A DNA stretch of 63,958 nt, filler included, from Acidimicrobiia bacterium (GTDB lineage Bacteria > Actinomycetota > Acidimicrobiia > Spongiisociales > JAENVV01): assembly GCA_041577335.1 (NCBI GenBank). It is 5 parts of 5 records of this genome, joined end to end, with 100 filler letters (N's around TTAATTAATTAA, not from the genome) between each part and the next. Parts side by side here need not be neighbours in the genome. Positions count along the whole stretch, not along the records: positions 1 to 15,645 come from JBFGJH010000075.1; 4 more parts are not named here. One strand, given 5' to 3'. Shown in pieces: positions 1 to 63,958 of the stretch. The position numbers and the translations under genes are program-made. The stretch's first letter is position 1. The number at the start of each line of letters is the position of its first letter. Under the pieces are notes generated by a model. It ran no database searches. It saw only the letters and a program-made list of their open reading frames with translations, and had not been told where the DNA came from.

Positions 1-1062
1 GGACGCGACATCGAGATCGCCGCGCTCACGGACCGGGCAATGCACGGCCGGTTCGTGATGCTCTATGCACCTCGACGTTACGGAAAGACGAGCCTCATCC
101 ACCGTATCCGGTTCGAAGCAGGAGAGTCGAAAGAGTTGACGGTGGTGCTGGTCGATCTGCTCGGTGTGCAGACCATGGACGATATCGCCAACCGGATCGG
201 GCACTCATACCGCGAGCTGACCACCGGTGGATTCGGCGCGGCGCTACGCAAGCTGGCCAATCGGTCTCCAGAACTGGCGGCCGAAATCGGTATCGGCCCA
301 GCCAAACTTGGGGTGAAGCGCGGCGAGGTTGACGCTCCCCGCTTGCTCGAAGACCTGTTGCGGCTGCCCTACGACACGGCAGACAAGACGGGCACCCGCG
401 TGCTGATCGTGATGGACGAATTTCAAGCGATCGCGGACGTTGCCAACGCCGAAGCCGTGATCCGGTCCACCATTCAGCACCAACGAGACCACGTTTCCTA
501 CCTTTTCGCCGGCTCGGAGCAGTCCATGCTCACCACCATCTTCGGCGACAACACCGCCCCTCTTTATGGCCAGGCCGAGCAGTTCCGATTGGGGCGTCTC
601 TTCAATGAGGCGCTGGCGCCATTCGTCGAAGACAAGTTCAGCGCCACCGGGCGGGACGTGGGCAGCGCCCTCCCCTATCTGCTCGACGAAGCGCGGGGGC
701 ATCCTCAGCGGTTGGCGTTTCTCGCCCATCACCTGTGGGAGGCCACCGGCGACAGCGGAACGGCCGACGAAGGGACGTGGGATTCGGCTCGCCAAGTTGC
801 AATGGGCAGGAGCTATCACGAATTCGTCGCCATCGACGCCGGGCTGGAGCCAGGCCAGCGCAAGACCGCGAGATTGCTGGCATGGGACGAGCCGCTGTAC
901 GGATCGGCCGCCCAGCGGCTCGGCTTGCCCAAAGGGACGGCGCGGAAGGCGGTCGATGCCCTCGTCCGCCGCGGCCTGGCATGGCGCCCGTTCACCGAGG
1001 GCCTGGAACTGGTTGACCCCCTCTTCGCCGCTTGGCTCCGCGAACGCAACCCCCAGCCCTGA
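1..1062 (+). CDS. AAA+/P-loop ATPase (archaeal ATPase-like, C-terminal winged helix), 5'-truncated
   Basis: Walker A APRRYGKT, Walker B VLIVMDEFQ, GHP motif, C-terminal DPLFAAWL; frame is open from base 1 (GRDIEIAAL, typical GRExE start of the family). Confidence 0.8.
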   Translation, partial: GRDIEIAALTDRAMHGRFVMLYAPRRYGKTSLIHRIRFEAGESKELTVVLVDLLGVQTMDDIANRIGHSYRELTTGGFGAALRKLANRSPELAAEIGIGPAKLGVKRGEVDAPRLLEDLLRLPYDTADKTGTRVLIVMDEFQAIADVANAEAVIRSTIQHQRDHVSYLFAGSEQSMLTTIFGDNTAPLYGQAEQFRLGRLFNEALAPFVEDKFSATGRDVGSALPYLLDEARGHPQRLAFLAHHLWEATGDSGTADEGTWDSARQVAMGRSYHEFVAIDAGLEPGQRKTARLLAWDEPLYGSAAQRLGLPKGTARKAVDALVRRGLAWRPFTEGLELVDPLFAAWLRERNPQP

Positions 1063-1068
1063 TTGGCG

Positions 1069-1236
1069 TGAACCCAGGGTTGAACCCGGGGTTGAGTGTT
1101 TCAGAAATGCAACACTCAGCCCGCAGAACAGTCTTTCCTGAACCCAGGGTTGAACCCGGGGTTCAGCGTTTCAGAAATGCAACACTCAGCCCGCAGAACG
1201 GTCTTATCCGAACCCAGGGCCGAACCCAGGTTCAGG
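1069..1236. repeat. 70-bp tandem repeat (about 2.4 copies) with internal palindromes
   Basis: 1069-1138 and 1139-1208 nearly identical, partial third copy from 1209; core GAACCCAGGGT-TGA-ACCCGGGGTTS. Confidence 0.95.
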
Positions 1237-1310
1237 CATTCGATTGTGAATGGCTCCACCCTGAGAACAACGGTCGAGCGGATGACCCGGTTTCACGCCA
1301 CAATGGCGCC

Positions 1311-1814
1311 ATGCCAGCCGAACTCGTCCCCGGACTGCCCATCGATGTCATCGGGCAGGTGCGCGCCGAAGTGTTCGTTGTCGCCCACGATGGCCAGCAA
1401 GCGCTGCTGACCGGACCTGATGGCCCCCAGCCGTGGCACATCGAGACGGCCGGGTCCGAGCACCCCCTCGATCTCGTTCGGGATATGGCCCACAGCAACA
1501 TGGATGATGTACAGCTGGTGCACTCAACCTCGTGGCGGTGGGACCGCCAGTCGGTGGTGCTCACATTCCTCGTGGTGATCCCACCCGAGACACTCGGATC
1601 CATGACCAGCATCCCGGTCCCGCGAGCCGACCTGGCCCGCTCAACGGCACACGAGGCCCCGGCTGAGATAGCCTTCGCCCAAGTGCTCGAGCACGCCCTC
1701 CGGCATTTGGCGTGGCTGGCCAAGGAGGATGACGTGGTGCGAGAAACGTTGTCGGACGCATGGCACGACGAACTGGCCGGCTATGTTCCGGCTCCGTTCG
1801 AGCAACTCGATTAG
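1311..1814 (+). CDS. Conserved hypothetical protein, possibly degenerate NUDIX-like fold
   Basis: ATG 1311 in frame with ORF 1032-1814 (upstream part is only repeat translation); VHSTSWR..VVLTF motif. Confidence 0.6.
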   Translation: MPAELVPGLPIDVIGQVRAEVFVVAHDGQQALLTGPDGPQPWHIETAGSEHPLDLVRDMAHSNMDDVQLVHSTSWRWDRQSVVLTFLVVIPPETLGSMTSIPVPRADLARSTAHEAPAEIAFAQVLEHALRHLAWLAKEDDVVRETLSDAWHDELAGYVPAPFEQLD

Positions 1815-1822
1815 GAGGAACG

Positions 1823-1975
1823 ATGAAATACAAACTCGCCTGCGATTGCGGTTGGGAAACCCAGGGAAGCGAGGACGAGCTGGTCGCTGCTACCCAGGAG
1901 CACGGCCGCCAACTGCACAACATGGACCTCACGCCAGAACAGGCGATGGCCATGGCCTCGCCGGTCGAGGAGTAG
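1823..1975 (+). CDS. DUF1059-like small metal-binding protein
   Basis: AGGAGG RBS at 1813-1818; MKYKLACDCGW..EDELV..EH..H pattern. Confidence 0.75.
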   Translation: MKYKLACDCGWETQGSEDELVAATQEHGRQLHNMDLTPEQAMAMASPVEE

Positions 1976-2007
1976 GCCGGTCTCCGGACGAGAAGGACGA
2001 CCGCAGC

Positions 2008-2039
2008 GTGTTCCCGGAGCCCCAGTGCCCCGGGAACAC
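2008..2039. terminator. Hairpin between convergent genes
   Basis: GTGTTCCCGG..CCGGGAACAC 10-bp stem. Confidence 0.5.
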
Positions 2040-2055
2040 ACCGCAGACTCTCCGC

Positions 2056-3675
2056 TCAGCGGTTGCGGTGGAACTGATAGAGCTTGTTGACTCCGTCGTC
2101 GGCAACGTAGATCGACTGATCGTTTACCGCGATACCGGACATGAGCCCGAACGGGAAGAACCCTTCTGGGTCTCGACCTGAGTAGTCGAGGCCGACGATC
2201 GCCGGTGAGGCGACTCCGGTGGCCAAATCGATCGCGGTCACCTGCTTGAGGATCGGTTCCACAACCAGGAGGCGGTCACCATCGATGGCCAAGCCCTCTG
2301 GCAGCACGAGCCCTTCTGCGACGAGGCTCGTGCCTGCGTCGGTGACAGCCCAAATGTTGCCGAACGCCCAGTCGCCCACGTAGAGCGTGTTGCCGTCCGA
2401 GGCAAGCCCGAGTGGCAGACCGAGCCCACCGATGAGCACCTCGGAGGTGTTTTCGGCGTTCACCACGTTGCCGGCACCGGCCTGGGCCGCCGCGATGATG
2501 TCACCGTGGCGGACCGCATTGGTGGGGGCGGCCAACGTTCTCACATCCAGCGAGACAGCGCCTGTCGCCGGGTCCATCACCTGGACGGAATTGGCGAATC
2601 CGCTCGACAAGACCAGGTCGTCGCCATCCGCCGATACCGTCATCGAACCGGCGAAGGCTGTTCCCGGCGGAGCGAACCGGTCGTAGAACGACGACGTCCA
2701 CCGCTTGGTGCTCGTGAAGCCGCGCATCGCGAACAGCTCGCTGACCCATACGGTGCCGTCGGGCGAGACAGCCACGCCAGCGGGGAGACCAAGTCCGGCA
2801 GGCGTGATAGCCACCGAGTTGCCCCGCGGGCCTACCCTGACGATCTGGTTGTCCGCACCGACCGCCGCAAAGAGCCGATCGTTGGTTGCGAACGCGATGT
2901 TGTCGATCGTGCCGACGGTGTCCAGTACGACCTCGTGGTTGTTCGCCCCCGAGAAATCGATCTTCATGACGAGGCCTTCGCCGATGTTGACGGCGAACAA
3001 CTCGCCCTTCGAATTGAACTTCGCTGCAGAAGCAACCCCGAAGACGTTCGCCACGATCTCGGAGGTCACCGGAACCGCACTATCGACATCGATCTTGAGG
3101 ATCTCGCCCGTGAAGAACGATGGAGCGTAGAGGTGGCCGTCAGGCCCGAAATCGAAGGAGTTGACATTCAGGTTCTCGTTGAGCAGTTGCGGATCATCCA
3201 CCAGGTTGGGGTCGAGCTCATAGAGTCCCTCGCCGAGGAAGAGACGTCCGACGAAAAGGCGGCCGTCGTCGGACATGGTGATCGGGTTGACACCCGGTCC
3301 TACGAACTGGTGCACCGGGTCGTGGCCCGGCTTGAGCATCCCGACATAACCTCTGAGGATCTCGGTCCAGTACACGGTGCCGTCGTCAGTGATGAAGACG
3401 TCATCGGGACCGTGGACCCCGCGTTCTGGCCCAATGCGATCGAGCAGGTCGCCGGTGTCGGGGTCGTGCACCGTGATCTCGTCGCCTCCGACGCTCGCCA
3501 CATAGACGTTCCCGTCATACGGTGAGACGTAGATCCCGTTGAGGGAGTTCGTCGCGGCGGCCGGGCCAACCTGTCTCCCCTCGGACACGTCCATCGGCTC
3601 TGGTGCCTCCTCAGCGCCTACCGGTACTGCCACCACGAGCAGCAAAGTAAGGACAAAAGCTATGCGGATACGCAT
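2056..3675 (-). CDS. Secreted beta-propeller protein (SMP-30/gluconolactonase/NHL-like)
   Basis: Signal peptide MRIRIAFVLTLLLVVAVPVGA; repeated P.G.A.DG..LYV blades. Confidence 0.75.
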   Translation of the reverse strand: MRIRIAFVLTLLLVVAVPVGAEEAPEPMDVSEGRQVGPAAATNSLNGIYVSPYDGNVYVASVGGDEITVHDPDTGDLLDRIGPERGVHGPDDVFITDDGTVYWTEILRGYVGMLKPGHDPVHQFVGPGVNPITMSDDGRLFVGRLFLGEGLYELDPNLVDDPQLLNENLNVNSFDFGPDGHLYAPSFFTGEILKIDVDSAVPVTSEIVANVFGVASAAKFNSKGELFAVNIGEGLVMKIDFSGANNHEVVLDTVGTIDNIAFATNDRLFAAVGADNQIVRVGPRGNSVAITPAGLGLPAGVAVSPDGTVWVSELFAMRGFTSTKRWTSSFYDRFAPPGTAFAGSMTVSADGDDLVLSSGFANSVQVMDPATGAVSLDVRTLAAPTNAVRHGDIIAAAQAGAGNVVNAENTSEVLIGGLGLPLGLASDGNTLYVGDWAFGNIWAVTDAGTSLVAEGLVLPEGLAIDGDRLLVVEPILKQVTAIDLATGVASPAIVGLDYSGRDPEGFFPFGLMSGIAVNDQSIYVADDGVNKLYQFHRNR

Positions 3676-3760
3676 CGGAACTCCCCAGATCGGCGATGAG
3701 TTACGACCCTACCCATCCCGGCTCTTCCGCGCCCCCTGATTGCGCTGCGAAAGCAGGAAG

Positions 3761-4837
3761 CTACGCCGGAAAGCCCCAGTCGGCGATCATGCGGTCGATC
3801 TCCAGCCGGGCGTAGATCGCCAGCGCCTCCTGGGCCAAGGCACCGTCGGGGTCTTCCTCGTGGATGTTGCCGATGACGATGATGTTCTCGTCGTTGACCC
3901 GGGTTGCCGGCAGAGTGAAGTTGAACGACCCGGCAATGATCACCTGATCGTCGATCACCGCCAGCTTGTGGTGGAGCTTGTTGAGCGGGCCGCCATTGTT
4001 GGACAGGTACAGTTCGATGTTGTCGACGTTCTTCAAACCATGGGTTGCCGCCCACGCCTGGTTTCCCTGGCCGCGATCCATGATCCCCCGGATCTTCACA
4101 CCGGACGACGCCATCGCCCGCAATGTGTCGTCGATGCCGGACGTGTCGGTGAATGTGAACACGGCAAAGTCGATACGCTTCTCCGCCTTCAACATCTGTT
4201 TCATGATCTCCATCTCAGGCGCGTGCTCGGGGGCAAACAACACCTTGACGCGAACACCGGAAGGGCTGTATTCGCGGGGTCGCGGATCGTGGCGCTCACG
4301 CAATGCTCCGAACGTTCCAGTCCACATCTCCTCGAACTCCTCGGAATAGACCCCGGCGGTGCGTTTCCCGCGAACGATCACCAGATGGTTGAGATTCTTG
4401 TGGAGCCCAGTCAGAGTGAAATTGGTGGAACCGGTGAGCACCGCCGCCCGCGACGACGGGCCGTCTGGATCACGGACGATGAACTTCTGGTGGAACGTCT
4501 CCGGATTGAGATCGATCGTGACGTCGATGCCGGCTCGCAACAGAGCAACAAACAGGCGTCGATTCTCATCGTTCGCTCCGCCTGCGACGAACGGATCGAG
4601 CGGCGGGACGTCGAGTCCGAGATAGATGCGCTCGAGAATCACCCGCGTATTCACACCTCGGAGGTGCGCCTCGATCAGCGCTCTGGTCACCGGCTCAGAC
4701 TCGAGTTCCTGGACGGCCACTGCCAGCTCATCGCGCGCTCCAGCGATGAACCCGATGATGGTCGCCTCCAGGTCGTCCGGCGCGCCAACCTCGGGCGGGC
4801 CCATGTAGACCTCGATACTGCCGATATCTGCCGACAT
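3761..4837 (-). CDS. Phospholipase D superfamily protein (two HKD motifs)
   Basis: HQKFIVRD..TGSTN and HHKLAVID..AGSFN. Confidence 0.9.
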   Translation of the reverse strand: MSADIGSIEVYMGPPEVGAPDDLEATIIGFIAGARDELAVAVQELESEPVTRALIEAHLRGVNTRVILERIYLGLDVPPLDPFVAGGANDENRRLFVALLRAGIDVTIDLNPETFHQKFIVRDPDGPSSRAAVLTGSTNFTLTGLHKNLNHLVIVRGKRTAGVYSEEFEEMWTGTFGALRERHDPRPREYSPSGVRVKVLFAPEHAPEMEIMKQMLKAEKRIDFAVFTFTDTSGIDDTLRAMASSGVKIRGIMDRGQGNQAWAATHGLKNVDNIELYLSNNGGPLNKLHHKLAVIDDQVIIAGSFNFTLPATRVNDENIIVIGNIHEEDPDGALAQEALAIYARLEIDRMIADWGFPA

Positions 4838-4907
4838 GCGCTTCCCCCAGTCGTGTCGTGCGAACAGTCAATACTGCCCCATCGGCACGCCACGTGTGGG
4901 CGTGCTG

Positions 4908-5756
4908 CTACCCGTCCCCGTTCACTGCGAAATGGCGACTGTCGAAGGTGATCTTGAGAAATCGGTTCCGTCCGGTGAGATCGGGCAGTATCTCGGTCCG
5001 CTCGAACACCGGGATAGTCAGCGACGCGGCGTCGTCGGCGTGACCGTCACCCACCTCGATGAGCGCCGCTCCGTCAGGCGCCAGCCATCGCGGGAGACCT
5101 TCGATCAGCGGCCGTATCACCGCCAGCCCATCCGTGCCGCCGTGCAGCGCCAGGCGAGGCTCCCATTCCCCGATCTCATCAGGCAGCGCATCCATCTCGG
5201 CGGTGGTGACATACGGAGGGTTCGACACCAAAAGGTCGATCTCTCCGGCAACTGTTCGCGGAATCGCCTCGAAAAGACTGCCCACGTGGAACTCCACGTC
5301 CACACCGTTGCGGTCGGCGTTTTCGTGGGCCAGCGACAGCGCCAGCGGCGAAACGTCGGTGCCGATCACTCGGGCTGTCGGGAATGCCATCTTCAGCGCT
5401 ACGGCAAGGCATCCGGTGCCGGTCCCGATGTCGACGATGACCTGAGGGTGGTCGACATCGGTCGACGCCAACTCGTAGAGCTGCTCGGTCTCGGGGCGCG
5501 GGATCAGCGCTCGCTGATCGACTGCCAGTTCGGCGGGACCGAACGGGATCGAGCCTTCCAGGTACTGAAGAGGCTCACCGGCGCGTCGCGCCGTCACCAT
5601 CGCCTCTAGGTCCGCCGCTTCGCTTTCGCTGATCTCCTTGTCGGCCAGGACCTCACTTCGAGAAAGGCCGGTCGCTGCCATGACCAGGCGGACCATCTCG
5701 TGGTCGGGCAAGTCATCGGCTTGTCGTAGAAGATCTCGGGTTGTCACTGGTCCCAT
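4908..5756 (-). CDS. prmC: Release factor glutamine methyltransferase
   Basis: GEPLQY, LIPRPETE, DIGTGTG, SNPPY; near prfA. Confidence 0.95.
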   Translation of the reverse strand: MGPVTTRDLLRQADDLPDHEMVRLVMAATGLSRSEVLADKEISESEAADLEAMVTARRAGEPLQYLEGSIPFGPAELAVDQRALIPRPETEQLYELASTDVDHPQVIVDIGTGTGCLAVALKMAFPTARVIGTDVSPLALSLAHENADRNGVDVEFHVGSLFEAIPRTVAGEIDLLVSNPPYVTTAEMDALPDEIGEWEPRLALHGGTDGLAVIRPLIEGLPRWLAPDGAALIEVGDGHADDAASLTIPVFERTEILPDLTGRNRFLKITFDSRHFAVNGDG

Positions 5757-6328
5757 GATCCAAAGACTCCCACCAGCACCGTGTCCTCGTTGGCTGCGTA
5801 GAAAACCGTGGCGGCTGTCCCTAGGTAGCGCTTTTCAACATCCTGATCGTCGCCATGCAGATTGTCGACGTCAACTCCGAGTCGCGAGATCACGTCGGTG
5901 GCGTCGAGCCCCACCGCCTCCAGAAACGCCTTTACCGCGGCGACGTTGCCCGCGTCATCCTCTTCACCAGCTCCGTCGATCACGCTGAGCTGCGCCAAGG
6001 TGACAGACCCGTCGGCGACGATCACGTCCACCGCGACGCCGGATCGCCGGTCTTGCGCCACTGCGGTAGGGCCGCCGTCGGGGTCGGCCTGGAGCTCGAG
6101 CACAGGCACGCCGCCGATCGGCTCTACGAGCTCTGCCCACCGACTGGCGAGGTCATCGTATGCCAGGCCCAGCGGCGGGACCATATCGGGATACACGATC
6201 CGCACGGACGAGTTGGTTGCGTGCGGGCCAATCTCGGTCAACTCGTTGTCTTCTTGACCGAGATCGTCGCCGGCGAAACCGCACGCCGCCAGGGTCACGG
6301 CAAGCACGAGGAGGGCGACTCGGGTCAT
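5744..6328 (-). CDS. Hypothetical lipoprotein
   Basis: Lipobox LAAC after hydrophobic stretch; ATGA overlap with prfA stop. Confidence 0.65.
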   Translation of the reverse strand: MTRVALLVLAVTLAACGFAGDDLGQEDNELTEIGPHATNSSVRIVYPDMVPPLGLAYDDLASRWAELVEPIGGVPVLELQADPDGGPTAVAQDRRSGVAVDVIVADGSVTLAQLSVIDGAGEEDDAGNVAAVKAFLEAVGLDATDVISRLGVDVDNLHGDDQDVEKRYLGTAATVFYAANEDTVLVGVFGSWDQ

Positions 6329-7410
6329 TCCCCTTCGGCCAGGCGCCGGGCCTGCTCGTACGTTTGCAGCTGTTCGACGAACTCGTCGAGGTCCCCGTCG
6401 AGAATGGTCGGCAACTGCTTGATGGTGAGACCGATGCGATGGTCGGTGACTCGGCTCTCTTTGTAGTTGTACGTGCGGATCTTTTCGGAGCGCCCACCGC
6501 TGCCGATCTGTGATCGCCGGCTCGCAGCGAGTTCCGCTTGCTGCTCTTCCATCTGAACCTGATAGAGCCGAGCGCGCAGAATCCGGAACGCCTTCTCTTT
6601 GTTCTGGAGCTGCGACTTTTCGTCCTGACAGGAGACGACGGTCCCGGTCGGTTCATGGGTCAGCCGCACTGCCGAGTCGGTGGTGTTCACCGACTGCCCT
6701 CCCGGGCCGGATGACCGATACACGTCGACCCGCACGTCGTTGGGGTCGAGCTCGAAATCGATCTCCTCGACTTCGGGCATCACCGCAACCGTGGCAGTGG
6801 ATGTGTGGATTCGGCCTTGCGACTCGGTCTTGGGGATGCGCTGCACGCGATGGACCCCCGCCTCGAACTTCAAGCGCCCGTAGGCTCCCGCGCCCTTCAC
6901 GGCGAGCGCCACTTCCTTGAACCCGCCGGCCTCAGCCTCCGAGGACGACATGATCTCCGTCCTGAGATTGTGGCGTTCGGCATAACGCTGGTACATGCGG
7001 GCGAGGTCCCCCGCCCAGATGTTGGCTTCATCTCCCCCGGCTGCCCCCCGAATCTCGATGATGACATCGCGAGCGTCGTTGGGGTCCTTGGGTATGAGCG
7101 CCACCTTGAGTTCCCCTGCGAGCCGCTCGGCGGCGGCCGCCTTCTCGCCGGCCAAGAGCTTGAACTCAGCGGCCATGTCGGCATCTTCCTCGGCTCCGGC
7201 CAGCTCCATAGCCTCCGCTTCGTCCTTGAGAAGGGCAGTGAGCTCCTCGTATCCCGCAACGAGCGGCTTCAACTCCGCATGGCGACGGGCAAGGTCGGCA
7301 TAGGCGTTCTGGTCGGCGTGGATTGCCGGATCGGCGAGCTGAGGCTCGATTTCGGCAAAAGACTCGGAAATCTCGGAAAGACGCTCCAGGAGCGTCGGAT
7401 CAACGGTCAT
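6325..7410 (-). CDS. prfA: Peptide chain release factor 1
   Basis: GGQ motif, RF1-type PKT motif (HRVQRIPKTESQGRIHTS), RTYNY. Confidence 0.98.
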   Translation of the reverse strand: MTVDPTLLERLSEISESFAEIEPQLADPAIHADQNAYADLARRHAELKPLVAGYEELTALLKDEAEAMELAGAEEDADMAAEFKLLAGEKAAAAERLAGELKVALIPKDPNDARDVIIEIRGAAGGDEANIWAGDLARMYQRYAERHNLRTEIMSSSEAEAGGFKEVALAVKGAGAYGRLKFEAGVHRVQRIPKTESQGRIHTSTATVAVMPEVEEIDFELDPNDVRVDVYRSSGPGGQSVNTTDSAVRLTHEPTGTVVSCQDEKSQLQNKEKAFRILRARLYQVQMEEQQAELAASRRSQIGSGGRSEKIRTYNYKESRVTDHRIGLTIKQLPTILDGDLDEFVEQLQTYEQARRLAEGE

Positions 7411-8339
7411 TCGCCACTCTCGCCGTCTGCGGGAACGTAGGCCGGCCGGCCGCGACCGAGCACTTCCTCGATCGACGCGTCATCAAGCGCGGCAAGCAGC
7501 GACGCCACGGCCACCTCGACCTGATCGGCGTCTGGCTCGCCGGTGGTGAGCCGCTGTAACCACAGGCCCGGAGCAGCCAAGATGCGCCCGGCCCACCCAT
7601 CGGCACGCAGGCCCGACCATCGCAGCAGTTCGTAGGACGCCCCGGCAATCACGGGAATGAAGATGATGCGGCTGGTGATGAGCCACCACACAGGGCCGCG
7701 ACCGATGATCGAAAACAGCACGATCGATGCCAGGAGAACGATCAGCAGAAAGCTCGTGCCGCAGCGCGGATGCTCAGGCCGGTATTTCTGGATTTCTTCC
7801 ACAGACAGGCGATCACCGGCTTCATAGGCGTGGATCGTCTTGTGCTCTGCCCCGTGATATTGGAACACTCGGCGGATGTCTTCGAGGCGGCCGATGAGCC
7901 AGATGTAGCCCACGAACAAGGCAATCCTGATGACCCCCTCCAGGGTCGCGAACAGCCAATCGCTCTCGGAGGCGAGCCAATCGGCGGCGGCGGCCGGACC
8001 GAGAATGAAGACGAGAGCGAACACCACCAATGCGACCGTCATCGAGCCAATCAGTTGAGCCTTGCCCAGCTCCTCTTCCTCTTCCTCGGCCTGTTTGTGA
8101 GCCGACCAAGTGAGAGCTCGCATACCGAGCGTCAGCGATTCGCCCAGCACCATGACTCCCCGAATGAATGGGATTTTGGCGAGACGGGATCGAGAAGAGA
8201 GCCGGGGCAGTTCTTCGGACCGAGTTTCGATCTGGCCATTGGGAGTGCGCACGGCAATCGCCCAGCCCGACGGGGCACGCATCATGACACCCTCGATGAC
8301 GGCCTGGCCACCGACGGTTTTCTGGGGATCGCTGCTCAC
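7407..8339 (-). CDS. DUF1385 (YqhQ-like) membrane protein
   Basis: GGQAVIEGVMM, FQYHGAEHK, HPRCGTSF; GTG start 8339 with GAGGAG RBS. Confidence 0.9.
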   Translation of the reverse strand: MSSDPQKTVGGQAVIEGVMMRAPSGWAIAVRTPNGQIETRSEELPRLSSRSRLAKIPFIRGVMVLGESLTLGMRALTWSAHKQAEEEEEELGKAQLIGSMTVALVVFALVFILGPAAAADWLASESDWLFATLEGVIRIALFVGYIWLIGRLEDIRRVFQYHGAEHKTIHAYEAGDRLSVEEIQKYRPEHPRCGTSFLLIVLLASIVLFSIIGRGPVWWLITSRIIFIPVIAGASYELLRWSGLRADGWAGRILAAPGLWLQRLTTGEPDADQVEVAVASLLAALDDASIEEVLGRGRPAYVPADGESGE

Positions 8340-8371
8340 TCGGGTGATTCTCCTCGATGTTCCGGAATACA

Positions 8372-8401
8372 TGAAACCACCGCCCGGAGGCGGTGGTTTC
8401 A
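8372..8401 (-). terminator. Hairpin/terminator after rpmE
   Basis: TGAAACCACCGCC-CGGA-GGCGGTGGTTTCA perfect 13-bp stem. Confidence 0.7.
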
Positions 8402-8417
8402 GGTGACTGCGGTGCGG

Positions 8418-8666
8418 TTAAGCCTCAGCTGCGTCGGGCTTGGCAGATGCCTTCTTCGCATCGGACTTCGCTTTGGCGGCACGTTTCTGGAACCGCTCGA
8501 CCCGCCCACCGGTGTCGACGAGCTTCTGTCGGCCGGTGAAGAAAGGATGACACTCGTTGCACAGTTCAGCGTTGATCTGGCTCACGGTGGACCGAGTGAT
8601 GAACTCGTTGCCGCAGGAGCAGTGCACCTTGGTCTCTTTGTAGTCGGGGTGGATGTCAGTTTTCAC
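8418..8666 (-). CDS. rpmE: 50S ribosomal protein L31 (Zn-binding type)
   Basis: [33 protein letters not shown]. Confidence 0.98.
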
Positions 8667-8703
8667 GTCGTGGTCTCCTCTCGGCCGAAGTATGCCCTTT
8701 GCG

Positions 8704-10284
<1,581 letters not shown>

Positions 10285-10585
10285 TTGATCCTTTCCCCCA
10301 GCTGGACGACCGGAAGGTCAGCGAGCGATATGCATGGTCACCGCGACGTTCAAAAAGGCATGAGCCGAATGAACGGGTGAAAAAGGAATCTGCACCTGCG
10401 GTGAGTGCGAGGCTTCATTTTAGGCGGGGATGAGCGCCACGACAAGTTTTCCGGGTTGGCGCCGGTTTCGGCTGCCGATTCGACTATGTCCCAGCCGGCC
10501 GCCGTCTCGAGCCACCGCCCCCAGTCTGGCCCACGATCCCCAATGGTCGGGCTTGCCCAGGGGCGCGGGACCTGCCGGACGACAC

Positions 10586-11980
10586 TCAGTGTGTGCTGGC
10601 GGCTCGCACCGCACCTTTCACCGTCTTCAAATCGTTGTCGAGCACGTCGAATCGCTCGTCGCGCTCATACAGATCTTGTAGCTCCGGAGGGAGTTCGGGG
10701 CGGGTGCCAGTGGCCCTCTCGACGGCATCAGGGAATTTGGCCGGATGAGCCGTCGCAATCGCGACGAATGGCGAACCTGGCTGGCGGGGCCGCATGTAGG
10801 CGGCTGCCAAGCCGATGGCCGTGTGCGGGTCCACCGTGACCTTGTGGTCCGCAGCGACCTGGCCGATGAAGCCTTCGACTGCCTGATCGGACATCCACAT
10901 CGAGTCGAACACACTCTTGGCCGTGCTGAGCCGAGCCGAAGGCACCGACATGGTGCCGTTGCGCCGGAACGCCTCCATCGCCTTCGCCAGCGCAACACCG
11001 TCGTGGTCGTAGAGCTCGAAGAGCAGCCGTTCGAGGTTCGAAGGAATCTGGATGTCCATGGCTGGGGTGATGGTGGGCGTGACCGTGTCGATGGTCAGTG
11101 TGCCGGTGCGGAAGAAGCGGTTGAGACCGTTGTTGCGATTGTTGCCGGCGACAAGCCAGTTGATGGGCACGCCAATCGCACGCGCCACATAACCGGCATA
11201 GATGTTCCCGAAGTTGCCAGTCGGCACGGAAAACCCCAGCCCCGACTCCGTGGCGTCGAGTTGTAGGGTCGCCCAGAGGTAATAGGTGACTTGCGCCATG
11301 ATCCGGCCGAAATTGATCGAGTTGACCGCCGAAAGACTCAGATCATCCCGGAACACGGCGTCGGCGAACATCGCCTTGACCAGATCTTGGCAGTCGTCGA
11401 AGGTTCCCTCGATGGCGATGTTGTGGATGTTGTCGTGGCTGACCGTGGTCATCTGCCTGCGCTGGACCTCCGACACCCTGCCGTGGGGATGGAGGATGAT
11501 GACGTCGACGGACGGCCGTCCGCCCAATGCCTCGATGGCCGCCGACCCGGTATCTCCGGAGGTCGCCCCGACGATGGTGAGGCGCTCGCTGCGCCGGGTG
11601 AGCAACCGGTCGAACAACACACCGAGCAGCTGGAGGGCGTAGTCCTTGAACGACAAGGTCGGGCCCCAGAAGAGCTCCAGCAGGTACAGGTCGTCGTCGA
11701 GTTGGGTGAGGGGCGCCACTTCGTCATGACGAAAGCCTCGATAGGCCTCCGCAGCAGCCTCATCGAGCTCGGCTGCAGTGAATGCCTCTCCCACGAAGCG
11801 GCCCGCGACCGCGGCCGCCAGCTGTGGATATGACAGCGTGCGAAGTCCGTCGAGCTCGGCAACCGTCATCTGGGGCCAGGCCTCCGGTATGAACAGCCCT
11901 CCGTCGGCGGCAAGCCCGGCCAGCAGCACTTCTTGGAAAGTAGCCCCCGATACGCCGCCCCGGGTGGATTGGTATCGCAC
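10586..11980 (-). CDS. thrC: Threonine synthase (long, class II type)
   Basis: GTG start RYQSTRG, GLAADGGL, GPTLSFKD, ATSGDTG, NSIN, ATAHPAKF. Confidence 0.95.
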   Translation of the reverse strand: MRYQSTRGGVSGATFQEVLLAGLAADGGLFIPEAWPQMTVAELDGLRTLSYPQLAAAVAGRFVGEAFTAAELDEAAAEAYRGFRHDEVAPLTQLDDDLYLLELFWGPTLSFKDYALQLLGVLFDRLLTRRSERLTIVGATSGDTGSAAIEALGGRPSVDVIILHPHGRVSEVQRRQMTTVSHDNIHNIAIEGTFDDCQDLVKAMFADAVFRDDLSLSAVNSINFGRIMAQVTYYLWATLQLDATESGLGFSVPTGNFGNIYAGYVARAIGVPINWLVAGNNRNNGLNRFFRTGTLTIDTVTPTITPAMDIQIPSNLERLLFELYDHDGVALAKAMEAFRRNGTMSVPSARLSTAKSVFDSMWMSDQAVEGFIGQVAADHKVTVDPHTAIGLAAAYMRPRQPGSPFVAIATAHPAKFPDAVERATGTRPELPPELQDLYERDERFDVLDNDLKTVKGAVRAASTH

Positions 11981-11982
11981 GC

Positions 11983-13269
11983 TCAGCCTTCGTCGCCGTG
12001 CACCCGAATGGTGGCGGCGACCTGGCGGACAACATCCAGCCCGGACACTTCGTCCACGGCTGCGCGAAGATCCCGTTCCAAAGCGTGATGGGTCACGAGC
12101 AGCAGGGTCGCCGAGTCGCCGCGCCCCTCCTGCCACACAGAGCCAATCGATACACCGTGTTCTCCAAAGGCCCCGGCAATTCGGGCGAGCACACCGGGCG
12201 CATCGGCGACTTCGAGGCGCACATACCACCGGGTGGAGACACCCTCGAATTCGGCAAGCGGGGTTTCGCCAAACCGGACCTTCGGGCTCACCGGAGCGCC
12301 TGCAAGATGCTCGCGAGCAGCATCGATGAGGTCTCCGAGTACGGCGGTGGCGGTGGGATCACCGCCGGCGCCCGGTCCGGAGAAGAGAAGCTCCCCAATG
12401 GCGGGGCCCTCGAGGTAGATCGCATTGTGAGCGCCCCGAACACTGGCCAGCGGATGATCGTGCTCGACCATTGTCGGATGGACTCGGACCGACACTCCGT
12501 CGTCCACCAACTCGGCCACTGCCAGCAGCTTGATGGCGTAGCCGAGATCGGCGGCCAGCCGGATATCGGTGGCGCCGATCGATTCGATGCCCTCGCGAAA
12601 AACGCCCGCTCCATGCACCCACGTGCCGAAGGACAGTGAGGCGAGAATGGCAGCTTTGGATGCGGCGTCGCCGCCGGATACGTCGGCGGTGGGATCTGCC
12701 TCGGCGTAACCAAGGGTTTGTGCCTCGGCGAGAGCCTCCCGGTAGTCAAGGCCTTCGTCGGTCATCTGGGTGAGGATGAAGTTGGTGGTGCCGTTGACGA
12801 TTCCGAGCACGCGAGAGATCTTCTCACCAGACAGGCTCTGAGAGAGGGGGCGAATGATGGGAATGCCTCCACCGACGGCCGCCTCGAACAGCAGTGACAC
12901 GCCCGCCTGCTCGGCTGCCTCGAAGAGCTCCTGGCCGCGCGCTGCGATCAGCTCCTTGTTGGCCGTCACCACAGGCTTGCCCGCCTGGAGGGCGGCGAGA
13001 ACCAGATCGCCGGCCGGCTCCAGGCCCCCCATCAGCTCCACGACGAGAACGACGCTGGGATCGTTGACAACTTCCTCTGGTTGATCGGTGAGAAGCCCGG
13101 CCGGCGCCTCGAACTGCCGCGGCTTGTTCAGATCGCGTACCGAAACGCGCTTGAGCTCCAGCGCAAGCCCCGATTTGGCGGCGATCACATTCGACTCTTC
13201 GATCAAGCGTCGGGCAAGCGAGCCGCCCACCGTTCCCCCGCCGAGAATTCCTACTCCAACGACTGACAT
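11983..13269 (-). CDS. hom: Homoserine dehydrogenase with ACT domain
   Basis: GGGTVG, VTANK, EAAVGGGIP, NGTTN, GYAEADP, C-terminal DAPGVLA. Confidence 0.97.
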   Translation of the reverse strand: MSVVGVGILGGGTVGGSLARRLIEESNVIAAKSGLALELKRVSVRDLNKPRQFEAPAGLLTDQPEEVVNDPSVVLVVELMGGLEPAGDLVLAALQAGKPVVTANKELIAARGQELFEAAEQAGVSLLFEAAVGGGIPIIRPLSQSLSGEKISRVLGIVNGTTNFILTQMTDEGLDYREALAEAQTLGYAEADPTADVSGGDAASKAAILASLSFGTWVHGAGVFREGIESIGATDIRLAADLGYAIKLLAVAELVDDGVSVRVHPTMVEHDHPLASVRGAHNAIYLEGPAIGELLFSGPGAGGDPTATAVLGDLIDAAREHLAGAPVSPKVRFGETPLAEFEGVSTRWYVRLEVADAPGVLARIAGAFGEHGVSIGSVWQEGRGDSATLLLVTHHALERDLRAAVDEVSGLDVVRQVAATIRVHGDEG

Positions 13270-13313
13270 GGCGAGCACGTTAGCGGGCAACACTCAGGGC
13301 TCAGGCGCGGCGA

Positions 13314-14549
13314 TCATCGAACGACGTCGGACACCGACTCCCCGGCGACGGCCACACGGGCGGCACCGTCTGCCACGAACACCACGGGACGGCGCGGCAG
13401 CATGTTGTAGCGGCTCGACATCGAAAAACCATATGCGCCGGTCGCAGGAACCGCGATGAGATCACCGGGGCCGGTGGCAGCCGGTAAGTCGGCCGTCGTG
13501 ATCCGGTCCCCTGTCTCGCAGTGTCGACCTACGAGTCGAAAAGCGTGATCAGCGACCTCGCCGGGCCTCGTGAGCGCTATTGCCTCGTAACGAGCACCGT
13601 ACAGTGCCGGCCTCGGGTTGTCGGAGATGCCTCCGTCGACGGCGAGGAATGGTGGATCCGAGTCCTTTCTCACACCCACTCGATAGAGGGACACTCCGGC
13701 ATTGGCCACGACGCTACGCCCCGGCTCGACGATCAGGCGCACAGGCCGATCGCCGATCGCCTCGCCCACTGCTGCTGCGTAGTCCGCAATGGGTGTTACC
13801 GGATCGGCGCGAACGTAGGGCGCCGCCATCCCCCCTCCGATATCGAGCTCGTACCGGTCTCCAAACACCCCGGGGCGCTCCTCGACGAATTCGATGGCGG
13901 CTTGGGCGGCGGCTCGGTGCGACCGGGGATCGGCGATCTGGCTACCAATGTGGACATGCACGCCAACGATGTTCACGGGCCCGGCGCGCGCTGCCTCGAT
14001 CGAGGCGTCCCCGGCGTCCGCCGACATCCCAAAGTGAACGTCGGCACCACTGGTGCGGATGTGGGGGTGCGTGTCCGCCCCAACATCCACGTTGAGCCGC
14101 AACAACGCCGCCATCGGCTCGGAGGCCTGAGCGCCCAGCCGCACGATATCGGTTGGGTCGTCGATGATGACCCGACCCACGCCATTGGCAGCCGCAGTCG
14201 CCAACTCGCCATCCGTCTTGAAGTTGCCGTGAAACAGGATGCGGCCGGCCGGGATTCCTCCCCGAATGGCAGTGGCCATCTCACCAGCCGAGACCACGTC
14301 GACCCACCAGCCTGCCTCGGCCAAGACCTCGGCCATCGCTACGCAAAAGAACGATTTGGCCGCAAAGGCCAGGCGGGCGTCGGTGCCAAACGCCTCGCGA
14401 AACACCGCCAATCGCTGACGAATATGCGCCTCGTCGACAACGTAGACCGGAGTTCCGTGGAGGGCGGCGATCTCGACGAGCTCGACCCCGCCAACCGTGG
14501 GTGAGTCGGCATCGGTCCAGGTCAATGGAAGGACGTCAGAGAGAGCCAT
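13314..14549 (-). CDS. lysA: Diaminopimelate decarboxylase
   Basis: GTPVY, FAAKSF, HGNFK, HVHIGSQI, EPGRS, CETGD, TGAY; upstream of hom. Confidence 0.9.
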   Translation of the reverse strand: MALSDVLPLTWTDADSPTVGGVELVEIAALHGTPVYVVDEAHIRQRLAVFREAFGTDARLAFAAKSFFCVAMAEVLAEAGWWVDVVSAGEMATAIRGGIPAGRILFHGNFKTDGELATAAANGVGRVIIDDPTDIVRLGAQASEPMAALLRLNVDVGADTHPHIRTSGADVHFGMSADAGDASIEAARAGPVNIVGVHVHIGSQIADPRSHRAAAQAAIEFVEERPGVFGDRYELDIGGGMAAPYVRADPVTPIADYAAAVGEAIGDRPVRLIVEPGRSVVANAGVSLYRVGVRKDSDPPFLAVDGGISDNPRPALYGARYEAIALTRPGEVADHAFRLVGRHCETGDRITTADLPAATGPGDLIAVPATGAYGFSMSSRYNMLPRRPVVFVADGAARVAVAGESVSDVVR

Positions 14550-14652
14550 GCGGCGGCATGGTACTCAGGCATCCCATCCGAGATCCCCGACATTCCAGAG
14601 GCGCACAGCAACACTCTTCTCTTCTAATACTCTCAAAGGATTGTTCTACTTC

Positions 14653-14685
14653 TTGACAGAGCGCTAACTATCATTATAGTGCTCT
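14653..14685 (+). promoter_or_regulatory. Sigma70-type promoter with overlapping inverted repeat
   Basis: TTGACA 14653-58, 16 bp, TATAGT 14675-80; AGAGCGCTA..TAGTGCTCT imperfect IR 14658-14685; AT-rich context. Confidence 0.75.
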
Positions 14686-14734
14686 AGAACGCTTCACAGA
14701 GAGGCACGGCACACGGCTACACAAGGAGGACGCC

Positions 14735-15055
14735 ATGGCCAGCGACATCAAGGCAATCATGGAACCGGGTTTCATGGGAGAGCTCCGGACCGCGATCGGA
14801 ACCTGCCAGACCGACCTCGACGCCGCCCTCATGGCGCTCGAGACCAAGCACGGGGCACGGACCGGGCTGTGGGAGGACGCTCCTGGCATTCGAGGCCCCG
14901 CCCAGACGTTTGGCGACTTGCTGAACGAGTTCCGCACCGTCACTCTGAAGAGCTTCGTGGACAACCTGACGACGACATCCAGCAACGTCCAGAGTTACGA
15001 GGCGGCCATGGCGCAGGTCGCGACCGACTTCAACTTCGCCAACACTGCAGGCTGA
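14735..15055 (+). CDS. WXG100-like small helical protein (106 aa)
   Basis: AAGGAGG RBS; two amphipathic helices around W46 (WED..GPAQTF); C-terminal YEAA; no signal peptide. Confidence 0.6.
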   Translation: MASDIKAIMEPGFMGELRTAIGTCQTDLDAALMALETKHGARTGLWEDAPGIRGPAQTFGDLLNEFRTVTLKSFVDNLTTTSSNVQSYEAAMAQVATDFNFANTAG

Positions 15056-15065
15056 TGACCGGAGA

Positions 15066-15118
15066 AACGGCGTGGCGGGAGAAGATCGCCAGGGTGACTT
15101 CTCCTGCCACCGTCCGTT
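15066..15118 (+). other. Long intergenic stem-loop
   Basis: AACGG-CGTGGCGGGAGAAG..CTTCTCCTGCCAC-CGT-CCGTT. Confidence 0.7.
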
Positions 15119-15142
15119 GGGGGGGCAGGAGGGACGAGCACC

Positions 15143-15406
15143 ATGGCAACGCTGGCGACGTATGAGTATGTGCAGAGTCGGCTGATCACGCTGAAATATG
15201 GGCTCTACGACGCCGAGGCCGCCATCCGGACCTATCGGAACGGAGTCGACGAAGCGATCGAAGGCCCGGTGACACAAACGTTGGAAGGCGAAGCCGACGG
15301 CTGGATCGGAAAACTCGACTCGGCCCAGTGGGCGGTTGACGTGTATTGGGAGGGCTACGTCGCCGACAAAATCGCCGAGCTGGAAGCTGCAACGGAGCCC
15401 GAGTGA
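15143..15406 (+). CDS. Small helical protein, WXG100-like partner (87 aa)
   Basis: GGAGG RBS; acidic helical hairpin with central IEGP turn; GTGA overlap with next ORF. Confidence 0.55.
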   Translation: MATLATYEYVQSRLITLKYGLYDAEAAIRTYRNGVDEAIEGPVTQTLEGEADGWIGKLDSAQWAVDVYWEGYVADKIAELEAATEPE

Positions 15407-15645
15407 GCACCGTTGCCACGACCGCCGCAACGGGCGCCAAGCGGGTCGTCGCACTGAGCCCCGACGGCAGCCGCCACGCCTATCACCTGACGACCTCTGG
15501 CAGCGCCACCGTCGGCGACGTCGTCGAAGCGCTCACCAACCGAACGGGCCACGAATGGCCGACGACCCTGTTCGTCAACGGTCAGGGATTCCCGGCGTCG
15601 ATGTCTTTGGCGGACGTTCCCATCGAGGACGGTACGTTGCTGGCA
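15403..15645 (+). CDS. N-terminal YukD/EsaB ubiquitin-like domain, possibly start of an FtsK/EssC-like ATPase (3'-truncated)
   Basis: ATVGDVVEAL..LFVNG..SLADVPIEDGTLL beta-grasp pattern; runs into gap. Confidence 0.55.
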
Positions 15646-15745
15646 NNNNNNNNNNNNNNNNNNNNNNNNNNNNNNNNNNNNNNNNNNNNTTAATTAATTA
15701 ANNNNNNNNNNNNNNNNNNNNNNNNNNNNNNNNNNNNNNNNNNNN
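15646..15745. other. Artificial contig linker
   Basis: N44-TTAATTAATTAA-N44. Confidence 0.99.
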
Positions 15746-15892
15746 CACGAGGGCAACGCCTTGGTGAAACACGTCCCAAGAGTCCACACCCAGACCGGCG
15801 GCGAGCATGAGGGCGATGCTCACGCCGAAGAGGACCAGGCCGAGCGCGAGGCGGACCAGCCTGTTCGGGATGTCGGTGTGGTTCGTTGTCAT
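15746..15892 (-). CDS. YczE/YitT-family membrane protein (partial)
   Basis: GLVLFGVSIALMLAAGLGVDSWDVFHQG. Confidence 0.85.
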
Positions 15893-15906
15893 GGATCAAC
15901 CTCCGG

Positions 15907-15944
15907 TATATGACGCATCATATAACGTTTACATGACGTGTCAA
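15907..15944. promoter_or_regulatory. Probable MarR operators
   Basis: TATATGA-CGCA-TCATATA palindrome and related ATGACGTGTCAA in divergent intergenic region. Confidence 0.65.
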
Positions 15945-15968
15945 CATCTTTCTGGTAGCGTGTGATCC

Positions 15969-16442
15969 ATGACGTCGAGATGGCTGAACGCGACCGAAGA
16001 TCGAGCCTGGCGGGGATACCGCAGGCTCTTCACGCTGCTCGAGTCGCGGCTCGCCCGGGAGCTGGCCGAGGAATGCGGATTGTCGGTGGCCGACTACAGC
16101 GTGCTTTCGAACCTCGCCGAAACCGAGGACCGGCGATGGCGGATCACCGAACTCGCCGAGCAAATGCAGTGGTCGCAGTCACGCCTGTCCCACCACCTGC
16201 GAAGGATGGAAGAGCGAGGGTTGGTGCTGCGCGAACAGGCCCCGGGTGACGCACGGGGCGCATTTGTCTCGCTGACCCGAGAAGGGCTCAAGGCCATCGC
16301 CGCGGCCACGCCAACACATCTCGCCGGTGTGCGCCGCCACATGATCGACCTGCTCACCGAGGAGCAGTTGCAGGCGCTGGGCGATATCGCCGAGACCATC
16401 GTCGGTCACCTCGACCCCGACGCCGTGGACGTCACGTCCTGA
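15969..16442 (+). CDS. MarR-family transcriptional regulator
   Basis: WLNATEDRAW, SRLSHHLRRME..GLV, DARG..LT. Confidence 0.93.
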   Translation: MTSRWLNATEDRAWRGYRRLFTLLESRLARELAEECGLSVADYSVLSNLAETEDRRWRITELAEQMQWSQSRLSHHLRRMEERGLVLREQAPGDARGAFVSLTREGLKAIAAATPTHLAGVRRHMIDLLTEEQLQALGDIAETIVGHLDPDAVDVTS

Positions 16443-16632
16443 GGCCGTTCCCATGACACGGGATGTACCGGACCTGCATGGGCACCGCGGCGAGGCCAAT
16501 GCGGTGAGCTGATCGGCCCTGCGCCCAACTGCGCCGTGCTGGTCCGGAGGCAACCCTGGTTGCGGCCCCGGACGGCCGAGGCGCCCTGGCGGTCTCCGGC
16601 GTCCGCATCCTCGGGGCATGGCAGCAAGTTGT

Positions 16633-17322
16633 TCAGCTGCGGAGTCGGTCGAGGCCGTCCAGGAGGAGGTCGAGGCCGAATTCGAACTCTCGCTGGTCGT
16701 CGCACCAGCCGAGGGTCGTGTCGGGGTCGTCGTGGGCGACCTCCGCCATCATCTGAACGAGATAGGGGAGTTGTGGTGCCAGCTCTTCCAGCATCGCCAT
16801 CGACTCGTCATCCTGCGCCGGGTCGTCGGGAACGAACAGCTCCTGCGTGAATCCAAGCGCGCGACTGCCCAACGCGTGCATGGCGTGATGGCCGATGTCG
16901 TAGGAGAACCCGCCCTCGATCAGGATCCCGAGGATGCTGTCGAAGTAGCGCACCAGCGACGGCGGCATGTTCGTGCGAGTCTCGATGACCGCCGGCGCCC
17001 ACGGATGGCGCAGCATGACGGTCCGAGCTGACAGGATTCGTTCTCTGAGCACCGGGATCCACTCCCGACTCGCCGCCACGGCGAAGCCGCCCATCTCCTT
17101 CTCGATCTCGAGGATGAGGGTATCGACGACGCCGTCCAGCAGCGCCTCCTTGTTGGCGACGTGGTAATAGAGCGACATCGCTTCGACGCCGAGCTCCTGA
17201 GCGAGGCGCCGCATCGTCAGCGCTTCGATGCCTTCGGCGTCGGCGAGGTCGATGGCGGCTTGCAGCACCCGTTCGCGACTCAGCGGGATCCGGCGAGCAT
17301 CGTCAGCGGCGTTGGAGGCCAT
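16633..17322 (-). CDS. TetR/AcrR regulator with TetR_C domain
   Basis: LTMRRLAQELGVEAMSLYYHVANK; FEFGLDLLLDGL. Confidence 0.95.
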   Translation of the reverse strand: MASNAADDARRIPLSRERVLQAAIDLADAEGIEALTMRRLAQELGVEAMSLYYHVANKEALLDGVVDTLILEIEKEMGGFAVAASREWIPVLRERILSARTVMLRHPWAPAVIETRTNMPPSLVRYFDSILGILIEGGFSYDIGHHAMHALGSRALGFTQELFVPDDPAQDDESMAMLEELAPQLPYLVQMMAEVAHDDPDTTLGWCDDQREFEFGLDLLLDGLDRLRS

Positions 17323-17334
17323 GCGAGCATTCTA

Positions 17335-17390
17335 CCGTACAACGTAAGCCTTGACAGCCTTACAATGTATGGGTATCTTACGGTGTATGG
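17335..17390 (+). promoter_or_regulatory. Promoter with three TetR operators
   Basis: TTGACA 17351-56, 17 bp, TATCTT 17374-79; three C[T/G]TAC-N3-GTA[A/T]G sites at 17335, 17358, 17376. Confidence 0.75.
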
Positions 17391-17412
17391 CAAGCCAACA
17401 GAAAGGGCTACT

Positions 17413-18456
17413 GTGACTACACACCGCACCGAGGCGACAGGGGAGCAGACGTTGGACCGTGACAATGACCGGGCCATCCCGGAGACGATGCGAGCGATCA
17501 CCCAGGATCGATACGGGCGTCCCGAGGTGCTGTCATTGGGCACGGTCGAGGTGCCGACGCCGGGCGCCGGCGAAGCCCTCATCGAGGTCCGGGCATCGTC
17601 GGTCAACATCGCCGACTGGCATCTGACCACAGGCACACCGGCAATGGTGAAGGCCGTGACCGGGCTGACCAGGCCGAAGAACCCAATCCCAGGCGCCGAC
17701 GTGGCCGGCGTGGTGGCCGCAGTGGGGCCCAACGTCACCGACTTCGCCGTCGGCGACAACGTGTTTGGCGACATCGGTTCGGGAGCCTGGGCGGAGTACA
17801 CCACTGCCGCGGCGAGTCGTATCGTCAAAAAGCCCAAGGGGGTCTCCTTCGAGCATGCCGCGGCCGTGCCCCTCGCCGCCATCACGGCCCTGCAGGGGCT
17901 GCGTGACAAGGGCGGGGTCGGTGCCGGGCAGCGGGTACTCATCAACGGTGCCTCTGGCGGCGTCGGCACGTTCGCCGTCCAGATCGGCAAAGCGTTGGGC
18001 GCTCACGTGACCGCCGTGTGCAGCACCGGCAAGGTCGACCAGGCGCGTTCCATCGGCGCCGATCACGTCATCGATTACACCGGCGACGACTTTGTTGCGT
18101 CCGAACGCGGATACGACGTCATTTTCGACAACGTGGGGAATCGCCCGTGGTCCGAGACGCGTCGGGTGCTGGCCGACGGGGGAATCAATGTCACGATCAC
18201 CGGCCCGAAACACGGCATCCTCGGCCCGTTCCGCAACCTGCTGTTCCGCAAGGCTTTGGCCACGGTCGGCGACAAGCGCTTCACCTGGTTCACCGCCGAG
18301 GTGAAAGCAGACGATCTCTCGCTGCTCGCCGACTGGCTCGAGTCGGGGATCCTCAAGCCGGTCATCGAGCGGACCTATCCGCTGGCGCAAGCCCCGGATG
18401 CGCTCGCCTACCTAGGCGAGGGACACGCCCACGGGAAGCTCGTCATCAGCATCTGA
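17413..18456 (+). CDS. MDR-family NAD(P)-dependent oxidoreductase (quinone reductase-like)
   Basis: MRAITQDRYG.PEVL, GADVAG, INGASGGVG, GKLVI; start GTG 17413 or ATG 17488. Confidence 0.9.
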   Translation: MTTHRTEATGEQTLDRDNDRAIPETMRAITQDRYGRPEVLSLGTVEVPTPGAGEALIEVRASSVNIADWHLTTGTPAMVKAVTGLTRPKNPIPGADVAGVVAAVGPNVTDFAVGDNVFGDIGSGAWAEYTTAAASRIVKKPKGVSFEHAAAVPLAAITALQGLRDKGGVGAGQRVLINGASGGVGTFAVQIGKALGAHVTAVCSTGKVDQARSIGADHVIDYTGDDFVASERGYDVIFDNVGNRPWSETRRVLADGGINVTITGPKHGILGPFRNLLFRKALATVGDKRFTWFTAEVKADDLSLLADWLESGILKPVIERTYPLAQAPDALAYLGEGHAHGKLVISI

Positions 18457-18652
18457 GCGGCGGGCCTGCGGGGCGTGATATCTGGCAAGTCCGGGCGGAC
18501 GCGCCGATCCCAAACCGGCGGGGTGGAACCGGCGGCGACCACGGGGCGCCTGACCAGCTAGGCGTACCCAGGATTCGGTGTCGCGGTTCTGCCGCGCCGG
18601 GACCGCTCCGCGGTTGGGAAGTCCCATAGTCCCCCACAGCAGACCTGGGCGA

Positions 18653-19459
18653 CTATCGCACCTCGGGGCGAGTGCCGGCTTTGGGTCCTTCGGTGGCTGG
18701 ACCGGCGAAGGCCTGGGCTTTTTCCAGCCAGTCCCGGGCCACGGCAGTGGCAACCAACGCCGTGTCGTCGAGGTGGCGCCGTTGGGTGACCACCAGGCAA
18801 AACGCTTCGGCCGGCCCTGCGACCGACTCGGTGGCGTCGTCGGGGCCGTATGTCCAGGTGTCGCCTGCAGGGGAAAGGAGCTCCACCCGCACCGGTTCTT
18901 CGGGCGGGGTTTCGCCACGGTTGATATACGACCAGCCACGCGTGATGAATCCGAGTTGAGCGACATGACGGAGGCGGTCGGTGGCGGGGCGGTCTGCGCC
19001 CACGGCATCGACGATGTCCTGGCCGTGCGCCCACGTTTCCATCAGCCGGGCAGTCAGGAACGATTTCGAGCCCATCTGTGGGCCGTACCAATCGACACGA
19101 GTGTCGTTGGCGAGGGTGGCAGAGGCGTCCGCCAGCGATGCCCGCCCGGCGCGCCAGGCGTCGAGTAGCTCTACGGAACTCATGGCTCGGTATGGGCCAA
19201 GCGTGAGCTGGTCGGCGGCCTCGTCGCCTTGGGAAGCGATCTCCCACAGCTCGGCGACGAGCGCCTGGAAGGCTTCGGGATCGATGATGGCGGCAACTGC
19301 CGCGTTGTCGAAGTAGGTGAGGTGACCGATCTGGTCGGCCACCGTCCAGCGGGGGCTGGGAGTCGGCGTATCCCACTGTTCGGCAGTCAGCGCCACCACG
19401 ATGTCGTCGAGGGCGTCCTGTTCGGCGATGAGGTCGCTGCGGACCTGAGTGACATCCAT
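18653..19459 (-). CDS. TIGR03084-family (DinB/MDMPI superfamily) metal-binding protein
   Basis: WTVADQIGHL, TARLMETWAHGQD, AQAFAGP. Confidence 0.88.
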   Translation of the reverse strand: MDVTQVRSDLIAEQDALDDIVVALTAEQWDTPTPSPRWTVADQIGHLTYFDNAAVAAIIDPEAFQALVAELWEIASQGDEAADQLTLGPYRAMSSVELLDAWRAGRASLADASATLANDTRVDWYGPQMGSKSFLTARLMETWAHGQDIVDAVGADRPATDRLRHVAQLGFITRGWSYINRGETPPEEPVRVELLSPAGDTWTYGPDDATESVAGPAEAFCLVVTQRRHLDDTALVATAVARDWLEKAQAFAGPATEGPKAGTRPEVR

Positions 19460-19535
19460 GGCGAGCAGGGTAACGGGCCGCAGGACCCCAGTGCACTGCG
19501 TACTTGTGGCCCCAGCGTTGCAAAAACGCGTCATT

Positions 19536-19560
19536 GAACCCCGGGTACAACCCGGGGTTC
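19536..19560. repeat. REP-like palindrome related to the 1069-1236 repeat
   Basis: GAACCCCGGGT-ACA-ACCCGGGGTTC perfect 11-bp arms. Confidence 0.8.
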
Positions 19561-19592
19561 GTTTCAAGAGTGGGGCGGCTAGCGTCTCGGGG

Positions 19593-21365
19593 ATGAGTGA
19601 GCCCATTCGCATTGCCAACGGATCGGGGTTCTTTGGGGACCGGTTCTCGGGGATGCGAGAAATGGTGGAGGGCGGCGCCATCGACGTGCTCACCGGCGAC
19701 TATCTGGCCGAGCTGACAATGCTCATCCTGGCCCGCACCCGTGCGAACCGTCCGGGCGGCGGCTACGCCCGCACCTTCGTGAACCAGCTCGAAGTGATCA
19801 TGGGCACCTGCCTCGACCGGGGCATCAAGGTCGTCACCAATGCCGGGGGCCTCGACCCGGCCGGCTGCGCCGAAGCCATCGCCGAGGTGGCCGAGCGGCT
19901 CGGTCTCAACCCCACGATTGCCTACGTCGACGGCGACGATCTCATGCCCCGCCTCGGCGAGCTCACCACGGCCGGAGCCCTGCAACCGTTCGAGGGGGGC
20001 CCCCTCGGCGACCCGTCCGCCTATCTCACCGCCAACGCATATCTCGGATGTTGGGGCATCGTCGACTCCCTCGACCGGGGCGCCGACATCGTCGTCACGG
20101 GGCGAGTTACCGACGCGGCAGTCACCTGCGGTCCGGCTGCTTGGCGTCACGGCTGGGCCCGCGACGACTGGGATGCCCTGGCCGGCGCCGTGGTGGCCGG
20201 ACACGTCATCGAGTGTTCGGCCCAGGCAACCGGCGGCAACTACTCGTTCTTCACCGACATCCCCGGCTACGCCGAGCCGGGCGGCGCCCACCTCGGCTTC
20301 CCGTGGGCAGAAGTCGCCGCCGACGGATCGTCGGTGATCGGCAAGCACGACGGCACCGGCGGGCTTGTCTCGATCGGCACCGTCACCTCGCAGCTTCTCT
20401 ACGAGATCGGTGGTCCCGCCTACCTGGGCCCCGATGTCACGGCGCGGTTCGACACCATTCAACTCGAAGACGCCGGACCCGACCGCGTGCGGATCTTCGG
20501 AGTGAAGGGTCAACGGCCTCCCGACATGCTCAAGGTGGCCACCAACGAGCTGGGCGGCTACCGCAACACCGTGGAAGTTGCTCTCACTGGGCTGGACATC
20601 GAAGAGAAAGCCGCATTTGCGCAGGCTGCGTTCTGGGAGGTCAGCCCGTTTCGCCCCGAGGCCTTTGACCAGGTGGTGAGTCGGGTGGTTCGATCCGATC
20701 GTGCCGATGCCTCCACCAACGAGGAGGCCACTGCCGTGTGGCGCCTCACCGTGAAGGACCGGGACGAAAGCAAGGTGGGTCGGGCGTTCTCGAGCGCCAT
20801 GATTGCCACGGCACTGGCATCGATTCCCGGGCTCTACCTGCTGAGCGGTCCGCCGACCGGGTCCGGCCCGTTCGGGGTGTACCGGCCCGCTGCCATCTCC
20901 GCCGACCTGGTGCCGCAATTCGTGCACTTCCTCGGCGGTGAGACCGCCGAGGTCAGCTCGGTGGCGCCGAGTGGGTCAGCCGACATCGAGCCGGCATCCG
21001 CCCCCCACGGAGTCGCCCCTTCCGGCCCGACCGTCCCAGCACCGCTGGGTCGGGTGGTGGGCGCTCGGTCGGGGGACAAGGGCGGCGATGCCAATCTGGG
21101 TCTCTTCGTCAGATCCGACGAAGCATGGGCGTGGCTCGACACGTTTCTGACGACCGAGAAGCTCAAAGAGCTACTCCCGGAGACCGCCGACCTCGCCGTG
21201 GATCGGCATCTCCTGCCCAACCTGCGGTCGATGAACTTCGTGATCCACGGCCTTCTCGAAGAAGGGGTCGCTGCTTCCACCCGCAAGGACGCCCAGGCCA
21301 AGAGCTTGGGGGAGTGGTTGCGCAGCCGGTTGGTGGAGGTACCGGAAGCCCTTCTGACCGGCTAG
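19593..21365 (+). CDS. Acyclic terpene utilization AtuA-family protein (DUF1446)
   Basis: IRIANGSGFFGDR, DYLAELT, TGRVTD, GHVIEC, ARSGDKGG, DAQAKSLGE. Confidence 0.92.
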   Translation: MSEPIRIANGSGFFGDRFSGMREMVEGGAIDVLTGDYLAELTMLILARTRANRPGGGYARTFVNQLEVIMGTCLDRGIKVVTNAGGLDPAGCAEAIAEVAERLGLNPTIAYVDGDDLMPRLGELTTAGALQPFEGGPLGDPSAYLTANAYLGCWGIVDSLDRGADIVVTGRVTDAAVTCGPAAWRHGWARDDWDALAGAVVAGHVIECSAQATGGNYSFFTDIPGYAEPGGAHLGFPWAEVAADGSSVIGKHDGTGGLVSIGTVTSQLLYEIGGPAYLGPDVTARFDTIQLEDAGPDRVRIFGVKGQRPPDMLKVATNELGGYRNTVEVALTGLDIEEKAAFAQAAFWEVSPFRPEAFDQVVSRVVRSDRADASTNEEATAVWRLTVKDRDESKVGRAFSSAMIATALASIPGLYLLSGPPTGSGPFGVYRPAAISADLVPQFVHFLGGETAEVSSVAPSGSADIEPASAPHGVAPSGPTVPAPLGRVVGARSGDKGGDANLGLFVRSDEAWAWLDTFLTTEKLKELLPETADLAVDRHLLPNLRSMNFVIHGLLEEGVAASTRKDAQAKSLGEWLRSRLVEVPEALLTG

Positions 21366-21474
21366 CCGCCTCGACCTCGCCTGAGTTCGCTCTCACGCCG
21401 CGCCAAGCCGAGCAGCGAGCGATGTTGGTTTGGTACATTCGGACTGCGACACCGCTACACGTCAGGAGTTGCCG

Positions 21475-22437
21475 ATGTTGATGTTCGACGAGAGGCTCGA
21501 TGAAGAGCACGCAGCCGCCCTCGAGGCGATCCCGCCCGACCTGCTCGACCTGAGCGACATACCCAAGGCGCGGGCAGTTGCCGATGGGCTGCTCGAAGCC
21601 ATGGCCGACATGATCCCCGACATCCCCGGCGTGACAGCCGCCGATCATTTCGCTCCTGGTCCGGCGGGTGCGCCCGATGTCATGGTCCGCGTCTATCGCC
21701 CCGATCACCTCGAAGGCGATCTCCCGGCCCTCTATTGGATCCACGGCGGTGGCATGGTGCTGGGCAAGGTCGACTGGGACGACACCACCTGCAAGATGCT
21801 GGCGCTGGCGGGCGACTGTGTGGTGGCTTCGGTCGAGTACCGGCTGGCGCCCGAGCATCCCCACCCGGCTCCCGTGGAAGATTGTTACGCCGGCCTACGG
21901 TGGTTTTCGTTCAATGCTCCAGCGCTCGACGTCGATGCCGGCCGGATCGCAATCGGCGGCGCCTCTGCCGGCGGCGGGCTGGCGGCGGCGCTGGCGCTGC
22001 TGGTCCGGGACCGAGGCGAGTTCGATTTGGCGTGGCAGATGCTCATCTACCCCATGATCGACGATCGCAACGTCACCAATTCGAGCCACTACGTGACCCA
22101 TCCTCAGGTGTGGAATCGGGCGGCCAACTTGGCGGGATGGAATGCTCTTCTGGACGGCCGGGCGGGCGAGCCGGACGTTTCTCCGTATGCGGCGGCCGCC
22201 AGGGCCGAGGATGTGTCCGGTTTACCGCCGGCGTACATCGCGGTTGGTGAGCTCGACCTGTTTCTCGACGAGGACATCGATCACGCGCAGCGCCTGCTGG
22301 CCGCAGGTGTGCCCACCGAACTACACGTTTATCCAAAGGCGTTTCACGGCAGCGACACGTTTGCGCCCATGACTGCCACCTCGCAGCAGTGGATCGAGGA
22401 CCGAAATGCAGCCCTGAGAGCGGCACTTCACGGTTGA
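21475..22437 (+). CDS. HSL-family alpha/beta hydrolase (esterase)
   Basis: HGGG, YRLAPEH, GASAGG, catalytic D and FHG. Confidence 0.93.
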   Translation: MLMFDERLDEEHAAALEAIPPDLLDLSDIPKARAVADGLLEAMADMIPDIPGVTAADHFAPGPAGAPDVMVRVYRPDHLEGDLPALYWIHGGGMVLGKVDWDDTTCKMLALAGDCVVASVEYRLAPEHPHPAPVEDCYAGLRWFSFNAPALDVDAGRIAIGGASAGGGLAAALALLVRDRGEFDLAWQMLIYPMIDDRNVTNSSHYVTHPQVWNRAANLAGWNALLDGRAGEPDVSPYAAAARAEDVSGLPPAYIAVGELDLFLDEDIDHAQRLLAAGVPTELHVYPKAFHGSDTFAPMTATSQQWIEDRNAALRAALHG

Positions 22438-22468
22438 GCCGACGCGTTGGCGGAGAAGTCGCCGGGCG

Positions 22469-23230
22469 TCACGGCGAGGCGATCGCCGCCAGCACGCGGT
22501 CCTCGAGATCGCGGTCAGCCCGGTGAGCGATCCGGGCGAGAACGTCGCCGGTGAGGTAGCGGTCGGTGCTCCTGTCCTGGCGATGCTCATCCGAGCGACG
22601 CCGCCACTCGGCCACCAGCTCGTCGGGCATGTCGATGTCGAGGAATCCGCCAATGCGTGCCGCCGCCATTCGGGGGTCGGCGTGAAACGCCTCGTAGGCA
22701 ACCGGTAGCACGGCGATGGCATCGTCGGTCAGCACCGTAAGGAACTCCAACAGCGATCGGTTCCACGTGTTGATCGCAAGGTCGACGACGTCCCTGCCGC
22801 CCAGCCAGGAGTCGTCCTCGTTGGCCGCTCGGGCGAGGTAGGAGTTCACCACCGGCTCGACCTCCCGGTGGGTAACGATGAACCGAGCACCTGGATTGGC
22901 GAGGGCAAGCGTCGGTATCGATCTCAGGTAGCCGGGAAACTTGTCTCCCACCCAGCGGAGCTCGGCGACGCTCTTGGAATCGAGAATGGCCTGCATGTGC
23001 ATCCGTCGGGTGTCGGTGCGGTAACGCTCAGTCGCCCGGTCGAAGTCGAGCAGCCGGTCGGGCTCGAACATCGTCGGAGTGACCGCAGACGGCTCGATCC
23101 ATTTGTAGCGCTCCCGGCACACCATGACCTGGTGATGGACGTTGAGGTACTCCTGCAGGGCGGTGGTGCCGGTACGGGGACAGCCGGCCAGAAACAGGAT
23201 GCCAACGTCTTCGGGAAGCCGGTCGGTCAT
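22469..23230 (-). CDS. Sulfotransferase family protein
   Basis: 5'-PSB motif GCPRTGTT, VGDKFP, YE.F..DP. Confidence 0.85.
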   Translation of the reverse strand: MTDRLPEDVGILFLAGCPRTGTTALQEYLNVHHQVMVCRERYKWIEPSAVTPTMFEPDRLLDFDRATERYRTDTRRMHMQAILDSKSVAELRWVGDKFPGYLRSIPTLALANPGARFIVTHREVEPVVNSYLARAANEDDSWLGGRDVVDLAINTWNRSLLEFLTVLTDDAIAVLPVAYEAFHADPRMAAARIGGFLDIDMPDELVAEWRRRSDEHRQDRSTDRYLTGDVLARIAHRADRDLEDRVLAAIASP

Positions 23231-23383
23231 GGCCCAGAGGATAGGGGGCTCGGGCCCCACCGGGCGCGCCGTGCGTGAGGGGACCTTCGGCACGGCGAGG
23301 ATGACATTCCCCACTGGCAGCCGTGCGCTCGCTGGAGCACAGTACGGCCACGTGTCATCGAAAGTTACCCGTGGAGGTGCAGT

Positions 23384-24121
23384 ATGACGACGCTTCTCGA
23401 ACGACCTTCCAAGGCAGCGGCCGGCAAAACCCGGCCGCCCTACCGCCTGACCGCCATCTTGGTCGGGTTGTTCTTCATCATCGGTACCGCGGCTGGGGTG
23501 GGCAGCGTCATCGCCGGCAATTCGATCCTGACGAGCGCTGATCCCGTGGCCGAGGCGGTGAGCTCCCCCAACCAGTTGATCGCCGGAGGAGTGCTGGTAC
23601 TCGTCATGGGTTTCCCGCTGGCAATGATCCCAATCCTCATGTATCCGCTGTTCAGGCGGTACAACGAGGTCTTGGCGATGGGGGCCGTGTTGTTCCGCGG
23701 GATCCTCGAAGCGGTGGCCTATCTGGCGCTGGCTCTCTCCATGTTCTTGATAGCCACGGTCGGAACAGGGCTCGCCGCAGCGGAGACCGAATCTTGGTCG
23801 GTCGCCCTCCTCGGCTTCAACGATTGGATCGAAGTGCTCTTGGCGATTGTCTTCAGCCTTGGTGCCATTCTGCTGGGCTGGCTGTTCTATAAGACCGAGA
23901 TCATCCCGCGATGGCTGGCGATCTGGGGGCTCGGTGGTGCCGCGCTCTACTTCGTCGCACCCTTCATCGTCATGTTCGATATTCACAACCTGGAGCTGTC
24001 GTTGACGACTGGCGTCGGCCTCTGGCTCGCGCCCTTGGCCATCCAGGAGATGGTGTTCGCGGTGTGGGTAATCGTGAAGGGTTTCCGGCAAGAGGCGGTT
24101 GAAAGACTCGTTGGGTCCTGA
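23384..24121 (+). CDS. DUF4386-like membrane protein
   Basis: GGAGG RBS; multiple TM helices, IIPRWLAIWG, EMVFAVWVIVKGF. Confidence 0.8.
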   Translation: MTTLLERPSKAAAGKTRPPYRLTAILVGLFFIIGTAAGVGSVIAGNSILTSADPVAEAVSSPNQLIAGGVLVLVMGFPLAMIPILMYPLFRRYNEVLAMGAVLFRGILEAVAYLALALSMFLIATVGTGLAAAETESWSVALLGFNDWIEVLLAIVFSLGAILLGWLFYKTEIIPRWLAIWGLGGAALYFVAPFIVMFDIHNLELSLTTGVGLWLAPLAIQEMVFAVWVIVKGFRQEAVERLVGS

Positions 24122-24184
24122 CCCTCAACGGAAGGCATTTGCCAGCCGAGCAGGGCGCTTGAGGTCGCTGCTCTTGCAGCTGCC

Positions 24185-24919
24185 TCAAAACTCGGCGCGG
24201 AGAAAGGCGTCGGTCTTCTCTCCGACGCCCACGCCGAGGGCTCGCAACGCCCCTGGCTGGGCGAATGAGAGCGTGCCGCCATTTTGCGAGGCGACAGTGC
24301 CGCTCAGCTCGACTGTGTCGACCCTGGCGACAACCGCTGGGTGGTGAGCGAAGGCCGCCACCGCATAGCCGGGCAGACGCAACGCCAGTTCTTCGCCATC
24401 TTCGATCACGGTTGCCCGGAGGGGGACCATCAGCCTCTGCAACGCCAGGCCGGTGACTGGGGCGACCTTGGCCATTCGATCGAGCGTCTCCTGGAGCCCT
24501 CGTCGATGTGCCTCGCACAGCCACGCCCGGACGTCGGCGTCGATGTCTTCGGGCTGCGATATCCGGATCGAGTGCCCGAAGCTGGTGGGGCCGTACATCT
24601 CGATCGTCCGGATCCGCTTGTCGCTGATGGGGCTCGGCACGATGAACGACACGTCGATCCAGCGCTGAGCGAGTTTCGCTCCGGCGAATGTCATCGACGC
24701 GATGAGCGCCACCCGGCTCTTCTGCGGATGGATGCGGAACTCGCCGCAGTCTCGGACCGCCGCCTCGAAGGCTTGGTAGAGGCCCACGGCGTGGGGCGAC
24801 TTGTCGGCCAGGTGCTCTTCGAGCGCCATCTCGATGCACGAGTGCCACTGGTTGCGGTTGGTGAAACGGCGGCCGCAATCCGGACAGGTCCACAGGTCGG
24901 TGTCCACGACCGTCAACAT
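24185..24919 (-). CDS. DUF5655-like protein with N-terminal Zn-finger-like motif
   Basis: WTCPDCGRRF..WHSC; DADVRAWLCEA; start uncertain. Confidence 0.65.
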   Translation of the reverse strand: MLTVVDTDLWTCPDCGRRFTNRNQWHSCIEMALEEHLADKSPHAVGLYQAFEAAVRDCGEFRIHPQKSRVALIASMTFAGAKLAQRWIDVSFIVPSPISDKRIRTIEMYGPTSFGHSIRISQPEDIDADVRAWLCEAHRRGLQETLDRMAKVAPVTGLALQRLMVPLRATVIEDGEELALRLPGYAVAAFAHHPAVVARVDTVELSGTVASQNGGTLSFAQPGALRALGVGVGEKTDAFLRAEF

Positions 24920-24965
24920 TATCGGTCGTGACCGACGCGGGGAGAGCGCAGCTAGCTTCGTGGGC

Positions 24966-25604
24966 GTGAACGGACCTGCCACAACCCTCCTCGTCGCAGC
25001 GGGCCTCGCTGCAGTGACGAACTGGTGGGCTGTCGGGACCGGTCGGCGCAAGCTCGAACGGATCAACAAGCCGCTGACGATGGTGCTCCTCATCGGAGCC
25101 GCCCTGGCATTGGACCCGGCCACTCCGCAGGTGCGAGCGTGGTTCGTGGCGGCGCTCCTCTTCAGCCTGGCCGGCGACGTGTTCCTCATGCTGGAACGAG
25201 AGCGGTTCGTGCTGGGCTTGGCTTCGTTTCTTGTCGCACATTTGGCGTACACCGTCGGCCTGGTGGTTCCCGGCCCCACGTTGGTTGCCGCGCTCGTCGG
25301 CGTCGGCGCCGCCGTGGGGGGCATCATGTTGGTCGGCAGGCGGATCCAACGAGCCGCGGCACGCTCGGATCCGAGTCTGGCTTCGCCGGTGCTCGCGTAC
25401 ATGGTCGTCATCTCGATGATGCTGGCGGCAGCGATCGCCACCACGAATCTCCCGGCGATCCTCGGTGCCTGCTTCTTCTATGCCTCCGACGGGATCTTGG
25501 GATGGAACCGATTTGTGGCTCCGATTCGGGGAGGCCGAGTGATGATCATGGCCACCTACCACCTCGCCCAGGCGCTGCTCGTTGTGGCGCTCGTCAGTTT
25601 CTAG
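24966..25604 (+). CDS. YhhN-family lysoplasmalogenase
   Basis: KPL, SLAGDVFL, GLASFLVAHLAY, SD, TYHLAQ. Confidence 0.88.
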   Translation: MNGPATTLLVAAGLAAVTNWWAVGTGRRKLERINKPLTMVLLIGAALALDPATPQVRAWFVAALLFSLAGDVFLMLERERFVLGLASFLVAHLAYTVGLVVPGPTLVAALVGVGAAVGGIMLVGRRIQRAAARSDPSLASPVLAYMVVISMMLAAAIATTNLPAILGACFFYASDGILGWNRFVAPIRGGRVMIMATYHLAQALLVVALVSF

Positions 25605-25652
25605 GCGCTGCCCAACGCACACGACCTCTCGAGCCCAGGTTCGCCGAGGTGG

Positions 25653-26204
25653 CTAGTCCTCGGGCTGGGCGCGGTTGCGGGTGTAGTAATCGGCGAGACC
25701 CAGCGCCGGGAGGGCCAGGAGGCCGCCGCTGAGAACGCCGAGCGCCGTCAACGAGGGAATCAGGATGACGATTCCGAAGGAGTAGGCCGCCACCGTGACG
25801 ACGGCGATCGTGCGGGCTTGCCAGCGGTCGGTGTCTCCCTCCTTCAAGGTGACGACCCCACCGATGCCGTACCCGGCTGACAACCCGAACACCGGGTTCA
25901 GCAGGCTGAAGGGAAGCGCCACCATCAGCCACAGTCCCATGCCTTTGAGCACGGCCATCGGTGCCTTCTTTCTGCCGGAGACGAATGCCACCGTAACGAA
26001 CACGAGCGGCACCAGGGCGAATCCGAGCGCAAATACCGGTCCGGTTGCGTCCGATGCGTCCCGGCTCGAGACGATCGCTGCCAGCAGCGAGCTGTAGCTG
26101 ACCATCACCACAAGCGTGCCGAGGCTGATCGCCAGCCACGACCGCCGGTAACTCGGTTGTTCGGATTCGATGCCGGCGCGGTGCGTCCGGTCTTCGTCTG
26201 TCAC
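25653..26204 (-). CDS. Hypothetical membrane protein
   Basis: GTG start; five to six hydrophobic segments; follows the ABC permease. Confidence 0.6.
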   Translation of the reverse strand: MTDEDRTHRAGIESEQPSYRRSWLAISLGTLVVMVSYSSLLAAIVSSRDASDATGPVFALGFALVPLVFVTVAFVSGRKKAPMAVLKGMGLWLMVALPFSLLNPVFGLSAGYGIGGVVTLKEGDTDRWQARTIAVVTVAAYSFGIVILIPSLTALGVLSGGLLALPALGLADYYTRNRAQPED

Positions 26205-26253
26205 GGCGCGCCAATTACGGTTCGCCGGCTCGGGCAAGCAATGGTGACCAGAC

Positions 26254-27168
26254 TCAGCCCTTGACCGAACCTGCCGTGAGACCACGCACGAAGTAGCGCT
26301 GCAGCGAGAGGAACACGACCAACGGCAGGGCCATGGTGATGAACGCACCCGCTGTCAACAAGTGCCATGCCTGGCCACGAGAGCCATTCAGGTTGTTCAG
26401 AGCCAGCGTCACCACCCGCACGTCCTGCTCGCCGCCCAAGAAGACCAGAGCGATGAGGAGATCGTTCCACACCCACAGGAACTGGAAGATGGCGAACGAT
26501 GCCAGCACCGGCACCGACAGCGGAACCACGAGCTTGGTGAACGTCTCGAAGTGGCTAGCGCCGTCGATGCTGGCCGACTCCATCATCGAAGAAGGCAACG
26601 ACCCGATGTAGTTGCGTAACAAGTAGATCGCCAACGGCAAGCCGAACCCGGTGTGGGCCAACCACACGGCTGGGAATGTTCCATTGAGGCCAACCGTCGT
26701 GTAAAGGCGGAGCAGCGGGATCAAAGCCATCTGCAGTGGGATCACCAGCAGCGCGACAACCAGGACGAACAGCCATTGCCGGCCGGGAAAGTCCATCCAT
26801 GCGAACCCATAAGCGGCAAACGCAGCGATGGTGATTGGCATCACGGTTGCCGGGATAGTCACGGATAGGCTGTTGAGAAAGGCGTTCCCGAAGCCTTCCG
26901 AAGTCAGAACGTCGCTGTAGTTCGCGAATGTCCATTCGTTGGACCCCAAGTTCGAGAACACTGTCCACCACCCGTTGGCATCAACAGCCGCCGGCGGGCG
27001 GAACGAGGAGATCAACACGCCAACCGTGGGGATGACCCAGACAATGACGATGAAGAGGATGACCAGCTTGATGGGCCAGCGGTAGAAGACTCGGCTCCAG
27101 AAGCCCTTCTCTTCTTCCTCGTAGCCAGTCGCCGCGGCAGCCGTTTCAGGGGCAGTCGTAGTGGTCAT
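26254..27168 (-). CDS. Carbohydrate ABC permease (MalG/AglG-like)
   Basis: ESASIDGA EAA loop, WNDLL, QRYFVRGL. Confidence 0.93.
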   Translation of the reverse strand: MTTTTAPETAAAATGYEEEEKGFWSRVFYRWPIKLVILFIVIVWVIPTVGVLISSFRPPAAVDANGWWTVFSNLGSNEWTFANYSDVLTSEGFGNAFLNSLSVTIPATVMPITIAAFAAYGFAWMDFPGRQWLFVLVVALLVIPLQMALIPLLRLYTTVGLNGTFPAVWLAHTGFGLPLAIYLLRNYIGSLPSSMMESASIDGASHFETFTKLVVPLSVPVLASFAIFQFLWVWNDLLIALVFLGGEQDVRVVTLALNNLNGSRGQAWHLLTAGAFITMALPLVVFLSLQRYFVRGLTAGSVKG

Positions 27169-28334
27169 CGCTGTGCCTCCTGCGCTTGGAACCGTCTGAC
27201 ATTGAGAATCATGAGCGGGACAATGGCCACGAGCAGCACAACGGCGAGGGCCGCGCCCTTCCCGTCGTTCCCGAATGTGAAGAACTCGGTCACCATTCGC
27301 TCGGCGACCACCGAGGTTCCGAACTCGCCGGATGTCATGACAAACACGATGTCGAACACTTTCCAAACCGTGATGACAATCGTCGTCAATACGACGACGA
27401 GAGTCGAGGAGATCATCGGGATGACGACCCGCCAGAACACCTGGAACTCGTTGGCGCCGTCGATGCGGGCTGCCTCCAGGATGTCATCGGGCACCGACTT
27501 GATGCCCGCCGACAGAATCACCATCGCAAAACCCACCTGCAGCCAGACCAGGATCACCATCAGATAGAAGTTGTTCCACGGCTCCTGGAGGAGCCACGCT
27601 ATGGGCTCGTTTCCGAGGTTTGTCCAGATTCCGTTGAGAATCCCGATCTGCTCGCCGAAGCCCTCCGGACGGAAGTTGTAGACGAAGCGCCAGACGATGG
27701 AAGCACCCACGAACGAAATCGCCATGGGCATGAAGATGAACGACTTGGATATCGCTTCGCCCTTGCTGCCGAGTTTGTCGGACAGGACGGCGAATGCCAG
27801 GCCAATGCTCACCGCAAGAGCAGGCACGATGATGACCCACAGCACGGAGTTGCGGAGCGCCTCGAGGGTGCCCGAATCGGTGAAGATGGCCGTGTAGTTG
27901 TCGAAGCCTACGAAGCCTTCGCCCTGGTTGTTCTGGAAGCTCAGCCTGAAGGTCACGACCGTTGGGTAGAGAAGAAAGACGCCCAGCAAGACAATGGCCG
28001 GCCCTACGAAGACGAACGGCAACACATAGTGCCGGTATCGCTCAGGAAGGCGGTTTGTGAGCCAATCCATCGCGTAGAAAAGGGCGAAGACGCCGAGCAC
28101 TCCAACGATCAGGGCCACGAAGACCACCAAAAGCCGATTGGCGTCCTCGTCCAGCACCACGGTGCCTGCCCAATACAGGATTCCGAACGCCACCACTGGA
28201 ACGACAAAAGAGACGCCCACCCTCATCAGTTGTGTCAGCAGATTGGGTTTCGGGCCTTCGTAAAGCGGCGTGATCGGCCGGTTCCCTCCGGTTTCGAGTT
28301 CTATGCCTAGAGCTTCTTCGTCAACGTCGGGCAT
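27165..28334 (-). CDS. Carbohydrate ABC permease (MalF/AglF-like)
   Basis: FVGFDNY, PMAISFVGA, EAARIDGA. Confidence 0.93.
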   Translation of the reverse strand: MPDVDEEALGIELETGGNRPITPLYEGPKPNLLTQLMRVGVSFVVPVVAFGILYWAGTVVLDEDANRLLVVFVALIVGVLGVFALFYAMDWLTNRLPERYRHYVLPFVFVGPAIVLLGVFLLYPTVVTFRLSFQNNQGEGFVGFDNYTAIFTDSGTLEALRNSVLWVIIVPALAVSIGLAFAVLSDKLGSKGEAISKSFIFMPMAISFVGASIVWRFVYNFRPEGFGEQIGILNGIWTNLGNEPIAWLLQEPWNNFYLMVILVWLQVGFAMVILSAGIKSVPDDILEAARIDGANEFQVFWRVVIPMISSTLVVVLTTIVITVWKVFDIVFVMTSGEFGTSVVAERMVTEFFTFGNDGKGAALAVVLLVAIVPLMILNVRRFQAQEAQR

Positions 28335-28374
28335 TCGTCCTCCATCGGCTTCGGTTCGCACTCTAGACCAAACG

Positions 28375-28406
28375 AAAAGGGCGGCCCGTCGGGGGCCGCC
28401 CTTTTT
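28375..28406 (-). terminator. Intra-operon terminator/stabilising hairpin after binding-protein gene
   Basis: AAAA-GGGCGGCCC-GTCGG-GGGCCGCCC-TTTTT. Confidence 0.8.
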
Positions 28407-28425
28407 GTCTCGTAGGTTTCTTGGG

Positions 28426-29793
28426 CTAGTTGGTGGGCCAGCTGTCCTCGATCGCCTGGAGGACATCCGCAGTGGGCGTGCCTCGGGTCCAGTCGATCAT
28501 TCCGGTCCAGAACGTGCCCTGGCCAACCTCGGGCGGCATCAGGTCGGAAGCGTCGAACACGAAGCCGTTGGCACCAAGAGCCGCGGATACTGCCTCGGCC
28601 TGGAGCCTCACGGTGTCGCTTTCGTAGCAGTCGAGTGACGTGTTGGCGTTGGCGGAAATCCGCTCAATGCCGGCCACTCCGTGACCTTTGGGCGAAGCCT
28701 GGATGCACTGGAGTGCGGGCTCCGAATATGCCAGCAGCGCTGCGGCAACCTCAGGACGGTTGTCGAACACTACGGCGAGCTCTCCACCACCCATGGCAGC
28801 AGCTGGAAGGCTGGTGTCAATGGCTGGGAAGTTGAAGAACGCCGCATCCTCACGGGGCAGGGGCTCCGGGAAGAAGTTGGCAATGAACGACGCCTGGCGG
28901 TGCATCATGCAGCTGGGCGGCTCATTGAACATCGGGTCTGGGGCATCACGGAAGTCGATGGCTGCAACGCCGTCGGCCCCACCGAGCACAAATCCCTCAG
29001 CAAACATGACTTCGCCGAAGATATCGAATGCGTTTTGAACGGCAGGATCGGTGAACGGGATCTCATGATTCGCCCATGCGTTGTAGGTATCGGCACCGGC
29101 GGTCCGGATCATGATGTCCTCGAGCCAGTCCGTTGCAGGCCAACCAGTGTTGGCGTCGCTACCAAGACCGATGCACCATGGCGTCTGGCCATCGTCGACC
29201 ATCTGCTGTGATAGGGCGACCATCTCGTCCCACGTCTCGGGGATCTCGTAGCCGCCGGCCTCGAACGCTGGCTCGTTGTACCAGACGATGCTCTTGTAGT
29301 TGGCGTTCGTCGGAATCGAGTAGTGCTTGCCATCGTCGCACACACCCAAGTTCATGAAGTAGGCACCGTGCGCAGCTTCGAGAGCTGCGATGTCCATACC
29401 CATGTCCTCGAGGGCAACGATCTCGCCGGCGTCGGCAAAGACGCAGACCGAGCCAGGCTGTGGAGTGATCGCGATGTCGGGCGGGTTGCCACCGTCGACG
29501 CGAATCCTCAGCTGGGCCTCGAAGTCATCAGAGCCTTCGTAGGTCACCGTGCTACCGGTCGCCTCGTTGTACTGATCGAACGTTGCTTGGATTGCCGCGC
29601 CTTCGTCGCCCGTGGGGGCGGCAAATACCGAAACCTCGGTTCCGGACACGTCGACATCGGTGAACTCGTTTGTTGCGGCTTCGCCGCCTCCGTCGTCCGC
29701 AGCGACAGTTGTTGATGTGTCGTCGCTAGAGCCACAGGCCGCTAAGACCATGGCAAAAGCAGCAAGTAGCGCTAGCCACTTTGCATATTTCAT
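28426..29793 (-). CDS. Sugar ABC substrate-binding lipoprotein (alpha-glucoside AglE-like)
   Basis: Lipobox LAAC, GGNPPD, GWPATDWLED, FDASDLMP. Confidence 0.9.
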   Translation of the reverse strand: MKYAKWLALLAAFAMVLAACGSSDDTSTTVAADDGGGEAATNEFTDVDVSGTEVSVFAAPTGDEGAAIQATFDQYNEATGSTVTYEGSDDFEAQLRIRVDGGNPPDIAITPQPGSVCVFADAGEIVALEDMGMDIAALEAAHGAYFMNLGVCDDGKHYSIPTNANYKSIVWYNEPAFEAGGYEIPETWDEMVALSQQMVDDGQTPWCIGLGSDANTGWPATDWLEDIMIRTAGADTYNAWANHEIPFTDPAVQNAFDIFGEVMFAEGFVLGGADGVAAIDFRDAPDPMFNEPPSCMMHRQASFIANFFPEPLPREDAAFFNFPAIDTSLPAAAMGGGELAVVFDNRPEVAAALLAYSEPALQCIQASPKGHGVAGIERISANANTSLDCYESDTVRLQAEAVSAALGANGFVFDASDLMPPEVGQGTFWTGMIDWTRGTPTADVLQAIEDSWPTN

Positions 29794-29918
29794 TTGTTCC
29801 TCCGTCAAGGGTGGGATCGATTAGCGGAGCTCGTCCGCGATCGGGCGCCAGCATAATGCGAAGTCAAGAAATTGTTATATTCGATCCCTTCCAGTATTTC
29901 CCAGATATTGGCGTGGTC

Positions 29919-30069
29919 CTCCCTCCAGCGAGGGGAGGAGACGGGCATGTTTCTCCCTCCAGCGAGCGGAGCGAGCGTGCAGTTGCGAGGTAACTGCTTT
30001 GAGAACGCTTTGCGTTCTCGCCGTTGGGGGGAGTACCGGCGAAGCCGGGGAGGGGGCCGAGCCGAAGGC
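29919..30069. repeat. REP-like nested hairpin element near contig end
   Basis: CTCCCTCCAGCGAG twice; hairpins at 29979-97, 30001-19, 30036-48, 30061-69. Confidence 0.55.
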
Positions 30070-30161
30070 GAGGTCTGGTGGCCAGCAGGGTCTGATCGTG
30101 CGTTTGGGTCTTCCGGGTCAGATCTCACGTCGTTGCCCTCGGCTCTTCCTGCCCCCCGGCA

Positions 30162-30261
30162 NNNNNNNNNNNNNNNNNNNNNNNNNNNNNNNNNNNNNNN
30201 NNNNNTTAATTAATTAANNNNNNNNNNNNNNNNNNNNNNNNNNNNNNNNNNNNNNNNNNNN
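30162..30261. other. Artificial contig linker
   Basis: N44-TTAATTAATTAA-N44. Confidence 0.99.
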
Positions 30262-31211
30262 CCGTGGCGCTGTCCGAGCCCGAGGGCACCAGCCTGCGGG
30301 TCAGTCGCGTGATGCGTGCCTTCAGTCTCCTCTTCCGGCCTGCAGTCACATTCCTCAACTGGATCGCGTTGTCGCTCATGCGACTGCTGCGCATCCCCGA
30401 ACCCGACAAGACGCTGTCGCTCTACAGCTCCGAGGAGTTGGCGATCGTCACCGACGAATCGGCGCAGGGTGGCGAGCTCCCCGAGCTCCAGCGCGAGATC
30501 ATCCACAACATCTTCGAGCTCGAGGACCTCACCGCCGACCAACTGATGACGTCGCGCAGTCACATTCGGGCGATAGAACACGATGCCGGTCGAGCCGACA
30601 TCGCCGCACAGATCGAGGCGTCGCCCACTTCGCGCTACCCGGTCTTTGTCGACGATCTCGATCACGTCATTGGGATCCTCCACGTGAAGGACTTTGTGCG
30701 AGTCAGCCAGTCCAACGATCACGTCGACCTCACCTCGCTCGTTCGGCGGCTCCCGACCGTGAGTGGCAAGACCGGTGCCGACGTCCTCCTCACACGGTTC
30801 AGGAACGAACGCAGCCACGCCGCGCTCGTGGTTGACGAGCTCGGCGGTACGATCGGGCTCGTCACCCTCGACGACATCATCTCAGAGGTGATCGACGATC
30901 CGGCGGGAGACCACGACCTTCCTGCGGTCGTGCACGACGACGGATCGGTCACGCTCGATGGCGAGACCACGCTCACCGAATTGCTCGAGGACTACGGCTT
31001 CACCTTCCAGCACGAGGGAGTGACGACGCTTGCCGGCCTCGTCCTGGCCGAAACCGGCACCCTGCCACGCGTGGGCGCTCGAGTTGAGTCGCAGGGCCAC
31101 GAGCTCACGGTCGAAGGCATCGACGCCTACAAGTTGACCCAGATTCGGGTCGCCAGGCTCGACGCAGCCACCGACGGACCCGACTCCGGCGACGCTGCTG
31201 CGGACCACTAG
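30262..31211 (+). CDS. Hemolysin/CNNM-CBS-CorC family protein (5'-truncated)
   Basis: SRYPV, GILHVKD, VVDELGGTIGLVTLDD, TLAG. Confidence 0.9.
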
Positions 31212-31274
31212 ATCCTATCGGGCGGATGTTCTGCGGACCTGGCAGCTTCCGGGATAACGCACGACGACGTGCCG

Positions 31275-31832
31275 TCATGCGTAGTCGGGGTTGGTTTGTG
31301 ATCGTGGCCGGGTGGTAAGTGCTCCAATGCCGAAGATCGTCCAGACCCCAGCGACGCCGAGGAGGGCGATCTCAAGGAGCCGCTCGTCGATCCCCTCGAG
31401 TATTGCCCCGATGGGTATCGCCAGGACAAGGCTCCATGCCAGCAACGTAGGGGCGAAGGACCATGTCTCGAGAAGCCTCTTGCGTCGGATGTCTCGACCG
31501 ATGATGAAGAGCAGGACGACTGTCGATACGGTGTTCACGAGATAGCCGAGGTCTCCGAAGTCGTCTTCTCGACCGGCAAAGTGCGCGATTGCAGCCACTA
31601 CTCCCGCAGAGGCGGCCAGCCACCCGAGTGTCAGAAGTAGCCACCTTGGACGCTGTAAGTCACTGATGAAGGCGTATACGAGCGTCAATGCGGAGACGCC
31701 AAAGAAGAACGGTGCGATTTCGAATGCGTGATCCGGCTGGTCGTTCGTGGCAAGGATGGCGAGGCTCTTGTAACCCACGAGACTTGCGCCGAGCAACGCA
31801 CTCACCCCGCACAGAATCAGTAATGGTCTCAC
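31275..31832 (-). CDS. Hypothetical membrane protein
   Basis: About six hydrophobic segments; start uncertain. Confidence 0.55.
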   Translation of the reverse strand: MRPLLILCGVSALLGASLVGYKSLAILATNDQPDHAFEIAPFFFGVSALTLVYAFISDLQRPRWLLLTLGWLAASAGVVAAIAHFAGREDDFGDLGYLVNTVSTVVLLFIIGRDIRRKRLLETWSFAPTLLAWSLVLAIPIGAILEGIDERLLEIALLGVAGVWTIFGIGALTTRPRSQTNPDYA

Positions 31833-32072
31833 TCCCACATCTTGGAACGTACACCGTGTCACCAGGCGTGGGTGGGCACCTTGCCGCCGTGTCGATTGCT
31901 GCCGATCCGCTCAAGCTGTGGGAATCTGGGTGAACCTCTGACCGCAACGGCCGCCACCGGGTCTAGCCACCACGCATATCCGGCATCCAGCGCTACCCGG
32001 ACTCCCCACCCTGGGCCGCGTCGGTGAAGTGTTCCGGAGCCAAGCAAAAGGCCCGCGCCGAATCGCACGCAT

Positions 32073-33014
32073 TCAGTCGGCGGCGAAGTTGGTGCCGAGT
32101 GCCCCTGGGGGGTCGGGAACGAGCAGGCGGGCGATGCGGGGAGCGCGAGCGGCGAGCCGGCGGATCGAGGCCGAGTTGACGACCACGAGGCTGAGGATCA
32201 TCAGCGGGAACGGGATGGCGGGCAGTACTTGCGAGAGGCCGGGGAACACGGGCTGGAGGCGCAGCGCCACGACTTGGAGAGCCCCGAACAGGTAGCAACC
32301 GAGGGCGACTCGCATCGGCTGCCATCCGCCGAAGATCACGATGGCAAGGGCGATCCAGCCGAAACCGGCCGTAGCTCCTTCGGCCCACCCGGCTTTCTGA
32401 TCGAGCGAGAACGCCGCGCCCGAGATGCCCACCAACGCTCCTCCGACCGCCGTGGCCACGTAGCGATACCGGTTGACCACGATGCCCCGCGAGTGGGCGG
32501 CTTCGGGCCGTTCTCCGACGGCGCTGACTTCGAGGCCGCGCCGCGACCTGGCGAGGAACCACGCTGCGCCAACAATCAAGACGAGGGATCCATAGACCGA
32601 GATGTTCTGATCGAACAACGCCTGGCCGACAACGGGGATGTTTTCGAGCACCGGAATGGGCCGAGCGGTGACGGTGGGACCGGGGAGCCGGTTGAACCCG
32701 TCGCCGAGGAATCCGGCGAGGTCGGCGGCCAGGATGGTGAGGATGAACCCGACGGCGATCTGGTTGAGCTTGAGAGCTATGCCCGACCAGGCCACCAGCA
32801 GCGCTACCGCCATCGATGCCGCGGCCGCCGCCACAAAACCGGCGATCACCGAGTCCGTCGTGTAGGCAACCGCGAATCCAGTCATTGCGGACAGCAGGAT
32901 CGAGCCGTCAAGTGACAGGTTCACAACGCCCGAGCGCTCCGTGATGGTTTCGCCGATCGCCGCGTACACGAGCGGAGCGGCGGCAGCCACGATGGAAGCG
33001 AGTGTGGCTTCCAT
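32073..33014 (-). CDS. Nucleoside ABC permease
   Basis: ERSGVVNL, AVGERPEAA, GFGWIALAIVIFGGW. Confidence 0.92.
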   Translation of the reverse strand: MEATLASIVAAAAPLVYAAIGETITERSGVVNLSLDGSILLSAMTGFAVAYTTDSVIAGFVAAAAASMAVALLVAWSGIALKLNQIAVGFILTILAADLAGFLGDGFNRLPGPTVTARPIPVLENIPVVGQALFDQNISVYGSLVLIVGAAWFLARSRRGLEVSAVGERPEAAHSRGIVVNRYRYVATAVGGALVGISGAAFSLDQKAGWAEGATAGFGWIALAIVIFGGWQPMRVALGCYLFGALQVVALRLQPVFPGLSQVLPAIPFPLMILSLVVVNSASIRRLAARAPRIARLLVPDPPGALGTNFAAD

Positions 33015-34033
33015 CAGAGAGCCTCTTCTTCGCTCTTCATCTTGCGCTGGAGTTGCCAGCCGGCGACCAGGACCGCGACCAGCACAACGACGCCCTGCAA
33101 CACGCCCCCGAGAGACGAGTCGAGGTCGAGGCGCAGGTTGAGCTGCGACGAGCCCACCGAGATGGCGGCGAAGAAGAGCGCCACCGGCCCGACCCAGCGA
33201 GGCGCGTAGGCGGCCAGCAGGACAACGAGAATTGCCAAGAAGCCTCGCCCACCCGCAACCGCCGGCACCAGCTTGTGCTGGATGCCCATGGTGACGAACG
33301 AACCGGCGAGGCCGGCCGTCCCTCCGCCGATCGCGAATGCGCTGAGCATCACCGGCTCCGATCGGATGCCGACGAGACGGGCCGAGGCCAGGTTCTTGCC
33401 GACGGCCCTCAGCTCCAGGCCGAATCTGGTCGATTTGAGCACCCAGGCGACCCACCACAGAACGCCAATGGTGACGACGACTGGCGCCAGGCTCAACCTG
33501 GTGCCAGCCACGGTGGGCAGCCACACATCTTCCCGGAACAGATCGGTTCCCGACGTCGAGGCTATCCCCTCCCTTTTCCACGGACCGATGACGAGGTAGG
33601 TGGCGAAGGCTTGAGCCACGAAACCGAGTCCCAGCCCTCCAAAGATCTCGTTGACTCCGCCCCGAGTTCGTAGCAACCCGGCTGCCACTCCCCAGACAGC
33701 TCCTCCCACGACGCCGGCAATGAGCGCGGCCACCATCACCCCCCAGCCGGGGCCCGGCATGGTCCTGGCAACGGCCGTCGCGGCTATCGCTCCGGCGATG
33801 ACTTGGCCTTCGACGCCGATGTTCCAGAGGCCGGCTGAGAAGGTGACCACCAGCCCGGCACCGGCGAGCGCCAGCGGCGCCCAAGCCATGACGGTGTCGG
33901 CGATCTTGTCGGAGCTGCCGAATGAGCCACTGATGAGTACCCCGATCGCTTCAAAGGGGTTGTTGCCCGTGGCGAGGAGCAACAGCGAGGCGATCAGGAG
34001 GGCAGTAGTGGCCGAGAGGGCAGCTCGCCTCAT
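33014..34033 (-). CDS. Nucleoside ABC permease
   Basis: GLWNIGVEGQ, TRFGLELRAVGKN. Confidence 0.92.
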   Translation of the reverse strand: MRRAALSATTALLIASLLLLATGNNPFEAIGVLISGSFGSSDKIADTVMAWAPLALAGAGLVVTFSAGLWNIGVEGQVIAGAIAATAVARTMPGPGWGVMVAALIAGVVGGAVWGVAAGLLRTRGGVNEIFGGLGLGFVAQAFATYLVIGPWKREGIASTSGTDLFREDVWLPTVAGTRLSLAPVVVTIGVLWWVAWVLKSTRFGLELRAVGKNLASARLVGIRSEPVMLSAFAIGGGTAGLAGSFVTMGIQHKLVPAVAGGRGFLAILVVLLAAYAPRWVGPVALFFAAISVGSSQLNLRLDLDSSLGGVLQGVVVLVAVLVAGWQLQRKMKSEEEAL

Positions 34034-35478
34034 GACACCACCTGACCGCCAATGAGTGAACCGAGCTGGTTGGCGTCCACCGCGTTGGCGTCCACGATGT
34101 CGAGGATGTGGCCATCGAAACACACCGCTATGCGATCGCTGGAAGAGACCAATTCGTCGAGATCGGCGGACACGAACACGATTGCCGTCCCTTGGGCGCG
34201 CCGTTCGAGAATCTGGGTCCAGATCAAATCGGCGGATTCGATGTCCAGGCCGCGGGTGGGGTGCTCCATGAGCAGCAGTCGCACTTCGTCCGGCATCATC
34301 GCCAAGAGGACCCGCTGCTGGTTTCCGCCAGATAGGCCCTCGACTGAGTCGTAGGGGGCGCCCTTGATGTTGAGCCGCTCGATGGCGGCAGCCGCCCGCT
34401 CTTCCGCTCGACCCCAATCGACCTTGCTCCCGCCGAGCGCCAGCTCGAGATGCTCGACGATGGTGAGGTCGCGAAAGAGCCCTTCCTCGAGCCGACCTGC
34501 CGGTAGGAAATGGACGCCGGCAGCCATGAAGTCGCGATGGCTGCGGCGGGTCAGATCAGCATCGTCGAGGTTGATGGTTCCCTGAGATGGTTGGTCCAGA
34601 CCGGCCAGCGCCCGCAGCAAGGGAGCCTGGCCACTGCCTTCGAGGCCGGCTACGCCGAGCACCTCACCAGCATCGACCAGGAGGTTGACGTCGCTGATGG
34701 TTTGGCGACCTCCGGTGACGGCGAGCCCGTCGACCCTCAGCAGGGGAGTGCCGTGCCGGCCGGTGGCGTGCGTCGAGCTGGTGAGGACGGATCCGAACAT
34801 CATCTCGACCAGAGTTTCCGGCGGGCATGGCAACTCCCGTTCCCCGACGACTTTTCCGGCACGAATCACGGTCACGGAACGGCACAGGTCGAGGACCTCT
34901 TCGAGCTTGTGAGAGACGAACAGCACGATGAGGCCCTCCGACGCCAGCGTCCGGAGGGCATCGAAGAGCAGCTCACGTTGCCCGGTCGAGATCCCCGAGG
35001 TGGGCTCGTCGAGAATCAGGACCTTGACGCCGAGCGACAGCAGCCGCACGATCTCGAGTTGCTGTCGCTCGCCAACCGACAGCGTCCTCGTGACCCGGTC
35101 GGGGTCGAGGTCGAACCCGAGACGTTGACCGGTCTCCACGATCAGGCGGCGCGCTTCGGATCGGTCGAGGTCGGTGCCAAGGATGAAGTTCTGGATGGCA
35201 GTAAAGGGGAGAACCACCAAGGGATCCTGGTGGAGCATGCCAATTCCTGCCGCAATGGCGGCATTCGGGTCACCCAGCAGCACCTGTGTGCCGTCGAGCG
35301 TCACGGTGCCCGAATCGGCGTCTTGAAAACCCGACAAGATCTTCATGAGCGTCGATTTTCCTGCCCCGTTTTCTCCGAGCACGGCATGGAGCGCCCCCGG
35401 CTGCACCTCGAGGGTGATGCTGGCGTTGGCCTGCACGGGACCGAACCGTTTGGAGATCTGATCGATACGGAGAGTCAA
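34030..35478 (-). CDS. ABC ATP-binding protein with tandem NBDs (CUT2/nucleoside)
   Basis: GENGAGKST, LDEPT, LSGGNQQ, PTRGLD. Confidence 0.95.
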   Translation of the reverse strand: MTLRIDQISKRFGPVQANASITLEVQPGALHAVLGENGAGKSTLMKILSGFQDADSGTVTLDGTQVLLGDPNAAIAAGIGMLHQDPLVVLPFTAIQNFILGTDLDRSEARRLIVETGQRLGFDLDPDRVTRTLSVGERQQLEIVRLLSLGVKVLILDEPTSGISTGQRELLFDALRTLASEGLIVLFVSHKLEEVLDLCRSVTVIRAGKVVGERELPCPPETLVEMMFGSVLTSSTHATGRHGTPLLRVDGLAVTGGRQTISDVNLLVDAGEVLGVAGLEGSGQAPLLRALAGLDQPSQGTINLDDADLTRRSHRDFMAAGVHFLPAGRLEEGLFRDLTIVEHLELALGGSKVDWGRAEERAAAAIERLNIKGAPYDSVEGLSGGNQQRVLLAMMPDEVRLLLMEHPTRGLDIESADLIWTQILERRAQGTAIVFVSADLDELVSSSDRIAVCFDGHILDIVDANAVDANQLGSLIGGQVVS

Positions 35479-35497
35479 GTTGTCGTGACCTTAACTA

Positions 35498-35528
35498 CAT
35501 CGGGGGAGCCGTGGCGGCTCCCCCGATG
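35498..35528 (-). terminator. Stabilising/attenuating hairpin after BMP gene
   Basis: CATCGGGGGAGCCG-TGG-CGGCTCCCCCGATG 14-bp perfect stem. Confidence 0.7.
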
Positions 35529-35550
35529 ATTGATTGGCGTGAAGGTTGGT

Positions 35551-36750
35551 CTATTCGGCTGACGATGCGCCGGTGATTCCCTCGAGTAGCTGGGTGGTGT
35601 ACCAGATCTGCTGATCGGTGGCTTCTTCGCCGTCTCCCAAGAACGGTGATCCGTCTTGGAAGTTCAACGGGCCGGTGAACAGGTTGATGCTCCCATCAGC
35701 CAAGCCACTGATGAAGTCGTTCAGATCATCACGGGCGTCGCCAAGGCCGTCGCCCTCGATGAAGCCAACGGCCGTCGACGTGTTGTCGTTGATGTCATCC
35801 CAGTTGGGCTCGAGCCACACCCAGGACGCTTCAAACTCGTCGTTGCCAACAGCCTGGGCAACCTCCAGATAGGACGGTCCCCAGTTGAAGTACGGCACGC
35901 CGAGACAGATGTCCGGAGCCTCGTCACAGGCACCTTCGAAGTCGTAGGGCACAGCCCATACATTCTCGCCGGCTTCGGCCCGCTGTCCGGTGCGGACGAT
36001 GCCCTCGGTGGTGTCGATACCCGAGATGATGACATCGGCGCCACCATCGAGGAATTCGTTCGTCACCTGGGTCGGATCGAGCGTCACGCCCGGAATGGCG
36101 AACCAGAATCCGATCCAGTTGACCTCGAATGCGAGGTCCGACGGTGCGCCCCGGTACTCGTCCCAGCAGTAGTCGGCGCCGAGATACGCGGAGTTGACGA
36201 GTCGCCGGGTCTCATCGTTGATGAGCGGACCGACGTAGCCGATGCTGCCGGTCTCTGATTTCAGCGCAGCCGCGCAGCCGGCGATCATCTTGCCGAATTC
36301 CATCTTGCCCATGATGTTGCCGAGATTGTCGAGGTCCGCGTACGACTCACCGTCCTGCCAGGCGCTGTCGCCGGACGCCCAAATCATTGGAACATCCGGG
36401 TGCGCTGCGGCCGCCGCCAGGATCCCGTCTTTCATGTCGTCAGACGTCGCGAAGATCAGCTGGGCGCCCTGTTCGACCATGTCGTCGACGACTTGTTCGA
36501 CTGATGTATCCGGCCGGTCGGCTGGATTCACTTTGTCGATGACAATCATTTCGGCCCCGGTCTCGGCTTCGATGTACTCGCCGCCTTCAAAGTGGGCTTG
36601 CGACCATCCACGGTCGTCCTGAGGACCGACCAAAATCATGCCGAAGGTTTCGAGATCGCCGCCTCCCGATTCGGTGGCGTCAGAACCACAAGCAGCCGCA
36701 ACAAGCGCAAGCGCCATGAGTGCTGCGACCCAGCGCAGGTGTCGAGTCAT
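35551..36750 (-). CDS. BMP-family purine/nucleoside-binding lipoprotein
   Basis: Lipobox AAAC, GPQDDRGWSQAH, WIGFWF, NWGP. Confidence 0.9.
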   Translation of the reverse strand: MTRHLRWVAALMALALVAAACGSDATESGGGDLETFGMILVGPQDDRGWSQAHFEGGEYIEAETGAEMIVIDKVNPADRPDTSVEQVVDDMVEQGAQLIFATSDDMKDGILAAAAAHPDVPMIWASGDSAWQDGESYADLDNLGNIMGKMEFGKMIAGCAAALKSETGSIGYVGPLINDETRRLVNSAYLGADYCWDEYRGAPSDLAFEVNWIGFWFAIPGVTLDPTQVTNEFLDGGADVIISGIDTTEGIVRTGQRAEAGENVWAVPYDFEGACDEAPDICLGVPYFNWGPSYLEVAQAVGNDEFEASWVWLEPNWDDINDNTSTAVGFIEGDGLGDARDDLNDFISGLADGSINLFTGPLNFQDGSPFLGDGEEATDQQIWYTTQLLEGITGASSAE

Positions 36751-36839
36751 TGATATACCTCTCTCCGTTTTGCCCGTTCAATTCCCCCGGCGGGAGGCTA
36801 CCAGTCGGAACAGCCGGTGATTCAGGTAGCGTGGCTCTC

Positions 36840-37427
36840 ATGACTAAGCGCTGGGAAGCGATCCACCTCGACCTGCCGGACTGGCTTCAGGAGTCGGTTG
36901 CCGAGGGCTATTCCGCGGCAACGCAGACGGACCGAATGGAATTCGTGATCGATTTGGCCAGACACAATGTCCGAGCCGAGACGGGTGGCCCTTTTGCCGC
37001 AGCCATCTTCGAAACAGCGTCGGGGCGCCTGGTCGCTCCCGGCGTCAACCGGGTGGTCCCGGCGGCAGTGTCCTTTGCTCATGCCGAGATCATGGCAATC
37101 GGAGGGGCGAACACCGCGACTGGAGAATTTGATCTTGGCGGGCCCGGGCTACCGTCGATGGAGCTCGTGGCTTCGACAGAGCCCTGCGCCTTGTGCCTGG
37201 GGGCCATCGTGTGGTCAGGTGTCCGTAGTGTCGTCACGGGCGCCCGGGACGCCGATGCACGGCGCATTGGCTTTGACGAAGGCCCCAAGGTCGATGACTG
37301 GGTGGGTGCTCTGGAAGAGAGGGGAATCGGAGTGACGACCGACCTGTTGCGAGAGGCCTCGGTTGCGGTGCTCGAAGAGTACGCCGCCAGCGGCCAAATC
37401 ATCTACAACGGTCGCCGCGATGCATGA
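36840..37427 (+). CDS. Cytidine-deaminase-fold nucleobase deaminase (guanine deaminase-like)
   Basis: GGPFAA, HAE, STEPCALC, GFDEG. Confidence 0.88.
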   Translation: MTKRWEAIHLDLPDWLQESVAEGYSAATQTDRMEFVIDLARHNVRAETGGPFAAAIFETASGRLVAPGVNRVVPAAVSFAHAEIMAIGGANTATGEFDLGGPGLPSMELVASTEPCALCLGAIVWSGVRSVVTGARDADARRIGFDEGPKVDDWVGALEERGIGVTTDLLREASVAVLEEYAASGQIIYNGRRDA

Positions 37428-38838
37428 GGTTCAGCTACGTGGCGGACTGCCGGAACGTCACGTGCGCCCGGCCAGCATCGAAGAGGCGACCGATCTCCTG
37501 CAGACTCACGGATCCGATGCCAAGATCATCGCTGGTGGAACCGACCTGATTCTCGAGTTCGAGCGGCGGCAACATGCTGATGTCGAACTGCTCATCGATC
37601 TCTCCGGCATCTCCGGCCTCGACGCGATTGCCATCTCGGCAACTCATGCCGAGATCGGCGCTCTCATGACACACAACCAGATCGCCGCCAGCCCCGAGCT
37701 GCGGCGACGGGCATTGCCGCTGGTCCAAGCGTGTCGCGAGATCGGATCCCCGCAGCTGCGCAACCGGGCGACGGTTGTCGGCAACGTCGTGACTGCCAGC
37801 CCGGCCAACGACACGATCACGGCCCTGCGGGTGCTCGATGCCGAGATTGTGATCCGGTCGGTAGGGGCAACCCGAACCGTGCCGATTGCCGACTTCTACA
37901 CCGGGGTACGCCAAACCACACTCGCCGACGATGAGCTCGTGACGGCACTGCGATTCCGGCTTCTGGGAGATCAAGAGCGAGGGTTGTACCTCAAGGCAGG
38001 CAACCGGGTAGCTCAGGCGATCTCCGTGGTGCATTGCGCCCTGGTGGTCGATCTTGGTTCCGAGCCGTCCCGTGCTCGGGTTGCGCTCGGTTCGGTGGCG
38101 CCGACCATCGTCGAGTTCCAACTCGATGGAGACATGTCGGACGCGGCGATCAGTTCTTTTGCGGCGACTGCGGAGGGCAGCTTGGCGCCGATCGATGATG
38201 TTCGTGCCACGGCGGAATATCGTCGATCGTTGATCCGTACGGTGATCGCGCGAGGGATCACCTCGCTCCGTGACGGCGCTCCCACCGATGGAGTGTCGGC
38301 GCCGAACCTCTCGGCCGGCGGTTCTGCGATGGTTCGGGTACCGGCGGCAGATCTGGGCATCGATGATCTGATCACGGTCGAGGTGAACGGCAGGCAGGCG
38401 TCTGCCCCCGGAGTCGGCCTCACCCTTCTCGATTGGCTGCGCGACCAGGCAGGTCCGCATGAGGGGATCTCCCTAACGGGGACCAAGGAGGGTTGTGCCG
38501 AAGGCGAATGTGGAGCATGCACCGTTGTGTTGAACGGAGCGGCAGTGATGTCGTGCCTGGTACCGGCCGCCAGTGCACACCAGTCCTCGGTGATCACGGT
38601 CGAGGGGCTCGGAGCTCCCGCGGTTCTCGATCCCATCCAGTCGGCGTTCGTGGCGCACGGTGCCGTTCAGTGCGGGTTCTGTATCCCGGGCTTCATCGTT
38701 GCGGGGCGGGCACTGCTCGACGAGGTTCCCAACCCGTCCCGTGCGGAGATCGTCGACGCCCTGGGCGGCAACCTGTGTCGATGCACCGGCTATTTCAAGA
38801 TCATCGACGCCATCGCCGCGGTGGGAGAGGCATCATGA
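37420..38838 (+). CDS. Xanthine dehydrogenase-family FAD subunit fused to C-terminal 2x[2Fe-2S] domain
   Basis: AGGTD, QLRNRATVVGN..ASP, then GTKEGCAEGECGAC, QCGFC, GNLCRCTGY. Confidence 0.92.
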   Translation: MHEVQLRGGLPERHVRPASIEEATDLLQTHGSDAKIIAGGTDLILEFERRQHADVELLIDLSGISGLDAIAISATHAEIGALMTHNQIAASPELRRRALPLVQACREIGSPQLRNRATVVGNVVTASPANDTITALRVLDAEIVIRSVGATRTVPIADFYTGVRQTTLADDELVTALRFRLLGDQERGLYLKAGNRVAQAISVVHCALVVDLGSEPSRARVALGSVAPTIVEFQLDGDMSDAAISSFAATAEGSLAPIDDVRATAEYRRSLIRTVIARGITSLRDGAPTDGVSAPNLSAGGSAMVRVPAADLGIDDLITVEVNGRQASAPGVGLTLLDWLRDQAGPHEGISLTGTKEGCAEGECGACTVVLNGAAVMSCLVPAASAHQSSVITVEGLGAPAVLDPIQSAFVAHGAVQCGFCIPGFIVAGRALLDEVPNPSRAEIVDALGGNLCRCTGYFKIIDAIAAVGEAS

Positions 38839-41078
38839 CTGTTGGTCAGTCGCTCCCGAGGCCGGACGCACCCGCCAAGACAACCGGTGCGGCGCTCTAC
38901 CCGGGCGATCTCAAGCCCGAGCACCTGCTGCACGCTGTCATCGTCTTCAGCGGCCAACCCCACGCCCGTATGACGTCCATGGACACCTCAGAGGCAGAAG
39001 CTACGGCCGGTGTGGTGACCGTGGTGACCGCCGCCGACATTCCCCTCAACGAATACGGACTGACGATGTTTGACCAGCCCGTGCTGGTAGGGGTTGACGG
39101 AACCGGTATCAGCAGCGTGCCGAGTGACGTCAGTCGATGGGAAGGAGACCAAATCGCGGTCGTCGTCGCCGAGACGGCTGGTGCCGCACGGGAAGCCGCC
39201 GAGGCGATCCAGGTGGAATGGGAGCAACTGCCGGTGGTGGCCGACATCGACCAGGCGCTGGCCGCCGGCGCCCCACTGGTCCACGGCGAGAATGGCATCG
39301 ACGGCAACGCTTTCGTTCACTACAAGATCCGCAAAGGCGACGTGAGCGCAATGTGGGACAACGCAGCCGTCGTCATCGAGCAGGAGTACTCGGTTCCCCA
39401 CCAAGAACACGCCTATCTCCAGCCGGAGGCGGCCATTTCCTACATCGACGAGGAGGGCCGCGTCACCGTCGAGATCGGGGGCCAGTGGACCCACGAGGAT
39501 CAGGAGCAAATCGCCCATGCGCTCGAGCTGCCTGCCGACGAAGTCCGGGTGATCTACCCGGCGATCGGTGGGGCTTTTGGTGGCCGGGAAGACATGTCCA
39601 TGCAGATCGTGATGGCGGCTGCGGCCCGCAAGGCGTTCGCCGTCGGTGACCCTCGTCCCATTCGCTGCCAATGGTCTCGGGAAGAGTCGATCGTCGGTCA
39701 CCACAAACGACATCGCGGCTCGATCCACACCAAATGGGCGGCCGACGCCGACGGCAAGCTCCTCGGGGTCTGGGCCGATGCAGTCTTGGATGCCGGCGCG
39801 TACAACTACACCACCAACAAGGTGCTCGGCAACCTGCATCTCACCGTCACCGGGCCCTATCGGGTTCCAGCTGCCCATATCGACAGCCGAGCCGTCTACA
39901 CCACAACTGTTCCCGGGGGAGCGTTCCGGGGTTTCGGCTCGCCCCAGGGCGCATTTGTGGCTGAGTCTCAGATGACCAAGCTGGCGATTGCTCTTGGCAT
40001 GGACCCTGTCGAGATTCGCCGGCGCAACCTGCTGCATGAGGGCGACGACGGCCCTACCCAAACCATCATGCCGCCGGGTGTGACCATCGATGAGGTCGTG
40101 GAGGCCTGCGTCGCCGAAGCGGCTTGGGGTGAGCCGCCTCCGCCCGTGGAGCCTGTGCGGGCGTTCCGCACATTGCCCGGCTCCGAGTCGGCAACTCGCA
40201 CAGGCCGCGGATTCGGGTGTGCCTTCAAGAACATCGGTTTTAGCTTTGGGTTTCCGGAACGATGCGAGGCGGCGATCGAACTCGATGGGGATGGCGCCGA
40301 GCCATCGTCCGCGACGCTGTTTCACTCGGCGGCCGAAGTTGGGCAGGGCACGCACGTCGCTCTGACGCAGATGGCCGCCGAGGCACTCGGCCTTCCCGTC
40401 GAGCAGATCGACACTGTGTTCTCTGATACCGCTCGCACCGGTGACTCGGGCTCTGTTTCTGCCTCCCGCATGTCATTCATGGCCGGCAACGCCATCCTCG
40501 GAGCCGCCGAGGAAGCCCAGAAAGCTTGGCTGGATGGGGCGCGACCGGCGCGGGGCGAGTTCCAGTATGTCCCGCCGCCGACCGAGGTGCTCGACCCCGC
40601 CGGTGGCCCATCGGTGCCCAATTTCTGTTACGGATATGTCGCCCAAACCGTCGATCTCGCTGTCGACATCGAAACGGGACACATCCGGGTCGACCGGGTG
40701 GTCTCGGCCGTTGACGTTGGCAAAGCCATCAACCCCCAACAGGTCGTCGGCCAGACCGAAGGTGCGGTGGTTCAGGCGCACGGGTACGCAATCACGGAGA
40801 AACTCATCGTTCAGGAAGGGCGAACCATCAACCCGCGCCTGTCTCAGTACCTGATTCCCGGAATCGGTGATATCCCGCGGCGCGTCGATACGGTCATCGT
40901 CGAGTCTCATGATGCCAACGGCCCGTTCGGGGTGCGCGGAATGGCCGAGATGCCGTTCATCCCCTATGCGGCGGCAGTCGTGGCGGCGCTGTTCGACGCG
41001 ACCGGCGTGTGGTTCAACGAGTTTCCGCTCACCCCCGATCGAGTCGTGGCCGGGCTACGTGCCGCCGGCGTTTCGTGA
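38835..41078 (+). CDS. Xanthine dehydrogenase-family molybdopterin subunit
   Basis: QEHAYLQPE, GGAFGGRE, AFRGFG, GQGT, RGMAE. Confidence 0.93.
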   Translation: MTVGQSLPRPDAPAKTTGAALYPGDLKPEHLLHAVIVFSGQPHARMTSMDTSEAEATAGVVTVVTAADIPLNEYGLTMFDQPVLVGVDGTGISSVPSDVSRWEGDQIAVVVAETAGAAREAAEAIQVEWEQLPVVADIDQALAAGAPLVHGENGIDGNAFVHYKIRKGDVSAMWDNAAVVIEQEYSVPHQEHAYLQPEAAISYIDEEGRVTVEIGGQWTHEDQEQIAHALELPADEVRVIYPAIGGAFGGREDMSMQIVMAAAARKAFAVGDPRPIRCQWSREESIVGHHKRHRGSIHTKWAADADGKLLGVWADAVLDAGAYNYTTNKVLGNLHLTVTGPYRVPAAHIDSRAVYTTTVPGGAFRGFGSPQGAFVAESQMTKLAIALGMDPVEIRRRNLLHEGDDGPTQTIMPPGVTIDEVVEACVAEAAWGEPPPPVEPVRAFRTLPGSESATRTGRGFGCAFKNIGFSFGFPERCEAAIELDGDGAEPSSATLFHSAAEVGQGTHVALTQMAAEALGLPVEQIDTVFSDTARTGDSGSVSASRMSFMAGNAILGAAEEAQKAWLDGARPARGEFQYVPPPTEVLDPAGGPSVPNFCYGYVAQTVDLAVDIETGHIRVDRVVSAVDVGKAINPQQVVGQTEGAVVQAHGYAITEKLIVQEGRTINPRLSQYLIPGIGDIPRRVDTVIVESHDANGPFGVRGMAEMPFIPYAAAVVAALFDATGVWFNEFPLTPDRVVAGLRAAGVS

Positions 41079-42439
41079 CGACCCTGCTCGTTCGCAATGC
41101 CGAGGCCCTGGTCACGATGGACGACGAGGGCACTGAGTTCTCCCGAGGCGGCCTGTTCGCCAGGGACGGATGGATCGAGCAGGTGGGACCCGCCGAAGAG
41201 CTACCGACAACGGCAGATGAGGTCATCGATGCCACCAACATGGTGGTCATACCCGGCTTGGTCAACACCCATCACCACCTCTATCAGTCGCTCACCCGGG
41301 CCGTGCCCGCAGCCCAAGATGCCGGTCTTTTCGACTGGCTCACTGCGCTCTACCCGATCTGGATGAGACTCACTCCTGACCATGTTCGCTCGGCGACCGC
41401 CGTGGGTCTGGCCGAGCTCGCCCTGAGCGGGTGCACCACGGCGTTCGATCATCAGTACATGTGGCCGAATGGGTCACGAATCGACGACCAGTTCGAAGGT
41501 GCGTCGGCGATCGGGATCCGGTTTGAGGCGTCGCGCGGCTCGATGAGCGTTGGCGAGTCGTCAGGGGGTCTTCCTCCCGACGCGGCGGTGGAAGCCGAGG
41601 ATGACATCCTGGCGGACTGCGTTCGGGCGATCGACGCGTTCCACGATCCTCACCCAGGCGCCGTGCAAAGGGTGGTTGTCGCCCCCTGTTCCCCGTTCTC
41701 GGTGTCGGGCGATCTCATGAAGGAATCTGCCCGCCTGGCCCGCGACAAGGGCGTCCGCCTTCATACCCATTTGGCGGAAACTGCCGATGAGCAGGACTTC
41801 TGCCACGACCAGTATGGAAAGCGGCCTGTGGAGTTTGCCGAGTCGGTGGAGTGGATTGGAAACGATGTGTGGTTTGCCCATGCCGTTCACGTTGCTGATG
41901 ACGAAGTGCGGCGGCTCGGCGCCTCCGGCACCGGGGTGGCCCACTGTCCAACGTCCAACATGCGCCTCGCCTCGGGGATAGCTCCTATCGGTCGCTACCT
42001 CGCCGCCGGCGTGCCTGTCGGGCTGGGCGTCGACGGCTCAGCCTCCAATGACTCGGGCCATCTTTTGGCCGAGACGCGCATGGCCATGTTGATGGCCCGC
42101 CTGTCGGTTGCCCCCGGGGTGGGCCAGGCGGGCCCCCAGCTGAGCGCCCGTCAGGCGCTGCGCATGGCGACCCGCGGGGGAGCGGCCGTGCTCGGGCGCA
42201 GCGACATCGGCTCGCTGGTGGTGGGCAAGGCTTGCGACTTTGCTGCTTTTGCCATCGATGACCTTGCCTACTCAGGTTCGGCTGACGCGGTCGCCGGCGT
42301 CATCTTCTGCTCTCCCGGTGTTGCTCGCCACGTACGGGTGGGGGGCCAGGCCGTGGTCGCTGACCACCAGCTCGTGCGGGCCGACGCGACGGCCCTGACA
42401 CGAGAACACACGGCATTGAGTCAATTGCTTTATGAGTAA
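41075..42439 (+). CDS. 8-oxoguanine deaminase-like amidohydrolase
   Basis: NTHHHLYQSLTRA, PCSPFSVS, HTHLAE, HCPTSN, GVDGSASND. Confidence 0.88.
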   Translation: MTTLLVRNAEALVTMDDEGTEFSRGGLFARDGWIEQVGPAEELPTTADEVIDATNMVVIPGLVNTHHHLYQSLTRAVPAAQDAGLFDWLTALYPIWMRLTPDHVRSATAVGLAELALSGCTTAFDHQYMWPNGSRIDDQFEGASAIGIRFEASRGSMSVGESSGGLPPDAAVEAEDDILADCVRAIDAFHDPHPGAVQRVVVAPCSPFSVSGDLMKESARLARDKGVRLHTHLAETADEQDFCHDQYGKRPVEFAESVEWIGNDVWFAHAVHVADDEVRRLGASGTGVAHCPTSNMRLASGIAPIGRYLAAGVPVGLGVDGSASNDSGHLLAETRMAMLMARLSVAPGVGQAGPQLSARQALRMATRGGAAVLGRSDIGSLVVGKACDFAAFAIDDLAYSGSADAVAGVIFCSPGVARHVRVGGQAVVADHQLVRADATALTREHTALSQLLYE

Positions 42440-42525
42440 ACGGGAGGTCGCGCTGTGTCAGGACACGATTTGAGGGTTCTCCAGCAACTTGGTACGCTTG
42501 TGAAAGAAATCACAAGCGTCTGGCG

Positions 42526-42774
42526 ATGATGGCCAAAGAACGAACTTCACAGCAGATTGCCACGGCCACGGCCGGCTGGAATGTGGGTGGCTCGTTCTTT
42601 GGTTCGGTGGTGGCGGGCCTGCTGCTCGGCCTGCTCGTCGACAATTGGCTCGAGACCGAGCCGTGGGCGGTCATCATCGGCGTTACCCTCGGCATGTACT
42701 CCGGCTTCATGCGCCTGTGGCACTACGCCAAGGTACAGGGCGAAAAGGATGAGAGGGCACGACGTGAACGTTGA
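42526..42774 (+). CDS. AtpZ/AtpI-family (ATPase gene 1) protein
   Basis: G.L.GLLVDNWLETEPW..G; first gene of atp operon. Confidence 0.8.
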   Translation: MMAKERTSQQIATATAGWNVGGSFFGSVVAGLLLGLLVDNWLETEPWAVIIGVTLGMYSGFMRLWHYAKVQGEKDERARRER

Positions 42775-43159
42775 GGCGCTGCTCGCCACCCACACGGCAA
42801 AACGGGCCGTGTTCGTTGGTCCGGTGATGATCGGGATCTTTACGGCTCTTGGTGGTTGGGCAGGCGCTCTCGGTGCATCGATCGGTGTTGCCATCGTCGT
42901 TCTCAACTTCCTCGCCACCGGGTGGATGCTCTCCGTGGCGGCACGCATCAGTTTGGGTGCCTATCATGCCGCTGCGTTGTTCGGGTTCTTTGTTCGGCTT
43001 GGTCTGCTCCTCCTGACGATGGTGCTCATCACACGGGTGGTTGACCTGGATCGGATGGCGTTCGGAATAACTACGGTGGTCACATATCTCGGCCTGCTGA
43101 TCTGGGAATCGGTCGCGGTGTCGAGAGGGAGCGAAAGGGAGCTCGAGTGGATCAATTGA
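42764..43159 (+). CDS. atpI: ATP synthase subunit I-like membrane protein
   Basis: Four TM segments with LNF and VRL motifs; directly upstream of atpB. Confidence 0.75.
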   Translation: MNVEALLATHTAKRAVFVGPVMIGIFTALGGWAGALGASIGVAIVVLNFLATGWMLSVAARISLGAYHAAALFGFFVRLGLLLLTMVLITRVVDLDRMAFGITTVVTYLGLLIWESVAVSRGSERELEWIN

Positions 43160-43929
43160 TCCTTGCTGCAAGCGAATGCGACGTCGCCAACGATGTGGTG
43201 TGTACGCCGGCCAACGTGTTGGAGTTGTTCGAATTCAACTCGGTTGCGTTTTTCTGGATTCCGTTCGCCGCAATCGCCGCCATGGCTCTCGTGTACTTCG
43301 CACTCCGCAAACCGAAGCTGGTGCCCGGCCGTCTACAAGCGAGTGTGGAGAGCTTGATGAGCCTCGTCAGCGACGGCATCGCCAAGGACGTCATCGGTCC
43401 GGAGGGCGTGAAATACGTCCCGTACCTTCTTTCGCTGTTCTTCTTCATCTGGATCGGCAATCTCATGGAGCTCATCCCGGGCATCCATTTCCCGATTACG
43501 TCGCGGATGGCGCTACCGCTCTTCTTGGCTCTCCTCACGTGGGTGGTCTTCGTGACGGTTGGCATCATGAAGCAGGGCCTCGGCTATTTCGGCCATCTCA
43601 TCTGGCCGCCGGGGGTCCCGCTGCTGCTGAAACCGCTCGTCGGCCTCATCGAGCTCGTGTCCACAATCCTTGTCCGGCCCTTCTCGCTGGCAGTCCGGTT
43701 GTTTGCCAACATGGTCGCCGGCCATGTCATGTTGGCGCTGCTCCTGGGCTCCGCCGGGTTCTTCCTGCTCGGCCTCATCGACGGAGAAATCGGCATTGGC
43801 AGGATGAGCATCGGGCTCGCCTGGTTTGTCGTGGGAATCGGGATCTTCCTGTTCGAGCTCCTCGTCGGGTTCCTGCAGGCCTACATCTTCACGCTGTTGT
43901 CCGCGGTGTACATCGAGACATCGCTGCAC
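43147..43929 (+). CDS. atpB: F0F1 ATP synthase subunit a (runs into gap)
   Basis: VPGRLQ, RPFSLAVRLFANMVAGH, FELLVGFLQAYIF. Confidence 0.97.
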
Positions 43930-44029
43930 NNNNNNNNNNNNNNNNNNNNNNNNNNNNNNNNNNNNNNNNNNNNTTAATTAATTAANNNNNNNNNNNNNNN
44001 NNNNNNNNNNNNNNNNNNNNNNNNNNNNN
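43930..44029. other. Artificial contig linker
   Basis: N44-TTAATTAATTAA-N44. Confidence 0.99.
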
Positions 44030-44820
44030 AGCTCGAACTGAAGGTCGAGGTCGTCCATTGCGGCATTCATGAGGTCGGCCATCTCGGCCCGTTGCTCAGG
44101 AGTCAGCGAGGCCATGAATTGCGAGAACGCCGCCGCTCGGCGCGCCAGTGCCTCGAGCAGTTCCTCGATGGTGCTTGGCTGCTCGGGGAAGAAGTCGCCA
44201 TGGCGGGCCATGAAGTCATCGAACTGCTCCTGCGAGGGACCTGTCCCCTCACGGTGCTGCTCGAGCATCGCATTGAGATCGGCCAGCATGTCTTTGAGGC
44301 GGGCCATGTCTTCGGGGGACGGGTTCTGCATGGCATCGGCAAGGTTGCGGAACTGGCTGTCGAGCACCGCGCGGCGGATTTCTTCGAGCAACTCCTCGAA
44401 CGCCGCAGCCGCCTCGGCAGACTCGAAGTCGTAGCCCTTGAGCTCACGGATCGCTCGGGCCGGGTTGTCGGGAAGAGCATCGAGCGAGACCGCCTTGAAC
44501 GGCGCGGCCGGATCGGCCGACGCACCCAAGGCATCGCGCTCCAGCTCCTTGATGGCTTCGAGGCGCTCGGCAACATCGCCAAACGGGGTCTCGGCCGGTC
44601 CGCGGTTGCGCGTCCGCTCTCTGATGTCCTGGATACGCTGGCGCAACTCGTCGAGACCGGAGAATCGACCAGGCATGCCCTCGCGAAGCATCTGGCGAAG
44701 TGAGCGGTCGGCTGACCAACCGTCGAGGACATCTTCGCTCAACTGCTGGAAGACCTCGTCCACGAAGTCTGGATCAAACGGCTCCTGGCTCCCGTCCCAG
44801 CGGCTGTAACGACTCGTCAT
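44030..44820 (-). CDS. N-terminal part of vWA-domain protein (Rv0959-like), truncated
   Basis: RYSRWDGSQ, FMARHGDFFPEQP; ATGA-coupled to chelatase-like ATPase. Confidence 0.8.
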
Positions 44821-46220
44821 CCGCGATACCGGGCTCCGCCCCGTTCCGAAGTCTTGTTGAGGCGTCGCGACAAATGCAGGCCTTCCAGCACGAATTCAAT
44901 GCCCGCCGCTGCGTGCGCCGGAGATTCCACATCGAGGTCGAGCGTGCGAAGGATCGTGTCGATGTCGCCAACCGCTCGGGCTTGGCGGACGATCTCGTCA
45001 TCGGCGACGAGGTCACCGGTTTCGAGCTCCATGCCCGAATTGAAGGCGCCGACCCAGTCGGTGAAGTCGGTACCGAGCAGCCAGTTGCGGAACACCTCCA
45101 AGATCGCCGTCGACAGCAGCCGGTCCAAGATGTCGTGCTCTCGGCCCTCTTCGAACACCTCGAATTCGATGCGGCCCATCGACGACTGCACGACGCTGGG
45201 CAGGTCGGACACCCGTGCCACGGCATGAGCGGCTCCCGTGCGTAGCGCCCGTCGGGCGGCAGAGGCGATGACCGTTTCACGATTGGCCACGGAGAAACGC
45301 ACGCTCACACCCGACCGTTGATTGATGTGACTGCTGGCCCGCACCAGGTGAGTGAACTCGGCAAGGATCTCATCCAGGAACTCGGGGACGGTAACGTCCA
45401 CGGCATCCACCGTGTCATGGGATTCCTGGAGCATGATGGCGATCTCGTCCTCGATCGACCTGGGATAGTGGGTTCGCACCTCCGACCCGAAACGGTCCTT
45501 GAGCGGTGTGATGATGCGGCCCCGATTGGTGTAGTCCTCGGGGTTGGCCGATGCCACCAACAAGACATCGAGCGGCAAGCGGATGGTGTAGCCGCGGATC
45601 TGAATATCGCGTTCCTCGAGCACGTTGAGCAACGACACTTGGATTCGAGTTGGCAAGTCGGGAAGCTCGTTGATGGCAATGATGCCTCGGTTGGTGCGGG
45701 GCACCAAGCCAAAGTGGATGGTCAGCTCGTCGGCGAGATGGCGACCTTCGGCGACTTTGATGGGGTCGACATCACCGATGAGGTCGGCCACCGCAGTATC
45801 GGGCGTCGCCAACTTCTCCCCAAAACGGCGAGTGCGATCGACCCATCGCACCGCAACTGACTCACCTTCCTCGGCGACGAGGTGGCGGCAGGCAGCGCAT
45901 ACCGGACGGTACGGCGAGTCGTTGATCTCGCAGCCTTCGATGATGGGAATCTCATCGTCCAACAGATCGACGAGCAGCCGAATCAACCGGGTCTTGGCCT
46001 GGCCCCGCTCCCCCAAGAAGATGATGTCGTGACCCGCCAGGACTGCCCGCTCCAGGGCAGGCAGCACCGTGTCGTCGAAGCCGACGATCCCGTCGAACAA
46101 CCGTGCGCCACTCTGAAGGCGGGTAACCAGGTTGTCGCGCAACTCTTCCTTGACGGTGCGGTCGGTCCAACCGCTCGCCCGCAGCTCGGCCAGCGTGGTG
46201 GGTCGTGATTGCGTATCCAC
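44817..46220 (-). CDS. Magnesium-chelatase-like AAA ATPase (Rv0958-like)
   Basis: LGERGQAKTR, INELPDL, ANPEDYTNRGRIITPLKDRFG. Confidence 0.9.
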   Translation of the reverse strand: MDTQSRPTTLAELRASGWTDRTVKEELRDNLVTRLQSGARLFDGIVGFDDTVLPALERAVLAGHDIIFLGERGQAKTRLIRLLVDLLDDEIPIIEGCEINDSPYRPVCAACRHLVAEEGESVAVRWVDRTRRFGEKLATPDTAVADLIGDVDPIKVAEGRHLADELTIHFGLVPRTNRGIIAINELPDLPTRIQVSLLNVLEERDIQIRGYTIRLPLDVLLVASANPEDYTNRGRIITPLKDRFGSEVRTHYPRSIEDEIAIMLQESHDTVDAVDVTVPEFLDEILAEFTHLVRASSHINQRSGVSVRFSVANRETVIASAARRALRTGAAHAVARVSDLPSVVQSSMGRIEFEVFEEGREHDILDRLLSTAILEVFRNWLLGTDFTDWVGAFNSGMELETGDLVADDEIVRQARAVGDIDTILRTLDLDVESPAHAAAGIEFVLEGLHLSRRLNKTSERGGARYRG

Positions 46221-46319
46221 CCCGCAACCATAGGCCGGTGTGCAGGCTATCGGTTGACGGAATACCGGGCCCGTCGGGTGGCTAGATTCAGTCTCTCGCC
46301 AACCGAAGGGATCGGCCTC

Positions 46320-47312
46320 GTGGTCCAATTCGCATATTTCGCCGGGCATGAGCAGTGGCAACCAGAAGAGCTGGTCAGACATGCCCAACTCGCCGAACAA
46401 GCCGGCTTCGACATGGTGGTCGTGTCAGAGCACTTCCATCCGTGGGTCGATGATTATTCGGCGTCCGGGTACGCGTTTTCCACGATCGGGGCGATGGCGC
46501 AGGCTACCGACCGACTGAGCTTCGCCACCGGTGTGACCACGCCGTTGTTCCGTTACCACCCGGCCGTGGTCGCCCAGGCGGCCGCCACCCTCGATCGCCT
46601 GTCGGGCGGACGGTTCAACCTCGGGGTCGGCACCGGCGAGAACCTCAACGAGGGGCCGCTGGGCTTGCCGTTTCCGGCATACGCCGAGCGGGCCGCTCGT
46701 ATGGATGAGGCACTCCAAATCATGCGAAGGCTGCTCGACGGCGAGAAGCTGACGTTCGACGGCGAGTACTACCGGACCGACCGCGCCAAGCTCTATAGCC
46801 CGCCGCTCGGCCCGGTACCGCTCTGGCTGGCAGCCGGCGGGCCCAAGTCTGCCGGGCTGGCCGCCCGGCGGGCCCAGGGCATCATCACGTCGGTGAAGGA
46901 ACCTGAGGTGACGTTCGAGAAGGTCATAGAACCGGCTCGGGTGGCTGCCAAGGAGGCGGGAGTGGAAGCACCCAAGGTGCTGGCGACGCGTTGGTCGCTG
47001 CACGCCACCAACGATGACGAGGCCTGGGAAGCTCTCAAGTCGTGGAGGGGACTCCGTGCCCCGGGTCGCCTCGAAGCCGTGGATCCGATGGTGCTGCGCC
47101 AACGAGCCGATGAGCTCCCCCGCGAAGAGGTTCTCGGCCGCTACTCGCTGGTGGAGACCGCCGACGATATCGTCGAGACCTACCTTCCGCTCGTGCGCGA
47201 TGTCCATGCCGACATCGTGACATTCCAGATGGCTTCACTCGACCAGGAGGGTCTCATCGCCATGTTGGGCCGCGACGTTCTGCCCCGATTGCGTCAACAG
47301 GTCTCGGGCTAG
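46320..47312 (+). CDS. F420-dependent LLM-class oxidoreductase (G6PDH family)
   Basis: HEQ, SEHFHPW, RYHPAVVAQA, GVGTGENLNE. Confidence 0.9.
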   Translation: MVQFAYFAGHEQWQPEELVRHAQLAEQAGFDMVVVSEHFHPWVDDYSASGYAFSTIGAMAQATDRLSFATGVTTPLFRYHPAVVAQAAATLDRLSGGRFNLGVGTGENLNEGPLGLPFPAYAERAARMDEALQIMRRLLDGEKLTFDGEYYRTDRAKLYSPPLGPVPLWLAAGGPKSAGLAARRAQGIITSVKEPEVTFEKVIEPARVAAKEAGVEAPKVLATRWSLHATNDDEAWEALKSWRGLRAPGRLEAVDPMVLRQRADELPREEVLGRYSLVETADDIVETYLPLVRDVHADIVTFQMASLDQEGLIAMLGRDVLPRLRQQVSG

Positions 47313-48016
47313 CTGCCCTCGTCGATCACCTGGAACAGGTCGTCGACGCTCTCGGCGACGGCGATCCCAGGATCGTCGCCGGGTTGGCGGTCCGCCAGGA
47401 CCTGCCAGCTCGACCGGTAGAACCTGGCTGCTTGCTCCCCAATCAGCCGCTGACCGGCAGTCAGCGACTCGACCCAGTGCGTGTATGACCCGACGAATGG
47501 GCCACCGAGCGACGCGATCGGATCGATTCGCCATCCGATCTCCGGGTCGTTTCGCAGCACCCAGATGCCGAGCGAGGTTCCGTCGGCCAGCGTGACGCCG
47601 ATCGATTGAAACTCGTCGCCTCCCACATCGTGTTCCTCCGGATCGGTGAACGAAAAGCTCTCAGAGCCCGTCAGCCCGGGAACGGCCGCTACGAACGAGC
47701 TCCAGAAGTTCTCTCGGATCTGCGGAGCGAGCGTCGCCGTACCATCGGCCACCCCTTGCAGCAACGAGACATCTCCCGCTTCTACCGCAGCCAACAAGAG
47801 CAGCTGCGGCTCGTCAACCAGACCGTCGGCGGTGTCGAAATCTCCCTCCCTGAGCATGTTGAGGAACTCGAGCAGCACAACGTTGGGTTCCACAGTCGCA
47901 GTGGCGAGGGCGGTTTCGCTTGGCTCGGGCGCGGCCGGAGTGCTCGATGTCGGCGACGAGGAACACGCGGCCATGAGAGCGGTGAAAACAAAGAGGATTG
48001 GAAATGTACGGCGCAC
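47309..48016 (-). CDS. Hypothetical lipoprotein
   Basis: Lipobox LMAAC followed by S/T/P linker. Confidence 0.65.
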   Translation of the reverse strand: MRRTFPILFVFTALMAACSSSPTSSTPAAPEPSETALATATVEPNVVLLEFLNMLREGDFDTADGLVDEPQLLLLAAVEAGDVSLLQGVADGTATLAPQIRENFWSSFVAAVPGLTGSESFSFTDPEEHDVGGDEFQSIGVTLADGTSLGIWVLRNDPEIGWRIDPIASLGGPFVGSYTHWVESLTAGQRLIGEQAARFYRSSWQVLADRQPGDDPGIAVAESVDDLFQVIDEGS

Positions 48017-48034
48017 GCCGGGCAGGTTATCGCA

Positions 48035-48550
48035 CTAACCCGCCAGGCGTCCGGTCTCGACGAACGTCCGCCGCTTTTCGGGGTCGTTCATGCCGGCGAT
48101 CACCCACAGGGCGCCGAGATATGCGAGTCCGGCGACTTCCTGAACAATCGTGGCCAGATTCAATTCCCGATCAAGGAAGCCGCCCCAGTAGGGCTGGACA
48201 CCCGGAGAGAAATCGAACCCCAGAAACGGCCACAGGAAAGTCTGCCCGCTGGCCCACATGCCGTCGAGCACCAGATGGATGAGCGCTCCGATCGCCACGG
48301 CCATCAACTTGCGACGTCGTCGTCCCCGCCGCGTGGCCAGCAACGCCACCACCATGATCACGCTTCCAAACAGCAGCGTATGGCCGATGAGCCGATCCGA
48401 ACCAAGACCCGGGGCAATGATCGTCCCGAGCGGCTTGTCGATCAGGTTGGGGAGCAACGCTCCCAGCGCCAGATACCGGATATCGACCTTGGGGTCGCGA
48501 TAGATCCACCGAAAGAGAAGAATGGCCCCGGCGATGTGCCAGAAGAACAA
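48035..48550 (-). CDS. Membrane-bound metal-dependent hydrolase (YdjM-like)
   Basis: GALLPNLIDKP, GHTLL, HLVLD, WPF. Confidence 0.8.
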   Translation of the reverse strand: MFFWHIAGAILLFRWIYRDPKVDIRYLALGALLPNLIDKPLGTIIAPGLGSDRLIGHTLLFGSVIMVVALLATRRGRRRRKLMAVAIGALIHLVLDGMWASGQTFLWPFLGFDFSPGVQPYWGGFLDRELNLATIVQEVAGLAYLGALWVIAGMNDPEKRRTFVETGRLAG

Positions 48551-48562
48551 GCCGAGCCTCGC

Positions 48563-49273
48563 TCAGGGGACGAGGAGGCGCCGGCAATGCAGGCAACGGG
48601 GCGGATCCTCTTTGCGGATCTCCAACTGCTCGGCCGCCGACAGGGTGAGGTGGCATCCGCCGCACACGCCGTCGGCCAGGCGCCCCACCGCCACTCCTTC
48701 TTTGGTCTTGCGCAGGCGCTCGTACGTCTCGAGAAGGTCAGGAGGAATCAGCGTCAAGATCGCCTCTTTGCGCCCCTCTTTTCGAAGTACCTCGGCGTCT
48801 ATGGACTTCCATTCCTTGGTGACGGTCTCCTCGAGGGCATCTTTGGCCGCTTGGTCGTCGGCAACGGTCTGGGTGGCCTTGGCAACGGATGCTTCGAGCT
48901 CTTCGCGTCGGTCGAGAATTGCCAGCACATCATCTTCCATGCCACTCTTGCGGCGCTTCATTGATTCAATATCGAGGCGCATGTTGTCCGTCTCTTTGGC
49001 GCCCATGCCTCCCGCGAAGAGCCGGCGCTCCTGGTTGCCGATCTTGATCTCGAGGATCTCCAGCTCGCCTTCGTTCTTGTCGAGATCGCGGTTGGCCTCG
49101 GCCAACGACGTCTGGAGCGATGCCAGCTCCGCCTCGGATGCCACCAAGCGCTCGTGGGCAGCCTTGTACTCATCGAGCTCGGGAAGCGTGGAACGGCGAT
49201 TCTGGAGCCGATCGATTTGTAAGTCGACATCTTGGAGGTCCAAGAGATCTGCCAGGCTTTGGAATTCCTGCAC
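48563..49273 (-). CDS. Coiled-coil/C4 zinc-ribbon protein (DUF164-like)
   Basis: LLDLQDVD, long coiled coil, CGGC..CLHCRRLL; downstream of Nif3. Confidence 0.9.
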   Translation of the reverse strand: MQEFQSLADLLDLQDVDLQIDRLQNRRSTLPELDEYKAAHERLVASEAELASLQTSLAEANRDLDKNEGELEILEIKIGNQERRLFAGGMGAKETDNMRLDIESMKRRKSGMEDDVLAILDRREELEASVAKATQTVADDQAAKDALEETVTKEWKSIDAEVLRKEGRKEAILTLIPPDLLETYERLRKTKEGVAVGRLADGVCGGCHLTLSAAEQLEIRKEDPPRCLHCRRLLVP

Positions 49274-49335
49274 TCGGCCTCCTCGTCAGCAACATCTGCG
49301 AGTCAGCAGGCTAGCGCGACCCTCACGCCCGCCGG

Positions 49336-50130
49336 TCAGGCCCAGGGGTCGACCTCGACCCTGGTGAGATCGATGGGGTCGGCGCCCAGCTCCCTCCCGA
49401 GGGCAGCCCGCAAGGCCTTCATCCCGGGACGTTCGGTGGGTATGTGTCCAGCGTCGATGATCGACAAGCCCTGGTCGACGGCGGATACGGCGCGGTGGTG
49501 ACTCACGTCGCCGGTCACCAGCACATCCGCCTGCGCAGCTCGAGCGTCAGACGAGAAATCCGAGCCGGAGCCCGGCACGACCGCAACTCGCGCCACTCGC
49601 CCCGCCCGGTCACCAGCTATCCGGATCGCAGGGCTTTTCAGTCGATGAGCGACCTTCTCGGCGAACTCCGCCAGCGACTGTTCGTCAACGATGCCGATTC
49701 TTCCGATGGCGGGAGCCGGCGCCGGCGCATCGGACGCCCGCTCGACGAATCCGAAGGGCTCCACGCCGTCGAGGCCGAGGGATTCGGCGAGAGCATCGGC
49801 AGTCCCGCCGGCAGCCACATCAAACGCCGTGTGGGTGACGATGAGGGTGATCCCGGCCGTTGCCAGGGCCAGCGCCCTGCCGGTGGGGGTAGGTCCGGCC
49901 ACGAACGACTGGGTGGCCGCGAAGAGCACCGGATGGTACGCCACGAGCACATCCACGCCGGCCGCGGCCGCTTCGGTCACGACGGTTGCCGTCACCTCGT
50001 GGCACACCGCCACCACTTCGGCCGAACGGCCCGGGTCGCCGACCTGAATGCCAACCGGGTCCCAATGGGCAGCGTCAGAGAACGGGGCGATGCCGTCGAG
50101 GATGCGATAAATGTCGGTAGCCGTGCGCAT
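49336..50130 (-). CDS. Nif3-like dinuclear metal centre protein
   Basis: WDPVG, YHP, HTAFD, GSG, TGDVSHH, DAGH..TE. Confidence 0.92.
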   Translation of the reverse strand: MRTATDIYRILDGIAPFSDAAHWDPVGIQVGDPGRSAEVVAVCHEVTATVVTEAAAAGVDVLVAYHPVLFAATQSFVAGPTPTGRALALATAGITLIVTHTAFDVAAGGTADALAESLGLDGVEPFGFVERASDAPAPAPAIGRIGIVDEQSLAEFAEKVAHRLKSPAIRIAGDRAGRVARVAVVPGSGSDFSSDARAAQADVLVTGDVSHHRAVSAVDQGLSIIDAGHIPTERPGMKALRAALGRELGADPIDLTRVEVDPWA

Positions 50131-50165
50131 CCCGGGATCGTACTGGCCCAACAGCCTCCTAACCT

Positions 50166-50630
50166 ATGCCGATGCTGCTTGTTCCTGCCGTAGTCGCTGC
50201 GATCGTGGCGCTACTCGGCTTTCGGATCGCGCAAAAAAAATCTGGTTGGTGGCGCTCAATTCACCAGCCTTCGCTCACGCCATCGCTGTCCGCGCTCGGG
50301 GGGATATGGCTCGCCACCCACCTGCTTTTTGGCTTCGGGGTGGGTATGGCGCTCCGAGAATCCTCGCGCTCTCTCGTGCCGGTATTGGCCGGAATCTCGG
50401 TGGTGGCCGGATGGTTGTGGGTCGCGACGTTGTTCGGGCGCATGTCGGTGCGTAATGGCTTCTTCATGGTCTCCGTGGCGTGGGCGCCCGCCACCCTCAC
50501 TGCGATGGCGGCGATGGTGCAGGACCCGGCTGCAGGAGCATTCACAGCCGCACTTGCCTTGTTGCTCAGCGTTGCGGCCGTATGGTCGTTCGTTCTCTGG
50601 CAAATCAATGAGCCCACCCGCTATGGCTGA
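50166..50630 (+). CDS. TspO/MBR-like membrane protein (divergent)
   Basis: WWRSIHQPSLTP..IW..L motif, five TM segments. Confidence 0.6.
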   Translation: MPMLLVPAVVAAIVALLGFRIAQKKSGWWRSIHQPSLTPSLSALGGIWLATHLLFGFGVGMALRESSRSLVPVLAGISVVAGWLWVATLFGRMSVRNGFFMVSVAWAPATLTAMAAMVQDPAAGAFTAALALLLSVAAVWSFVLWQINEPTRYG

Positions 50631-50652
50631 ACGTGCCCTCCCTGTGACATGC

Positions 50653-50680
50653 AAAAAGCCCCGCCAGGGCGGGGCTTTTT
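50653..50680. terminator. Bidirectional intrinsic terminator
   Basis: AAAAA-GCCCCGC-CAGG-GCGGGGC-TTTTT between convergent genes. Confidence 0.9.
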
Positions 50681-50701
50681 GGTTATCCGTATGTGAACCG
50701 A

Positions 50702-50995
50702 TTACTCGGCGACACGCTCTTTCAGGCCCTTGGCAGCTTTGAACGCCGCATACTTGGTGGCCGGAATGTGAATCTTCTCGCCGGTTGCCGGGTTGCGACC
50801 GTCACGAGCCTTCCGACGACGAGTTTCGAAGGATCCGAAGCCCGAAATCGAGATCTTGCGGTCGGCATCGAGCTCGACAGCAATGATGCCGTGCCCTGGC
50901 TCCGAGCTGAAGATGGCATCAATGACTTCGGCAGCCTTCGCCTGAGTCAAATCAGTCTTCTTCGCAAGCTTCTGCGCCATTTCTGTCTTGTTCAT
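50702..50995 (-). CDS. hup: HU family DNA-binding protein
   Basis: MNKTEM, GFGSF, RDGRNPATGE, FKAAKGLK; GGAGG RBS. Confidence 0.95.
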   Translation of the reverse strand: MNKTEMAQKLAKKTDLTQAKAAEVIDAIFSSEPGHGIIAVELDADRKISISGFGSFETRRRKARDGRNPATGEKIHIPATKYAAFKAAKGLKERVAE

Positions 50996-51158
50996 TCGCC
51001 CTCCTCGGCAAATCTGGTGGGGGCGGCCTACCAGCTGATTTCCGCCCACTTGGCTAGAAAAGATACCCGGAAACGCCCCAAAACTGCGCATTTCCGGGGA
51101 AATCGCGTTCGGCCGAGTTGCCCGGGTCGGAGCTGATCTGTCGTAGTCTGGGAGGGCA

Positions 51159-52211
51159 GTGGATGACCATCGACACGATCACGCAGGCGCCGAGCGCCCC
51201 GCAACCGCCCGCTTGGGCCTCGCCAGGCTGCGGGAGCTGCTCCCCCACGACCACGACCATGCAGACTCGGCAGCCGTCGCCGATCCCGGCATGCAAGGCA
51301 TCCGAGCAACCAAAGTCTCATTGGTCGCTTTGGGGATCACCGCCTTGCTCCAGGCCGTGATCGTTTGGTTTACCGGTTCAGTTGCGCTTCTCTCGGACAC
51401 CCTTCACAACCTCACTGACGCGCTCACAGCGGTACCGCTGTGGATTGCGTTCTCGTTGGGTCGGCGTGCCCCCACCGATCGGTTCACGCATGGCTACCAC
51501 CGGGCCGAGGACCTGGCCGGCATCGTCATCGTCTTGGCGATCGCAGTCTCGGCCGGGGCGGTTGCCTGGGAATCCGTGCATAGGCTCTTCGATCCGCGCG
51601 AGATCGACTTCATCCCGTGGGTCATCGCCGCCGGTCTCATCGGTGCCCTCGGCAACGAATGGGTGGCGCGGTACCGGATCCGAGTCGGGCGCCGCATCGG
51701 GTCGGAGGCATTGATAGCCGACGGCCAGCACGCCCGCACCGACGCGTACACATCCCTGTCGGTGGTCGCCGCGGGCATCGGCGCCGCCCTGGGTTGGGAT
51801 TGGGCCGATCCGGTGGCCGGCCTCATCGTGGCCGTGATGATCCTCATGATCTTGCGGCGGACCGCCGTGAAGATGTTCGGGCGGCTCCTCGACGCCGTCG
51901 ACCCGGCGCTGGTCGGGCGGGCCATCGACATCGCCGGACAGGTTGAGGGTGTGCTTGAGGTTACGGAAATGCGGCTGCGCTTCTCCGGCCATCGGCTGCT
52001 GACCACAGCCTCGATCGGCGTCGACCCCGCTGCCTCGGTGAAGGAGGGCCACGACGTCGGCGAGCGAGTCGCCCACGAGCTGGCCCACCAACTCCCCTAC
52101 GCGCTCGACGCCGTCGTGCATGTCGACCCGGCCGGGCTGGAAGGCTGCCATGACCTCACCGACCATCACCGGGCCCGGTTGGAGGGCCTCGATCCGGCGG
52201 ACCACGAGTAG
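51159..52211 (+). CDS. Cation diffusion facilitator transporter
   Basis: His-rich N-terminus, SVALLSDTLHNLTD, HARTD, VHVDP. Confidence 0.93.
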   Translation: MDDHRHDHAGAERPATARLGLARLRELLPHDHDHADSAAVADPGMQGIRATKVSLVALGITALLQAVIVWFTGSVALLSDTLHNLTDALTAVPLWIAFSLGRRAPTDRFTHGYHRAEDLAGIVIVLAIAVSAGAVAWESVHRLFDPREIDFIPWVIAAGLIGALGNEWVARYRIRVGRRIGSEALIADGQHARTDAYTSLSVVAAGIGAALGWDWADPVAGLIVAVMILMILRRTAVKMFGRLLDAVDPALVGRAIDIAGQVEGVLEVTEMRLRFSGHRLLTTASIGVDPAASVKEGHDVGERVAHELAHQLPYALDAVVHVDPAGLEGCHDLTDHHRARLEGLDPADHE

Positions 52212-52213
52212 CC

Positions 52214-52405
52214 GTGTCTGGTTTCGCCGTGGAATTGCAGGATCTCGAGGAAACCCTGTGGGATCCTCGGACCCGCGTGGACGGTGGCGTTCACGTCGCC
52301 AACCGTTCTTCCCAGTGGCGACGCACGCCGGGCGGATGGCAACTCGAGTTCCATCAGGGCACGCCCGAGCGCATTGGCGGCGCTACGGCGATCTCGTCAG
52401 CGTGA
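52214..52405 (+). pseudogene. Internally deleted DUF4440/NTF2-like remnant
   Basis: N-terminal ELQDLEETLWDPRTR joined directly to C-terminal RSSQWRRTPGGWQLEFHQGT. Confidence 0.55.
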
Positions 52406-52457
52406 ACTTCAGCGCCGGCTGCTCGCACTTCAAGATGCTTCCATCAAGATGCTTCCG

Positions 52458-53321
52458 TCAAGATGCTGCCAGGAGCCGCCGCTCGATTGGGGACAAACCC
52501 TGGCGCACGGCCGCCAGCGGCATCACGAAGTCGGCGTTGCGCAGCCGGCCGCCGACATACCTCCCTGTCACCCGATCGGGAAGGTAGGAGGCCAGTGCCT
52601 CCGGGACCTGATCCCGGTAGGTCACCCCCACGCCTCGATCCGTGGACATTGCCGGTGATCCGAGGATCACCCAATGGTCGACTGACACCTGGGAGTCAAG
52701 GTCCGGAATGGCACCCGTGTGACAATCGATCGCCGGCGCGAACAGCCAGTCGGGATACGTCGGGCGGTACCACCACAGCATCGGCGTCGCTCGGATCCGC
52801 TCGGTGTTGTCAAAGCAGCACAACGCGACCGGCCAGCCCGGGAACGTCGTGTGGTACCAACCGAACAGCTCCGAATTGAGCTGCGGCCTCTTCCGCTCTG
52901 GGATCTGGTCGAAAGCTGCCGGGATGGCTCGGGCATCCGCAGCCAGCACAACCGTGTAGATGCCCGATTCGAAGACCTCCACGGTCGCAGCAGTCGTCGG
53001 AACGCTCTGAGCCAGGTCAGCAACCGGCACCTGCAATGCCGACACCATGTCGCGCAGGATCCGCGGGCAGTCGTCCGTGGCCAGCACGTTGGATTGGCTC
53101 ATAGTTCCCGCCACTGCCGGGAAGTGAAGAATCATGGCGTTGCCTGTCGACCCGCCGTCCCCAGTCAGCCGACGCTGCAGCCGTCGAAGAGGACCGCGGG
53201 CCACGCGGTTCTCGGCCGTGTTCTGGTACCCGGCGACATGAACGAGCTCTCCGTTCTGTCGGGCTTCCCCGGCGTACACGATGGTCTCAGCGAACCGTGC
53301 CGCTGCAACGGACACGCACAT
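52458..53321 (-). CDS. Conserved hypothetical protein
   Basis: MCVS..HVAGYQNTA..NAMILHFP..ALCCF..DCHTG; GAGGAG RBS. Confidence 0.7.
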   Translation of the reverse strand: MCVSVAAARFAETIVYAGEARQNGELVHVAGYQNTAENRVARGPLRRLQRRLTGDGGSTGNAMILHFPAVAGTMSQSNVLATDDCPRILRDMVSALQVPVADLAQSVPTTAATVEVFESGIYTVVLAADARAIPAAFDQIPERKRPQLNSELFGWYHTTFPGWPVALCCFDNTERIRATPMLWWYRPTYPDWLFAPAIDCHTGAIPDLDSQVSVDHWVILGSPAMSTDRGVGVTYRDQVPEALASYLPDRVTGRYVGGRLRNADFVMPLAAVRQGLSPIERRLLAAS

Positions 53322-53714
53322 TGAGGGCTCCTCTCGTTCATTGGAGCATAGGTTTCGGCGACAGCACAGGAGTCGAGGTGATCGGCCCTTGACGCCGAGA
53401 AGCCAGCATTCGGTTCGGGCACCAGAGCCAATCCAAGAAACGTGGATGCCGGGCTCGCTCGGATCGCCAACGAAAACAACCCCACGGGCCCCCGTCTGCC
53501 ATTCGTCCCACCCAAATTGACAAGGCCTAGCCCTACCCAACGAGCCTGGATTAGATCCACTTGTCGTCCCCAAAGGTGTAAGCGAAAGGCGCCTCGCAGC
53601 TTCGGTGGCCGAATGACGACCGGCTCGGAAGCGCGCTCGATCCGGCGGAACCGAATGTCACAGGGCGGTGTATTGATAGACAGCAGATTCTTGTCAAGCG
53701 AGAAGGGACGGGAC

Positions 53715-54311
53715 ATGCTGATGTCCGCCAACAACATCGTCGTCACCTGCCTGATCGCTCTCGCCCTGGCGCTTGTGGCAATCCCGGCTTCCGCCAAAGG
53801 ACCGGAATCCGCCGTGATCACCGGGCCGGGTCTTGACGGACCACAACAGCTGATGGAGGGAGCGTCCGAAGAAGAGCTGACTCTGCTGATGGAACAGACA
53901 GGCCTCTGGTACGGAACCGGAGACCTTCCGGCGCCGGTCGAAGAGGCGCCTGGCGATCTCGGCACGCAATACGCCATCACGTGGATTAGCTTCGGTCCAC
54001 CGGGCCTCAGCGTCGAAGATCGCACCATCGTGCAGCACCTCTTTGTTCAGTCGGACGGCAGCATGCTGATCCACACACCAGAACAGGCGTCGCTCCAGGG
54101 TTGGGGCGAAGGCGTCATCGGATGGTTCGTCGCCCCGCCGGGGCTGGCCGACACGTTGGTGAGGATGGGCCTCCCTCCACTCGAGGCTCCAACAACCCAG
54201 GCGTCGGGAGGAATAAAGGTTCTGTCTGGACTCGTCGCTGCGGTGTTCGCCGGCCTTGCCTGGGTAGTGACACGCAGGGTGCGGACCCGTCGCTCGGAGG
54301 TCTGGGCGTAG
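53715..54311 (+). CDS. Hypothetical exported protein with C-terminal membrane anchor
   Basis: Signal peptide ending PASA-KGP; C-terminal TM plus Arg-rich tail. Confidence 0.65.
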   Translation: MLMSANNIVVTCLIALALALVAIPASAKGPESAVITGPGLDGPQQLMEGASEEELTLLMEQTGLWYGTGDLPAPVEEAPGDLGTQYAITWISFGPPGLSVEDRTIVQHLFVQSDGSMLIHTPEQASLQGWGEGVIGWFVAPPGLADTLVRMGLPPLEAPTTQASGGIKVLSGLVAAVFAGLAWVVTRRVRTRRSEVWA

Positions 54312-54325
54312 GGACAACTGCGAGC

Positions 54326-54499
54326 TCAGGGCAGGTCCTCGAAACCAACCACGGAAAGGTCCTCGGGAATGCGACGCCCCAGAATTCGTGCTACCTGGGT
54401 GGCGCCGATGGCGATCTGGTCGCTGAAGCACAGCAGGTCGGGCGCGCCATCGACCTTGTCGAGGCTTCGCCGGGGGGCATCCAACCCTCGCTGGACTGT
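54326..54499 (-). pseudogene. LacI-family regulator C-terminal remnant
   Basis: LLCFSDQIAIGA..LGRRIPEDLSVVGFEDLP, no start or HTH. Confidence 0.75.
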
Positions 54500-54882
54500 C
54501 AGGCGGCGGGCTGGAGGTCGAGGGTGGCGATGCTGAGCCGGCCTCGACGGACGTCGGCGGTCGCAGGCCGGGCTTTCCCGCTCACCCACACCCTGCTCTC
54601 CGGCGTGGCTTCGAGATTCTTGAGCCATTGAGAGGTTCCGCGGAGGGTGGAGACAACCACCCGATCGCCAAAGCGGATGGATGCCAGCGGCACCTCTCGG
54701 GGAAGGCCCGATCGGCGCCCCTTGGTCTCGAGGACGACGAGCCCGCCCCCAACACGGAATGGCGAACCAAGGCCCGCTTTCACGACCGGCGTCACGACCC
54801 GGTTGACCGTTCGGAATGCGGTGCGGGTGGCGGTATCGAGGAGTGTCTCCTGCTCGTTGTGGTTCGGCATTGGCGTGTCCAT
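54499..54882 (-). CDS. Deazaflavin-dependent nitroreductase (DDN)-like protein
   Basis: LETKGRRSGLPREVPL, SQWLKNLEATP. Confidence 0.85.
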   Translation of the reverse strand: MDTPMPNHNEQETLLDTATRTAFRTVNRVVTPVVKAGLGSPFRVGGGLVVLETKGRRSGLPREVPLASIRFGDRVVVSTLRGTSQWLKNLEATPESRVWVSGKARPATADVRRGRLSIATLDLQPAA

Positions 54883-54934
54883 TCGTTCAAGGAGGCTATT
54901 CCTGCGGGAGCAACCGCAGGTTGAGATCTATAGC

Positions 54935-54960
54935 TTGACACTGTCCATTGACAATGTCAA
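54935..54960. promoter_or_regulatory. Tandem TetR operators
   Basis: TTGACA-C-TGTCCA and TTGACA-A-TGTCAA adjacent palindromes. Confidence 0.75.
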
Positions 54961-54969
54961 TCTGTAGCT

Positions 54970-55569
54970 GTGCCAAGATTTCTGACAGAATCCGACGAGA
55001 ACAAGTTCCGTCACGAGCTCTGCGATGTAGCGACGCGTCTCTTCACCGAAGGTGGGCTTGCCGCCGTGACCATGCGGAATATCGCCGACGAGTTGGGATG
55101 CAGCCGCACTACCCCCTACCGATACTTCACAGACAAGGCAGACATCATTGCCACCGTTCGGGCCGCCGGCTTCGCCCGTCTCGCCGACCGGCTCATCAGC
55201 GTCGGTGATTCGGATGACGTGATCGAACGGATCCGAGAACTCGGGCATCAGTACGTCGAGTTCGCGATTGCGGAGCCCGCCGTCTATCGGCTCATGTTCG
55301 GAATGAGCCAGCCCGACGGGGAACCGTCGCTCCTATTGGAGGCGGAAGTCGAACGCAACCGCGTGGCCGTGCGCAACGCCGCACGAGAGGCGGTGGCGGC
55401 GGGGCGGCTCCACGGCGACCCGGGAACGCTGGCGCGGTTGTACTGGGCGGGCCTCCACGGGCTCGTCGAACTCCATCTCGACGACAAGTTCAGTCCCGAT
55501 CACGACCTGGATTCGCTCACATCGGCGATGATCGACACACTGATCGCCGGGATGAGATCGCCGGCATGA
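54970..55569 (+). CDS. TetR regulator with WHG-type C-terminal domain
   Basis: VTMRNIADELGCSRTTPYRYF, YRLMF, WAGLHG. Confidence 0.92.
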   Translation: MPRFLTESDENKFRHELCDVATRLFTEGGLAAVTMRNIADELGCSRTTPYRYFTDKADIIATVRAAGFARLADRLISVGDSDDVIERIRELGHQYVEFAIAEPAVYRLMFGMSQPDGEPSLLLEAEVERNRVAVRNAAREAVAAGRLHGDPGTLARLYWAGLHGLVELHLDDKFSPDHDLDSLTSAMIDTLIAGMRSPA

Positions 55570-55609
55570 GACCCCCGGCTTCCCAACCGAAGCGGCTTTG
55601 AGTCCTACC

Positions 55610-56088
55610 TCATGGCGCAACTCGGCGGAGCACGGCGCCTACGTACGGACGCCGATCGCCTTCGGCGGACCGGCCCGGAGCGATGGCGCTGACGGTCACC
55701 ACGTCGAATTCTGGCGCGAACGCAGCGGGGAGTGAGTCGAGGTCATACCTGGAAACGGGGAGACCGGCGCACTTCTCAGGAGCTTCACTGCTGAACGTCG
55801 CCACCACCAACAGCCCTTCGGGCGCGACCGCACGCACGGCGGCCGCCCGGTAGGCGTCGCGCTGAGCCTTCGTCACGAGGAAATGGAAAACCGCCCGATC
55901 GTGCCAGAGGTCCCATGTCCGACTCGGCACAAACTCGGTCACGTCGGCATGGATCCAGGCAATCGCTGCGCCTCGCGAGCCAATCCGGCCCCGAGCACGC
56001 TCGATCGCCACCGCGCTCAGGTCAAGAACGGTCAGGTCGCCGAAGCCGAGATCGAGCAGCCGGTCGACGAGCCGGCTGTCGCCGCCAC
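55610..56088 (-). CDS. Class I SAM-dependent methyltransferase (5' part lost in gap)
   Basis: GGDSRLVDRLL..TVLDLS, DLWHDRAVFHFL, CAGLP. Confidence 0.88.
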
Positions 56089-56188
56089 NNNNNNNNNNNN
56101 NNNNNNNNNNNNNNNNNNNNNNNNNNNNNNNNTTAATTAATTAANNNNNNNNNNNNNNNNNNNNNNNNNNNNNNNNNNNNNNNNNNNN
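56089..56188. other. Artificial contig linker
   Basis: N44-TTAATTAATTAA-N44. Confidence 0.99.
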
Positions 56189-57053
56189 GGCACACGTAGA
56201 GTGCCGGGTCGAGCGGGGAGAGGCGATTGTGAATGGTGGCGAAGAGATCCTTTGCCCAAGGTTCGGTCTCGCCTCCGAGGTCGGGCCTGCCGACGCCGGT
56301 GACGAACACAGCGTCTCCGGTCATGAGAAATCGGCCCGCCACCTCCAGTGAGGTCGAGCCTGGGGTATGCCCGGGGGTTGCCACCGATCTGACGATCAGT
56401 GTGACATCGCCGAACTGGAACTCTTCGCCATCTCGAAGCGGGGCGTAATCGAAACGTGCTTGCTCGGCGTCGCCTTCAGCGATGTGATAGGTACCCGACA
56501 CGGCCTCGGCAAGGCTGAGCCCCACGGAGACGTGATCGGCGTGGAGGTGTGTGTCGAACGTGTCGGTGATGGTCGCCCCTCTGGCTTCGGCGAACCGCTG
56601 GTAGATGGCTGGGTCGACGGCCGGGTCGATGATGGCCATCGGTCCTCCTTCCATCCCAACGGCGTATGACAAGCATCCTTTGGCAAGCCGATCAAACTGA
56701 ACGACGAAATGTGTTCCGTCTTCCCACAGCGCGCGGGGGACCAGCGTTCGCGCCCATGCCTTCATACCGCCGTCCAGGTTGGCGACGTTCGGCAGGTCCA
56801 TCATCTCGGCGATCATTCCCGACGACCCTCCGTGGCCACACACGACGACGACTGGCCTTCTGGGAAGCCGGTCCGCATAGGTGTCCGTGTCCTCGAGAAC
56901 GGTCCAGTACGGGACATTGAGGACATCGAGTGGAGTCTTTCCTTCGATTCTCCACCGTTCGAATTGCTCGGTGGCGCGCACATCGAAGATGAAAGGGCTG
57001 TCGGGTCCATCGACGAGAAGCGCCAACTGGTCGGTGGTCATCGCAGTGGTCAT
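56189..57053 (-). CDS. Rhodanese + MBL-fold protein (persulfide dioxygenase/YrkH-like), 3'-truncated
   Basis: DVR..CGHGGSS..LDGGMKAW; GCLSY, DTHLHADH, TPGHT, TGD..GRPDL. Confidence 0.88.
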
Positions 57054-57073
57054 AGAGTCCTCACAAGTCAGGT

Positions 57074-57093
57074 ACATGCGAATGTGCGCATGT
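57074..57093. promoter_or_regulatory. Probable ArsR operator 1
   Basis: ACATGCG-AATGTG-CGCATGT palindrome upstream of MBL gene. Confidence 0.7.
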
Positions 57094-57144
57094 TCTGCCA
57101 GGTGAGCGTACCCGAAAAGAGGGGCCGATGCCCAATAACTACGC

Positions 57145-57450
57145 CTATGACGCGGGTTGCGACTCGTGCATGACCTCACGCATCAGGTCCATCGCCTCAA
57201 CGATCTTGTGGGACGTCAAAGAGTAGAACACCTTCTGCGCCTCCTTGCGTGTCGTTACGAGGCCTTTGTCACGGAGGATGGCGAGGTGCTGGGAGACGTT
57301 CGCCTGCGTGATACCGAGGTCGTCGGTGAGATCGGAGACGCTTCGCTCACCGTCCCGTAGGGCGTCGATGAGCAGCAGGCGCTTTGGGTCGCCGAGGCCC
57401 TTGCAGACGTTGGCATGCAGGAGAACCATCTCGTCACTGATCGCTGACAT
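57145..57450 (-). CDS. ArsR/SmtB-family transcriptional regulator
   Basis: KGLGDPKRL, VSQHLAILRDKGLV, VFYSL; GAGGAG RBS. Confidence 0.93.
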   Translation of the reverse strand: MSAISDEMVLLHANVCKGLGDPKRLLLIDALRDGERSVSDLTDDLGITQANVSQHLAILRDKGLVTTRKEAQKVFYSLTSHKIVEAMDLMREVMHESQPAS

Positions 57451-57498
57451 CTCCTCACTATATGCGAGAGGGCGACGAGAGTCCCAAACCTGTGCCGC

Positions 57499-57551
57499 TT
57501 GACAGGCACACCGGAACGCATGAAGATGCGAATGTTCGCATATGCGAATAT
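57499..57551 (+). promoter_or_regulatory. Promoter with probable ArsR operator 2
   Basis: TTGACA 57499-504; ATGCGAA-TG-TTCGCAT 57526-41 overlapping TTCGCATATGCGAA 57535-48. Confidence 0.75.
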
Positions 57552-57570
57552 GCCCTTGGAGGAGGAGCAC

Positions 57571-58104
57571 GTGACGGTTACGAATGTTGAGCAAGCTGCC
57601 GAGCTGATCGAACAGTCGGAGACTCCCGAGAAAGAGAAGATGGTGTTGATCGCCGCTTCGGGCGATCTCGACAAGGCATGGCCGGTGATGATCCTGGCGA
57701 CGACCGGCGCTGCCTACGGCATGGACGTGACGATCTTCTTCACGTTCTGGGGCCTGAGCATTCTCAAGCGCCCCGGTGCTGGGCTGACTGGTGACGACTG
57801 GCGTCAGAAGGGCCTGTCGATGTTCAACCGCGGCGCCCCCGACGGCCTGCAGCTGTCGAAGCTCAACTTCGGTGGGTTCGGCACCAAATTCATGAAGGAT
57901 CTCGCCGACGAGAAGAAGGTGGCATCGGTCCAAGAGCTCCTCGAACTTGCTCAGCAAATGGGTGTAAAACTGTGGCCTTGCCAGATGACGATGGATTTGA
58001 TGGGCTTCGACCGATCGGACATGATCGATGGTCTGGACGAACCGGCCGGTGCGGGATCCGCCATCAGTCTCATGAAGGACGCATCCATCAGCCTGTTCAT
58101 CTAA
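57571..58104 (+). CDS. DsrE/DsrF/DrsH-like (DsrE2/YrkE-type) sulfur carrier
   Basis: SGDLDKA, IFFTFWGL, LSKLNFGGFG, CQMTMDLMG, SLFI; GGAGG RBS. Confidence 0.92.
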   Translation: MTVTNVEQAAELIEQSETPEKEKMVLIAASGDLDKAWPVMILATTGAAYGMDVTIFFTFWGLSILKRPGAGLTGDDWRQKGLSMFNRGAPDGLQLSKLNFGGFGTKFMKDLADEKKVASVQELLELAQQMGVKLWPCQMTMDLMGFDRSDMIDGLDEPAGAGSAISLMKDASISLFI

Positions 58105-58114
58105 GGAGGACGCC

Positions 58115-58339
58115 ATGTCAGACAAAGTGATCGACGCCCGCAATCTGCAGTGCCCAATGCCGGTGATCAAGACCGCCCAGGGCATCGTCGAGCTCCAGTC
58201 AGGTCAGACACTCGAGGTCATCGCCACCGACGGCGGCGCGCTCTCGGATATCCCGTCGTGGGTCAAGGACATGGGCCATACCCTCAAGGAGCAGTTCTCC
58301 GAGGGTGCGGACCATCATTTCTTGATCGTCAAGGCTTAG
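58115..58339 (+). CDS. tusA: TusA-family sulfurtransferase
   Basis: IDARNLQCPMP, LEVIATD..DIPSW; AAGGAGG RBS. Confidence 0.93.
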   Translation: MSDKVIDARNLQCPMPVIKTAQGIVELQSGQTLEVIATDGGALSDIPSWVKDMGHTLKEQFSEGADHHFLIVKA

Positions 58340-58499
58340 CCGGCTCAATGCGATCAGCCGGGGAGGCGACACGTAGCGTCGCGTATGAAGATGCTGAACG
58401 GTATCCCCATTCCAATCGGTGCTCTCGGGATGAACACGCCGCTTGTGTCCATCGTGACAGAATGGCGCCGATGGCCTTTGCGAGAGTGACGACCTAGCG

Positions 58500-60056
58500 G
58501 TGCAATACGGATTCGTCATCGACCAACACAAGTGCATTGGCTGCCACGCCTGCACCGTGGCGTGCAAGACCGAGCATGATGTGCCGCTCGGAGTGAATCG
58601 CACCTGGGTCAAATACATCGAGAAGGGTGGCTGGCCGGACACGAAGCGGTTCTTCTCGGTGATGAGATGCAACCATTGCTCCAATGCGCCGTGTGTTGGG
58701 ATATGTCCCACGTCGGCGCTCTTCATTCGGAAAGATGGCATTGTCGATTTCGACACAAGCCGTTGTATCGGCTGCAAGTCGTGCATGCAGGCATGTCCGT
58801 ACGATGCTCTCTATATCGACCCCCAGGAGCACACCGCCCAGAAGTGCAACTACTGCAGCCACCGCGTCGAGATAGGGCTCGAGCCGGCGTGCGTGGTGGT
58901 CTGTCCGGAGCAGGCCATCGTTGCCGGCGATTTGCACGATCCAACAACGAAGATCGCCCAGCTCGTCAAAACCGAAAAGACCTCGCAGCGGTCGGTTGAG
59001 CAAGGCACCAGCCCCAATCTCTATTACATGGGTGCCGACGAATCCTCCCTCGATCCGACGTCGACGGCGGCCTTCCAGGGCGGCGGCATCTGGAGAGATG
59101 ATGCCGGGTCGTTCCTTGCCGTCGATCTTTCCCACGACAAAGGCGACCACGGTCCATCTGTTGAATCATCGAATGGTGCTCCCCCGCGAGTGGTGTACAA
59201 CACGGACCATCCCATGCCATGGGGATGGAGGGTTTCGAGCTATTTCTTGACGAAGGGGATCGCCGCGGGGCTGATGATGGCCGCGCTGATGGCAGTTCTG
59301 TTCGGTGCCGGTATCGACAACGCGTGGTTGCGCTGGGGGGTGCCGTTCTTCGGCGCCGGCTTCTTGGCCATCACCGGAGCACTGTTGGTCTGGGACCTCA
59401 AACGGCCCGAGCGGTTCTACTACCTGTTCACCAAGGGAAACTGGAACTCCTGGTTGGTCAAGGGCGCATATGTCATCGGCCTGAACGGTGCCCTGCTCGC
59501 TCTCTGGTTCCTCGCTGGGCTCCTCGAGGCCGACGGGCTCATCCGAGGGCTCGTTTGGATCGGCCTTCCGCTGGCGATCGGGCTTGCCGGCTACACCGCG
59601 TTTCTCTTTGGCCAGGCTGAGGCGCGCGACTTGTGGCAGAGCCCCTTGCTCCTGTGGCACATGGTGGCCGGCGCTCTCGCCGTCGGCGGCGGGTTCTCGC
59701 TGATCGCTGCGCTCATCTTCGAGGTCTCCGACGAGGCGGTGACCGGGTTCACGTGGGCCATGGTGATCGGCTCGGGCCTGCTGGGAGCGTTTGCCATGGG
59801 GGAGCTCGTGTCGCGGCACCCCACCCGAAACATCGCAGCGGCCGTCCATCACATGACCAGGGGCGCCTACCGCAATGAATGGTGGCTGGGTGGCATCGTG
59901 GTTGGCGTGGTCATTCCCCTGGCGACGGGGATTGCCGGCCTCAATGATGTTGGTGGGCCATGGGTTGGTGCGCTCGGTGGGCTGAGCGCCTGCCTCGGTA
60001 TCTGGTTCGCCGATGATGCAATGGTCAAAGCCGGCCAGTCGGTTCCCCTGTCGTGA
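58500..60056 (+). CDS. 4x[4Fe-4S] subunit fused to NrfD/PsrC-type membrane anchor
   Basis: CIGCHAC, CNHC..PC..CP, CIGCKSC..CPY, KCNYC..PAC..CP; then PWG, DLKRPERF and about eight TM helices. Confidence 0.92.
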   Translation: MQYGFVIDQHKCIGCHACTVACKTEHDVPLGVNRTWVKYIEKGGWPDTKRFFSVMRCNHCSNAPCVGICPTSALFIRKDGIVDFDTSRCIGCKSCMQACPYDALYIDPQEHTAQKCNYCSHRVEIGLEPACVVVCPEQAIVAGDLHDPTTKIAQLVKTEKTSQRSVEQGTSPNLYYMGADESSLDPTSTAAFQGGGIWRDDAGSFLAVDLSHDKGDHGPSVESSNGAPPRVVYNTDHPMPWGWRVSSYFLTKGIAAGLMMAALMAVLFGAGIDNAWLRWGVPFFGAGFLAITGALLVWDLKRPERFYYLFTKGNWNSWLVKGAYVIGLNGALLALWFLAGLLEADGLIRGLVWIGLPLAIGLAGYTAFLFGQAEARDLWQSPLLLWHMVAGALAVGGGFSLIAALIFEVSDEAVTGFTWAMVIGSGLLGAFAMGELVSRHPTRNIAAAVHHMTRGAYRNEWWLGGIVVGVVIPLATGIAGLNDVGGPWVGALGGLSACLGIWFADDAMVKAGQSVPLS

Positions 60057-60066
60057 GAGGTTGCGC

Positions 60067-62838
60067 ATGAGTGACGAAATCCCCAGGCTGCTGCCCGGCA
60101 CCGAGCTCACCAACTTCCCACCGCCCGATCGGTGGGACGACTGGACCGAATACGATGCCAAAGCTTGGCCAGACAAGGTCAAGCACGATGTGCGGTTTGT
60201 TCCCACGACCTGTTTCAACTGCGAGTCGGCCTGTGGCCTCCTGGCTGTCATCGACAAGGAATCCGGCGAAGTGCGGCGTTTCGAAGGCAACCCGGCTCAC
60301 CCGGGAAGCCGTGGTCGGAACTGTGCCAAAGGGCCGGCCACGCTCAACCAAATGTACGACCCTGAGCGGATACTCCACCCTCTCAAGCGGTCGGGCCCAC
60401 GCGGATCCGGCGAATGGGAGCAAGTCAGCTGGGAAGCTGCGCTCGACGATATCGCTGGGCGGATGAACGCCGCCCTGCGCGAGGGCCGCAACGACGAGAT
60501 CATGTATCACGTCGGACGTCCCGGAGAAGATGGCTTCATGGATCGCACCCTCAAGGCATGGGATGTCGATGGGCACAACAGCCACACCAACATCTGCTCT
60601 GCAGGCGCTCGCACGGGATACGCCATGTGGATGGGCCATGACCGGCCCTCCGCCGACTTCGCCAACGCCCGCTACATCCTGCTGCTCAGCTCGCATCTCG
60701 AGACCGGGCACTATTTCAACCCGCATGCGCAGCGGATCATGGAAGGCAAGCAGGCGGGCGCCAAGCTGGCCGTCGTCGACCCACGCCTGTCCAACACGGC
60801 GTCGATGGCAGATACCTGGCTGTCTGCCTGGCCAGGTACTGAGGCGGCGATGCTCCTGGCCATCGCCAAGCTGCTCATCGACCGGAACCAGATCGAGCGA
60901 AGCTTCATGAAGCGATGGATCAACTGGGAACAAACACTGGTAGCGCGCCATCCTGACAAGCCGGTCACATTTGAAGCGTTCATCGAAGTCCTGGCAGAGG
61001 AATACGCCGGGTACACCCCCGAGTGGGCTGCCGAAGAATGTGGCATCTCGCCCGACCAGATCTATGAAGTCGCGGATGGGATCGCCGCAGCCGGCACCCG
61101 GTTTGCGTCGCACACGTGGCGGTCGGCGGGATCGGGAAACCTGGGCGGATGGCAGGTCGCCCGGTGCCTCTGGTTCATCCACGTTCTCACGGGCTCGGTG
61201 GGGACAGTCGGTGGAACATCACCGTCCGCGTGGGACAAGTTCAAACCCTCCCACTGGAACATGCCACCCGCCCACAGTCGTTGGAATGAGCTGCTGTGGC
61301 CGGCCGAGTACCCATTCGCCCATCATGAGATGAGCTTCTTGCTTCCGTATTTCCTCAAAGAGGGCCGGGGCAAGGTGGACGTCTATTTCTCGCGGGTCTA
61401 CAACCCGGTGTGGACCAACCCTGACGGCTTCTCCTGGCTGGAGGTGCTCACCAATGAGGACCTCATCGGCTTGCACGTTGCTTTGACACCGACGTGGTCG
61501 GAGTCGGCGTGGTTCGCCGACTATGTGCTCCCCATGGGGGTGGGCTCCGAGCGTCATGACACCCATTCGTACGAGACGCACGCGGGACAATGGCTTGGCT
61601 TCCGCCAGCCGGTGCTGCGCGTCGCCGGCGAACGGGCTGGAAAGAGTTACGACCGAACCTACGAAGCAAATCCTGGTGAGGTTTGGGAAGAGACCGAATT
61701 CTGGATCGACCTCTCCTGGAAAGTCGACCCGGACGGCTCGCTCGGCATCAAACAGTGGTTCGCATCGCCGTCCGACCCAAGCCGACCGATCTCGGTGGAC
61801 GAGTACTACGGCTGGATGTTCGACAACTCGGTTCCCGGCCTGCCTGACAAGGCGGCTGCCCAGGGTCTGACCCCGCTGCAATACATGCGCAAATACGGCG
61901 CGGTCGAGGTGCAGAAAGAGGTGTACGAAGTACACGAACGGCCGGTCGACGCGGACGAAGTGGGTCTGGATGGCCTGGCGCGTTCGAACGGGGCCGTGGT
62001 TGGTGTTCGCACGGACGATGGGCCCCGCACGGGATTCGCGTCCCCTTCGAGGAAGCTCGAATGGTGGTCGAAAACCATGGATGAGTGGGGCTGGCACGAG
62101 GAAGCGATTCCCACCTATTTGAAGACACACGTCTACTGGCGCGACAGGGATGAAGCGGCCGGAGAGCGGATTCTGGTGCCGATTTTCCGGCTTCCCACCC
62201 TCATCCATACGAGGTCGGGCAACTCCAAGTACCTGTACGAGATCTCGCACGGGCACCCGTTGTGGATGAATCCTCGGGACGGCGAGGCACTGGGATTCGA
62301 GACTGGTGACCTGGTTCGAATCAACACCGACATCGGCCATTTCGTGATGCGGGTGTGGAGGACCGAAGGCATCCGTCCCGGAGTGGTCGCTGCCAGCCAT
62401 CACCTGGGACGGTGGCGACTGAACGACACCATGGGCAACGAACGCTGGTCCTCGGCACTGGTCGATCTCGAGCAGCTCGGCGAGGGTCGATGGCGGCTGC
62501 GGCAGAAGAAGGGCATCGAGCCGTTCGCCTCCGACGATCCCGACTCGGAGCGGATTTGGTGGCGGGACGCCGGAGTGCATCAGAACCTCGCTTTTCCGCC
62601 TCATCCGGATCCGATCTCAGGCATGCATGCTTGGCATCAGAACGTGACAATCACGGCCGCGGAGAGTGGCGACCGCTACGGTGACGTCGTCGTCGACACC
62701 AACAAGAGTGTGGCGATCTATCGAGAGTGGCTCGAGCTGACCAAGCCGGGACCGGGGCCTGATGGGCTTCGGCGTCCGACATGGTTCGCCCGACCGATCA
62801 AACCGACGTTGGATGCCTACTACACAGGATCACACTGA
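60067..62838 (+). CDS. DMSO-reductase-family Mo/W-bisPGD oxidoreductase catalytic subunit, no Tat signal
   Basis: CFNCESAC..CAKG [4Fe-4S], ERILHPLKR, HTNICS, VVDPR, ADYVLP, HTR. Confidence 0.93.
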   Translation: MSDEIPRLLPGTELTNFPPPDRWDDWTEYDAKAWPDKVKHDVRFVPTTCFNCESACGLLAVIDKESGEVRRFEGNPAHPGSRGRNCAKGPATLNQMYDPERILHPLKRSGPRGSGEWEQVSWEAALDDIAGRMNAALREGRNDEIMYHVGRPGEDGFMDRTLKAWDVDGHNSHTNICSAGARTGYAMWMGHDRPSADFANARYILLLSSHLETGHYFNPHAQRIMEGKQAGAKLAVVDPRLSNTASMADTWLSAWPGTEAAMLLAIAKLLIDRNQIERSFMKRWINWEQTLVARHPDKPVTFEAFIEVLAEEYAGYTPEWAAEECGISPDQIYEVADGIAAAGTRFASHTWRSAGSGNLGGWQVARCLWFIHVLTGSVGTVGGTSPSAWDKFKPSHWNMPPAHSRWNELLWPAEYPFAHHEMSFLLPYFLKEGRGKVDVYFSRVYNPVWTNPDGFSWLEVLTNEDLIGLHVALTPTWSESAWFADYVLPMGVGSERHDTHSYETHAGQWLGFRQPVLRVAGERAGKSYDRTYEANPGEVWEETEFWIDLSWKVDPDGSLGIKQWFASPSDPSRPISVDEYYGWMFDNSVPGLPDKAAAQGLTPLQYMRKYGAVEVQKEVYEVHERPVDADEVGLDGLARSNGAVVGVRTDDGPRTGFASPSRKLEWWSKTMDEWGWHEEAIPTYLKTHVYWRDRDEAAGERILVPIFRLPTLIHTRSGNSKYLYEISHGHPLWMNPRDGEALGFETGDLVRINTDIGHFVMRVWRTEGIRPGVVAASHHLGRWRLNDTMGNERWSSALVDLEQLGEGRWRLRQKKGIEPFASDDPDSERIWWRDAGVHQNLAFPPHPDPISGMHAWHQNVTITAAESGDRYGDVVVDTNKSVAIYREWLELTKPGPGPDGLRRPTWFARPIKPTLDAYYTGSH

Positions 62839-63616
62839 CAGCTCAGCAGCCGCGGCCCCCGAGGCCGAGGCGCGTACGTGGGCCGACCTGGCGGCGCGAT
62901 GGCGTCGGGCCGACCACCCAGACCTATGGGCGGATATCCCGGGCACCGAGGCGGACATCGTCCGATTCTTCGACCCGGTGAGTGACATCGACCGGCGCGC
63001 CCGGGCGTGGGCTTACCAGCCCGTCACCTACGATTTTTCCGACTTGGCACGCTTCGCGGCAGGTCTGGCTGGCGCCGAAGCGGACGCATGGCGCGAAGAT
63101 CGGCCCCATATCGCCACGAAAGCCTATGAGGACCGCCGGTTTCTGATCAGCGATCGTCTCATCCATTGGGCGGTTCCGTGGCTGGACGCGGTCGCGAGAC
63201 GCGCCGGCAGTGAGGCGGATGACGCAGAGACGGCCAAGAGATCTCTCCTGGAGATCGGCGATCGGCTTCGACTCGCCCCCGCCCTCGTTGGTTCAGAGGG
63301 TCTGGTGGTCCCGGGTTTCGACTCGTTTGGCCCGTTCGAGTCGGGCGGCGGCCTTGCCAAAACGCTGCCGTCGTTGTGGAGCGGTGGAGTGCTGTCGGTC
63401 CAGGATCTGGGCGCCATTCGGCACGCCGTCGTCACAACCCGCGAGATCCCCGTCGACTGGCTACAAAGTGCCGATTCCCGCAAGCTGCTGGCGGCTTTCT
63501 ACCGCGACGCGGCAGGTCGCTGGGATACGTTGGCAGCACAGCATGCCGGTACCGCCCAGCTGTGGCGCGACCTATCACATCGAGCCGCTCGTACCGCACA
63601 GACGCTCAACGCCTGA
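62813..63616 (+). CDS. Divergent TorD/DmsD-like maturation chaperone (putative)
   Basis: Helical; FLISDRLIHWAVPWL resembles TorD-family motif; overlaps Mo-enzyme stop. Confidence 0.5.
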   Translation: MPTTQDHTDSSAAAAPEAEARTWADLAARWRRADHPDLWADIPGTEADIVRFFDPVSDIDRRARAWAYQPVTYDFSDLARFAAGLAGAEADAWREDRPHIATKAYEDRRFLISDRLIHWAVPWLDAVARRAGSEADDAETAKRSLLEIGDRLRLAPALVGSEGLVVPGFDSFGPFESGGGLAKTLPSLWSGGVLSVQDLGAIRHAVVTTREIPVDWLQSADSRKLLAAFYRDAAGRWDTLAAQHAGTAQLWRDLSHRAARTAQTLNA

Positions 63617-63634
63617 GCCGATCGAACCGCTCAC

Positions 63635-63958
63635 CTAGAACAGTCGCCCGCCGTTCGGCACTGGCCGATCGGGGCCGATCATGATCACTTCGCCAGCTCC
63701 GTCGGGAAAACCCAACACGAGAATCTCCGACATGAACTTCCCTATCTGTTTGGGTGGGAAATTCACCACTGCGGCGACCTGGCGACCCACGACGGAAGCC
63801 GGCTCATAGTGGGCGGTGATCTGCGCCGAGGTCTTCCTGGTGCCGAGCTCAGGCCCGAGGTCAACCCAAAGCTTCACCGCCGGCGCACGGGCCTCTGGGA
63901 ACGTCTCGGCCCGAACAATGGTTCCGACGCGAATGTCGACCGCGAGGAACTCGTCGAA
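63635..63958 (-). CDS. csaA: CsaA/tRNA-binding OB-fold protein (5'-truncated)
   Basis: FLAVDIRVGTI, SAQIT, VVNFPPKQIG, SEILVLG. Confidence 0.92.
   Translation of the reverse strand, partial: FDEFLAVDIRVGTIVRAETFPEARAPAVKLWVDLGPELGTRKTSAQITAHYEPASVVGRQVAAVVNFPPKQIGKFMSEILVLGFPDGAGEVIMIGPDRPVPNGGRLF

What the first reader, a model, noticed from the sequence alone, without database searches (positions are those of the whole stretch)
14735..15645. Candidate atypical type VII secretion locus: two divergent WXG100-like proteins plus YukD-like domain
Seen: two signal-less helical proteins of 106 and 87 aa with strong RBSs. The first has central W46 followed by an apparent 5-residue insertion before GPAQTF and a C-terminal Tyr; the second has IEGP at the turn. 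A translationally coupled third ORF shows a ubiquitin-like pattern (ATVGDVVEAL..LFVNG..LADVPIEDG). Known: T7SS loci pair WXG100 substrates with EsaB/YukD domains and an FtsK-type EccC/EssC ATPase. Inference: the start of a non-canonical T7SS-like operon with degenerate WxG motifs, cut by the contig end.
Basis: inference. Interest (0 to 1): 0.75.

Follow-up and report, generated by a model that had tools for sequence, protein, structure and literature searches.

The report
Stripped-down type VII secretion cassette
Three coupled genes in an uncultured Acidimicrobiia bacterium look like a minimal type VII-like protein export module: two small helical proteins too diverged for family models to recognise, and a membrane ATPase motor carrying its own ubiquitin-like domain.

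Summary
ORF1 (14735-15055, 106 aa), ORF2 (15143-15406, 87 aa) and ORF3 (from GTG 15403) are real genes, cut at a contig end (15645).

ORF3 is the N-terminus of a 1352-aa EssC/EccC-type ATPase. It continues on contig C7 of the same genome (241-nt overlap, 97.9% identical). Public contigs from two other runs also run past 15645.

The ATPase N-terminus folds as a ubiquitin-like beta-grasp followed by a degenerate FHA domain. Two membrane helices and FtsK-type P-loop domains follow; Pfam matches two stretches, and I found one canonical Walker A and three Walker-B-like motifs.

ORF1 is a very diverged WXG100-like protein with W-E-D in place of W-x-G. The evidence is weak but consistent: EsxA is the top PDB profile hit (E 0.046), and hhalign to neighbouring WXG100 genes gives E 7.7e-4. 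ORF2 folds as a helical hairpin (pLDDT 90) with no detectable sequence relatives in known families.

The order ORF1-ORF2-ATPase recurs in 7 related Acidimicrobiia loci. More distant relatives carry Pfam-recognisable WXG100 genes in the same position.

No EccB, EccE, YukC, YukD, TcpC or EspG match was found in the 91%-complete genome.

This is a new variant of a known kind. This scan met the Ubl-fused motor before on other genomes; the unrecognisable substrate pair is what is new here.

The parts
14653..14680 (+). Sigma-70-type promoter-like site, TTGACA-16 nt-TATAGT, in the lysA/ORF1 divergent intergenic region
   Evidence: 11 of 12 matches; 1 site found against a mean of 0.1 in shuffles. This is a consensus match only.
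14723..14729 (+). Ribosome-binding site AAGGAGG for ORF1
   Evidence: Read directly from the sequence.
14735..15055 (+). ORF1, 106 aa: diverged WXG100-like protein with W46-E-D48 in place of W-x-G and a conserved C-terminal FNFA motif
   Evidence: 11-member family, 26 invariant columns. EsxA 2vrz is the top PDB profile hit, E 0.046, with the tryptophans aligned; hhalign to neighbouring WXG100s, E 7.7e-4 over 78 columns. ESAT6_2, E 0.079; look-alike clusters are WXG100/EspC/PE. No Pfam hit. Its fold was not predicted.
15072..15110 (+). Intercistronic stem-loop between ORF1 and ORF2
   Evidence: MFE -46 kcal/mol for 15050-15150, z -3.0, 1 of 200 shuffles folds as well. The sequence is not conserved in relatives. 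Function unknown.
15143..15406 (+). ORF2, 87 aa: helical-hairpin protein (helices 4-37 and 42-84) with turn A-I-E-G-P; candidate partner of ORF1
   Evidence: 12-member family, 17 invariant columns. AlphaFold2 pLDDT 90.3; the hairpin fold matches many proteins, including EsxA 3zbh (Z 9.4, rmsd 1.8, 85 aligned), so it is not specific. No sequence link to any family.
15403..15645 (+). 5' end of the EssC/EccC-type ATPase gene (GTG start overlapping the ORF2 stop), encoding the N-terminal ubiquitin-like beta-grasp domain. It is cut by the contig end and continues as G000:C7:2-4060.
   Evidence: (241-nt overlap, 97.9% identity); beta-grasp at residues 11-80. ISG15 Z 9.7, rmsd 2.2, 74 aligned; contigs of runs X3 and X2 extend 869 and 420 nt past 15645.

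Best explanation
This is a three-gene, translationally coupled type VII-like (Esx-type) secretion cassette in an Acidimicrobiia genome.

The motor is a 1352-aa EssC/EccC-family membrane ATPase. Its layout is: ubiquitin-like beta-grasp, then an FHA fold that lacks the phosphothreonine-binding residues, then a conserved FNRPPR linker, two transmembrane helices, and FtsK-type P-loop domains. Only one Walker A motif is canonical.

Inferred mechanism. ORF1 (a WXG100 descendant) and ORF2 (a helical hairpin) are the cognate small substrates or co-substrates. They probably form a hairpin dimer that docks on the C-terminal ATPase domain and is exported across the single membrane when the ATPase multimerises. 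The fused Ubl-FHA module would do in cis what free YukD does for the FHA region of YukB in Bacillus, namely organise assembly.

What is shown: gene structure, conservation, the folds of the ATPase N-terminus and of ORF2, the ATPase family, and the lack of matches to known T7SS partner families in this genome. What is inferred: ORF1-ORF2 pairing, secretion, and the role of the Ubl-FHA module.
For: ATPase identity:
- PF01580, E 2.3e-36, two stretches.
- TIGR03928 E 2.1e-128 and TIGR03924 E 1.4e-106.
- PDB: 4NH0 EccC 1.2e-80, YukB 7.5e-57, EccC5 8.7e-56.
- Walker A GTTGAGKS at 615, three Walker-B-like motifs, and two hydrophobic helices at about 216-260.

ATPase N-terminus:
- AlphaFold2 pLDDT 82, with a beta-beta-alpha-beta-beta pattern at residues 11-80 and a beta-sandwich at 93-173.
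- FHA matches: OdhI Z 12.1, rmsd 2.3, 86 aligned; GarA Foldseek E 2.6e-4.
- Ubiquitin-like matches: ISG15 Z 9.7; also ubiquitin, SUMO and NEDD8.
- Homologues' N-termini hit FHA or YscD models in 11 of 19 and YukD weakly in 2 of 19.

Small proteins:
- ORF1 profile: top PDB hits are EsxA (E 0.046, 0.05) and an ESAT-6-like protein (E 0.094), with the tryptophans aligned.
- hhalign of ORF1 against the WXG100 genes of related loci: E 7.7e-4 over 78 columns.
- Atlas look-alikes are WXG100/EspC/PE clusters, score 0.91.
- ORF2 is a hairpin at pLDDT 90.3.

Position:
- ORF1-ORF2-ATPase recurs in 7 related loci, with a 4-nt stop/start overlap in 8 of 8.
- Outside this clade, 21 of 51 loci scanned have a PF06013 hit (23 proteins, 12 above the cut-off) among upstream same-strand ORFs. 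It often comes as a pair right before the ATPase, for example in L015, L016, L017 and L020.

Literature: YukD binds YukB and stabilises its FHA domains (PMC12637312, abstract and passages).
Against: - No Pfam family matches ORF1, ORF2 or the ATPase N-terminus, even at E 10.
- PF06013 and PF08817 find nothing anywhere in the genome.
- The W-x-G glycine is Asp in 11 of 11 ORF1 family members.
- ORF2 has no significant profile similarity to ORF1, to neighbouring WXG100s or to PDB sequences.
- ORF2's fold matches many unrelated hairpins equally well.
- The ORF1 evidence is marginal throughout (E 0.046-0.09; hhalign probability 25%), and its fold was not predicted.
- The ATPase scores below the curated cut-offs of both EssC and EccC models.
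- No other known T7SS membrane component was found, so the export path is incomplete by any studied model.
- Continuity with contig C7 is inferred from a 97.9% overlap, not from a single contig.
- There are no expression or secretion data.
Confidence: 0.72

Rival explanations
1. The ATPase is a type VII-type motor, but ORF1 and ORF2 are not exported. They would be cytoplasmic adaptors, chaperones or regulators for substrates encoded elsewhere or not yet recognised.
For: The canonical W-x-G is missing, and the Y-x-x-x-D/E signal (recalled from the literature) is also absent from the window's proteins. A YxxxD string occurs in only 6 of 12 ORF2 family members and not in the window's own protein. 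ORF2 matches no secreted family. In Bacillota, small WXG100-like hairpins serve as targeting partners (PMC11217815, abstract).
Against: Profile searches of the whole genome found no other WXG100-like, ORF1-like or ORF2-like gene and no T7SS_signal domain (where the control genomes were also blank). No larger cargo is therefore visible. In studied systems the small hairpin proteins encoded next to the ATPase are themselves exported (established knowledge).
Confidence: 0.15
2. The cassette is a decaying or repurposed remnant of a fuller type VII system. Its partners are lost and its motifs eroded, and it no longer secretes.
For: The FHA lacks the G-R, S-x-x-H and N-G-T residues that distant relatives retain. 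W-x-G is lost. Only one canonical Walker A remains. No partner genes were found.
Against: All three genes are intact. They keep their order and their stop/start overlap in 8 of 8 loci across lineages whose ATPases are only about 41-68% identical. The small proteins have many invariant positions. There is a near-consensus promoter and strong ribosome-binding sites. Degenerate Walker motifs in the second and third ATPase domains, and FHA domains that cannot bind phosphothreonine, are also normal in working EssC proteins (PMC11217815, passage).
Confidence: 0.08
3. The FtsK/SpoIIIE protein is a DNA translocase for conjugation or chromosome segregation, and the small genes are unrelated neighbours.
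For: PF01580 is shared with DNA pumps. There are weak hits to FtsK, TraB and TrwB models.
Against: EssC and EccC models score about 100 orders of magnitude better than FtsK or TraB. Multi-P-loop architecture with an N-terminal membrane anchor is the EccC plan. A separate bona fide FtsK is on contig C9. No relaxase or plasmid genes lie nearby.
Confidence: 0.03

Closest known systems
T7SSb (Ess/Yuk) of Bacillota: EsxA/YukE, EssC/YukB with N-terminal FHA domains, and the free ubiquitin-like EsaB/YukD
   Same: A membrane FtsK-type ATPase with an N-terminal FHA fold that lacks phosphothreonine-binding residues, a ubiquitin-like module, and small helical-hairpin proteins encoded just upstream (PMC11217815 and PMC12637312, passages).
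   Different: Here the ubiquitin-like domain is fused to the ATPase. There is one FHA fold rather than two. No YukC/EssB match was found. The hairpin proteins fail the WXG100 model and lack W-x-G. The phylum is Actinomycetota.
T7SSa / ESX of Actinomycetota (EccB, EccC, EccD, EccE, MycP, EsxA/B); closest solved motor is Thermomonospora curvata EccC, PDB 4NH0
   Same: This is the best sequence match of the ATPase core (E 1.2e-80). The phylum is the same, and there is a pair of about 100-aa proteins upstream.
   Different: No EccB, EccE or YukD-type (EccD) match was found in the genome. EccC has no Ubl or FHA N-terminus (PMC11217815, passage). In the Actinobacteria surveyed in PMC1779556 (passage), the ubiquitin-like domain was always on the 12-helix membrane protein, not on the ATPase.
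T7SSd of Actinomycetota (Olsenella, Bifidobacterium), Garrett et al. 2024
   Same: An actinobacterial system with an FHA-bearing ATPase and few core parts (PMC11217815, passages).
   Different: T7SSd has no ubiquitin-like component at all and keeps the phosphothreonine-binding FHA consensus. It also has further core components, TsdD, TsdH and TsdI. Here a Ubl is fused, the FHA is degenerate, and no such partners were seen.
Ubl-FHA-fused EccC-like motors with recognisable WXG100 partners in other Acidimicrobiia, Solirubrobacterales and Pseudonocardia (loci L013-L084; earlier scan notes e1-2214482 and e1-1174466)
   Same: The same N-terminal Ubl-FHA-FNRPPR-TM plan. The Ubl profile hits 61 of 80 related loci and the FHA profile 65 of 80 (the profiles were built from 19 of these loci). 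The chromosomal neighbourhood near lysA/hom/thrC is the same in L041, L046 and L053.
   Different: Those loci keep Pfam-recognisable WXG100 genes with W-x-G, and often a canonical FHA. Some carry extra genes such as TcpC-like, EspG, kinase or FHA proteins. The window's clade (6 ATPase rows, local support 100) has the unrecognisable ORF1/ORF2 pair and a degenerate FHA.

Membership tests
WXG100 (PF06013), ORF1 | Match to the family HMM at its gathering score (27.3 bits) | tested here: not met
   No Pfam family at E up to 10. The genome-wide PF06013 search was blank.
WXG100 (PF06013), ORF1 | Central W-x-G motif in the turn of a protein of about 100 aa | tested here: not met
   The length fits (106 aa) and W46 is invariant, but the motif is W-E/Q-D in 11 of 11 members, with G54-P55 a few residues later.
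WXG100 (PF06013), ORF1 | Detectable remote homology to known WXG100 proteins | tested here: inconclusive
   EsxA is the top PDB hit (E 0.046) over 83 profile positions with the tryptophans aligned. hhalign to neighbouring WXG100s: E 7.7e-4, probability 25%. ESAT6_2: E 0.079. Atlas score 0.91. A HMMER profile search of 1.84 billion representatives found only 4 true clusters and no bridge to known families.
WXG100 (PF06013), ORF1 | Helix-turn-helix hairpin fold | not tested
WXG100 (PF06013), ORF2 | Helix-turn-helix hairpin of about 100 aa | tested here: met
   AlphaFold2 pLDDT 90.3, helices 4-37 and 42-84. EsxA 3zbh Z 9.4, rmsd 1.8, 85 aligned, but unrelated hairpins score up to Z 10.7.
WXG100 (PF06013), ORF2 | HMM match and W-x-G motif | tested here: not met
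   No Pfam or NCBIfam hit. The turn is A-I-x-x-P with no W-x-G. hhalign to WXG100 sets is not significant.
WXG100 proteins in general | Encoded next to an EssC/EccC ATPase | tested here: met
   Both genes lie directly upstream of, and are coupled to, the ATPase gene in 8 of 8 loci.
YukD/EsaB (PF08817) | Ubiquitin-like beta-grasp fold | tested here: met
   Residues 7-83: ISG15 Z 9.7, rmsd 2.2, 74 aligned; also ubiquitin, SUMO and NEDD8.
YukD/EsaB (PF08817) | Match to the family HMM | tested here: not met
   No hit for the window's protein or anywhere in the genome. Only 2 of 19 homologous N-termini reach E 0.04.
YukD/EsaB (PF08817) | Small stand-alone protein | tested here: not met
   It is the N-terminal domain of the 1352-aa ATPase.
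EssC/EccC T7SS ATPase | Membrane-anchored protein with several FtsK/SpoIIIE P-loop domains, most similar to EssC/EccC | tested here: met
   PF01580. Closest PDB sequences are EccC, YukB and EccC5. Two hydrophobic helices, one canonical Walker A and three Walker-B-like motifs.
EssC/EccC T7SS ATPase | Score above the NCBIfam equivalog cut-offs (TIGR03928 778 bits; TIGR03924 509 bits) | tested here: not met
   430 and 358 bits. It belongs to the superfamily but is neither a canonical EssC nor a canonical EccC.
FHA domain (PF00498) | FHA beta-sandwich fold | tested here: met
   Residues 89-176: OdhI Z 12.1, rmsd 2.3, 86 aligned; GarA Foldseek E 2.6e-4.
FHA domain (PF00498) | Phosphothreonine-binding residues (G-R, S-x-x-H, N-G-T) | tested here: not met
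   In alignment A3 the window's clade has a gap or other residues where L056, L042, L040, L078, L038 and L067 keep these motifs. No Pfam FHA hit for the window's own protein.
T7SSa (ESX) | EccB, EccD, EccE and MycP present | tested here: not met
   No PF05108, PF11203 or PF08817 match in the 90.75%-complete genome. MycP was not searched. Absence from an incomplete genome is not proof.
T7SSb (Ess/Yuk) | EssB/YukC, EssA and EsaA present | tested here: not met
   No PF10140 match. EssA and EsaA were not searched.

The most novel reading that the evidence does not exclude
The three genes are a self-sufficient, minimal type VII system. A single membrane ATPase has its ubiquitin-like assembly factor and FHA built in, forms the whole translocon without any EccB/D/E- or EssA/B-type partner, and exports a hairpin pair that has dispensed with the W-x-G motif. 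That would define the irreducible core of type VII secretion and show that W-x-G is not required for recognition.
Probability: 0.25. Interest if true: 0.7.

Novelty: new variant of a known kind. Interest (0 to 1): 0.5.

Why it matters
Type VII secretion is studied almost entirely in mycobacteria and Bacillota. In both, the ATPase needs several phylum-specific membrane partners, and the role of the ubiquitin-like component was resolved only recently.

A widespread, unstudied actinobacterial motor with the ubiquitin-like domain fused next to its FHA domain is a natural 'Rosetta stone' for the YukD-FHA interaction seen by cryo-EM. A genome in which only this motor and two small hairpin proteins can be found is a good candidate for defining the minimal export machine.

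The ORF1/ORF2 pair also shows that substrates of such systems can drift beyond the reach of the WXG100 model. Surveys that anchor on PF06013 would therefore miss these loci.

The practical value is modest until secretion is shown.

Tried and rejected
- Complex prediction of ORF1 with ORF2 (alignments A1 and A2): no verdict, scores 0.07 and 0.01 against a mark of 0.32, controls not run. This is no evidence either way.
- Word-indexed homologue searches found only 5 relatives for ORF1 and 7 for ORF2. They found none for ATPase residues 1-215 at E 0.001.
- Iterated local profiles gained no members beyond the 7 loci.
- The profile search of 1.84 billion representatives with A1 gave 4 true clusters plus 11 long multi-stretch proteins (854-5320 aa). 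I did not examine those and take them for coiled-coil noise.
- hhalign of A1 vs A5, A2 vs A4, A2 vs A5 and A1 vs A2 was not significant.
- The ORF2 fold searches gave no specific match. Foldseek had none at E 0.001, and VIA's top rows are unrelated hairpins.
- YukD itself did not appear among the 50 rows shown for the N-terminal model. That is not evidence against a relationship.
- The 192-aa ORF after the ATPase gene (L004 4297-4875) is unconserved. The opposite-strand 247-aa ORF looks to me like an alpha/beta hydrolase (my reading of a GHSGAG motif), but it has no Pfam hit.
- Own-genome searches for TcpC, T7SS_signal and EspG were blank. For the last two the control genomes were also blank, so those searches say little.
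- No RNA holder was listed among the sequencing runs.
- Literature: no paper held both 'type VII secretion' and 'Acidimicrobiia'. Searches for YukD/beta-grasp/FtsK/fused and for EccC/ubiquitin-like domain/FHA domain returned no paper whose listing or read passages describe a Ubl-ATPase fusion. PMC13622651 (passages) was not relevant.
- Earlier notes of this scan near this place: none.
Full report
WHAT IS THERE

Window 1-15645 is one contig (G000:C75). Positions 15646-15746 are N runs around TTAATTAATTAA, an artificial join.

After the divergently transcribed lysA (13314-14549, minus strand; Pfam Orn_Arg_deC_N) comes an AT-richer spacer. It holds a TTGACA-16-TATAGT promoter-like site at 14653-14680; 1 was found against 0.1 expected.

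Three genes follow:
- ORF1 (14735-15055, 106 aa), preceded by AAGGAGG.
- An 87-nt spacer that folds into a strong stem-loop (z -3.0).
- ORF2 (15143-15406, 87 aa).
- A third frame whose GTG at 15403 overlaps the ORF2 stop (GTGA) and runs to the contig end.

Neither small protein has a hydrophobic segment.

THE THIRD ORF IS THE START OF A TYPE VII-TYPE ATPASE

Contig C7 of the same genome begins with 241 nt that are 97.9% identical to window 15405-15645. It continues as a 5'-open frame of 1352 aa. The region occurs nowhere else in the genome.

I read the break as an assembly break caused by strain variants. That is an inference. Independently, Logan contigs of two other runs cover the end of the window and run on for 869 nt (X3) and 420 nt (X2) beyond 15645.

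The protein has these features:
- PF01580 (E 2.3e-36, two stretches).
- TIGR03928 EssC (E 2.1e-128) and TIGR03924 EccCa (E 1.4e-106), both under their curated cut-offs.
- Closest PDB sequences: T. curvata EccC 4NH0 (E 1.2e-80), B. subtilis YukB (7.5e-57) and EccC5 (8.7e-56).
- Two hydrophobic helices at about 216-260, one canonical Walker A (GTTGAGKS, residue 615) and three Walker-B-like motifs.

A separate ordinary FtsK is on contig C9.

THE ATPASE N-TERMINUS

I aligned 19 N-termini (A3). AlphaFold2 gives pLDDT 82, with a beta-beta-alpha-beta-beta-beta unit at residues 11-80 and a beta-sandwich at 93-173.
- The sandwich is an FHA fold: OdhI Z 12.1, rmsd 2.3, 86 aligned; GarA Foldseek E 2.6e-4.
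- The first unit is ubiquitin-like: ISG15 Z 9.7, rmsd 2.2, 74 aligned; also ubiquitin, SUMO and NEDD8.

The window's own sequence matches no Pfam model. Among the 19 homologues, 11 hit Yop-YscD_cpl, 8 hit FHA and 2 hit YukD weakly (E 0.04).

In the alignment, distant members keep the G-R, S-x-x-H and N-G-T signatures of phosphothreonine-binding FHA domains (motif names recalled). The window's clade has lost them. An FNRPPR motif before the membrane helices is invariant.

Profiles of the Ubl and FHA parts hit the N-terminus of the large ATPase ORF in 61 and 65 of 80 related loci. These include Solirubrobacterales, Pseudonocardia and, for the FHA part, Streptomyces. Several of the misses are 5'-truncated contigs, and the profiles were built from 19 of these same loci. 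The fused layout is therefore widespread in Actinomycetota.

THE SMALL PROTEINS

Both families are rare.
- Word-indexed searches found 5 relatives for ORF1 and 7 for ORF2.
- A HMMER profile search of 1.84 billion representatives found only 4 true ORF1 clusters.
- Of 80 loci encoding relatives of the ATPase (444 confirmed, best 80 kept), 7 carry both proteins: L006, L007, L008, L010, L011, L012 and L050. They are in the same order directly before the ATPase, with an ATGA overlap in 7 of 7.
- Iteration added none.

ORF1 (A1, 11 sequences) has 26 invariant columns. These include W46, D48, G54-P55, T58-F59-G60, Y88 and N100-F101. The motif is W-E/Q-D, not W-x-G.

The links between ORF1 and WXG100 are weak but all point the same way:
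- Top PDB profile hits are S. aureus EsxA (E 0.046 and 0.05) and an ESAT-6-like protein (E 0.094), nearly full length, with the tryptophans aligned.
- NCBIfam ESAT6_2, E 0.079.
- Atlas look-alikes are WXG100/EspC/PE clusters at 0.91.
- hhalign against the WXG100 genes of related loci (A4) gives E 7.7e-4, probability 25%, 78 columns, with the tryptophans aligned.

ORF2 (A2, 12 sequences, 17 invariant columns) folds as a two-helix hairpin at pLDDT 90.3. It has no significant sequence or profile relative. Its fold matches many hairpins; EsxA 3zbh scores Z 9.4 against a top Z of 10.7.

POSITIONAL EVIDENCE

I selected 127 same-strand upstream ORFs by third-position GC and scanned 97 of them, from 56 loci. 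I left out the ORF1/ORF2-type ORFs and ORFs lying inside or overlapping the ATPase gene.

PF06013 hit 23 proteins in 21 of the 51 loci outside the clade, 12 of them above the cut-off. In L015, L016, L017, L020, L029 and others, a WXG100 of about 91 aa and a second protein of 112-123 aa sit immediately before the ATPase. Both carry W-x-G. This is the arrangement that ORF1 and ORF2 occupy.

In a FastTree of 67 ATPase rows, the ORF1/ORF2-type loci plus the 5'-truncated L005 form one clade (local support 100), separate from clades with recognisable WXG100s. The root is not known. L018, L031 and L067 sit on very long branches, and there the largest ORF may not be the ATPase.

WHAT IS MISSING

Within the cassette's surroundings I found only housekeeping genes:
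- Upstream: lysA, hom and thrC.
- Downstream on C7: a convergent 247-aa ORF with no Pfam hit, then Ku and a ParA-like gene.

The genome is 90.75% complete in 128 contigs. It gave no match to PF06013, PF08817, EccB, EccE, YukC, TcpC, T7SS_signal or EspG. For the last two the control genomes were also blank. Local profile searches found no paralogue of ORF1, ORF2 or the neighbours' WXG100s. MycP, EssA and EsaA were not searched.

Distant relatives do carry accessory genes near the ATPase:
- TcpC-like proteins in L013, L015 and L016.
- EspG in L015.
- Abhydrolase_8 proteins in L015 and L016.
- An FHA protein, a Ser/Thr kinase and a 503-aa protein with a WXG100/T7SS_signal N-terminus in L056.

HOW IT MOST LIKELY WORKS

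This section is inference. ORF1 and ORF2 are made from one transcript with the ATPase. They pair as hairpins and are recognised by the C-terminal ATPase domain of a multimeric membrane motor that exports them across the single membrane.

The fused Ubl-FHA module would act in assembly. In B. subtilis, free YukD binds YukB, stabilises its FHA domains and enables complex formation (PMC12637312, abstract and passages).

Whether the motor works alone or with unrecognised partners is open.

COMPARISON AND NOVELTY

Garrett et al. 2024 describe subtypes T7SSa to T7SSj (PMC11217815; abstract and passages read, not the supplements). The passages I read mention neither Acidimicrobiia (0 occurrences) nor an ATPase-fused ubiquitin-like domain. 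T7SSd, the other actinobacterial type, is stated to lack any ubiquitin-like component.

Iyer et al. 2006 state that the actinobacterial YukD domain is always fused to a 12-helix membrane protein (PMC1779556, passages).

Two earlier notes of this scan (e1-2214482 and e1-1174466) describe the same Ubl-FHA-fused motor on other genomes, so the motor type is not new to the scan. What is particular here is a lineage in which the partner proteins have drifted out of reach of the WXG100 model, the FHA is degenerate, and nothing but the three genes is found.

VERDICT

This is a new variant of a known kind, of moderate interest.

Noticed in passing
window 15646-15746: N runs flanking TTAATTAATTAA. The window is a concatenation of contigs, so features on either side of this spacer are not neighbours in the genome.
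   Followed up: yes
window 15405-15645 vs G000:C7:1-241: The two contig ends overlap by 241 nt at 97.9% identity (5 differences, two of them changing residues of the Ubl domain). This suggests that co-assembled strain variants broke the assembly inside this gene.
   Followed up: partly
window 15072-15110; L006 and L007 intergenic region: A strong stem-loop lies between ORF1 and ORF2 (z -3.0). L006 and L007 have a different inverted repeat (CCGCCCGG...CCGGGCGG) at the same place. This may be an mRNA-processing or stability element that sets the ratio of the two products.
   Followed up: partly
window 10586-14549; L041, L046, L053: The cassette sits beside the lysA-hom-thrC genes in several Acidimicrobiia lineages but at different points: after lysA here and in L006-L008, and between hom and lysA-argS in L041, L046 and L053.
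   Followed up: partly
alignment A2 (ORF2 family), window residues 68-72: A Y-x-x-x-D string, reminiscent of the ESX export motif (recalled), is present in 6 of 12 family members (L006, L007, L008, L010, L012, L050). In the window's subclade it is replaced by Y/F-W-E-x-Y/W.
   Followed up: no
L013 4157-5110, L015 3384-4502, L016 3113-4036 (minus strand): TcpC-like (PF12642) proteins are encoded just upstream of the WXG100-ATPase genes in three distant Acidimicrobiia loci. They are a candidate extra membrane component of this T7SS variant and are not matched in the window's genome.
   Followed up: partly
L029, L054: Contigs titled as Gammaproteobacteria and Burkholderia MAGs carry ATPases that nest among Acidimicrobiia and Solirubrobacterales sequences in the tree. 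They are probably mis-binned contigs.
   Followed up: no
L004 5024-5935, 8315-9250: Ku and an ATP-dependent DNA ligase (non-homologous end-joining genes) lie a few kb downstream of the ATPase gene on contig C7.
   Followed up: no
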